Notes under the pieces: generated by a model | Seen by the model: the letters and a program-made list of their open reading frames with translations, nothing else | Databases searched by the model: none | What the model was told of the DNA's origin: nothing | In this document: one piece after another, positions 1-64,000 of the stretch | Layout: every line of letters begins with the position of its first letter | How positions within the stretch are numbered: position 1 is the first letter of the stretch | From: a virus | Direction: 5' to 3' (one strand) | Length of the DNA stretch: 64,000 nt | Virus record (IMG/VR): IMGVR_UViG_3300031673_012789 | Translations under genes and position numbers: made by a program

Positions 1-76
1 AGTGCCTAGTTTTATCTACAGCCAGGATGACTGTAGGAATCCCTGGTAAAACTAGGAAAAACCACGATTTTTCGTG

Positions 77-159
77 TGCGCCCGGAGGGATTCGAACCCC
101 CGTCACCGGCTTAAAAGGCCGGGGCATATCGGCTTTCGCCTCCACTTTGCTACGAGCGC
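77..159 (-). tRNA. tRNA-Lys(UUU)-like gene with expanded D-arm (83 nt)
   Basis: Reverse complement gives acceptor GCGCTCG/CGGGCGC, T-arm GGGGGTTCGAATCCCTC and anticodon stem-loop CCGGC-CTTTTAA-GCCGG (anticodon UUU). The D region carries about 11 extra nt. Ends approximate. Confidence 0.5.
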
Positions 160-221
160 AAAATTACAATACGTCAAAGATCTATGATTTTTTAAATGAA
201 ATCTAACATTATAAGCTAAAA

Positions 222-255
222 AAGGCGGAGAGAACTTAATCTTTCCGCCTTTAGT
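222..255 (-). terminator. intrinsic terminator downstream of the 616..1050 gene
   Basis: On the minus strand GGCGGAAAG..CTCTCCGCC forms a hairpin followed by TTTTTT. Confidence 0.5.
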
Positions 256-550
256 ATATCTTTTTACAGTTAGTTATATTCCTGTTTTTGATCTCCTTTC
301 AGCGGACAAAATCCTTCCCTTTGCGTTGCCTTTATCATCGGCCACGTTCCAAATATTCATAATATTTCTTCCTTTTGTCATTGCTGAAAGCTTTAAACTT
401 TATTTAATATTCTATTTTATTATATATCATGCAAAAAGTTTCACATTAATTCAACTTAATGCATAAAAATCTATTTGCTGTTAGTTTCCGCCGTTTCCGG
501 TAATCATTTAATCTATGCTCACATAGACACAAACAGACTATTCAATTTAT

Positions 551-606
551 GCTAATATAATACTTTTTATTGGGATAAAAAAATTTTTAGGCAATTATTT
601 TCAAAT
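551..606 (-). promoter_or_regulatory. conserved intergenic motif (plus-strand reading AATATAA(C)C..GGGATAAAAAAAT..GGCAA(C)T..TTTTCAAA), candidate phage promoter
   Basis: Near-identical copies at 2004-2062, 11293-11348, 14431-14478, 35616-35670, 35708-35770, 36904-36960, 39088-39146, 40041-40088, 48889-48940, 54492-54540, 59478-59520, 62305-62360, 62666-62715 and others. Confidence 0.5.
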
Positions 607-615
607 TCTTTTCTA

Positions 616-1050
616 TTAATCACCGGTCCAATTACCTGTACCTGCATAAAAATTATGGAGTGCCTCATTTCCATTTCTTACATGCTCATGCCATCTGTTA
701 CTTCCATTAAGTTTCCAAGAATAACCATAACTCTTAATATAAGTTTCTTCCCAAAATCCTTCATCCCCAAATCTTTCAATAAACTCTTCTTTATACTTTT
801 CAAATTGTACAAGACTGGTCATTACTCGACTTGACATATGATCAATTGGCATTTGAATAGACGGTTTTTTCTTATTCAAAGTTTCTTCTGACCAACCAGA
901 TACTCTTCTACGAATATCATCCATGTTTCTAATGGAATCAATCCACTCATTATGTTTTTCCCAATCTTCTTGAGTAGGTTTAACATCATCCCATGTCATT
1001 GTTTTAAGATCCACTTTACGCCTAACGAAACCATCTTCTACTTCTTTCAT
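616..1050 (-). CDS. hypothetical protein (144 aa)
   Basis: Long minus-strand ORF co-oriented with the whole element and preceded by the conserved intergenic motif. No recognisable motif. Confidence 0.5.
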   Translation of the reverse strand: MKEVEDGFVRRKVDLKTMTWDDVKPTQEDWEKHNEWIDSIRNMDDIRRRVSGWSEETLNKKKPSIQMPIDHMSSRVMTSLVQFEKYKEEFIERFGDEGFWEETYIKSYGYSWKLNGSNRWHEHVRNGNEALHNFYAGTGNWTGD

Positions 1051-1631
1051 TCTTTTATGTTTGTATGTTTACTATCAATAAAAAAATTGGTGCACACCCA
1101 CAGAAAAGTTTCTCCATGCCCTTGGTTTAAAGGGGATTCGCACCAATTGAGTTTAGCATCTGGCGTTCTACATATATCATCTTGAACTCATACGCGAAAC
1201 TACGTACTATAACAACCATCTTGTTCAAGACACCTGCCGAATCAGTAGCCGTCTCCTGCCCCAAAGTTGCATGGTGGCCTAGCTGAACGGTATCAGCATA
1301 AAGTAGTGAGGAAAATTCGGTTACCTCAAAACCTCGGTGATATTTCTTTTACTATCCCTATCACATAGGAAGATTAATGTCCATTATTACTTTAAGAGTT
1401 CTGGCACTGATTTCTATTTTAAGATGATCTTCAGTTTTTCAGCTTTTTTACCACCGCCCAAGGCCTCTACATAAGAGCCTTAACATTTTGCAGATGACTG
1501 CGCCTAGCCGTATTACAGCTTCAGCATTAAGACTCCAGGTTACCTGGTATTCACTGAACCCAAATCCCCGTCTAATTCGGGTTTAACTTTCACCCTCTTG
1601 GTAACAACTTTCATTAATATTTTAAAGAACT

Positions 1632-1976
1632 TCATTTCCCCATGAAACCACCGGCTCCTAAGGTAATTATATCTAATCCTACAAGGATTGCCACAGTTGC
1701 TAATGCAAATGCAATTCCAACCCAAATAGCTACTCTCCAATTCATTCCTCTTGCTTGTTTCTTTGCATAATCAACAACAGTAGATGGCATAGTAACTACT
1801 TCCTTTTTAGGAGTCTTAGGATTATCAACTAAAACAATGTCCATAGATTTTTTAATTCTTCTGGAATCTTCTCCATCAAAATCAATTGTCCAAGTTTTAG
1901 TAGTTTCAGCTGTAATAACACCAAGAAATTGATCTCCATTGGTATAAGTTACTTTTACTTTATCTCCTATTTTCAT
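1632..1976 (-). CDS. hypothetical protein with C-terminal transmembrane helix
   Basis: ORF track. Hydrophobic C-terminus AIWVGIAFALATVAILVGL. Confidence 0.45.
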   Translation of the reverse strand: MKIGDKVKVTYTNGDQFLGVITAETTKTWTIDFDGEDSRRIKKSMDIVLVDNPKTPKKEVVTMPSTVVDYAKKQARGMNWRVAIWVGIAFALATVAILVGLDIITLGAGGFMGK

Positions 1977-2439
1977 AACACTATTATTTATAATATTATA
2001 GTCTTAATATAACCAAAAGATTCGAAATAAAAAAATATTTGAGGAATTATTTTCAAAAAATTATCTAAGCATTCTCTCAGTCCATCCTTTTAATTCTTCC
2101 ATGAATTCAATCAATTCATCTTGACTTAATTTTGGAAAAACTTTAGATCTCATGTAAGCAACTAGGTCTCCAAATGTTTGAGACACTTTATCATCATATC
2201 GTTCCTCAATATTCTCTTTAACTAATTTCATTTTATATAAGCTGTTTTTACTTTCGGGTTTTGTTTAACTTTTTCTATATATTGCCAAGGCTTCTCAATA
2301 CCCTGATATTCCTTTTTGTACCCGTTAAGGTATACTACCACAACTGTATAAACTTTTGGTCTGAGTGGCACTATTATACCCTCAAAGAACTCTCTTCTTG
2401 TATTCTTGAAAAATGGATGCATTTGTCCCTTTATTTTAT

Positions 2440-2787
2440 TTATTCATAAGGAACAGCGTGATTTTCATTTATTAGTTGTTGATTAATTGAATTAGACCAT
2501 TCTAAAACAGGAGTATCAATATAATAAACCTCTGCTAACCATCTTCCATATTTTCCTTTTTCATCTTTATAAGTTTTCAAAAGAACTTCTTTTTCAAGAA
2601 TTAAATCTCTTACTCTATCTCTAGCTAAAATTCCTTTTGGCCTTTCTTCTCCTCTCATTTCCCATGCATCAATTTTTAACCAACGAATAACTTGGTTTTT
2701 TATCCAAACACCAAATCCTAAATCAATATCTACTCTCATTGTATCAGCATCGTATACATCAATAACTTTCGCTTTATATTCGTACAT
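2440..2787 (-). CDS. thermonuclease / staphylococcal-nuclease-like (SNase) protein
   Basis: VIDVYDADTMRV..IRWLKIDAWE..RPKG..KYGRWLAEVYY aligns with the SNase motifs (IDGDT, DTPE, KYGRGLAYIY). Confidence 0.6.
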   Translation of the reverse strand: MYEYKAKVIDVYDADTMRVDIDLGFGVWIKNQVIRWLKIDAWEMRGEERPKGILARDRVRDLILEKEVLLKTYKDEKGKYGRWLAEVYYIDTPVLEWSNSINQQLINENHAVPYE

Positions 2788-3032
2788 TATTGTAAATTAT
2801 TTTTATCAAGATTTTTAAGATATTCATCTCTTTCTTCTTCTCTATTATAGAAATAAAGCTCTTCTTTTTTACTATCTAGAAATGTTAATTCTATGATATA
2901 ATATTTTTTCTCGAAAGATGATTTAGTAACAGGCTTATACTGTTTAACTAAAGAGAGATTAATTCTACGATCGCCAAAAGATATGAACATGTGAATCCTT
3001 TTCTTTATATATTCTAAATGAAAAAAGGCCAA
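2787..3032 (-). CDS. hypothetical protein (81 aa)
   Basis: ORF track. Start codon abuts the stop of 2440..2787. Confidence 0.35.
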   Translation of the reverse strand: MAFFHLEYIKKRIHMFISFGDRRINLSLVKQYKPVTKSSFEKKYYIIELTFLDSKKEELYFYNREEERDEYLKNLDKNNLQ

Positions 3033-3914
3033 GACGCTAAAGCGACTCGACCTTTTTTGTTTTTTCCGAGAATAATTAGATAGTGCGATTTGTTGAGAGT
3101 TTTTCTTCTCCTGTCATCAGCATTTAATAGGGAATATGTACGGGAATATTGCCGCCATAAAACCGTCTCCGAAGAGGACGAGGTTTGCCCCAACCTATTA
3201 ATCACCTTAAGATAACGTATGCCTGGTTTATAGAATTACTTCTATTCCCTGGCTTCTCATAGTTGAATTTAATTAAAGCAAATTTAATTTGTTTACGATG
3301 AATCACTAATCTTAACTACGGTTTGTTATTTCCTGAGAATTATTGCATTGCGTGTTTTTTCTAGAGTTTCTATCTCTATGGAGTTTATTTCAACCCGGTC
3401 TCCAACCGTTCTAAGTAGAGGATTTATGTGTTCGTCCTCCCAGCCATCTTAGTTTCCTGACCTTTTTGATACCAGTGCTCCCTTTGGAATTTCTTCCTCA
3501 GGCCTTTTTATCTCATGCCTTGTGCCGTGTACCTGTTTTAACCTATTGATCTAAGATAATCCCGAAGGATTTGTTGTTTACGAAGTACCGCAAATACTGA
3601 CTACAGTAAAATTTTCAATATTGTATAAGAACGTTTTTATAGATTATTTATAAATCTAATATAACCATTATATCTTAACTTGATGCACAAGTTTTGTTAA
3701 GTTTTATTTAAATTAATGAGATTCAGTATGAATAATTCCTCTTCTTGGTAATTCTTCTATTTGACATAACATATTTTTGAATGGGTTGACAAATAATTCA
3801 TCCGCAACTATAAAAAAACCCTCTTGTTTTTCCATAATGTCAAATAAATCACTCAGATCTTCGGCCATTACAATTAATGTAACTCCTCCAAAAAATATAT
3901 TGTAAGGTCTCATT

Positions 3915-4892
3915 TTAAAAATCTTTTATATAATTGTCAATAAATTTCAATACTTCATTAAGTCTTCGCTCATAGCTTCCTGGATAATAAAAGCTATTTA
4001 CTACAATTCCAGCTTCACTAAAATTATTTAGGTGAATACCAGCTAATTCGTCTCTTCTAGCTTTATTAAACCGTGTTCCATCATCTACATAAGGAGCATC
4101 AGCAGACAAATAAATGTATTTGTCCATTTCATTTGCATCTTCTATCCAAAAAGGATATTTAATTTTTCTTCCAAATAAAAATTTAGCATATCCTTGAGTA
4201 ATTGTTAAATCAGTGTCAACAAACAAAAGTTTATTCGCAGATCGAGTATATTTCAATATATGTTTAGCATGTTCAACACCAACTAGTTTTAAGTCCTCGA
4301 TTGTGCATTCAGCTGAATCCGGAACCAATTCTCTCCCTAGTTCAGGACACCAAACTGTATTATAAAGTTTTGCTAATTCCTGAGCCATCATAGTTTTTCC
4401 TGTTGATTCAGTTCCAACAATAGCAATTTTTTTAACAAAATAATCCTTAGCATAATTGTTCAAATAATCCCAGTGCTTAAATGGTTTACTTCTTATCATT
4501 GTAGCACTTATAGGAACTATTGTCCTTTCTTGGTTAAACACCCAGTTTTCTGCTCCCATGCAAGTTGCAAAATGCTTTCCATAATCTTCAGAACTGAATA
4601 CTCTAGAAAATTGTCCAAAATTCTCAAGAATATGTTTACCCCACCAAGCACTCAGATCCTCAAAACTTAAGTCATCCGGATGGTTTATATTATCCCCTTT
4701 CACTTCTATTTTAGGGTCATGCAGATAGGTCTGAGTGACCCAGCTTAAACGGTGTTTCAATGGAATTGGTTCACCTTCTCTAGCACCAACAAGTATTGTA
4801 AGATAATCACAATTACTTTTAGCGTATTCAATTAAGGCCTCATGACCTTTATGAAATGGCATAAATTTTCCTATAATGAATCCTTTTATCAT
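3915..4892 (-). CDS. nadR: NadR-like bifunctional NMN adenylyltransferase / ribosylnicotinamide kinase
   Basis: N-terminal GKFMPFHKGH matches the (H/T)xGH nucleotidyltransferase motif. C-terminal GTESTGKT is the Walker A of the RNK domain. 4-nt overlap with the upstream macro-domain gene. Confidence 0.7.
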   Translation of the reverse strand: MIKGFIIGKFMPFHKGHEALIEYAKSNCDYLTILVGAREGEPIPLKHRLSWVTQTYLHDPKIEVKGDNINHPDDLSFEDLSAWWGKHILENFGQFSRVFSSEDYGKHFATCMGAENWVFNQERTIVPISATMIRSKPFKHWDYLNNYAKDYFVKKIAIVGTESTGKTMMAQELAKLYNTVWCPELGRELVPDSAECTIEDLKLVGVEHAKHILKYTRSANKLLFVDTDLTITQGYAKFLFGRKIKYPFWIEDANEMDKYIYLSADAPYVDDGTRFNKARRDELAGIHLNNFSEAGIVVNSFYYPGSYERRLNEVLKFIDNYIKDF

Positions 4893-5368
4893 TTATTTTT
4901 ATCATAATGAACTATTGTGACATCCATGTCTTTAAGTTCTATTTCAATAATCTTTTTAATTTTTTCCCAATCTCCTCCAGCTAAACCTGACCCAATTAAA
5001 GGAATACCGATAGATTTCCTTTTATAATTATGATTAATTTTTCTCATTACTAATTTTATAGCATCATAATCAACTGGTTTTTTATCTCCATCTTCATGAT
5101 TAGGTCCATATCTATATTGAGTATAAGCATTTATGATAGTTAACCAACCTTTATCATTTATTTCAAGATCTGCAAAAGTATAATTTCCAAGTTTCATTAT
5201 ATCTCCCTTACGAGTTCTTTGATCTGCTCGCCAGGCATCCGGAATTCTTTCTTTAATTTCTTTTGCTATACCAGCACCCATTGTACAGAAACAATTACAT
5301 CCATGAACTATTATATCAAAATGGCCTTCTAGACCCAGATCAATTAAGTTTCCTTTTATTTCTTTCAT
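4889..5368 (-). CDS. macro domain (ADP-ribose binding/processing) protein
   Basis: HGCNCFCTMGAGIAKEI plus a G-rich loop IGIPLIGSGLAGG are typical of Macro/Appr-1-p processing domains. Operonic with the nadR-like gene. Confidence 0.65.
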   Translation of the reverse strand: MKEIKGNLIDLGLEGHFDIIVHGCNCFCTMGAGIAKEIKERIPDAWRADQRTRKGDIMKLGNYTFADLEINDKGWLTIINAYTQYRYGPNHEDGDKKPVDYDAIKLVMRKINHNYKRKSIGIPLIGSGLAGGDWEKIKKIIEIELKDMDVTIVHYDKNK

Positions 5369-5473
5369 TATATGATTTTATATCGGGATTTAAGGACTTT
5401 CATTTCATTTTTTTCGTCATTTACAAATAGCACTATTGCAGCTTGTTTATAAGGATCTAATGACCATGCAATA

Positions 5474-5773
5474 TCAGTTGGTTCTACGTTTTTTGTTCTT
5501 TTCTTTCTTCCGTTTAGATTCAGATCCTTCGGACCCAAAATCAATACTCCGTTTGTAAGTTTCATAATTTTTTGATGTTATTGAATATGTTGAATCTTTT
5601 ACTGTCATGTAATATCCATCGACCATTTCTACCCGGTCAAAATATAAAACCTCTATATTGACATTATATTCTATCATAAATGGATGAATATTTTCCCAAT
5701 TCGTTTTTTGAACTGTATAATCTGTTATGACTGCAAAGCCTAACAGTATTCCTAACCATAATCCACTTAGCAT
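5474..5773 (-). CDS. hypothetical membrane-anchored protein; overlaps out-of-frame ORF 5368..5565
   Basis: N-terminal TM helix LSGLWLGILLGFAVI. The two ORFs overlap by 92 nt in different frames, so a frameshift is possible. Confidence 0.35.
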   Translation of the reverse strand: MLSGLWLGILLGFAVITDYTVQKTNWENIHPFMIEYNVNIEVLYFDRVEMVDGYYMTVKDSTYSITSKNYETYKRSIDFGSEGSESKRKKEKNKKRRTN

Positions 5774-7734
5774 TAGAATTTATATTTAAGTGTTACTAAT
5801 CCATTTGTTTTAGCCATTACAAAATATAAAGGATCTCCGTCATATCCCATAATAGCATTTCCAAGAATTAATTCATTGGTGATATTATTTAAGTTAGCTT
5901 GTAATGATATCCTTTTGAATTTTAATCCTGTATAAGCATTCAATGTTGTATATGATGGTAGTGTATGATCATTAGCAAAATCTATATAGCTATCACCATT
6001 ATATCTTACATTTAGACCAACATAAAACCAATCCTTTAGGTTATATTTAACATCAGTACTAATTATCACCGAAGGTGTTAAAACTGGCTGAAATGTTTGA
6101 TCATTTTCTTTTATTCTATTATATGAAATATTTCCAACTAATATGAATTCTAAGCCATTAAACATCTTATAACTTCCATTAATTTCTACACCACTTCTAA
6201 ATGAATTATCTACATTTTGATGAAGCAAAATTCCGTTTGGACCATATTGTCCATTAAGAACTATTTCATTTTTGAAATTCATATAATACAAGTTAGTGTT
6301 TAATGATAATCCATCTTTGCTATATTTGAATCCCAATTCATTATCAAGAGCAGTTTCTGGTACAGTTGGATTATAAGCAGTTGAATCATAATCATCCCAA
6401 CCCATAAACAAATCGGTCCTTGTTGGTTCCCTATTAGTTCTTCCAATTCCATAATAAATGTTGGAATAAGTTCCAGTCCTTACAGTAATACCTGCTGACC
6501 AATTAAGGAAGCTATATTTTTGTGATTCAAAAGGTATAATACCATCATAAGAGAATATGCTGTAACGGTATTGTACATCTCCATAGATTGACAAGTATTT
6601 AGTTTTAACTTCACCTTTAGCGTATGGCGAAACTTCATTCCTAGCTCCATTATTATAATAAGCTTTATCTCCATTATAATAACCTTCATGGTCTCTATTA
6701 TAAGTATATGCGCTTACTCCATAATTTGTACTCAACCAATCTCCTGCTTTCAAATTGTAATTTATAACAGTTCCAAACCAATTTGCTTTAAGAGCAATTC
6801 TATTCATTAAATCTCCATAATTCAAACTAGGATCAAAATGAGCTATATCTGTATCATACCAACCTTTTAAATACGTATGATAAACAATTATTTTCAATCC
6901 ATATTTATCCCAATGTACTTGGTTATGAATATACAAGAAATCATCAGTTTCATCTGGTGTATTCGAATTATATCTTGGGTCTTTATAAATTGAATCAATT
7001 GGTTCTCCTAACCAACCCATACCATTTCTTTGTTTTCCAATAAATCCATAGAGAGTAAAATCTTTAACTTTACCACCATAAAAAGTAGACCATGAATTAT
7101 TTGATGTGTTATATTTAAAACCTTGTGTACTTCCATAAGATCCATTAATAAAGAAATTTGAAGTAGATACGCCACCACTAGCATTGAAAGTTCCAAATGA
7201 TCCCATGGATAATTCAGAATTCAAAGAAAATTTATTTGGAAATTCTATAAAGTTAAAATTTATACTTCCACCATAAGAAGATACACCAGGTTTCGACATC
7301 CCAGCTCCTCTAATTACTTGAACATTATCAACTGCTCCAAGAAAATTGTAATAATTATTGTAGTAAATTCCCTGATCTTCTGGTTCATTCATTGGAACTC
7401 CGTTAAATGTTGAATTAATTCGAGTTTGATCAATCCCTCTCATTCTATAATAAATGTAGCCACTTCCCATACCATTATCAGAATAATAAGTCATGGAAGG
7501 TGTTTTAGATAATAAAACTGCTGGTTCTGTGGATCCTAACCTTAAATCGATAGATTTTTTATTAATATTTGTAAAAGAAAATGGTGTTTCCTTTACTGCT
7601 GAATATGGACCCGTTATTATCACTTCTTTTACATGGATAGTGTCGATTGCCCATAAATTTTCATAAGCCGGATCTTGAGCAGATAATGTAATACCTGCTA
7701 TAAATAGTAACAATATAATAAATAAATTTTTCAT
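5773..7734 (-). CDS. TonB-dependent outer-membrane receptor-like protein
   Basis: Signal peptide MKNLFIILLLFIAGITLSAQ. Plug-domain motif YRMRGIDQTRINSTFNGVPMNEPED. Long Tyr/Gly/Asn-rich beta-barrel region with C-terminal aromatic residue (..LKYKF). Confidence 0.6.
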   Translation of the reverse strand: MKNLFIILLLFIAGITLSAQDPAYENLWAIDTIHVKEVIITGPYSAVKETPFSFTNINKKSIDLRLGSTEPAVLLSKTPSMTYYSDNGMGSGYIYYRMRGIDQTRINSTFNGVPMNEPEDQGIYYNNYYNFLGAVDNVQVIRGAGMSKPGVSSYGGSINFNFIEFPNKFSLNSELSMGSFGTFNASGGVSTSNFFINGSYGSTQGFKYNTSNNSWSTFYGGKVKDFTLYGFIGKQRNGMGWLGEPIDSIYKDPRYNSNTPDETDDFLYIHNQVHWDKYGLKIIVYHTYLKGWYDTDIAHFDPSLNYGDLMNRIALKANWFGTVINYNLKAGDWLSTNYGVSAYTYNRDHEGYYNGDKAYYNNGARNEVSPYAKGEVKTKYLSIYGDVQYRYSIFSYDGIIPFESQKYSFLNWSAGITVRTGTYSNIYYGIGRTNREPTRTDLFMGWDDYDSTAYNPTVPETALDNELGFKYSKDGLSLNTNLYYMNFKNEIVLNGQYGPNGILLHQNVDNSFRSGVEINGSYKMFNGLEFILVGNISYNRIKENDQTFQPVLTPSVIISTDVKYNLKDWFYVGLNVRYNGDSYIDFANDHTLPSYTTLNAYTGLKFKRISLQANLNNITNELILGNAIMGYDGDPLYFVMAKTNGLVTLKYKF

Positions 7735-7817
7735 AACTTTTTCTTAACAATTTTTGTGAAACCTTTTTTAAATTCACCATATAAAAAGTACTGAACGCTA
7801 GTGAAAGTACTATCTTC

Positions 7818-8270
7818 TTATTTAATAATATTCTCTTTTAACATCTCTAATCCATGATAAATCCCTACTTCTAAAGCTATCTCATAATCATCATATGTTG
7901 GCTGACTTCTGAATTTATCCAATTTATGTAATCTAGCATAGTCTTTACCGCTTAGTTTCATATTATAGGCATGGGAATCCCATTTTTTTACATTTGGTCT
8001 GAATCCAACAAAAACATTAATTTGATGTTCATTTCTTAACCAAGATTGTAAGGCATATATTGATGGCCTACTGCAATAATAATTAAACCCTTCCGGAATT
8101 AGACCAGACCATTCGTCAGATATTATTCCCGGGAGAATTTTTCCATCTTTAGTTTCATATTGTTCAATAGCAAAACATTCTGGAGATTGATCTGGATATC
8201 CAAGTTCATGAGCTAAATAAGCAGTTCCAATATTAACTAACTTATCACTATATTCATTGTGGGTTTTCAT
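7818..8270 (-). CDS. hypothetical protein (150 aa)
   Basis: ORF track. Operonic overlap with 8267..8557. Confidence 0.4.
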   Translation of the reverse strand: MKTHNEYSDKLVNIGTAYLAHELGYPDQSPECFAIEQYETKDGKILPGIISDEWSGLIPEGFNYYCSRPSIYALQSWLRNEHQINVFVGFRPNVKKWDSHAYNMKLSGKDYARLHKLDKFRSQPTYDDYEIALEVGIYHGLEMLKENIIK

Positions 8271-8557
8271 TGTTCATAAATCTTAACAAGAGTATCTCTA
8301 AGAGCTCCTTCAAAAATTTTTTTATCAACTTTTTCAAATTCCTCACCAAAATTCTGTCGACAGAATTCAATATGATTTTCGCGTAAAGTATTAACTAATG
8401 CTCCATCAGTAACATTTATATGTAATACTCTATTTTTATCTTGACGATAATAATGGGTTCCACCTTCATCAATACGTCTAAAACACGCTCCTATTTCATC
8501 GGTGCTATCAGGATTTTTATATCCTACACAAGTTACAATTTTTTGATTAACGTCCAT
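8267..8557 (-). CDS. hypothetical protein (96 aa)
   Basis: ORF track. Confidence 0.4.
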   Translation of the reverse strand: MDVNQKIVTCVGYKNPDSTDEIGACFRRIDEGGTHYYRQDKNRVLHINVTDGALVNTLRENHIEFCRQNFGEEFEKVDKKIFEGALRDTLVKIYEQ

Positions 8558-8558
8558 T

Positions 8559-9734
8559 TTATTTTATATTTAGTACATATTTAGCAATTTCAATTTCTTT
8601 TTTATCTCCAGTATGCTTTCCTTCTGCATCTGATAATTTAATACATGGATGCCAATCTTCTCCTTCGGGTTTAGCTGATATCATTTTAACAACCATATTA
8701 AGAGGTGTTACACCAACATCATTAGAGAAGTTAGTTCCAATACCAAAAGAACATTTGATTTTTCCTCTACAAAAATCTTTTATTTCAACTGCTTTTTCAG
8801 GATTTAATGAATCAGAAAAAACAATTGCTTTGGCTTTTGGATCAATCCCTAATTTCTCATAGTGATTAATTACCTTTTGAGCAAATTCGATGGGATCCCC
8901 AGAATCATGACGAACACCATCATATAATTTAGCAAATTTCTTATCAAATGCATTAAAGAAAACTTCGGTTGTAAATGTATCTGATAAAGCAATACCAAGA
9001 TCTCCACGAAAAACATCAGTCCAATTTTCCATAGCTAAAGAATTAGCCATTTTGTAACCATATTTTGCAGCATGAAACATAAACCATTCATGAGCATGAG
9101 TACCAATTGGTGTAATGTTGTATTTATGAGCAAGGTGAACGTTAGAAGTTCCAACAAAATTACTATTTCCAACTCCTCCTTTCATTTGTTCAACAAATTC
9201 ATCTTGAATTTGATATGAAAATCTTCTCCTTGTTGAAAAACAAGCAAAATGCATCCCATTCAATCTAAAAAGTTGCTTTTTCTGATTATTATTTTCATAT
9301 CTTACATTTTCCTGCCATGGATGTTCTCCAGCCATTAAAAAATATAATTCAGAAATAAGAGCCATTAACGGAACTTCCCATAAAATAGTTCTATGCCAAT
9401 ATCCTGTGATTGTAATTCTAAGACCACCTTTATCTTGAATGATCCCAATTTCTGAAGAATCATATCGATATCCATAAAGGAAATCTAAATAAGTTGGATC
9501 AAGGTAATAACATTTCTTATTTAACCAAGATTTTTCTTCTTTAGTTAAAGCAAGATTTTCCATCATTTTGATTTGCGATCTAAGTTCTTCAGCAAATCCT
9601 TCCGGAAATTGAGTTTTTCCCCTGTTGATGAATGCATATTTTACCTTAGCTCTCGGAAATTTCTTCACAACAGCTTGCTGCATAGTCAATTTATAAAGAT
9701 CATTGTCTAAGATGTCATTAATTATTTGCTTCAT
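8559..9734 (-). CDS. pncB: nicotinate phosphoribosyltransferase (PncB family; NAMPT/Namat-like alternative not excluded)
   Basis: N-terminal DNDLYKLTMQQA matches the PncB signature DAYKLHMQQA. Length 391 aa fits PncB. Confidence 0.7.
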   Translation of the reverse strand: MKQIINDILDNDLYKLTMQQAVVKKFPRAKVKYAFINRGKTQFPEGFAEELRSQIKMMENLALTKEEKSWLNKKCYYLDPTYLDFLYGYRYDSSEIGIIQDKGGLRITITGYWHRTILWEVPLMALISELYFLMAGEHPWQENVRYENNNQKKQLFRLNGMHFACFSTRRRFSYQIQDEFVEQMKGGVGNSNFVGTSNVHLAHKYNITPIGTHAHEWFMFHAAKYGYKMANSLAMENWTDVFRGDLGIALSDTFTTEVFFNAFDKKFAKLYDGVRHDSGDPIEFAQKVINHYEKLGIDPKAKAIVFSDSLNPEKAVEIKDFCRGKIKCSFGIGTNFSNDVGVTPLNMVVKMISAKPEGEDWHPCIKLSDAEGKHTGDKKEIEIAKYVLNIK

Positions 9735-9737
9735 GAT

Positions 9738-10070
9738 TTATTTCTTTCCTGTTAAAACCCAATAATCACATCCTTGGCTTGGGCCTTCATATAAATCTAC
9801 TTTATCTTCCCATCCGGCAGCATGATATCTTCTTGCAAGTTCTGATCTCATTAATTTTTTTCTTGTTTCTTTAATATGAATTTGTCTATCTTCACCTGGA
9901 AGATAATCAAATCTCACAATACTAAACTCTATAGAAACTGAGTTATTATCAAAATCCCTTATAATTTTCTCATCAATATATTTTTCAATTTTATCGATGA
10001 TTCTTAATTCTTCTGCAGACAAAGGATCCTCCTTGAGTTTCTTCTTTATTTCACTATACTTTATTGCCAT
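9738..10070 (-). CDS. hypothetical protein (110 aa)
   Basis: ORF track. Confidence 0.4.
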   Translation of the reverse strand: MAIKYSEIKKKLKEDPLSAEELRIIDKIEKYIDEKIIRDFDNNSVSIEFSIVRFDYLPGEDRQIHIKETRKKLMRSELARRYHAAGWEDKVDLYEGPSQGCDYWVLTGKK

Positions 10071-10329
10071 TTTCTTTTACTTTTACATCCTTAAAATATC
10101 TCATTGTGATAAATGTTCCAACACCTGCTCCTAACATTGAAGATAAAAGAAGCCAGTTATTGTCAACATATCCTATTGTTATTTTTGCAAACAATATCCA
10201 AGCTATCATATTCATCATAGTAGCTAAGTATGTTTGATTTCTAGCAATTGATTTAATTACATAAATATAAACAATATGCCAAACTACTGTTGCAAAGAAT
10301 GCTATTACATGTGGCCAAAATATTTCCAT
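10054..10329 (-). CDS. small integral membrane protein (3 predicted TM helices)
   Basis: Hydrophobic stretches across 91 aa. Sits inside the NAD island. Confidence 0.4.
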   Translation of the reverse strand: MEIFWPHVIAFFATVVWHIVYIYVIKSIARNQTYLATMMNMIAWILFAKITIGYVDNNWLLLSSMLGAGVGTFITMRYFKDVKVKENGNKV

Positions 10330-10330
10330 T

Positions 10331-11260
10331 TTAAAAAATTAAAGATCCTTCGTCATCCCAAGCCCAATAGAGTTTTCCATTTTCTCTTAGAATAACATAT
10401 TTTAGATTTTCGTTTGATTCATTTTTAGCCATACAATCATCATCAATTGCTACAGACATTCCATCAATTGAATAAACCCAAGCTCCAAAAGGAAGTTTAT
10501 ATCCTCGCTTTCCTTCTCCACCTTTCCTATATTCATATCCTGATGCATGTTCATGCCAAACTTCTCCAGCAATGTATTCTTCAATTTGAGTAATTACTTT
10601 GTCTTTACATGCATTTTCATCTACCCATTCAGATTCTGGAGTATCATATCCACCTCCATAAAGTTTACGGAAAGTAATTTGATCAGCCCCAAGTTCTTTA
10701 CATCTCATTAAAATATCTTCTGGATATTTGTTATCATAAACATTTGTCATATTCAAAGACAAACGAAGATTAAATCCCTGGTCTTTTATAAATTTGCATA
10801 ATTCGGGTAAATCTCTTCTTAATTTTTTAGGAGCCCCTATAATATTCCAGTTGTTTTCGGAATCGAAAATATCAGAAACTGAAAGAGAAATTGTGTTAAC
10901 ACCGAGTGCCCTTAGAAATACTGCATTAAAATATACTGCTTCTCCACTTCTTATATGTTCGGAAACTTGGTCAAGTAAAACTCCGGTAGTTTGAAGTTCT
11001 ATATTTGGAAAAGGATTATTTTCGTCTATTAGAACTCCTTCAAGCAAATGTAAAAATGTTGAATTTTGAAGCGGTTCTCCTGTTCCTGTTAAAATTAAGG
11101 TAGTTACATTAGCTATAGCAGCTCTTTTTATTCTTTTTCGATAAGCTATTTCATCAAAATTATTACAGTAAGGATTATCGTGCATTTTTGATACACAAAA
11201 CTTACAATTATTTACACATGCTTTTGTGGGTACTACTACGGAAATTGATTGTATGTCCAT
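10331..11260 (-). CDS. radical SAM domain protein
   Basis: CVNNCKFC is a CxxxCxxC motif near the N-terminus. Gly-rich LTGTGEP SAM-binding motif. Confidence 0.6.
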   Translation of the reverse strand: MDIQSISVVVPTKACVNNCKFCVSKMHDNPYCNNFDEIAYRKRIKRAAIANVTTLILTGTGEPLQNSTFLHLLEGVLIDENNPFPNIELQTTGVLLDQVSEHIRSGEAVYFNAVFLRALGVNTISLSVSDIFDSENNWNIIGAPKKLRRDLPELCKFIKDQGFNLRLSLNMTNVYDNKYPEDILMRCKELGADQITFRKLYGGGYDTPESEWVDENACKDKVITQIEEYIAGEVWHEHASGYEYRKGGEGKRGYKLPFGAWVYSIDGMSVAIDDDCMAKNESNENLKYVILRENGKLYWAWDDEGSLIF

Positions 11261-11334
11261 TCTGTTAGATTTAATTATCTTTAATACAGATGTAATATAA
11301 CCAAAATACTTGTGATAAAAAAATATTTTGGCAA

Positions 11335-11790
11335 CTATTTTTTAATTTTATCTATTCTTTTTTGAAGGATATCTGCTTTTTTATAGTCTTCATTTTTTAA
11401 TGCTTCCTTTAAACGATCCTCTAATTCATTGATTTCGTATTTTGTCAAAGATTCATTAAATATATCAGGTTTTGAAAGAGAATATGGATCAACATAATAT
11501 GACCATCCTTCATCCCACATATCAAGAGGAAGATTAATAGGACCAGAACTTTGCATCATCATTTTAAAGAAACCACCAATACCAGTCATTTCATCTTCGT
11601 CTCCTCTTCTATTGTCTCTTTCTACATAAACACACCCATTAGCCACTCCTAAAAAAATAAGTGCAATACCAATATAAGCTCTGTCTCTTATATCTTCTTC
11701 TTCAAGTCCTGGAATAGGTTTAGAAGGTTGAATTCGGGTTATTAAATCCCCCTTCTTAAAATCATAAATTGACATAGGTGTTTGCTTCAT
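11335..11790 (-). CDS. hypothetical protein (151 aa)
   Basis: ORF track. Confidence 0.4.
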   Translation of the reverse strand: MKQTPMSIYDFKKGDLITRIQPSKPIPGLEEEDIRDRAYIGIALIFLGVANGCVYVERDNRRGDEDEMTGIGGFFKMMMQSSGPINLPLDMWDEGWSYYVDPYSLSKPDIFNESLTKYEINELEDRLKEALKNEDYKKADILQKRIDKIKK

Positions 11791-11792
11791 AA

Positions 11793-12296
11793 CTAATATA
11801 ATTTTTCAAGTTCATCCCAAAATTCTTGGTATCTTCCATCAAACAAATTGGATTTGAACTTTGGCCACTCATTTTTATATTTATTATACATTGAACTTTC
11901 AGTTCTTTTGCTATACTTAGTATTATAATATCTATCGCAGAGTTTTACGAAAGTAGCATGTTCAAATGCTTTAATTCCTTTATAATATTTTTCATTTGCT
12001 CTTTCATCTCGGTTTCTTCCTTTTTCATTCCAAAGAGCATATGAATATTCAGCAGCATTTTCCCCTAAAACTTTTTTAAGATCATTATAAGTTTCATGAG
12101 TATCTTCCAAAACATCATGAACCCAACATCCAACTAAAACTTTAGAAATTTCTAAGTTTGGAAGTAGATGAGAAAATCTTTTTGCAACATCAACTACCCC
12201 TCGTAAATGTACAGTATAGGGTAAGCCATCAAATGTTTGATTTACATTCCTATGGGCTTTTGTTGCATATATTTCTGCTTTATAAACTAAATTCAT
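11793..12296 (-). CDS. HD-domain hydrolase, RelA/SpoT-type (small alarmone hydrolase-like)
   Basis: H..HLRGVVDV ... WVHDVLEDT matches the SpoT/Mesh1 HD motif (H, HD, ..HDvvEDT). Confidence 0.55.
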   Translation of the reverse strand: MNLVYKAEIYATKAHRNVNQTFDGLPYTVHLRGVVDVAKRFSHLLPNLEISKVLVGCWVHDVLEDTHETYNDLKKVLGENAAEYSYALWNEKGRNRDERANEKYYKGIKAFEHATFVKLCDRYYNTKYSKRTESSMYNKYKNEWPKFKSNLFDGRYQEFWDELEKLY

Positions 12297-12943
12297 TACA
12301 TTAAATTAAACAAAGGAAGTTCCCAAGATTCAATTACTTTTATGTTATTGTCTAAAAATTCCTCCATTGTTTGTTTTACACCATCTCCTGAAATTGCTCT
12401 TGTTCCATCAAGAACAACAACAGTATTAAATCCTTTTTTAGCCGCATCAAGTGCTGTATCTTTAACACAAAAATCTAAAGCTAAACCACAAACAAATACT
12501 TGATGAACTTCCTTTTCTTTTAAAAATTCTTCCAATTCTTCTGCTCCAAATCCAGAATATGGATGTTCTTTTTCTTTCATCCCCTTTTTAAAGATATAAA
12601 AATCTCCTTTAATTAATCCAAGATCTATATCTCCATGTAAATCCGCTCCCTTAGTATTTTGCACACAATGAACTGGCCATAATGTATCTTCTTTACCTTT
12701 AGAGTTTGTATATTTTTCAAAGGGTTGTTTACCTTCTTTAGGGGAAGCAAATGCCTCCATTTTTTCTGGATGCCAATCTTTAGTAAAAATAACTAAGTTA
12801 AACCGTTTTAACAAATCATTAATAACTGGTATAATTTCATCTCCTCCTTTTACGGCCAAGGCTCCGCCTTGTTTATTTTCATATTCGTATTCAGAAGCAG
12901 GCATGAAATCATATTGAGCATCGACCACAATTAAAGCCTTCAT
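12296..12943 (-). CDS. pncA: nicotinamidase / isochorismatase-family hydrolase (PncA)
   Basis: VVDAQYDF (Asp), FTKDWH (Lys) and FVCGLALDFCV (Cys) correspond to the PncA catalytic triad context. Confidence 0.65.
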   Translation of the reverse strand: MKALIVVDAQYDFMPASEYEYENKQGGALAVKGGDEIIPVINDLLKRFNLVIFTKDWHPEKMEAFASPKEGKQPFEKYTNSKGKEDTLWPVHCVQNTKGADLHGDIDLGLIKGDFYIFKKGMKEKEHPYSGFGAEELEEFLKEKEVHQVFVCGLALDFCVKDTALDAAKKGFNTVVVLDGTRAISGDGVKQTMEEFLDNNIKVIESWELPLFNLM

Positions 12944-13024
12944 ATTTTTCTATTTTTAAGTTACATATAAATATAACAAAAATCTATGAATCTAGGAAAT
13001 AAAATGATTAAAAGTTTGTTAAAT

Positions 13025-13315
13025 TTATTTTTTATTGTTAGCTTTTCTAGCTAAAAATTCTCGCGTTTGCCTTCTATTAAGTTCCCTCATTTGTTCAGGA
13101 GTAAGCTGACCAAACTCTTCATATGCTTTAAAGACCTTGCTACTAGAAAAACTATAAGCAGGAATCCATAAAGGAAAAGTTAACCAGATTAAAAAGGATC
13201 TTATAAACCAAGCCGGGTAAACAACTATTTTTCCTAATTTTGTATAATCATCCCAATCTTCTTGAATATGGGTTTCATATAACCATAATATAAATTTTAT
13301 CAAATGTAGTTTCAT
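13025..13315 (-). CDS. hypothetical membrane protein (96 aa)
   Basis: ORF track. Hydrophobic segments. Confidence 0.4.
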   Translation of the reverse strand: MKLHLIKFILWLYETHIQEDWDDYTKLGKIVVYPAWFIRSFLIWLTFPLWIPAYSFSSSKVFKAYEEFGQLTPEQMRELNRRQTREFLARKANNKK

Positions 13316-13319
13316 GTTA

Positions 13320-14204
13320 TTATTTATTATATATGTTATCAGGTATACCTATAATTTTATTCCAAGGAATATTATAAGGATTCTGTCTTTTAAATTCTGA
13401 TTTTAAATGTCGTTGAATTACAGGATCTGTTAAATCATTGAGTTTACTTGATATATAGGTCATCAATCTTAAATCAACTAATTTATACCCATCTCTTGAG
13501 TTTCCTTCCCATCCTGGTAAAATTTGATCTAAATCAGTTTTCGAAATTCCTAGTCCATCAGTAGCATCAGCATTGATAACATCCATGATAACATCATAAG
13601 GATGTCCTTGAAGTTGACCTTTCCACCCAGTATATTCTTTTTTAGCAATATATTCTGTCATTTCATAAACTTCAGTTTTCCAGAGATTTTGAATCATTCC
13701 ATAATCTCCAACATCACCATGTAATGTCCAAAAACCAAGAAGATATTCTGTGTAATTATCAGTGGAAAGTACCATTCCATTGTTCCCACCAGCAATATCA
13801 TAAAGAAGAATCATACGAATTCTTGCTTTTATATTTCCATTCAAGATTTGATTGCCATAGTCTTCTCCGTCAGGATAATTTTCCGGAAGAACATTATGAT
13901 TATCATAAGCTACATCGGAAAGTTTATTAAATGCTGCTTTAATAGAAGTTTCTTTAAAATCAGTACAAAATAAGTTACCAATTTCTTTAGCTCTTGAATT
14001 TTCACCTTTGGAATTTGTATTTGAAGGTAATGACCGACCAATCAACGGGATATTTAATTCTTCACAGACTGGTTTGGCCAGTAATGCACAGAGGGTGCTA
14101 TCGATGCCCCCAGATACACCAAGTACTAAGGATTGTAAGTTACCTTTACTTATGTAGTCTTTAAGCTCAGACCTAATGTTTTTAACCGCTAATTCGTAGT
14201 TCAT
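13320..14204 (-). CDS. nadE: NAD+ synthetase (NadE, PP-loop ATP pyrophosphatase; could be the NaMN-amidating type)
   Basis: SGGIDS PP-loop motif (LVLGVSGGIDSTL). Length 294 aa. Confidence 0.75.
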   Translation of the reverse strand: MNYELAVKNIRSELKDYISKGNLQSLVLGVSGGIDSTLCALLAKPVCEELNIPLIGRSLPSNTNSKGENSRAKEIGNLFCTDFKETSIKAAFNKLSDVAYDNHNVLPENYPDGEDYGNQILNGNIKARIRMILLYDIAGGNNGMVLSTDNYTEYLLGFWTLHGDVGDYGMIQNLWKTEVYEMTEYIAKKEYTGWKGQLQGHPYDVIMDVINADATDGLGISKTDLDQILPGWEGNSRDGYKLVDLRLMTYISSKLNDLTDPVIQRHLKSEFKRQNPYNIPWNKIIGIPDNIYNK

Positions 14205-14410
14205 GCTCCGTTGTTTTTTATTTTATATAAAATTTTTTCATCACTTTCGCAACCTGGATAAATTCCACCATCTTCAGTCATAGCATCAAGAGCCCCAAAC
14301 ATATATGCCCTATTTTCTAGGGCATTATCAGATTCTGTAGATGAAGTACCACGTAATTCATCTTTAAATCCTTTCATATAATATTCTAATAAACTTTCAT
14401 CACTAACCAT
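14201..14410 (-). CDS. hypothetical protein (69 aa)
   Basis: ORF track. 4-nt overlap with nadE. Confidence 0.35.
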   Translation of the reverse strand: MVSDESLLEYYMKGFKDELRGTSSTESDNALENRAYMFGALDAMTEDGGIYPGCESDEKILYKIKNNGA

Positions 14411-14471
14411 AACCGTTTCCTTTATTACATTAGTAATATAACCAAAATAATCGACACGAAAAAATTTTGTG

Positions 14472-14906
14472 TTATTTTATTTCTTTGAGTTTTTGAAATA
14501 ATTCTTCTTTGTTGAAAAATACATCTTCAGCAAACTGATACATGACATCCCATCTTTCAGGTTCTTCGTCAAAAAGAATAAAACATCTTTTTCCACTTCC
14601 AATCATATATCCTAATTCTAAATGTCCACTTTTTCCAGCTGGCATATAAAGAATCCCAATATCTGATCTATCAATATGAAATTTGTCAAATTCGTATACA
14701 TGTTTACCAGCCCAATTATTAAGTGCTTGCTTATATGAACTACCTCGAACTTTTTCATAATTTCTCCAATAATCATCGGCCTCGGGGCCAGGACTAAACC
14801 AATCATCAAATACTTCGAAACCTAATTCCCTAATTTCTTTTGCCATGTGGGGAATTTGGTCATTTCTAAGACTGCCTATTATGTAAATAACTTTTTGTTT
14901 ATTCAT
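14472..14906 (-). CDS. nucleoside 2-deoxyribosyltransferase-like (NDT/DNPH1-fold) protein
   Basis: VIYIIGSLRN ... AGKSGHLELGYMIG resembles the NDT family Rossmann start and catalytic-Glu loop. Confidence 0.5.
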   Translation of the reverse strand: MNKQKVIYIIGSLRNDQIPHMAKEIRELGFEVFDDWFSPGPEADDYWRNYEKVRGSSYKQALNNWAGKHVYEFDKFHIDRSDIGILYMPAGKSGHLELGYMIGSGKRCFILFDEEPERWDVMYQFAEDVFFNKEELFQKLKEIK

Positions 14907-15094
14907 ATTTAAGTGAAATTAATTTTTTATTTATAATTTAACAAAGTCCACCCATATATGGCCAGTATTCTTCTTTCTTTTCAGGTGGGTAAATTTTAAC
15001 TACTCCTCTTACTTCATCACATTGTACATCACTTCCAACACATGGAACTGGTGCATCTTCTGATAAAGCAAAAGGACATTCTATTTTGTATGAT

Positions 15095-15607
15095 TTACAA
15101 TGTCCCATTTCTTCTTTGTTTTGGTATGTATAATAAATTATTATGATCAACCCATTTTTTTATTTTGACCGCATCTGGAACTTCTAAAACATTAACTTTT
15201 TTGAGTAATTCTGGATTTAAAACATCACCATCATATAAATAAAGATAATAAATATTTTTGATTCCAGTTGCAGTAATGTTTTTTAAACAATCATTACAAG
15301 GAGAAATAGTAACATACATATCACATCCATCAACTTCTACGTTATGTTTAGCTGAAAATGCAATTGCATTCATTTCTGCATGTATCTCATTATCTTTAGA
15401 CCACTTATGATGTTCTTCTCTGTCAAAATTATCTTTGTCAAAAACATCACAGCAATTAGGCATGTCAGGAGGAGTTCCATTATATCCTGTAATGACAATT
15501 CTATTATCTTTTACTATAACAGCTCCAACATGATGGGAAACGCATTTACTTTCTTTTGCAAAAAGAAAAGCAGTCTCCATGAATGTATGATGTTTTTTCT
15601 TAGCCAT
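15095..15607 (-). CDS. dCMP deaminase
   Basis: HAEMNAI and SPCNDC zinc-binding motifs of the cytidine/dCMP deaminase family. Size typical of phage dCMP deaminases. Confidence 0.75.
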   Translation of the reverse strand: MAKKKHHTFMETAFLFAKESKCVSHHVGAVIVKDNRIVITGYNGTPPDMPNCCDVFDKDNFDREEHHKWSKDNEIHAEMNAIAFSAKHNVEVDGCDMYVTISPCNDCLKNITATGIKNIYYLYLYDGDVLNPELLKKVNVLEVPDAVKIKKWVDHNNLLYIPKQRRNGTL

Positions 15608-16083
15608 TATATTGTAATGCCATCAAATTGTTCTACTGGTGACCCACCACTTTTATTTTCAAAATATTTGTAAGGATATCCTATAGCTCCCATATCTTCT
15701 TCAATAAGATAAGAGTATTGAATATCTGAATATCTTACAGTAAGAGCAAAATTCCCACTAACAAAAAAATTAGCTTCAATTGTACATTCCTTACCGGTTT
15801 GATCAATAGCTTTTATAGTAAAAACTTTTACATCTGAATTATCTGTGGTTAAAATAGTAGAATTTAAAATAAATCTATCGTGATATCCATTTTCAACTGC
15901 AATAAATCCAAATCCTAAGTCCATATAAATTAAAATAGGTGATTCTGCTTCAACCCATCCACCCCAACTTTCAGAACTGTTTTTAACTTGATAATCTTTA
16001 GCTACACCAAAAGATAATCGATCTTGTGCAAATATAGTTACACTAAATATTGCCAATAATAAAATAAAAAATAATTTTTTCAT
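15607..16083 (-). CDS. secreted hypothetical protein
   Basis: Signal peptide MKKLFFILLLAIFSVTIFAQ. Confidence 0.45.
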   Translation of the reverse strand: MKKLFFILLLAIFSVTIFAQDRLSFGVAKDYQVKNSSESWGGWVEAESPILIYMDLGFGFIAVENGYHDRFILNSTILTTDNSDVKVFTIKAIDQTGKECTIEANFFVSGNFALTVRYSDIQYSYLIEEDMGAIGYPYKYFENKSGGSPVEQFDGITI

Positions 16084-16303
16084 AATTAAAGCGTTAAATT
16101 GTCATTAGATTCGTTTTCAGGTTTAAGATTTGATATTTCTTCTAATACATCACATGAAGTTCGTATGGTAGTTGCCATAGTTTTAGCGTAATCGGCCCAA
16201 TCATTAACATTACCTTCTTGCCATCCTGATACACTAGAAGATCTTAATCTTTTAATTAAAGCCTTTATTGTTACTTGTTCTGTTTTTGTCATTTTTTATG
16301 TTT

Positions 16304-16726
16304 TTAGGGACTTGGTATATTATATTCTAAATTTCCACCCCATAGGAAACCATTACTTTCAAAAGTCTCGGTAGCAACTAGTACACCGTCATCATAGATA
16401 TTGAAGGTCATAGTTCTATCCTTTCCTGCTGTAATTACACCAATTTTAACTGGATGACCCGTACAGGTGTTGACAGTCTTACTCCAAGGTACTGTCACAT
16501 TATCAATAGTTACTACTTCCCATACAAGGGAATCTGGATAATTAGGTAGACTGTATTTCAAATCACCATAGTTAACGGTAAGTGGATTAAGGTTAACACT
16601 ACCAATTACTTCATAAGTAATGTCAGTAAACAGTTCAGGATCATCTGGAGGTGGTACAATATCTTTTTCACATCCAATAAAAAATATGCCTATTAAAAGG
16701 GCGGCTAATAATATTAATTTCTTCAT
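16304..16726 (-). CDS. putative lipoprotein
   Basis: Signal peptide with lipobox-like FFIGC. Confidence 0.45.
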   Translation of the reverse strand: MKKLILLAALLIGIFFIGCEKDIVPPPDDPELFTDITYEVIGSVNLNPLTVNYGDLKYSLPNYPDSLVWEVVTIDNVTVPWSKTVNTCTGHPVKIGVITAGKDRTMTFNIYDDGVLVATETFESNGFLWGGNLEYNIPSP

Positions 16727-17165
16727 GATTATTTAATTTTAATATGATTTTCTTTATAAAAAGTTCTTACTTTTTTATATGACATTTGGTTTGCAATTTT
16801 ATACCCGGCATGAGTATTCATACCTCTATTCCAAAGAGTTTCAAAAACATAGAATCTTTTTCTTGCAATAATACTCCATGAAACAACTTTGAATGTTTGC
16901 AAAGAATCTAAAAATTCAAAATAATCTTCTCTTTCAGTAGTCTCCTCTGTTTTCATATTTTTTTATAATTTCTATAGCTTTATTATAAGCTTTCATTGTT
17001 TTATCCCAGCTTCCGTCATAAATCCAATTCGTATATTCGGATGTAAACCAGATAGATATGTAAATACCAGTTAGCACAAATACTAAAAGGCCTCCCCACC
17101 AACTTGTAACTATTCCCATAATTATAGAAAAAATAGCTAGTATTATCATATAAATTAGCCAAACT

Positions 17166-17639
17166 TTATTTTTCTTTTTCATACCATTCAGGTTTTTCGG
17201 AGTGATTCCATTTAGCAATGTGATTTTTATATTTCTTGTAATATTTTCTATAACTTTGAACTGGATCTCCTTTGATTTTACAATCATCAGGCATTGCTAA
17301 ATAAAATTCAGTCAATCCATTGTTATGAATATCAGGAAGATTATCATAGCACCAAACAATTGTTTCTTGAGATTTGTGAACTCTACCATAACGTCTGGTA
17401 TATTCATTACATAATTCACATGCATGTTGAGCCAACCAATCATAATTTGATAATGATTCTCTTGCCCATTTAGAGCATGGATGATTTTTATGTGTTAATT
17501 TATATGGAGCTTCCCTACCAGTCATCCAGTGTACACCACATAAAAGTTGTGCCGATTCTAAAATCATTTTTACAACATGCTTATCACATTGCATTTGGGC
17601 GGCACCTACAGGATTTAAGTCAAGTACAAATATATTCAT
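17166..17639 (-). CDS. possible pyrimidine-dimer DNA glycosylase (T4 endonuclease V/DenV-like)
   Basis: N-terminus MNIFVLDLNPVGAAQMQCDKHVVKMILESAQLL parallels DenV [24 protein letters not shown]. Overlaps the out-of-frame ORF 16934..17287. Confidence 0.4.
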   Translation of the reverse strand: MNIFVLDLNPVGAAQMQCDKHVVKMILESAQLLCGVHWMTGREAPYKLTHKNHPCSKWARESLSNYDWLAQHACELCNEYTRRYGRVHKSQETIVWCYDNLPDIHNNGLTEFYLAMPDDCKIKGDPVQSYRKYYKKYKNHIAKWNHSEKPEWYEKEK

Positions 17640-17659
17640 AGTCTAATATAACAAAAAAA

Positions 17660-17680
17660 GCCGAGATTAAAAATCTCGAC
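17660..17680 (-). terminator. hairpin + T7 terminator fused to a motif variant (ATAACAAAAAAAGCCGAGAT..ATCTCGAC..TTGTTAA..GTTAAG)
   Basis: Same architecture at 21184-21204 and 45082-45101. Confidence 0.5.
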
Positions 17681-17704
17681 TTGTTAAAATTATGTTAAAG
17701 ATAC

Positions 17705-19108
17705 TTACTTTCCATTATTTCCTGTTCCTTTTTTCACAATAGTTCCCCATCCTTCAACACCTCTTATATATTGCCAATTTCCTTTTACAGAAAACCATGC
17801 AATCATAGGATAAATAAGAGGTTCAACAAATGCAACAGCTAATAATTTAATTACATCCCTTTTTCTCTCATATTTATGGAATGTTAATTCTTCAAATAAT
17901 ACAGACCATGAAGACATAAATACAGCAAAAGCATAAATAAAGAGATATAATAATCCAAAGAATCCCCAATTAATTAAACCAGTTGCGGCTAAGTAAATAG
18001 TAAATCCAAATCCAACAAAAGCAAGAAGAGGTGCTAACCATTCAAAGAATAACCAAAATGGATATCCAAGTAATCCTAATTTTCCATATTTTTTATTTAA
18101 GAACATCACTTTATGTTTTCTAAGTGCGTACACTAGTCCTCTAGCCCACCTTGCTCTTTGGCTTTCTAAAGATTTATAATCAGAAGGAACTTCAGTCCAA
18201 CATAATGGGTCAGGAATATAAGTAACTTCATATTTTTCATCTTTTTCAGCCATGTATCTTCTCATACGAATAACCATTTCCATATCTTCTCCAATAGCTT
18301 TAGTATCATACCCTCCTGAATTAATAAGTATTTCCCTATCAAATAATCCCATTGCACCAGATATAAGAAGCAATCCATCTAATTGTGACCAAGCCATTCT
18401 ACCAAGTAAAAATGCCCTAGTATATTCAAGAGCTTGCCATCTCGGTAAAAATTTTTGTGGTAAATTAATTTTTTTGATAACACCATTTTCAACTTCACAT
18501 GAATTCATAATTCGAATTACACCACCAGTTCCAATAACTTTTTTGTCTTTTTCTTCAAGGAATGGCTTTACTAATTTAGTGATTGAATCAGGTTCTATCA
18601 CACAATCAGCATCCATAATCAAAACAAGGTCATTCCTACAAATATTGATACCTGCATTACTAGCATCAGCTTTACATCCACCATTAACTTTATCTACAAC
18701 AGTCAATTTTGAAAATTCCTTATTTCTTGATTTGTAAATTCCTTTTATTTTTTTACAAGGGATTCTATATTCAAAAAAGTAATTAGCTTTTGATAGCTTA
18801 AACGTATCTTTTAAGAGTTTAAATGTATCATCAGTAGACCCATCATTAACAATAATGACCTCAAAATTTCGATAATGTAATTTCATAAGTGTTTTAACAC
18901 TGTCTATAATGTTTGCACTTTCATTATAAGCTGGAGCAATAATAGATACTGATGGTGATAATGGTGAAGTTGCCACGGCATTGTAATCTACATAACTATT
19001 TTTTCTTAGGTAATTTCTTAATTTTTTAACCGAGAAATATCCTAGTACAAAATAACAAATAAAAATAACTAGTGTAAATAAAAACACAAAATTTATAAAG
19101 AACCACAT
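17705..19108 (-). CDS. family-2 processive glycosyltransferase (PgaC/IcaA/cellulose-synthase-like)
   Basis: IIVNDGSTDDT, DADCV and QRARWARG (QxxRW) motifs. N- and C-terminal TM helices. Confidence 0.7.
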   Translation of the reverse strand: MWFFINFVFLFTLVIFICYFVLGYFSVKKLRNYLRKNSYVDYNAVATSPLSPSVSIIAPAYNESANIIDSVKTLMKLHYRNFEVIIVNDGSTDDTFKLLKDTFKLSKANYFFEYRIPCKKIKGIYKSRNKEFSKLTVVDKVNGGCKADASNAGINICRNDLVLIMDADCVIEPDSITKLVKPFLEEKDKKVIGTGGVIRIMNSCEVENGVIKKINLPQKFLPRWQALEYTRAFLLGRMAWSQLDGLLLISGAMGLFDREILINSGGYDTKAIGEDMEMVIRMRRYMAEKDEKYEVTYIPDPLCWTEVPSDYKSLESQRARWARGLVYALRKHKVMFLNKKYGKLGLLGYPFWLFFEWLAPLLAFVGFGFTIYLAATGLINWGFFGLLYLFIYAFAVFMSSWSVLFEELTFHKYERKRDVIKLLAVAFVEPLIYPMIAWFSVKGNWQYIRGVEGWGTIVKKGTGNNGK

Positions 19109-19119
19109 AATATTATTTT

Positions 19120-20340
19120 TTAATTAATTTTTTTATCAAGTACATGCTTAATGATGATATTGTAATTTTTGTAATCAGAATCCATCATCTTTTTCAATTG
19201 AACATCACCAACTTCACCCATATTTTTAATTGCCTTAACACCTTCAATTTGAAGTTCTGTATCTTCTTCAATATCAACAACATTTTGAAGAAAGCGAATT
19301 GTTTTTGGGTTTGCTATTTTTCCTAAAGTTTTTATGATTTCTACTTTATTTTCGTATGGTTCTGTTTTGTATATTTTTTTCAAAGGAGAACACAATGGTT
19401 CAACATTTAAATCCCCTACTACTTCAATTGCTAACTTAACAACCTTTTCACTTGGATGATAAAGCATATTGTTTAAATCATCTATGGTTTTTAGTTGTTC
19501 ATATTCTCTCATCATTCTTAAACAAAACATACCTACACTATGATTATCAGAAACTAACCATCTTCCAAAATAAGGAGGAGTTATTTTTGATTCAACCATA
19601 AGCTCATGAAGAGTAATTTGTTCCCAAACTGAAAAAGGATGGGTCAAATGTTCTAAAAATGAAAAAGCATCTTCTACAGCTCCAGATAATCTTACCATTG
19701 CAATTTGAGCTTCCATTCTAAGAACATCATTATTAGAGTTGATATATTTCATCACCTTTTCATTATAGTCAATAATTTCAAGATGAGATAATTCTTTCAA
19801 TGCTTTAACTTTCTTATGCCATTTCCTGCTGTATAGCTTTTTCTTTGTATCATCAATTAAACCTAAATGAAAATATAATTTTCTTAGTTTTGCTAAAACA
19901 TCTTTAGGCATCATTAACGCTACATCAATTATTTGGTCAATTAATATGTTTCTTCTAAACTGGCTATTACATATCTTTTTAAATTCCACCTGAGTAATAA
20001 TTTTATCATCAACAGCATCTAATATCAATGTTTGATATTTTTCAGTTAATGAAGCTTTAATTTTAGCCCGTTTTTCCATTCTTCTTCTATTAATTAGAAC
20101 AAAAAGTAGAATTAAAACCATTGCAGAAAAACAAATTACAATTGAACCAATCAATAGGTTCATGAATGCAAAAGAAGTCCCGAGTATTACAATTTGTTTT
20201 AAAAATAGAGTTTCAGCTCCATGTCCTGTTACCGCATTCATAATAACAGGATTAAATTGTGTTTGCATAATGAAACTGCCAATAAATAGCAGCGTCATAA
20301 TAATAACAGGAATTAGTATTTTTATTTTATGTCTCATCAC
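19120..20340 (-). CDS. membrane protein with C-terminal HEAT/PBS-lyase-like repeats, putative synthase accessory subunit
   Basis: N-terminal TM helices. Repeated alpha-helical LxxLG..N motifs in the C-terminus. Adjacent to the GT2 synthase. Confidence 0.45.
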   Translation of the reverse strand: MMRHKIKILIPVIIMTLLFIGSFIMQTQFNPVIMNAVTGHGAETLFLKQIVILGTSFAFMNLLIGSIVICFSAMVLILLFVLINRRRMEKRAKIKASLTEKYQTLILDAVDDKIITQVEFKKICNSQFRRNILIDQIIDVALMMPKDVLAKLRKLYFHLGLIDDTKKKLYSRKWHKKVKALKELSHLEIIDYNEKVMKYINSNNDVLRMEAQIAMVRLSGAVEDAFSFLEHLTHPFSVWEQITLHELMVESKITPPYFGRWLVSDNHSVGMFCLRMMREYEQLKTIDDLNNMLYHPSEKVVKLAIEVVGDLNVEPLCSPLKKIYKTEPYENKVEIIKTLGKIANPKTIRFLQNVVDIEEDTELQIEGVKAIKNMGEVGDVQLKKMMDSDYKNYNIIIKHVLDKKIN

Positions 20341-46104: not shown

Positions 46105-46521
46105 TTATTTCTGATTTATCATTTTTTCAAAATCCTGTAATTCTTTTTGCATTAAATCTGGATAAAATTCTAATGCATCATAAATAGATTTTTTGTCAAC
46201 TCTCATTTTTTTAACGTACTCATCTATTAATTTTCCACTTATATTAATTTTCCTTTCTTTTGCTTCCTTAGCTTTCTTAACACCTTTTGTATACATCCAC
46301 CCCGGAGTTCTATTATACTGTTTTCTCATAAATTGCTGCCAAAAATCTACAACTCCTGCTTGATTTATTTTAAGATGTTGAAGTGCATTGGCTTGCATTG
46401 GAAATTGAATAGCAAAACGGCGATTACACATAAAAAATTGTTTTCTCTTTTCACCGGGAGTTATATCTTGCCATTCGCCTGGTCGTTCAAAAAGTATTTT
46501 AGTAAACTCAAATAACTCCAT
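46105..46521 (-). CDS. hypothetical protein (138 aa)
   Basis: ORF track. Confidence 0.4.
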   Translation of the reverse strand: MELFEFTKILFERPGEWQDITPGEKRKQFFMCNRRFAIQFPMQANALQHLKINQAGVVDFWQQFMRKQYNRTPGWMYTKGVKKAKEAKERKINISGKLIDEYVKKMRVDKKSIYDALEFYPDLMQKELQDFEKMINQK

Positions 46522-46565
46522 ACCAATATTTTGAATATATTATATGAACAAGAAGTCCAAAAGTT

Positions 46566-47048
46566 TTATTCCCAGGGTAATTTAACATGAGGTACAGAAG
46601 TTGCTAAATCATCAACTTGTTTTTCAACTTCTTCCATTTCTTCAGTTTTAAATACAGGTGTTGCCTCTTCTGCATAATCATCATATTGTACCGGTTCTAC
46701 ACTTGGATATGGTGCAGATTCAGAATGGCCAAATGGACTAGATTCCCCACTTGTCCTTTTAACTTTTTCATAAATCTTCTTAACGTCATTAAGAATATTT
46801 GAAGCTTCCTGAAGATGTTTTGATTCAAAGGTACTTCCAACATTTACTTTCCTGATTACGAAAAGAGAGGGTTTGTTATTTACATATTGAATAAATTCCC
46901 ATTCATTGGAAACTTCAATACCGGCAATAAGTTCTTTAAGGAGTTCTCTAACATCTTTGAAATTCTTTCCTTCAAGTTTTTTACATGCAGGTATTACGTT
47001 ATATAATTCCTGAATGTCTAACACTAAAGTTTTTGTATTACTACTCAT
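46566..47048 (-). CDS. hypothetical protein (160 aa)
   Basis: ORF track. Confidence 0.4.
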   Translation of the reverse strand: MSSNTKTLVLDIQELYNVIPACKKLEGKNFKDVRELLKELIAGIEVSNEWEFIQYVNNKPSLFVIRKVNVGSTFESKHLQEASNILNDVKKIYEKVKRTSGESSPFGHSESAPYPSVEPVQYDDYAEEATPVFKTEEMEEVEKQVDDLATSVPHVKLPWE

Positions 47049-47060
47049 AATTGTATGTTT

Positions 47061-48263
47061 TTAAAATAATTGTTTGTTACTTGATAATCTATCAATTTCT
47101 TTAAAAATGCTTGATTCTGTTCCTTTTCCAGTTCCACCTTGTTTTTCTTTTACATATCGTGTTCCTTGCAACATTGTATTCATATTTACACCGGAAATAT
47201 CTGGTCTTGGGCGAACCAATTGGTCTTGTTTAAGTTCCTCAAATTTTTCTACTATTTCTTCTGGAAATAAAGTTTTGTCTAAGACAACTAATTTAATTTG
47301 CCTCATTAATCTGTCTTCTATTTTCCAAGGAGGAGATTGTTTTGCAGCTTTACGAATGCCTTGTATAACTTTATCTTTTCGTTCCATTAAATCATAATGG
47401 TCAACTGATTCTCCTGGAGAATTTTTAAGTGATTCATAAAGTTTTTCAAATTTAGCATTAGTGAAACGAACTTCTTTATCTTCACCAGCTGCTGTTTTAG
47501 TCATCCAAGTATAAATAGCTGGAATATTATCACCATCATCACCACAGAACACCTTTTTCATTGCGATAAGGAGTCCATTAGTTTCTTCAACTCGTACATC
47601 CTCAGTGTCCCTGATACGCTTAAAATCACCTTTGTCTACATCAATAGCTGCGTTCATATTCCAAATATCCGCTACTTCCGTTTCATTAAGCCACTCATTA
47701 AAATATTTAGGGGAGACATATAATTTCCTTGCAGCATTTTTACCTTGTTTGAAAGGATTAAAAACAGTAGCAAATTTTCTTTTACCATCATCGCCTACAG
47801 TTGCAGAAACTAATTGACGAATATCTTCATCGCCAGAAACTAAAATAACATGTTGTTGTTGGTTGAAAAGTAATTCATCTCTCCACATTGCAATGATATC
47901 ATCAGCTTCAGCATTTGGAATAGAAGTAACAATCATTCCATTATCCACCATAATTTCAAGGAATTCATCCATGATATGATAAATATTATCCCAATTAATA
48001 TGTGCAGCTGATTTACGGTGACCTTTATACCCTTCATTTTCCTCAATGGAAATATTTTTACGCCAAGAACGGTCATCCTTAGCAAATATAATTCTTGAAG
48101 GATTGATAAGACGAACTAAAAAAGAAATATCCATAGCAATTTTTCTCATTAATTCATCAGTTTCTCTTTGGGAATCAAATGTATATTGCTTTGAACCAAA
48201 ACCTCCTAACACAAACATACTCCTAAAAAGCATGTTGTTCATATCGAATACTAAATTAGTCAT
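47061..48263 (-). CDS. 5'-3' exonuclease / flap endonuclease (T4 RNase H-like)
   Basis: N-terminal LVFDMNNMLFRS (FEN N-domain) and VSGDEDIRQLV (the GDxD..QL motif of 5' nucleases). Confidence 0.6.
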   Translation of the reverse strand: MTNLVFDMNNMLFRSMFVLGGFGSKQYTFDSQRETDELMRKIAMDISFLVRLINPSRIIFAKDDRSWRKNISIEENEGYKGHRKSAAHINWDNIYHIMDEFLEIMVDNGMIVTSIPNAEADDIIAMWRDELLFNQQQHVILVSGDEDIRQLVSATVGDDGKRKFATVFNPFKQGKNAARKLYVSPKYFNEWLNETEVADIWNMNAAIDVDKGDFKRIRDTEDVRVEETNGLLIAMKKVFCGDDGDNIPAIYTWMTKTAAGEDKEVRFTNAKFEKLYESLKNSPGESVDHYDLMERKDKVIQGIRKAAKQSPPWKIEDRLMRQIKLVVLDKTLFPEEIVEKFEELKQDQLVRPRPDISGVNMNTMLQGTRYVKEKQGGTGKGTESSIFKEIDRLSSNKQLF

Positions 48264-48451
48264 ATATTTTTATAATTTTAAGGTATCTGTATTTGTATCT
48301 GTATAATAAATTTGAGTAACAAATCGATTTAGATTTCCACTTAATTTAATTTTAAAAATAGAAATATTTGAATTCCTTTTAAACCATTCGTTCATCTTAT
48401 CTTCAGTTACTTTTTCATTTCCAGAACTTTGTGAGAATATTTTTACTTTCA

Positions 48452-48901
48452 TTATAATAAATTTAAGTGTCCTGTTATTTTATCAATTTTATCTGGATCA
48501 TCTGGACCAATAGCACAACAAGTTATAGTAACTTCTCCTCCAAATTCAGTTAATCCTTTATCTTCAATAAGTGCACAAGGAATACTCATTGCTTTAGCTT
48601 TTCTATATACTTCTACACATTCACTAAGAGATTCAGCTCCAACTACAATTTTCTTAAATGAAGAATTTATCCATTGAAACATTGGTTCATCAAAATGTAA
48701 TTTAATTTCGGCAGTCATAATATGCTCACTATTTTTATCTACTACCCATTCTCTTTTTGTATGAGGTCCTAAAAATGCTTCTAGTAATACAGCTAAAGAA
48801 GCATGAGCACCTTGGGCAATCATCTTTCCCTTCCTCATATTGAGGTCTTTACGCATCACTATTACTTGTTTAGGTTCACTCATAATACTTAATATAACCA
48901 A
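48452..48901 (-). CDS. peptidyl-tRNA hydrolase, PTH2 (archaeal/eukaryotic type)
   Basis: VIVMRKDLNMRKGKMIAQGAHAS closely matches the PTRH2 core ([23 protein letters not shown]). Confidence 0.7.
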   Translation of the reverse strand: MVILSIMSEPKQVIVMRKDLNMRKGKMIAQGAHASLAVLLEAFLGPHTKREWVVDKNSEHIMTAEIKLHFDEPMFQWINSSFKKIVVGAESLSECVEVYRKAKAMSIPCALIEDKGLTEFGGEVTITCCAIGPDDPDKIDKITGHLNLL

Positions 48902-49592
48902 AATTATTGGGATAAAAAAATTCTAGAATATTAAATTTCTGTTAAGAAAGCATCATACCTTTAGGTTTCTCTTCATAGAGAATATATGTGACTACATCTC
49001 TATTTTCAATACCAGTTCCATTTACAGAAATTATATTGATCCCTTCATTTTCTTTTAACCATGATTGAATATCACCATCAACACCCGATAAATTGGCACT
49101 ATAAATTGCTTTTATTTTTCTCATAATCTATCTCCTTCATTAAAAATAGTAGCCCATTCAGGATCTACTAAAAGTTCTTTGTATAAACCTGATTCTTTTT
49201 TGACATAAAAATGATATTCATACGGATTTTTTAGAGTATCAACTTCTATTTTTAAAATAGTTGAGTTAACATTTCTATTTAAATTATCATATTTTACTTG
49301 ATCTTCCGAAGTACAAGCGGCAATTAATAAACTTGAAAAGAATACGAATATTCCTAGAGTATATCCGAAGTTTTTAAAAAATTTTTTCATATCTTTGCTT
49401 CTTTAGTTATTTCAGGGTATTCCATTTTTGCTACTCTTCCAGGATAAGTTATGTTATCTACTTCTAAATCTACTACAATAGCTCCACAATCTTGACACCA
49501 CTTGACTACTTCCCACGTTCCATCCCAATCATGTTGAGAATTATAAATAGGTTTAAGATTGTGTTCTCCTGTTTTTATACAATCTGGTATTT

Positions 49593-50543
49593 TCATTTTA
49601 ATATTGTTTGAATTTTAAACACACATGATAACAAAGTTATAAGTGGATCAATAACCATAGTTCTTTGAGCCTGATGTTCAGCCACTGCAATTATAATAAG
49701 AGGAACTTTATCTATTTTTGATGGAGCATTACTTTTAATATATTCCACAAGGTCTACACCTAATGCATTAAGAGTATCATCTATCCTTGATGAATATTCA
49801 CTAACAATAAGTTTGTAGTTTTCATAAGGTTTTTCTGGTCCAGCTAAACAAAGTTTAAATAAATCAACATAATCAAAATTGATATTAAAGTTCTTTGCAT
49901 TTAATTCTTTTATACCTTGAAGATAAAATGATTGAATTTTATTCATAAGACTTCTCATATCTGGAAAATCATTACGAATAAACTTATCTAGTATTTCATC
50001 AGTATAAGTAATTTTGGCTGCGTTTAAGATCGCCCCAACTCTTTTCTTATACTCTTCAATAATATAAGTCTCCTCTTCATTATTTAATGAGTCATAAGAA
50101 ATACAATTAAATCGAGATTGTACAGGATCTGGAACCTTTTGAATATAATTACAAGATGCTATAAACCTAGCAACATTTGCATACTTCTCCATTACAGCTC
50201 TTAAAGCTTTAAAGAATTCTTCTGTTGCACCATCAACCTCATCCAATATAACACATTTAAGTTTCTCTCTTCCTCCTTCCAATGAAATTGAAGAACAGAA
50301 TTTTCCAATTCTTTCTCTAATTACATCAATACCACGTTCAGATGATGCATTAATGTACAATGTAGTATGTGGTTCTGATAAAATAAATAATGTTGAAGTT
50401 TTTCCTGTACCCGCAGATCCATACAATAAAAGATTTTGGACTAATCCCTTATTTAATTCATTTTTTATACGTGGTGGGGCTATAAGTTGTCCCAAGTTTT
50501 TGGGACGGAATTTCTCCGTAAATAGCTGATCTATTGTACTCAT
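49593..50543 (-). CDS. clamp-loader AAA+ ATPase subunit (T4 gp44 / RFC small-subunit-like)
   Basis: Walker A LLYGSAGTGKTS. Walker B VILDEVD. 316 aa like gp44. Confidence 0.65.
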   Translation of the reverse strand: MSTIDQLFTEKFRPKNLGQLIAPPRIKNELNKGLVQNLLLYGSAGTGKTSTLFILSEPHTTLYINASSERGIDVIRERIGKFCSSISLEGGREKLKCVILDEVDGATEEFFKALRAVMEKYANVARFIASCNYIQKVPDPVQSRFNCISYDSLNNEEETYIIEEYKKRVGAILNAAKITYTDEILDKFIRNDFPDMRSLMNKIQSFYLQGIKELNAKNFNINFDYVDLFKLCLAGPEKPYENYKLIVSEYSSRIDDTLNALGVDLVEYIKSNAPSKIDKVPLIIIAVAEHQAQRTMVIDPLITLLSCVFKIQTILK

Positions 50544-50585
50544 TTATTCTTTTTGTTTATATGTATATATGTACCAATGGTTTTC

Positions 50586-51005
50586 TTATCCAAATAAGAA
50601 AATTAATTGATCACCATCAGCAAAAATCTTTCTTCCTTTGTAAATACCACCGAACATTTTCTTAACTGCATTAGTAACAGAAGATCCGGCTCCTTTTAAT
50701 GTGTAAACAATTGCTGGACCAGTCCAAATAACATCTTTAGCCTTTTCATCTGACCCATGGAACATTGTAAATCTTGAGGACACATCAATTTTTTTATTTT
50801 CAAACTTATCACTCATAACCTTTTGGACATATTGTGCCATAAGCTGTTCAATTCCTGGCCAGTTATCTTTCCACCAATTAAAATTATTATCTAGTGTATT
50901 GATAGCAGACTCAACGTATGGAAATTGATCTTCGGTGCTATTTTGAAAAATAATTCCATTTACTTCTCTAGCATCTTCAGTTATAAGTTTGACTTTAATT
51001 TTCAT
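50586..51005 (-). CDS. hypothetical protein (139 aa)
   Basis: ORF track. Confidence 0.4.
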   Translation of the reverse strand: MKIKVKLITEDAREVNGIIFQNSTEDQFPYVESAINTLDNNFNWWKDNWPGIEQLMAQYVQKVMSDKFENKKIDVSSRFTMFHGSDEKAKDVIWTGPAIVYTLKGAGSSVTNAVKKMFGGIYKGRKIFADGDQLIFLFG

Positions 51006-51495
51006 CGATATGTTTTATTTTATTTATTCATCTAATAACTTCATAGGATTCCCGATTCTCCACCTATTGCATTCTATTCCTTGGCCCATTATATCCAAGT
51101 GTTATAGGGTTGCTACCTGTTGAATGCAGCAATTTATTGATCGTATCTGCACTTAGTTACTAGCATTCAATTTCGATGATGGTGCCATCATCTAATTGAA
51201 CAGTGGCAATATTATCTTTCCACTCTTTTATTATTCCTTCAAATTTTTCACCTTTACGGTTTGGCCACCAAACTCTTTCACCTTTAAGACACATGTAGTC
51301 TATTTGTCTAAGATATTTTTTCATATTATATATTTGTTAAATACCATAAGGCCATTTCATGATCTTTTTCTGGTATATTTGAAAAATCATATACACCTTC
51401 TAAATGAATCTTTCTTTTACCTAAAGATACCACTTTTCTAACGGTAACTTTAGAAGAACCTTGAACGGTAAATTTATTTGTATTATCAAATGTTA

Positions 51496-52044
51496 TCATA
51501 TCAAATAATTTTGAAATTTCTCAACTGCCATTTCTATTCTTTCATCATGGTTAAAAGCCCATTGTTTTCCACCTTGAAATACTTCAGATATTTCCATCCA
51601 TTTCACTTGACTTATTTCTTTATCTTTAAATTGTTCAACTTCTCTTGGAAGTTTCATAAACTCATAAATAAAAATATATGTTAATGAAACATTTTGTTTT
51701 GCATCTGTTGTTGGATCAGTATGAGTATAAAATGGTTGCCCATCATTATCAAATACTAAATCCTTTTTATGATCAGGAATATGAAAAGAAGTTTCCTCAT
51801 AAGTTTCTCTTATAATACCTTCCATACCATTTTCATCCCAATCCATATATCCCGAAACAACTGCCCATTTGTTGGGTTCGTCCATCATCGCTGATCTTTT
51901 TTCAGTCAATACATAAATATTATCACTATTATATTCGGTAGCGAGTATAACAGCAACAATAGCTGGAGAACGAGATAACCAAACTTTTCGACCATCTTTC
52001 AATTCTACTTCTTCGTTTCCTCTATTTTTAAATGTGGGTTTCAT
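51496..52044 (-). CDS. NUDIX hydrolase
   Basis: Nudix box GMEGIIRETYEETS (GX5EX7REUXEEXGU). Confidence 0.7.
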   Translation of the reverse strand: MKPTFKNRGNEEVELKDGRKVWLSRSPAIVAVILATEYNSDNIYVLTEKRSAMMDEPNKWAVVSGYMDWDENGMEGIIRETYEETSFHIPDHKKDLVFDNDGQPFYTHTDPTTDAKQNVSLTYIFIYEFMKLPREVEQFKDKEISQVKWMEISEVFQGGKQWAFNHDERIEMAVEKFQNYLI

Positions 52045-52337
52045 ATTTTATATATTACTAACTTATTTAAAGAGTTATTGGTTTTTGGGTAACATCTAGA
52101 TCCTCGGCTTCTAAAAGTTTAGTGTAATGAGCAAAAGCATTATGCAGCAATTCACTTGACTCATAATGTAAATATGCGGGCTTAGTTTTTCCATAATAAG
52201 CGATTATCAAAGAAAATGCAGCCCCGAAATCTTCGGTTTTAGGTCTATCTCGATGTATATATACCGAATACGCTCCTGTAAGATTTATAAGTTCTTCAGC
52301 TTGTAAATCATGATACCATTTGTCTTGTTTTTCCATT

Positions 52338-52592
52338 TTATGTAAGTTTTATCATTTGTGATACATCTTTTGATTCTATAAGAAATAATACTCTTTCATG
52401 ATAAAGTTTAAAATCTTCTTCTTCTTTAAAATCCCATGTGGCATCAGCTCCATCCATCATTCTAAAATAAAGTTTATGATATGCATCATTATTCCACACA
52501 TGAACATATAATACTTTATCTAAATTTATCGGTTCTCCAAAATCACCTGCATCCTTTAAAACTTCTCTGTCACTAACATGTATAAAATTCAT
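52338..52592 (-). CDS. hypothetical protein, tandem paralogue A (MNFIH...)
   Basis: Shares N-terminus MNFIH and the motif W(D/Y)F with the adjacent 52596..52838 product. Confidence 0.4.
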   Translation of the reverse strand: MNFIHVSDREVLKDAGDFGEPINLDKVLYVHVWNNDAYHKLYFRMMDGADATWDFKEEEDFKLYHERVLFLIESKDVSQMIKLT

Positions 52593-52595
52593 AGT

Positions 52596-52838
52596 TTAAA
52601 GTTTTACTGTATCATTAATATTCTTTGACCCTAATTCATTTTTTATATTCTCGAAAGTAAGCTTTACTAATTCCTTTTCTTTAACAGGAAAATACCAGGC
52701 TGCCAATTCCTTTCCATATTTTGTATAAAAAGTTATAGAATGCTCGTAATTATCAGTTCTTACAAAGTGTTTAACCATTGCAACACATTCTAAATCAACA
52801 GGATGATGTCTTTGTTCAGGTCCGTGTATAAAATTCAT
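52596..52838 (-). CDS. hypothetical protein, tandem paralogue B (MNFIH...)
   Basis: See paralogue A. Confidence 0.4.
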   Translation of the reverse strand: MNFIHGPEQRHHPVDLECVAMVKHFVRTDNYEHSITFYTKYGKELAAWYFPVKEKELVKLTFENIKNELGSKNINDTVKL

Positions 52839-52868
52839 TTGCTTTAAGTGTTAAAAACAACTGAGGCC

Positions 52869-53966
52869 TTATTGGTACCTCAGCTGTCTGATTGCTATTA
52901 ATAATGTATTAACTAAATCTGCATCAACCTTGTTTGGAAGATCAGAATTATTAAACAATTCATCAAGGCCTTCAATTTTTTCTTCAGCTTCATAAAGAAG
53001 CTTGTGATAATCATATTCACCTTTGCGAATTGCCATTAGAGTTTCAATTTCTTCAGGAGGTCTACGAACAATAATTTCTCCATTAGCAATTTCAGTTGCC
53101 ATGTTCAATAGACGGAAAGTATGCATCATGTTTTTTGAGTCATAATTCTTTCCATGTTCCTTGTTCATCTTAAAACGATCTTCATTTCTGTTTTCCAACC
53201 ATTCCTTATATTCTGCATATCTCTTGCAATGAGTTGAATAAGCATCCTTGTTAAAAGTTAAGTATGCTTCAACCATTAATCCCTTAAGAATAGAAGTAAG
53301 TTGAACATCATTAGCCTTTTCAATATCTCCAACAATTCCACTTCCTTCGTGTCTTTCCGGAAGTCTGTACAATGCATAAATGTCATGAGCATGGTCAACC
53401 TTCGCAAGACCAAAATCTTGTTGAGTATAAACATTAACAGTATTTTGACTATATTTCTTAAGCCATTCATGAAGAGAAACAGTCCCTCCTCGCTCAAGAA
53501 TATAACAAAAATCAAGAACATTCTTACGAACCATTTGTTCTTCTTCCCAATTAATCTTTTTGTTATATCCTCTTGCCTTCTTAATTTGTCCAATTGCATA
53601 ACCAGCAAATGAGTTCTTACATTGCTTAGTAATAAAATTCTTCTTTTGTTCAAGAATTATATCAAAGATAGGATCTTTATAAACAATACAATCTTCCGGT
53701 GCATTAAGCAATTCAAGAATGTTAGGGTTATTAGTTCTAACTAATTCTAAGAATCTCTTAATTTCATAGAAAACAATATCATTTTTGTTATCGGCAACTT
53801 GATCAACATAACCAAATCCATAGATATCATCCTTTGGTTGAATGTAAATACCCCTGATATCTGTGTCGGAAGTTGGCATGGAAGTTCCATAAGCATGGGA
53901 TCCCATGATTGCCTCAAAAATAATTAAATTTTTTTCTCTTAGTGTATCAATTGTATATTGTCTCAT
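52869..53966 (-). CDS. Pol-beta-superfamily nucleotidyltransferase (possible tRNA nucleotidyltransferase/RNA-repair NTase)
   Basis: IMGSHAYGTSMPTSDTDIRGIY is a GS..G...SDxD NTase-fold signature. Encoded two genes away from a Thg1-like enzyme. Confidence 0.5.
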   Translation of the reverse strand: MRQYTIDTLREKNLIIFEAIMGSHAYGTSMPTSDTDIRGIYIQPKDDIYGFGYVDQVADNKNDIVFYEIKRFLELVRTNNPNILELLNAPEDCIVYKDPIFDIILEQKKNFITKQCKNSFAGYAIGQIKKARGYNKKINWEEEQMVRKNVLDFCYILERGGTVSLHEWLKKYSQNTVNVYTQQDFGLAKVDHAHDIYALYRLPERHEGSGIVGDIEKANDVQLTSILKGLMVEAYLTFNKDAYSTHCKRYAEYKEWLENRNEDRFKMNKEHGKNYDSKNMMHTFRLLNMATEIANGEIIVRRPPEEIETLMAIRKGEYDYHKLLYEAEEKIEGLDELFNNSDLPNKVDADLVNTLLIAIRQLRYQ

Positions 53967-54523
53967 ATTTCTTCTTTAAATGCACTTTGTGTTATAACTC
54001 TTTCTGGATATGTCCATCCTATTCTTTCGTTTCCATCTGAAATAATCCCTATAGGATCGTATTTTCTTGAAGAATCAATTTTAGCCACTGTACATTTCTT
54101 AAATTCTTTCCAATGAGAATAAGAATGTACTCTAATAACTCTCATTCCTACTTCAATATTATATCCTAAAAAATCTTTAAATTCACTCATTTCTTTTTAG
54201 GTTTATATTCTTTAGGAAAGTTATCTAAATCTATAATAGGTTTAGACAATGCTTCTTTAATTAAATCTATAGTTCCAATAAGATCATCGAGATCATCCCA
54301 ATTTCCTAGAGTATTTTTACTACTCGTGTGCATATGCGGTTTTCCATCTTCATCATAATAAACTTCCTCAATAGAAAACAATCTTTGGTCTTTATTTTCT
54401 GATAATTTAGAGTTATTAGCAAACGCTTTTTTATAAGAGAAAACATGCGTACATATTCTATAATTCCAGCTCATTTCTATGTTTTAAAATTAAAATATAA
54501 CTAAAATAATCGACACGAAAAAA

Positions 54524-55279
54524 TTATTCGTAAATTATTTTAGGAATTAAATCTGAAAGAATTTGTCTTTCTTTTAAGAAATCTAGTGTTTCTATTATCC
54601 AATTACCATTAACTGCTTTTACTATTGTTCTACCTCTTTTAAATCCATCAGGTAAATCATTCCAATTTTCTCCTTTAGTATGAATCATTTCATGCATATC
54701 AGATTGTGACTTGCTATGTAACTCTTTATGTGAAAATAATGATTGTGCATGCATTGATAATGAGTTTCTAACAGCATCCTTTTGTCTCCAAACAAAATAG
54801 TTTTCAACTTCAACAGGGTCTGGAATAGTAAAGACTCTTGCATCAAATAATGCTAATGGTTGTGATGCCATAGTAAATATAGTATCGGCAATATCTATAT
54901 CTCTACCACTTATTATCTGCCCAAGCATTTCCTGGTTGAACTTTGCAGCTGCCATTGAAGCAGAAACAGAAACCATTTTCTGAACTTGGCCATCAAACCA
55001 AGCATCAGTTGTAATCTTAGTAAAGTCAGTTAACAACAATGAAATTTCATCTGATTGGACATATGCCAACTCGCATCCTTGAATTTCTTCACACAAGAAT
55101 TTAGCAGTGTTATCCATTGCTGCCATAAACTTTTTGTCATAAGGTCTATCCATACCTCTTGTAAAAGTGTGAAACGCTTTACCATCAAGCCTAATAATCG
55201 TATATGTTCTGCGAGGAAGAAAAGTACGAGTCCTTTGCTCATATTGTGTCTTCATCCTTGTTCCTAAATCATCTTTCAT
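54524..55279 (-). CDS. Thg1-like protein (tRNA-His guanylyltransferase / 3'-5' polymerase family)
   Basis: IIRLDGKAFHTF and VQSDEISLLLTDF align with the Thg1 catalytic motifs (vRiDGknFhkF; fgeSDEySFil). Confidence 0.7.
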   Translation of the reverse strand: MKDDLGTRMKTQYEQRTRTFLPRRTYTIIRLDGKAFHTFTRGMDRPYDKKFMAAMDNTAKFLCEEIQGCELAYVQSDEISLLLTDFTKITTDAWFDGQVQKMVSVSASMAAAKFNQEMLGQIISGRDIDIADTIFTMASQPLALFDARVFTIPDPVEVENYFVWRQKDAVRNSLSMHAQSLFSHKELHSKSQSDMHEMIHTKGENWNDLPDGFKRGRTIVKAVNGNWIIETLDFLKERQILSDLIPKIIYE

Positions 55280-55859
55280 TTTCTAAAACTCGTTTAATTT
55301 TTTCATTCACTATTTTATAAGCTCTTAACTTATACTCAATTCTTATATCATTTTTTACATACTCAGGTTGTTTTTTCCAATTATCTCTAACACCTCTTTC
55401 ATATTTCACAATAGAAGATTGTTTCCATGATTCATCATTGAGCATTTTACTTTTTAAGTTGGACATTATGAATTCTTTTACACTTCTAATATCCTTTACA
55501 CTATAATGATAACAATGTTTTTTAATATCACCCCAATATATCGAAGAACCGACTTTTACAATGAACTTTATTATGTTTTGTTTTTCTTTTTTAAGAAATT
55601 CTGTAATTAATTCTCTTTCTTTTAATAACTTATCTAATCTATATTTTTTAGATAGCCTTTTGTAATGTATTATATTATTTTCTATCCATCTTTTGGTAAC
55701 TTCTTTATCATGCCTTCTTTTTTCAGGATCGGAATATCTTTTTTTCTTTTTTTCTTTTTCGCATTCTAAGCATCTTACATGCTTTTGATTATCGTAATGA
55801 TATATTGCATGTTCGGATATTCCATGAAGACCTTTTTTACATTCCCGTTGAATTCTCAT
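55269..55859 (-). CDS. hypothetical basic protein with N-terminal Cys-x2-Cys zinc-ribbon-like motif
   Basis: ORF track. CLECEKEKKKK. Confidence 0.4.
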   Translation of the reverse strand: MRIQRECKKGLHGISEHAIYHYDNQKHVRCLECEKEKKKKRYSDPEKRRHDKEVTKRWIENNIIHYKRLSKKYRLDKLLKERELITEFLKKEKQNIIKFIVKVGSSIYWGDIKKHCYHYSVKDIRSVKEFIMSNLKSKMLNDESWKQSSIVKYERGVRDNWKKQPEYVKNDIRIEYKLRAYKIVNEKIKRVLENER

Positions 55860-56235
55860 TATTCAATTAGTTTTAATTTTTCTAAAGTTTTTTTACAAGC
55901 ATCCAGACTTTCCTGAATTCTTGCATCTACAGTAACAGCTTTAATTGCTGCCATAGTTTCTTCAGACATATTATTAAATGCCCAATACAAAATTTCAAAA
56001 TCCTCTTTCGATCCTGCCATGTATACAGGAGTCCATCCTCCCATATTTTCTGATCCTATTCTACCTATTATCATTTTCTATAATTAAATCTTGTGTGTCT
56101 AATTCGTCTTTTATTCTCTGGTCTGCTTCATCAGCTAATCCTTCTTCATCTAAAAATTCCCATAAGATTCTTAATTGCTCTTCTAACCAAAGCATTTTAG
56201 CATTGTCATTTACAAATACTACGTAATCTCTTTCT

Positions 56236-56784
56236 TTAATCATAAAGATATCTGTTTAATTCCTTTTTAACATTATGTTGAGATTTAAATGCCTCCATTT
56301 CAAAGGGTAGTGAAATGTCATATTTTTCAACTACTCCAGGTTCACCCTTCCAAATATACGTTTTTCCACTTACTTGTAAATCGCCCCGTTCATATTGATC
56401 AATATGAACAAATTCATGAGATAATATTTCTTTTAACTTCTCAAATGCCAATCCTCTTTTAAGTAATATAAGATACTTGTGTTCTCCAAATGGTAATTTT
56501 TGTACAAAACCAAAGAATTCCATTTCCCCTTCATTTGCAACAATTGGAATATAATAAATTTTCAAGTCTAATGTATTAATATCAAACACATCATAAGCCA
56601 ACACCTTTACAATGGTATCGGCTCGATATTCAGTTCCATTTGTGACCATAACAGTCTCAGGAAATGTTCGAACATTAAATGGTCTTGCATCTCTTTTCTT
56701 TTGAATCGTTAAAAGTATAATAATCGCTATTACAGCTAAAACAATTATACCTACTACCCATCCGGCTACTTTTTTATTCTCCAT
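56236..56784 (-). CDS. membrane-anchored putative zinc metallopeptidase
   Basis: N-terminal TM helix. HEFVH (HExxH) motif. Confidence 0.4.
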   Translation of the reverse strand: MENKKVAGWVVGIIVLAVIAIIILLTIQKKRDARPFNVRTFPETVMVTNGTEYRADTIVKVLAYDVFDINTLDLKIYYIPIVANEGEMEFFGFVQKLPFGEHKYLILLKRGLAFEKLKEILSHEFVHIDQYERGDLQVSGKTYIWKGEPGVVEKYDISLPFEMEAFKSQHNVKKELNRYLYD

Positions 56785-57335
56785 GCTACTATATTTTTAA
56801 TATCTACTGAATCTTCCCAAATAAATTGAGATTCTTTTTTCTCTTTATCAGTTTTCGGACATATTTTCCAGTTTGGATTTTCTTTTGTCGGTATTTGAGT
56901 TGGGATTTCCATCCTATGAGTTTCCCAATCCCCTTTGAACTCATCAACCCATTTAATCGTGCCATTTTCAAAAATGACTTTAACAGGCATACCTTCCTCA
57001 GGTTTTTCATGCATATTTCTACACCAATAATCCGGATCATCTAATACATTAGTTAGAACCCAAATCTTAGCTTCGGCTTTGTTAATGCTCTTTCCACCTT
57101 TTCCTGCAACCATTCTCAATGCATCTTCTCCATAAGCATGATATTGTTTATCATCTGGAGCATACACAACAACATGGGGTTCTTTACCATTCTTCTGCAT
57201 TACTCTTCCTATACGCCATTCCTCATTAAATAAATGAATGATTGACACTCCTTTATTTGTAACAGGATATTGGCGTTTAGTTCCATCACTTCTTTCCCAT
57301 TCAAATCCATCCGACTTTTTATATTTCTGCGCCAT
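56766..57335 (-). CDS. hypothetical protein (189 aa)
   Basis: ORF track. Confidence 0.4.
   Translation of the reverse strand: MAQKYKKSDGFEWERSDGTKRQYPVTNKGVSIIHLFNEEWRIGRVMQKNGKEPHVVVYAPDDKQYHAYGEDALRMVAGKGGKSINKAEAKIWVLTNVLDDPDYWCRNMHEKPEEGMPVKVIFENGTIKWVDEFKGDWETHRMEIPTQIPTKENPNWKICPKTDKEKKESQFIWEDSVDIKNIVAWRIKK

Positions 57336-64000: not shown

Follow-up and report, generated by a model that had tools for sequence, protein, structure and literature searches.

The general idea of phage NAD+ salvage is already known from NARP2, NARP3 and the NAD-jumbo phages. NARP3, from Escherichia phage TrudiRoth (Bas30_86/87), combines a PnuC-like nicotinamide riboside (NR) transporter with an HTH-less NadR, and this NadR has been validated experimentally and restores NAD+ against Sir2-HerA and DSR1 (PMC13464706). 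The NAD-jumbo phages carry Preiss-Handler (pncB-nadD-nadE) and NR-salvage (nadR/nadM/pnuC) clusters, described bioinformatically (PMC11662467). In NARP1-AP operons, a Poa1p-like Macro protein is the ADPR-1''-phosphate phosphatase Adpp (bioRxiv 10.64898/2026.01.28.702374).

The window analyzed here, a 64 kb stretch that is part of a larger genome, contains at 3915..14204 intact genes for a NadR-like NMN adenylyltransferase/ribosylnicotinamide kinase (NMNAT/RNK), a Macro protein, PncB, a radical SAM enzyme, a SpoT-type HD protein, PncA and NadE. All island ORFs lie on the minus strand at the coordinates of the original prediction, and are tightly packed and co-directional, with overlapping stop and start codons (Table 1). 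The idea of a phage-borne NAD+ salvage island with a coupled Macro gene is thus borne out at the sequence level, inasmuch as the enzymes have profile support and intact motifs and the Macro stop and the nadR start do share an ATGA, at 4889..4892. We consider it fairly probable that huge phages infecting Bacteroidota carry this island as a conserved module, one that keeps NAD+ available via two host-like salvage branches; gene identities, motifs, synteny and the association of TonB-dependent receptor (TBDR), PnuC and NadR are the observations from which we infer each activity.

Table 1. Genes of the island and associated ORFs, with window coordinates
Feature	Coordinates	Strand	Remarks
NadR-like NMN adenylyltransferase/ribosylnicotinamide kinase, 325 aa, HTH-less	3915..4892	-	NR -> NMN -> NAD+ predicted
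Macro-domain protein, 159 aa	4889..5368	-	DarG/TARG1/Poa1p/BT1257 clade; stop overlaps nadR start (ATGA)
TBDR, 653 aa	5773..7734	-	Largest island gene; signal peptide, Plug, 22-strand-type barrel, C-terminal Phe
orf150	7818..8270	-	Conserved ORF between pncB and TBDR; phrog_12005 3.6e-12
orf96	8267..8557	-	ORF between pncB and TBDR
PncB nicotinate phosphoribosyltransferase, 391 aa	8559..9734	-	Nicotinate + PRPP -> NaMN predicted
orf110	9738..10070	-	Conserved small ORF
TM91, 91-aa membrane protein	10054..10329	-	Small conserved ORF
Radical SAM enzyme, 309 aa	10331..11260	-	MoaA/viperin-like fold; conserved accessory gene; PF04055 2.7e-9
151-aa conserved ORF	11335..11790	-	Weak C-terminal UVR-like motif, PF02151 E 0.0024, below cutoff
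SpoT/Mesh1-type HD hydrolase (SAH-like), 167 aa	11793..12296	-	Start overlaps pncA stop by 1 nt (TAATG)
PncA nicotinamidase, 215 aa	12296..12943	-	Nam -> nicotinate predicted; PF00857 5.8e-24
96-aa conserved ORF between nadE and pncA	13025..13315	-	50-55% identical in four related loci
NadE, single-domain (NH3-type) NAD synthetase family, 294 aa	13320..14204	-	PP-loop SGGIDS at residue 31
NDT-like protein	14472..14906	-	PF05014 E 0.0015, below cutoff; phrog_12607 6.3e-17
NUDIX hydrolase, distal	51496..52044	-	PF00293 7.5e-11; intact Nudix box G-x5-E-x7-REtyEEtsF; 37 kb from island

The assignments in the deamidating branch rest on several kinds of match. PncA matched NF008623 at 124.6 bits (4.6e-36), below the NCBIfam equivalog cutoff of 174, but its best PDB matches were all nicotinamidases (2wt9, 6.8e-33; 1ilw, 2h0r, 3pl1) and its catalytic motifs (D8, DWH56, PVHC90, DFCV157) are intact. 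PncB matched NAPRTase_N (5.8e-37) and NAPRTase (5.3e-57) and exceeded the cutoffs for TIGR01514 (435 against 269.55 bits) and NF003704 (482 against 379 bits); its motif GTHAHE211 is intact, and GTHAHE recurs in 23 of 23 viral homologs. NadE matched PF02540 (1.5e-34) and TIGR00552 (112.7 bits, cutoff 63.65), and its subfamily is large and mostly metagenomic. The original prediction had named two points at which it might fail, namely that the 391- and 325-aa proteins might belong to unrelated families and that catalytic residues (PncA Cys, NadE PP-loop) might be lost; the profiles gave PncB and NadR-like, and both sets of residues are present.

The NadR-like protein matched AAA_28 (1e-20), CTP_transf_like, TIGR01526 (4.4e-54) and phrog_3462 (2.5e-70), with no HTH domain detected by profile search and with intact GKFMPFHKGH8, ISATMIR128 and GTESTGKT160 motifs. 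Its nearest solved structure is that of NARP3 Bas30_86 (9X6F/9X6H, 2.8e-39), of which residues K10, F11, F110, S112, D115, V139, I141, K163, K168 and D275 are kept while S37, R167 and E230, which matter in NARP3 NadR, differ; it is also 34-38% identical to Bacteroidota NadRs encoded next to a TBDR. The Macro protein matched PF01661 (1.2e-6), NF048014 DarG (3e-13), PADLOC DarG (7e-14) and phrog_335 (2.6e-57), as well as the structures of BT1257 (2e-8), SCO6735, Poa1p (6lfu, 4.8e-6) and DarG (5m31). Its gene recurs beside NAD genes in seven other loci and in the bacterial loci L050 and L036.

The TBDR, whose gene the original prediction did not mention, has Plug (1.5e-10) and barrel (1.2e-23) matches. 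Its cellular homologs, 36-41% identical, sit in TBDR-PnuC-NadR operons. NadR was found in 68 of 73 Bacteroidota homolog loci (71 of 80 in an 80-locus count), NadR together with PnuC in 51/73, and PnuC in 57/80; the prevailing order in the 80 loci is TBDR-PnuC-NadR, at times with NrtR, NAMPT, NADAR or KptA. NadR is likewise downstream in 28 of 32 viral homolog loci. From these neighborhoods, the TBDR is a predicted importer for NR or a related NAD precursor, and the island would unite a nicotinamide and an NR branch. A megaphage relative of this TBDR was previously called SusC.

The order NadE-PncA-HD-rSAM-PncB-TBDR-Macro-NadR (rSAM, radical SAM) is kept at 45-81% amino-acid identity in many IMG/VR contigs, some of them 330-405 kb long, and in a 376 kb contig, so that the island is not a chance assembly. 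A published 735 kb megaphage genome has PncB-NadE-TBDR-PnuC-NadR-PncA, and megaphages LR745206, LR756501 and LR756502 share the TBDR-PnuC-NadR arrangement of the viral homolog loci, among which some IMG/VR "viral" contigs with this arrangement at 31-41% identity may be host DNA wrongly classed as viral. As originally noted, the island has no separate NadD, and none was found elsewhere in the 64 kb. Nor was PnuC found in the window. Each branch thus lacks a step on the present sequence, and the description of the set as "unusually complete" does not hold. Sibling phages have these genes: L010 carries a MazG-NadD fusion within the module (TIGR00482, 110 bits), as does L201, which also has PnuC; in L134 NadD lies elsewhere in the genome, with ~165 kb separating it from PncB-NadE in a contig of 330 kb.

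Several accessory genes accompany the enzymes. The HD protein matched NF008303 (4e-6) and phrog_990 (1e-24), has HDVLED60 and DRYYN motifs, and resembles Rel hydrolase domains, small alarmone hydrolases (6z3n/6z3o) and Mesh1 in the PDB; its gene adjoins or lies near PncA/PncB in six related loci. The radical SAM protein matched neither PDB sequences nor PADLOC/pVip, and its AF2 model (pLDDT 84.5) suggests MoaA and viperin as best folds (TM ~0.57, 13-17% identity). Its gene is kept in ten related loci, and a homolog in bacterial L050 is 39% identical. Among the small ORFs, orf150 and orf96, both kept in three loci, had no Pfam match; orf110 and TM91 had no family match. TM91 is 79-81% identical in two loci and is not PnuC-like by hhalign (probability < 1%), nor is the 96-aa ORF PnuC-like; the 151-aa ORF is kept in five loci. 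For the radical SAM, HD and small ORFs, kept synteny among related phages alone is no proof of functional coupling. The distal NUDIX hydrolase, which the original prediction had tied to the island, showed only weak matches to NadM-type Nudix domains, but megaphage LR756502 encodes a 32%-identical homolog (E 8e-23) immediately upstream of its own TBDR-PnuC-NadR genes, and the link to the NAD pathway is probably real. The NDT-fold protein fared less well. Its PHROG match stands, but the Pfam match is weak and none of the sibling loci compared has a counterpart, which sets it apart from the conserved genes; it is probably outside the module and, as neighbor of a dCMP deaminase, a better fit to nucleotide metabolism.

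We propose that one branch recycles nicotinamide, the product of NADase defenses and other NAD+ consumers, by a deamidating route. PncA would yield nicotinate and PncB NaMN, which an adenylyltransferase outside the window (host NadD, or phage NadD elsewhere in the genome) would convert to NaAD for amidation to NAD+ by NadE. In the other branch, the phage TBDR would carry external NR, or an NR precursor, over the outer membrane, PnuC (presumably the host's here, phage-encoded in relatives) would pass it over the inner membrane, and, as in NARP3, the NadR-like enzyme would trap it as NMN before adenylation to NAD+. Translationally coupled to nadR, the Macro protein may handle ADP-ribose-type by-products or adducts, whether ADPR-1''-phosphate or ADP-ribosylated DNA or protein. 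A counter-defense role for the module can be argued only by analogy with NARP1-3.

Could the window instead be Bacteroidota cellular DNA and the island an ordinary host NAD salvage locus? Capsid and terminase genes were not identified within the 64 kb, and gene content is similar to that of bacterial locus L050; yet the window genes are all on one strand at ~31% GC, with an array of 17-20 tRNAs and a GOLLD RNA, the NrtR regulator is absent, most ORFs are orphans or PHROG family matches, and its relatives are found among IMG/VR viral contigs 330-429 kb in length and in the published huge phages LR756500/LR756501. We regard a cellular origin as very improbable. Slightly less so, but still improbable, is a TBDR that is unrelated to NAD+ and just lies in the island, as a SusC-like importer of carbohydrates or iron or as a superinfection-exclusion surface protein. 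JGI auto-annotation labels relatives "iron complex outermembrane receptor", but the protein has only Plug and barrel in 653 aa, compared with the ~1000-aa SusC architecture, and lacks a SusD partner; moreover, NadR follows directly downstream in nearly all the cellular and viral loci counted above, with PnuC too in most, and LR745206 has the TBDR-PnuC-NadR order.

Two other readings concern function. The original prediction had the enzymes run a Francisella-type route in which NadE, as an NMN synthetase, converts NaMN to NMN and the NadR NMNAT finishes NAD+, so that PncA-PncB-NadE-NadR need no NadD. The lack of NadD in the window fits this, as does the NadE subfamily, which is divergent and phage-dominated; in many viral loci, as well as in L050, this NadE type occurs together with PncB but without an adjacent NadD, and in L050 NadR is present too. 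NadR-family NMNATs favor NMN over NaMN, so NMN would be usable as an intermediate. Against this, the NadE family profile scored Francisella NMNS (3FIU) at 76.2 bits and NAD synthetases 3p52, 2e18 and 5wp0 at 86.7, 79.4 and 79.1, and the gap between ~87 bits for the Campylobacter NAD synthetase and 76 for 3FIU indicates no special NMN synthetase affinity. At two alignable positions that are reportedly specificity determinants of FtNadE* (Tyr27 and Gln133; Sorci 2009), the window has Gly21 and Gly139, and neither position is constant in the phage family. In addition, NadD is present inside the module of L010, whose NadE is of this type (58% identity), the 330 kb relative has it elsewhere in the genome, and several loci with this NadE type have no NadR within 10 kb. 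With NadD and PnuC in sibling phages, the Francisella-type route appears neither needed nor supported by sequence, and we consider it unlikely. A stronger contender, though still rather unlikely, is a general metabolic booster for long phage replication and NAD+-consuming enzymes, with no specific anti-NADase role. The NAD-jumbo survey argues that NAD+ synthesis is coupled to phage enzymes that consume NAD+ (PMC11662467), the host-like architecture fits ordinary NrtR-regulated salvage loci, and no defense or anti-defense gene was recognized next to the island. However, nicotinamide, the PncA substrate, is what NADase effectors release, the nearest characterized NadR relative counters Sir2-HerA and DSR1 by restoring NAD+, and the Macro coupled to nadR is of the DarG/Poa1p type, which acts in counter-defense in NARP1-AP. 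The one purpose does not rule out the other.

Compared with the known systems, the module was originally said to differ from NARP1 and NARP2. That much stands, since the window lacks the NARP1 genes Adps/Namat and its phosphoribosyltransferase is PncB-type (TIGR01514 above cutoff, no NAMPT_N), not NAMPT; its NadR branch nevertheless corresponds to NARP3, and Preiss-Handler clusters are on record (PMC11662467). Like NARP2 (NAMPT + NMNAT, Vibrio phage KVP40), it would make NAD+ from nicotinamide and PRPP and has an NMN adenylyltransferase as terminal enzyme, but it deamidates nicotinamide first, needs amidation by NadE, and has a NadR-type rather than NadM-Nudix NMNAT. The Francisella tularensis route (NadE* + NadM) shares the NadE family, an NMN-preferring adenylyltransferase and the lack of NadD in the window; the adenylyltransferase here is NadR, not NadM, relatives encode NadD, and nothing in the sequence marks the NadE here as an NMN synthetase. 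Adpp of NARP1-AP is likewise a small stand-alone Macro in a phage NAD+-restoring operon, with Poa1p similarity, but here Adps/Namat are not at hand to use the ADPR product; as the best profile matches are the DarG macro domain and BT1257, the substrate may instead be an ADP-ribosylated macromolecule.

With NARP3 the module shares an HTH-less bifunctional NMNAT/RNK NadR, with most mutation-validated residues kept, and the principle of NR import followed by NAD+ formation. The differences are that a TBDR stands in the cassette instead of PnuC (or, in relatives, besides it), that NadR, of moderate identity to Bas30_86, is embedded with PncA/PncB/NadE and Macro, and that the NARP3 host is among the Enterobacteriaceae rather than the Bacteroidota. 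The NAD-jumbo phages are also huge, mostly Bacteroidota phages with clustered pncB, nadE and nadR, and the viral relative L017 has the canonical PncB-NUDIX-NadD-NadE arrangement; the window cluster lacks NadD and joins PncA/PncB/NadE in one block with TBDR-Macro-NadR, and the survey text leaves TBDR and macro domain unmentioned and names pncA in passing only (PMC11662467). The Bacteroidota TBDR-PnuC-NadR operons, some NrtR-associated, have TBDR and NadR in the same order and orientation as the phage copy, which lacks PnuC and NrtR. One such locus, L050, encodes PncA-like, PncB, NADAR, Macro, NadE, NrtR, TBDR, PnuC, NadR and rSAM proteins, 37-54% identical to those of the phage, though it comes from a MAG whose cellular origin is read only from the neighbors NrtR, DUF1304 and TerB; NUDIX also co-occurs there, and Macro with NADAR in L036. 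Preiss-Handler genes are joined to the TBDR cassette in only 1 of 80 cellular loci, whereas this is routine in the phage lineage, and the link between a TBDR and an NAD precursor, like the gene combination of the module, appears undescribed.

Every gene that the original prediction named in the NAD+ salvage island was found in its place, and profile searches identified a NadR-like NMN adenylyltransferase/ribosylnicotinamide kinase (NMNAT+RNK), a Macro protein, PncB, a radical SAM enzyme (rSAM), a SpoT/Mesh1-type hydrolase (HD), an isochorismatase-fold nicotinamidase (PncA), and NadE. Catalytic motifs whose loss would have counted against the prediction, including the PncA Cys and the NadE PP-loop, are intact; the 391-aa protein is a PncB equivalog above curated cutoffs, and the 325-aa protein is NadR-like. 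The proposed ATGA overlap of the Macro stop with the nadR start was borne out, the pncA stop and the HD start overlap as TAATG, and gaps between genes are ≤83 nt from position 14410 down to 3713. The largest island gene, which the prediction did not include, encodes a 653-aa TonB-dependent receptor (TBDR) with a signal peptide, Plug, and barrel. Between TBDR and Macro lie two ORFs of 65 and 99 aa that share 92 nt, and therefore one start or both were probably placed wrongly; the smaller ORF is kept (53% identity) in L010, a viral sibling with full synteny. An NDT-like gene had been counted as an island member; because it has no counterpart in any sibling and lies beside a dCMP deaminase gene, it was left out of the module.

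The island is a conserved module rather than a chance cluster. When loci retrieved with NadE, PncB, and TBDR were searched by tblastn with every island protein, one order recurred at 45–81% identity: NadE, a 96-aa ORF, PncA, HD, a 151-aa ORF, and rSAM, then a 91-aa membrane ORF, a 110-aa ORF, PncB, two ORFs, TBDR, Macro, and NadR. The full gene set is present in L010 and parts of it in many other loci, including contigs of 376 kb and 405 kb; more distant viral loci retain the PncB/NadE/PncA core with other partners, e.g., GroEL, NUDIX, and IMPDH.

The cellular homologues of the receptor (36–41% identity) all come from Bacteroidota-type genomes. In three genomes with precomputed annotation, the TBDR gene is followed by genes for PnuC (PF04973) and a NadR-like protein, or for NadR alone, with NrtR, NAMPT, NADAR, or KptA as neighbors. 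NadR was present in 71 and PnuC in 57 of the 80 cellular TBDR loci; among those with at least 2 kb of downstream sequence, 68/73 had NadR and 51/73 had both, TBDR-PnuC-NadR being the dominant architecture. Likewise, 28 of 32 viral contigs with a TBDR of this kind have NadR downstream, and 19 of the 32 have PnuC too. The gene order is TBDR-PnuC-NadR in the published megaphage LR745206, PncB-NadE-TBDR-PnuC-NadR-PncA in the huge phage LR756501 (735 kb), and NUDIX-TBDR-PnuC-NadR in LR756502, whose NUDIX protein is 32% identical to the distal NUDIX protein of the window (Nudix box intact). The window follows the Bacteroidota cassette in that TBDR precedes a co-directional NadR, from which Macro and two small ORFs separate it. 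This synteny would tie the island to nicotinamide riboside (NR) salvage, and NR-specific TonB-dependent transport is predicted. Judged by its length of 653 aa and its lack of a SusD partner, the window receptor is not SusC-like; a preprint that noted its homologue in LR745206 and Mar_Mega_1 named that protein SusC and suggested carbohydrate uptake. The literature searched returned no relevant paper pairing TonB-dependent receptors with PnuC, NadR, or nicotinamide riboside, so the link appears to be undescribed there. In the viral sibling L201, the open frame holding the TBDR (6800..8938) opens with a radical-SAM N-terminus (MDIQTISIVVPTKGCVNKCKFC...), which suggests a truncated rSAM remnant joined in frame ahead of the receptor.

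The NadR-like protein has CTP_transf_like (residues 6–134) and AAA_28 (155–310) domains, matches TIGR01526 (4.4e-54) with motifs intact, and has no N-terminal HTH, the match starting at residue 3; like the NadR of NARP3, it is thus an HTH-less NMNAT+RNK. Its nearest solved structure is that NARP3 NadR, Bas30_86 (9X6F/9X6H; E 2.8e-39), whose mutation-validated residues are mostly kept in the window protein, the exceptions being S37, R167, and E230. Together with a PnuC transporter, NARP3 NadR turns NR into NAD+, and Sir2-HerA and DSR1 are defeated in this way (PMC13464706). By its sequence, NadR alone would span NR to NMN to NAD+, giving the window the one full pathway gene set expected of an NAD-jumbo phage. 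Neither tblastn with PnuCs of bacteria and phages nor a Pfam scan found a PnuC in the 64-kb window, which hence has no NARP3 two-gene cassette; relatives L201 (beside TBDR), LR745206, LR756501, and LR756502 do have PnuC. Two small membrane ORFs, TM91 and TM96, were considered as a 'half-PnuC' NR transporter and rejected: hhalign against 56 PnuCs gave <1% probability in shallow alignments, and neither has a Pfam or PHROG match. For the inner-membrane step, the phage would therefore rely on the host or on a gene beyond the window.

PncA, PncB, and NadE together are predicted to convert nicotinamide (Nam) to nicotinate and NaMN, and NaAD to NAD+. PncB scored 435 bits with TIGR01514 (cutoff 269.55) and 482 bits with NF003704 (cutoff 379), so clear an equivalog that its identification as NARP1 Namat or NAMPT was rejected; NadE scored 112.7 bits with TIGR00552 (cutoff 63.65). 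PncA has the Asp-Lys-Cys triad and metal site, and its NCBIfam equivalog score of 124.6 is below the cutoff of 174; the call therefore rests on PDB matches, the best solved relatives all being nicotinamidases, and on motifs. For NadD, an HMM of four phage NadDs had its best window match at the NadR N-terminus (E 0.07), and tblastn and Pfam searches of the 64 kb were negative as well, which rules out a hidden NadD among the ORFs without a named function. In L010, a MazG-NadD fusion (TIGR00482, 110 bits vs. a cutoff of 112.45) lies between the 150-aa ORF and TBDR, which in the window are 83 bp apart. L201 has the same fusion, other viral loci have a canonical PncB-NUDIX-NadD-NadE arrangement, and a 330-kb contig with PncB-NadE has a NadD-like gene ~165 kb away. 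Little can therefore be concluded for the complete genome from the lack of NadD in these 64 kb, and the host provides a NadD anyway. The observation of a salvage island was confirmed and its interpretation supported in part: an 'unusually complete' pathway with no need of NadD was not supported, the window lacking NadD and some of its siblings having it.

That claim invoked the Francisella-type route, in which NadE is an NMN synthetase. The same divergent NadE type does occur with PncB and NadR but without NadD at several phage loci and at L050, a bacterial locus, and the window has an NMNAT (NadR) and no NadD in its 64 kb; however, the window is only part of a genome, and in relatives a NadD gene lies at a distance from the module. 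A profile of eight viral NadEs showed no preferential similarity to the Francisella NMN synthetase 3FIU (76.2 bits), the NAD synthetases 3p52, 2e18, and 5wp0 scoring 86.7, 79.4, and 79.1 bits. The specificity of the Francisella enzyme (FtNadE*) reportedly involves bulky Tyr27, Gln133, and Arg236; window NadE has Gly21 and Gly139 at the two alignable positions, both of which vary across the family, and the comparison was given little weight. The even profile scores, these variable glycines, and the NadD genes of siblings favor a conventional, NaAD-using NadE, and we consider an NMN synthetase unlikely.

Slightly more doubtful still is a self-sufficient 'deamidated NARP' that would run from Nam via nicotinate, NaMN, and NMN to NAD+, with NadE as NMN synthetase feeding NadR, no host NadD, and its own TBDR as NR importer. 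Were this true, no earlier case of a virus encoding a vitamin transporter of the outer membrane would exist, and the receptor would found a TBDT family for NR uptake in Bacteroidota that has so far gone unrecognised. The reading that we prefer, and think fairly probable, is a two-branch NAD+ replenishment module to which NadD and PnuC would be supplied from outside the window: deamidating nicotinamide recycling would run beside NR salvage through an outer-membrane receptor.

The accessory genes allow several readings. Macro belongs to the BT1257/SCO6735/Poa1p/DarG clade; its DarG family match covers the macro domain alone (model positions 4–147 of 338; 49.7 bits vs. a cutoff of 250), short of a full-length DarG, and no DarT gene was recognised in the window. 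The NARP1 'Adpp', a Poa1p-like Macro protein, dephosphorylates ADPR-1''-phosphate and defeats RES-type NAD+ phosphorylases (bioRxiv 10.64898/2026.01.28.702374). The window ORFs scanned included neither Adps nor Namat as users of ADPR, and ADP-ribosylated DNA or protein is no less plausible as the Macro substrate. The HD protein resembles Rel hydrolase domains, small alarmone hydrolases, and Mesh1, making (p)ppGpp or (pp)pApp possible substrates; NADP(H) is a speculation by analogy with MESH1, for which NADPH phosphatase activity is documented. The rSAM family comprises about 1,090 uncharacterised proteins; the structural model, a confident one (pLDDT 84.5), has MoaA and viperin as nearest folds, at a TM of only ~0.57. 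The protein matched no defense model, PADLOC pVip included, and its identification as a prokaryotic viperin was rejected, the likeness to viperin and MoaA being at fold level only. In L113 (13397..14619), a 376-kb relative, the module rSAM gene shares its start with the end of an ORF for a PP-binding (acyl-carrier-like) protein of 99 aa, which may be a clue to the rSAM substrate.

Cellular counterparts of the module were found in Bacteroidota. L050, a 271-kb contig from a Bacteroidales MAG that is judged cellular only by its neighbors, has the order PncA-like, PncB, NADAR, Macro, NadE, NrtR, TBDR, PnuC, NadR, rSAM. Identities to the phage proteins are 54% (PncB), 42% (Macro), 45% (NadE), 39% (TBDR), and 37% (NadR), and the rSAM gene is convergent (39%, E 1e-57). 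L036, on a 7.6-Mb chromosome-scale contig, has NUDIX, NAMPT, Macro, NADAR, TBDR, NadR, and KptA. Thus, the phage module and Bacteroidota NAD loci have a parts list in common. Preiss-Handler genes are joined to the TBDR cassette in one of 80 cellular loci and routinely in the phage lineage. Relatedly, some Bacteroidota TBDR-NadR loci (L030, L036, and others) also have NAMPT, a 300-aa NUDIX, NADAR, Macro, and KptA/Tpt1, and look like a combined NAD-salvage and ADP-ribose-processing supra-operon.

In our reading, the window belongs to a huge phage with a Bacteroidota host, on the grounds of a T9SS tail, the Bacteroidota TBDR homologues, and Prevotella Lak phage relatives. The protein with the T9SS sorting domain is an independent pointer to such a host. 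All substantial ORFs are on the minus strand, GC is ~31%, and a JGI contig (70,587 bp) encodes proteins identical to the window's; the source contig has a length of at least 70.6 kb, of which the window covers 64 kb. Relatives of island genes occur on IMG/VR viral contigs of up to 330–429 kb and in huge phages LR756500 and LR756501; NAD-jumbo phages are those with genomes above 200 kb (PMC11662467). The single DNA-level match to LR756500.1 falls inside pncB (window 8678..9108), and only PncB, NadE, one NUDIX, and one HD gene are common to the two, dispersed in LR756500.1. No capsid or terminase gene was seen in the 64 kb. The CTA-anticodon tRNA may point to a reassigned stop codon, a feature of some huge phages; code 11 reads the island ORFs normally. 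Sigma-70 promoter-like sites numbered 61 vs. 72 ± 8.7 in shuffled sequence, a consensus that may not suit a Bacteroidota host, and terminator-like sites were barely above shuffled sequence (6 vs. 3.8 ± 2.0).

Outside the island, the window encodes TROVE, vault-like, and flotillin proteins, and L113 too has a TROVE gene upstream of its NAD module. An RNA repair/translation theme is represented by RlaP and other ORFs. A batch scan at domain rather than ORF level further gave Thg1 tRNA-His guanylyltransferase, PTH2 peptidyl-tRNA hydrolase, LigD 3'-phosphoesterase, thioredoxin, YaiO beta-barrel, and pyrimidine-dimer glycosylase.

Features of the window and their positions
Feature	Position	Strand	Remarks
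NadR-like protein	3915..4892	-	325 aa
65-aa and 99-aa ORFs	5368..5773	-	between TBDR and Macro
TBDR	5773..7734	-	
150-aa ORF	7818..8270		directly before TBDR
TM91	10054..10329		small membrane ORF
TM96	13025..13315		small membrane ORF
Family-2 glycosyltransferase	17705..19108	-	467 aa; chitin-synthase-like region; HEAT-repeat protein next
TROVE (Ro60-like), major-vault-protein-like (MVP shoulder + Vault repeat), flotillin/SPFH	21488..23191, 30771..33224, 40752..42305	-	
Separate tRNA, CTA anticodon	26482..26555	-	amber suppressor; 'Pyl' in ARAGORN
Cadherin-like repeat protein	28772..30688	-	638 aa; T9SS C-terminal sorting domain (Por_Secre_tail)
GOLLD RNA, RF02032	34385..34868	-	162 bits, above gathering score of 150; directly beside large tRNA array
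tRNA array	36077..38825	-	about 16-19 genes, or 17-20
NUDIX, distal	51496..52044	-	
RlaP	52869..53966	-	

Phage NAD+ reconstitution is an active front of phage-defense biology, and to our knowledge the experimental work so far has all been on phages of Proteobacteria and Firmicutes. Huge phages of Bacteroidota, gut Prevotella/Bacteroides megaphages among them, seem to have found another answer to this problem. The predicted NR-specific TonB-dependent transporter and the putative deamidating counter-defense route are concrete proposals that can be checked by uptake, enzymology, and plaque assays. The co-occurrence of TBDR, PnuC, and NadR in cellular loci also predicts a dedicated TonB-dependent uptake of a B3 vitamer in Bacteroidota, which would bear on NAD-precursor cross-feeding in gut communities, and the annotation of the 'SusC-like' receptor of marine and freshwater megaphages would be re-read.

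Phage NAD+ restoration has been established experimentally for NARP1, NARP2, NARP3, and NARP1-AP. The window resembles NARP3 in its HTH-less NadR but differs in having no adjacent PnuC. NARP2 uses NAMPT (NadV), whereas the only phosphoribosyltransferase of the window is of the PncB type, with no NAMPT_N match among the scanned ORFs; NARP1 uses Adps (PRPP-synthetase-like) and Namat, whereas the ORFs scanned include no Prs-like or second NAPRTase-family gene. From the Preiss-Handler pathway with PncA entry, the window has PncA, PncB, and NadE but not NadD. A 2022 survey of viral NAD systems covered NadV, NadM, and NadR only. Jumbo phages with clustered pncB-nadD-nadE or nadR/nadM/pnuC, mostly with Bacteroidota hosts, have been catalogued bioinformatically in a text that has no TonB receptors or macro domains and pncA only in passing (PMC11662467). 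New here are the coupling of TBDR with NadR, the joining of a deamidating branch with an NR branch and a Macro gene, and the correspondence with Bacteroidota salvage loci.

Follow-up and report, generated by a model that had tools for sequence, protein, structure and literature searches.

A large phage, represented by the contig IMGVR_UViG_3300031673_012789, probably carries three separately acting enzymes of known kinds for RNA-end repair and translation rescue, namely a Thg1-like protein (TLP), an RlaP-family nucleotidyltransferase and a PTH2-type peptidyl-tRNA hydrolase, all of them accessory genes within a long string of co-directional genes. The stretch of DNA analysed here (the window) covers 64,000 nt of this 65.5-kb contig, which has about 116 ORFs; the phage genome is incomplete, with the assemblies all ending at the same two break points, and its host probably belongs to the Bacteroidota. 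A sequence-only reading of the window had called PTH2, Pol-beta nucleotidyltransferase, Thg1-like and HD domains, and all four proved to be real, correctly placed and encoded on the minus strand. The features considered are as follows.

21488..23191, minus strand: TROVE (Ro60-like) protein (PF05731, 4.8e-11), part of a wider RNA-surveillance theme of the contig
36077..38825, minus strand: tRNA array (ARAGORN and Rfam) with 15 of the 17 tRNAs in the window, which are candidate substrates
43611..44231, minus strand: second HD protein (PF01966, 6e-7)
48452..48901, minus strand: PTH2-type peptidyl-tRNA hydrolase, 149 aa (PF01981, TIGR00283)
51496..52044, minus strand: Nudix hydrolase, recurrent RlaP neighbour (PF00293, 7.5e-11)
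52869..53966, minus strand: RlaP-family Pol-beta nucleotidyltransferase, 365 aa (PF10127, phrog_388), predicted to extend broken RNA at its 3'-OH by 1-2 NMP
54524..55279, minus strand: TLP, 251 aa (PF04446, phrog_4717), predicted to extend 5'-truncated tRNA in the 3'-5' direction by templated addition
55269..55859, minus strand: 196-aa basic protein (ORF list), its stop overlapping the TLP start by 11 nt
58110..58772, minus strand: HD phosphohydrolase (PF01966, 2e-4; phrog_19425, 3e-38)
62713..63177, minus strand: stand-alone LigD-type 3'-phosphoesterase domain (PF13298, 1.1e-12), candidate 3'-end healing enzyme

For the substrates of the three enzymes, their counter-defence purpose and any cooperation between them, we infer a scheme in which the TLP would rebuild missing tRNA 5' nucleotides with the 3' acceptor strand serving as template, and PTH2 would strip peptides off peptidyl-tRNA, making the tRNA reusable. 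Together with RlaP they would keep the tRNA pool, made up of host tRNAs and the phage's own complement of at least 29, usable despite end damage that would most likely come from host tRNA-targeting toxins, while any ligase or CCA-adding step would have to be supplied by the host or from elsewhere in the phage genome. The contig also encodes further candidates for end processing (the LigD-type 3'-phosphoesterase, a putative AAA_33 kinase and the TROVE protein), which count in favour of this repair reading. Against it, we know of no nuclease in bacterial immunity that removes tRNA 5' nucleotides, and the RlaP family is defined and named by its genomic association with RNA ligases, an association not seen on this contig of an incomplete genome.

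Family membership and catalytic residues

The TLP, RlaP and PTH2 proteins are members of their families and have intact catalytic residues. The 251-aa protein matched the Thg1 profile PF04446 at 1.1e-30 (106.7 bits; gathering threshold 29.2) and phrog_4717 at 5.9e-86, bearing out its earlier placement in the Thg1 family. Its catalytic D/DE motifs had likewise been described as intact, and D32, D77 and E78 indeed correspond to D30, D75 and E76 of the Bacillus thuringiensis TLP (BtTLP), its best solved relative (4KGK, E 1.2e-52, versus 1e-13 to 1e-8 for eukaryotic Thg1). Nine residues (E14, R30, D32, S76, D77, E78, K101, R148 and N172) are invariant when 14 phage TLPs are compared with human Thg1, and E14 and R30 align with the NTP-binding Glu and Arg. 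In an alignment with human Thg1, consistent with the one obtained for C. albicans Thg1, the HINNLYN motif, by which the GUG anticodon is read, was absent; the aligned segment is VRNSL, and a 6-aa deletion adjoins this position. As HINNLYN is missing, the protein is classed as a TLP and not as Thg1, which places it outside the bona fide tRNA-His guanylyltransferases of the eukaryotic Thg1 clade, and judged by its sequence the product of 54524-55279 is a Thg1-like protein of the bacterial type. Such TLPs of bacteria repair tRNAs that are truncated at the 5' end (PMC3061083, PMC3701042).

The PTH2 call was supported by PF01981 at 2.5e-29 (102 bits; cut-off 23) and by TIGR00283 (104 bits; cut-off 82), while the score of 111 against NF003314 fell under that model's stricter cut-off of 126. 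Its best solved relative is Methanocaldococcus jannaschii Pth2 (2ZV3, 7.5e-24), with which the catalytic segments GK...QGAHA and ED.G.T align, and homologues were found in 33 phage records.

The nucleotidyltransferase fold assigned to 52869-53966 was confirmed by PF10127 (RlaP), which matched the N-terminal half at 9.5e-23 (81.6 bits; cut-off 23), and phrog_388 matched the full length at 3.6e-52. G22-S23 and three Asp residues (D34, D36 and D63) are conserved, the Asp residues being invariant in five phage homologues; homologues occur in 981 phage records, the closest, at 45% identity, in huge uncultured phages. RlaP enzymes put 1-2 nt (NMP) on the 3'-OH of damaged RNA and prefer damaged tRNA mimics (PMC12776372). 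The neighbouring Nudix hydrolase has an intact Nudix box (G-x5-E-x7-RE-xx-EE) and, in NCBIfam, weakly resembles NMNAT/Nudix proteins in their Nudix half; its gene overlaps that of RlaP in the relative L001 and lies 2.7 kb from it in LR756502.1.

The HD call at 58110-58772 also held: the PF01966 match is slightly below the gathering score, but phrog_19425 and an AF2 model with a pLDDT of 95 make this clearly an HD protein, and it is PDE-like. The nucleotidyltransferase had been likened, with this protein, to the head and HD domains of CCA-adding enzymes. As most phage tRNA genes do not encode CCA, some enzyme must add it, and a split CCA-adding enzyme would fit that need; this idea is effectively refuted, however, since the nucleotidyltransferase matches RlaP and no other nucleotidyltransferase family and the HD gene lies 4 kb off with about ten ORFs between. 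Moreover, hosts whose tRNA genes do not encode CCA themselves possess a CCA-adding enzyme, which is essential. The pair thus falls outside the class II CCA-adding enzymes, in which the HD domain is fused or adjacent to a head of the CCA/poly(A)-polymerase type.

The second HD protein gave an AF2 model with a pLDDT of 97, whose sole meaningful PDB match by Foldseek was YhaM (9H3F; E 2.9e-3, TM 0.54), and it is possibly a YhaM-like nuclease-type HD protein; some of its homologues are labelled YqeK by JGI. For the LigD-type phosphoesterase the best solved relative was 3P4H (1.4e-13), with the HWD.R motif aligned, and a role in DNA repair is equally as possible as 3'-end healing. The putative AAA_33 P-loop kinase (128 aa, 1e-13) lies about 0.9 kb beyond it, just past the window end, and no relative of it was found in the PDB.

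Phage tRNAs and their acceptor stems

Another array of 12 tRNAs lies past the window start, bringing the phage tRNAs recovered to 29, a suppressor tRNA(CUA) among them. The genes stand in tandem with 4-nt spacing, and CCA is encoded in only a few. At positions 1-2 of the acceptor stem, many of these tRNAs had been described as carrying either G.U pairs or mismatches. The G.U part of this description stood, with G1.U72 in six and G2.U71 in one of the 17 window tRNAs, but none of the 17 has a non-pairing mismatch at positions 1-3. Across all 29, G1.U72 occurs seven times, compared with two to four G.U pairs at every other acceptor-stem position, and U1.U72, present in two Met(CAU) tRNAs, is the sole mismatch at positions 1-3, all remaining pairs being Watson-Crick or G.U.

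The G1.U72 excess and the U1.U72 pairs are what could be cited for mitochondrion-like editing, in which bad encoded 5' ends would be removed and then re-made by the TLP. We regard this as highly improbable: a 1:72 mismatch is a normal mark of bacterial initiator tRNA, the cellular tRNA-Glu of an Armatimonadota MAG has an identical G1.U72 stem, and tRNA-like remnants without an acceptor could not be saved by changing 1-3 nt. With mismatches confined to the two Met(CAU) tRNAs among the 29, the phage does not belong among mitochondrial-type 5'-editing systems, and the proposed editing of mismatched 5' ends is not supported.

Addition of G-1 to a phage tRNA-His, also proposed earlier, has little chance of being the role of the TLP. 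Templated G-1 addition opposite C73 is possible for TLPs (PMC3061083, PMC6471195), and the TLP-bearing relatives L002 and L003 have tRNA-His genes with C73. Those genes, however, already encode G at -1 opposite C73, so that RNase P can leave G-1 in place, as in bacteria; moreover, tRNA-His is absent from the 29 tRNAs recovered and the anticodon-recognition motif from the TLP.

The tRNA genes also bear on whether the enzymes serve, instead of counter-defence, a housekeeping role in controlling the quality of the tRNAs that the phage itself produces. Tightly packed arrays with mostly unencoded CCA might yield mis-processed ends for the TLP and RlaP to repair, and PTH2 might handle drop-off during heavy translation or stop-codon suppression. 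This would accord with the size, spacing and suppressor content of the tRNA set, and in L002 and L003 tRNA arrays lie less than 6 kb from the TLP gene. At most of the other TLP loci sampled, though, a 10-kb radius around the TLP contains no tRNA, and RlaP has been published in the context of damage by ribotoxins. We consider this explanation unlikely, though not negligible, and retain protection from host toxins as the preferred reading.

Gene neighbourhood and the question of a module

The enzymes had been placed within 10 kb downstream of the tRNA array. Measured from the array end at 38825, this distance is right for PTH2 only, the TLP lying about 15.7 kb and the HD protein about 19.3 kb away, and because all genes are on the minus strand they are transcriptionally upstream of the array. 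The TLP, RlaP and PTH2 genes span 17 consecutive ORFs, and between them lie replication genes, such as those for a clamp loader and a flap endonuclease, and numerous small ORFs. When six RNA-related genes are placed at random among about 116 ORFs, such clustering arises in about 55% of placements, and in about 6% if those three genes alone are counted; the clustering is thus not beyond chance.

Gene order is kept only in the close relatives L001, L025 and L031. The 196-aa basic protein, for which a Pfam search gave no match, has a homologue in L001 at the same place, directly before the TLP. Genes of nucleotide metabolism predominate next to the TLP at ten other viral loci, and no gene family appears beside it more than once. 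Among five annotated TLP phages inspected, three have an RNA-end enzyme less than 5 kb from the TLP: an RNA ligase in XacN1, RtcB in Bacillus phage Goe8 and a COG0617 nucleotidyltransferase in Vibrio phage 1.170.O. In L011 and L012 the TLP likewise has a TROVE homologue about 2 kb away. Neither an RNA ligase nor a CCA-adding enzyme was found in the ORFs scanned on the 65.5-kb contig of this incomplete genome. The TLP, RlaP and PTH2 genes are not an operon-level self-contained module, contrary to the sequence-only reading. What survives of its tRNA-repair interpretation is that the enzymes act on tRNA or RNA ends, rescue from host nucleases being the standard reading, whereas the self-contained module, editing and tRNA-His G-1 addition do not.

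The absence of significant clustering and of conserved TLP neighbours would suit a set of unrelated accessory genes lying near one another by chance. The TLP may then act on non-tRNA RNA, as some TLPs have non-tRNA substrates (PMC6471195), and PTH2 may detoxify N-acetyl-aminoacyl-tRNA from GNAT toxins, Pth being reported to detoxify TacT-acetylated tRNA (PMC9241777). The Nudix and HD proteins may serve nucleotide, NAD or cyclic-nucleotide metabolism, in keeping with the PDE-like character of the HD protein at 58110 and with the NadR-like and TonB-dependent receptor genes that accompany the Nudix gene in LR756502.1. We nevertheless find this distinctly unlikely, as the only known substrates of the three core enzymes are RNA or tRNA ends and the combination recurs in jumbo phages at the genome level. 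Keeping tRNA ends usable under host attack is the most likely function of the RlaP, Thg1, PTH2 and TROVE set.

Comparison with known repair systems

The phage TLP is about 50% identical to BtTLP (4KGK/4KGM) over 220 residues; the three carboxylates and the triphosphate-binding residues are common to both and HINNLYN is found in neither, a likeness from which templated 3'-5' repair activity would be expected. Unlike BtTLP, it is phage-encoded, contains roughly 20 extra aa near residues 119-141, an insertion that only L001 shares, and carries Arg (R45) in place of the activation-step Lys, a position that is K or R among phage TLPs. The RlaP proteins of Pseudomonas fluorescens and P. aeruginosa and T4 NrdC.11 share PF10127 and the three catalytic Asp residues with the phage protein, as well as an N-terminal nucleotidyltransferase domain followed by a C-terminal helical region (PMC12776372), but here an RNA ligase gene was found neither nearby nor elsewhere on the contig and the recurrent neighbour is the Nudix hydrolase. 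The phage PTH2 matches PF01981 end to end and conserves the catalytic segments of archaeal and eukaryotic Pth2 (M. jannaschii 2ZV3; human PTRH2/Bit1), from which it differs by about 25 inserted aa that follow the first helix (residues ~50-75); the usual bacterial enzyme is Pth1, yet PTH2 is phage-encoded here (PMC7824862).

At the level of systems, mitochondrial tRNA 5'-editing (Dictyostelium TLP3) resembles the phage in that a TLP rebuilds tRNA 5' ends, but the phage lacks the hallmark of that system, many tRNAs whose genes encode mismatches at positions 1-3. T4 Pnkp and Rnl1, which counter PrrC, share the concept of a phage mending host-inflicted tRNA damage and find a possible parallel in the AAA_33 kinase and 3'-phosphoesterase, 0.9 kb apart on the contig. 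Unlike in T4 healing and sealing, the phosphoesterase is LigD-type and not HAD-type, the kinase is a minimal 128 aa, and a sealing ligase was not found. In a survey of jumbo phages the distribution of RlaP mirrors that of RNA ligase (PMC7824862), whereas no ligase is visible in the present, incomplete genome. The same survey describes RlaP, Thg1, PTH2 and TROVE carried together as an RNA-repair repertoire (PMC7824862, section 3.4.9; 2021), and the combination, the many tRNAs and the proposed purpose (Iyer et al. 2021, Viruses 13:63) all match the present phage, marking it as a new example of a known toolkit and not a new self-contained editing machine.

RNA-enzyme genes of the locus

A sequence-only reading of this region assigned four of its proteins to the PTH2, Pol-beta nucleotidyltransferase (NTase), Thg1-like and HD families, and profile matches to Pfam, PHROG and NCBIfam bore out all four calls. 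These genes, a second HD gene and the three assigned genes lying among the RNA-enzyme genes are as follows.

Genes of the locus, with profile E-values
43611-44231, minus: HD-domain protein, 206 aa
47061-48263, minus: 5'-3' exonuclease/FEN, among the RNA-enzyme genes
48452-48901, minus: PTH2-type peptidyl-tRNA hydrolase (PF01981, 2.5e-29; TIGR00283, above its cut-off)
49593-50543, minus: clamp-loader subunit, among the RNA-enzyme genes
51496-52044, minus: Nudix hydrolase, among the RNA-enzyme genes
52869-53966, minus: RlaP-family nucleotidyltransferase of Pol-beta fold (PF10127, 9.5e-23; phrog_388, 3.6e-52)
54524-55279, minus: Thg1-family protein, 251 aa (PF04446, 1.1e-30; phrog_4717, 5.9e-86)
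58110-58772, minus: HD-domain protein (slightly below the Pfam threshold; HD clear from PHROG match and structure)

Every gene in the window is on the minus strand. About 12 small ORFs of unassigned function are also interspersed with the PTH2, RlaP, Thg1-like and HD genes, and overlaps of stop and start codons are frequent in this string. A terminator scan detected no terminator on the minus strand, a sigma-70 promoter scan was uninformative, giving the same counts as shuffled controls, and megablast of the region against phage records returned no match.

The NTase and an HD protein had been proposed to pair in the manner of a CCA-adding enzyme, an idea rejected on the results of family and fold comparisons. 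A structure model of the 206-aa HD protein (pLDDT 97) had as its sole meaningful PDB match YhaM, a 3'-5' exoribonuclease (E 2.9e-3, TM 0.54), and a PDB sequence search found no solved relative of this protein. The results on the HD proteins do not favour the pairing.

The Thg1-like protein and the phage tRNAs

The closest solved structure to the Thg1-like protein (TLP) is that of the Bacillus thuringiensis TLP (BtTLP; 4KGK, E 1.2e-52, approximately 50% identity), whereas eukaryotic Thg1 enzymes match it at only 1e-13 to 1e-8. D32, D77 and E78 align with the BtTLP carboxylates D30, D75 and E76 (PMC3701042), and E14, R30, S76, K101, R148 and N172 are invariant in an alignment of 14 phage homologues and human Thg1. 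At the position of the HINNLYN motif, with which true Thg1 reads the tRNA-His anticodon (PMC6471195), the phage protein instead has VRNSL with an adjoining 6-residue deletion. The replaced motif, together with BtTLP being the closest structure, identifies the 251-aa protein, as judged from its sequence, as a bacterial-type TLP. Proteins of this class are known to repair 5'-truncated tRNAs by Watson-Crick-templated 3'-5' addition, as opposed to adding G-1 without a template, and to our knowledge no physiological role has so far been established for them. Homologues occur in 157 phage records, the majority labelled 'tRNA-His guanylyltransferase'.

Two substrates had been suggested for this enzyme, namely tRNAs with mismatched 5' ends and a phage tRNA-His in need of G-1. 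Across 29 tRNA genes (17 in the window and 12 on contigs running past its start), the 1:72 pair is Watson-Crick in 20, G.U in seven and U.U in two, and tabulation of the acceptor stems found zero mismatches at positions 2 and 3. Both tRNAs with U.U are Met(CAU), and bacterial initiator tRNAs are normally marked by a mismatch at 1:72. The GGCCCGG/...GGGCT stem with G1.U72 also occurs in a cellular tRNA-Glu, from an Armatimonadota MAG, and three tRNA-like remnants in the array have no acceptor and could not form an acceptor stem. These observations leave mitochondrial-type 5'-editing without its precondition, and the idea was rejected. No tRNA-His was found among the 29 tRNAs, and two relatives that carry a TLP (L002 and L003) have tRNA-His genes in which, as in bacteria, a G opposite C73 is already encoded at -1, making G-1 addition unnecessary there; this weakens the proposed role.

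The arrays have several further features. In nearly all tRNA genes the end, N73-C, runs into AA(A)T, after which comes the next tRNA; this CAAAT-G junction recurs in the arrays of L002 and L003, and only a few genes encode CCA. Many amino acids are served by one canonical and one odd tRNA. 'Leu' tRNAs of class I size with anticodons CAA, UAA and UAG (37561-38006 and 38040-38585, minus) have a Leu-like D-arm and no long variable arm. A suppressor tRNA with anticodon CUA (26482-26555, minus; labelled 'Pyl' by ARAGORN) hints at TAG recoding in part of the phage genome; the window ORFs read through normally under code 11. Adjoining the tRNA array, in a stretch without long ORFs, is a full-length GOLLD RNA (34385-34868, minus; RF02032, 162 bits against a gathering score of 150) that contains a tRNA-like element at 34726-34795. 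Contigs reaching approximately 8 kb past the window start span a second tRNA array and then, a few kb beyond it, a phage-encoded ribosomal protein S21 gene (3277-3471 of contig L039).

Conservation of the gene neighbourhood

The region 48452-63705 is collinear with one IMG/VR contig (L001; 60-78% protein identity) and with near-identical metagenome contigs. In two more distant loci (L007 and L008) the TLP gene immediately precedes the genes for the clamp loader and FEN, and RlaP, Nudix and PTH2 are absent; in a further two (L011 and L012) a TROVE gene lies approximately 2 kb from it, and the remaining TLP loci have nothing in common with the window locus. Nucleotide-metabolism genes predominate in a Pfam census of 147 ORFs around ten other viral TLP loci, and an all-against-all comparison found no neighbour family common to more than three loci. 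When six RNA-related genes are placed at random among approximately 116 ORFs, three fall inside 17 consecutive ORFs about 55% of the time. Pfam, PHROGs or NCBIfam scans of essentially every ORF of the contig revealed no RNA ligase or CCA-adding enzyme. With gene order kept in close relatives only, no recurrent neighbour, clustering at chance level and no ligase on the contig, the suggestion of a self-contained tRNA repair module did not hold. Weak support for it comes from the annotated TLP phages, three of five of which encode an RNA-end enzyme within 5 kb of TLP: XacN1 has an RNA ligase there, Bacillus phage Goe8 has RtcB and a Vibrio phage has a COG0617 NTase. An association of bacterial Thg1 genes with RNA ligases, Macro domains and P-loop kinases of the polynucleotide-kinase type has been reported (PMC2904730).

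RlaP and Nudix form the one recurring pair, their genes overlapping in L001 and being separated by 2.7 kb in LR756502.1, a phage of 642 kb. In the latter, genes homologous to those for the TonB-dependent receptor and the NadR-like protein of the window come after the Nudix gene. Three small ORFs between the two genes in the window are missing from L001; two of them (52338-52592 and 52596-52838, minus) are tandem paralogues, each beginning MNFIH.

We know of no established substrate for phage RlaP or PTH2. The window's RlaP-family protein retains both the G-S motif and the three aspartates that are invariant (D34, D36 and D63), and has no solved relative by PDB sequence search. Its homologues occur in 981 phage records, the nearest in uncultured phages of 635-642 kb (45% identity) and the next in Prevotella Lak phages and Tenacibaculum phage PTm1. 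RlaP enzymes, among them T4 NrdC.11, add one or two NMPs to RNA 3'-OH ends, prefer mimics of cleaved tRNA, and can restore aminoacylation of tRNA missing one nucleotide before ligation (2025 preprint, PMC12776372). For PTH2, 33 phage records contain homologues, and the window's protein aligns with M. jannaschii Pth2 over its full length except for an insertion of approximately 25 residues.

End-healing candidates and comparison with known phage repertoires

Other genes of the source contig (65,489 bp, from a JGI metagenome) and of contigs extending it have a possible bearing on RNA repair, NAD metabolism or the host.

Further genes, all minus strand where a strand is given
3915-4892, minus: NadR-like NMNAT/kinase
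4889-5368, minus: Macro domain protein
8559-9734, minus: NAPRTase
12296-12943, minus: isochorismatase/PncA-like protein
13320-14204, minus: NAD synthase
21488-23191, minus: TROVE/Ro60-like protein
30771-33224, minus: major-vault-protein-like protein (MVP shoulder, Vault_3 and Band_7 domains)
40752-42305, minus: flotillin/SPFH protein
62713-63177, minus: stand-alone LigD-type 3'-phosphoesterase domain (PF13298, 1.1e-12; PDB 3P4H, 1.4e-13)
approximately 64040-64426, outside the window (368-754 of close-relative contig L025): AAA_33 P-loop kinase, 128 aa (1e-13)

The kinase, for which a PDB sequence search found no solved relative, lies just past the window end, 0.9 kb from the phosphoesterase. 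Beyond it every assembly, from several samples, ends at the same point, and exact-pattern scans of metagenome and viral contigs to extend the contig gave no match. The two proteins could form an end-healing pair, either for RNA ends, acting ahead of RlaP or TLP, or, equally possibly, for DNA repair. Ro-like proteins and SPFH scaffolds are proposed RNA-repair cofactors. None of the Rfam matches to Y RNA was above threshold: the lone one, to YrlA, is weak (E 0.054) and overlaps two tRNA-Phe genes.

The NAD salvage and repair set (3915-14204, minus), which is accompanied by a radical-SAM protein and a dCMP deaminase, may counter NAD-depleting defence systems. Cell-envelope genes on the minus strand encode a TonB-dependent receptor, a GT2 glycosyltransferase, a HEAT-repeat protein, a YaiO beta-barrel and a cadherin-repeat protein that carries a T9SS sorting domain at its C terminus (5773-7734, 17705-21140 and 28772-30688); LR756502.1 likewise has a TonB-dependent receptor and a NadR-like gene near RlaP and Nudix. 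A Bacteroidota host is probable, judging from the T9SS sorting domain, the TonB-dependent receptor and the closest relatives, which are Lak, Tenacibaculum and huge uncultured phages.

Taken together, the original observation was essentially right, and its interpretation stands in spirit, as tRNA end repair and rescue, though not in its specifics, namely a self-contained module, a CCA-like pairing, the editing of mismatched ends and the addition of G-1. A more particular proposal, which we consider improbable, is that the set is a ligase-independent repair kit for the tRNA acceptor end, not the anticodon loop. The LigD-type phosphoesterase would remove 3'-phosphates, RlaP and then the host CCA-adding enzyme would restore the 3' strand, TLP would restore the 5' strand against it, and PTH2 would take off peptidyl or N-acetyl-aminoacyl groups. 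If true, the set would act against toxins that cleave, extend or acylate the acceptor ends of tRNA, a bacterial-type TLP would gain its first physiological role, and the absence of a ligase from the contig would be meaningful rather than a sampling gap. With its many tRNAs, TLP, RlaP, PTH2, a Ro-like protein and possible enzymes of end healing, the phage offers a reasonable starting point for experiments, and could reveal how phages keep up translation under tRNA-targeting immunity.

Anantharaman et al. (2010; PMC2904730) noted a Thg1 encoded by a phage and proposed for it a role in RNA repair. Jumbo phages have been described as combining many tRNAs with RNA ligases, RlaP, a CCA-adding enzyme, sporadic Thg1, PTH2 and TROVE, a set interpreted as countering attacks by the host on tRNA (Iyer et al. 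2021, PMC7824862). The present locus fits this picture; it is particular in having no visible ligase, in pairing RlaP with Nudix and in carrying a phosphoesterase of LigD type. It is one further example of the catalogued jumbo-phage repertoire rather than a new mechanism.
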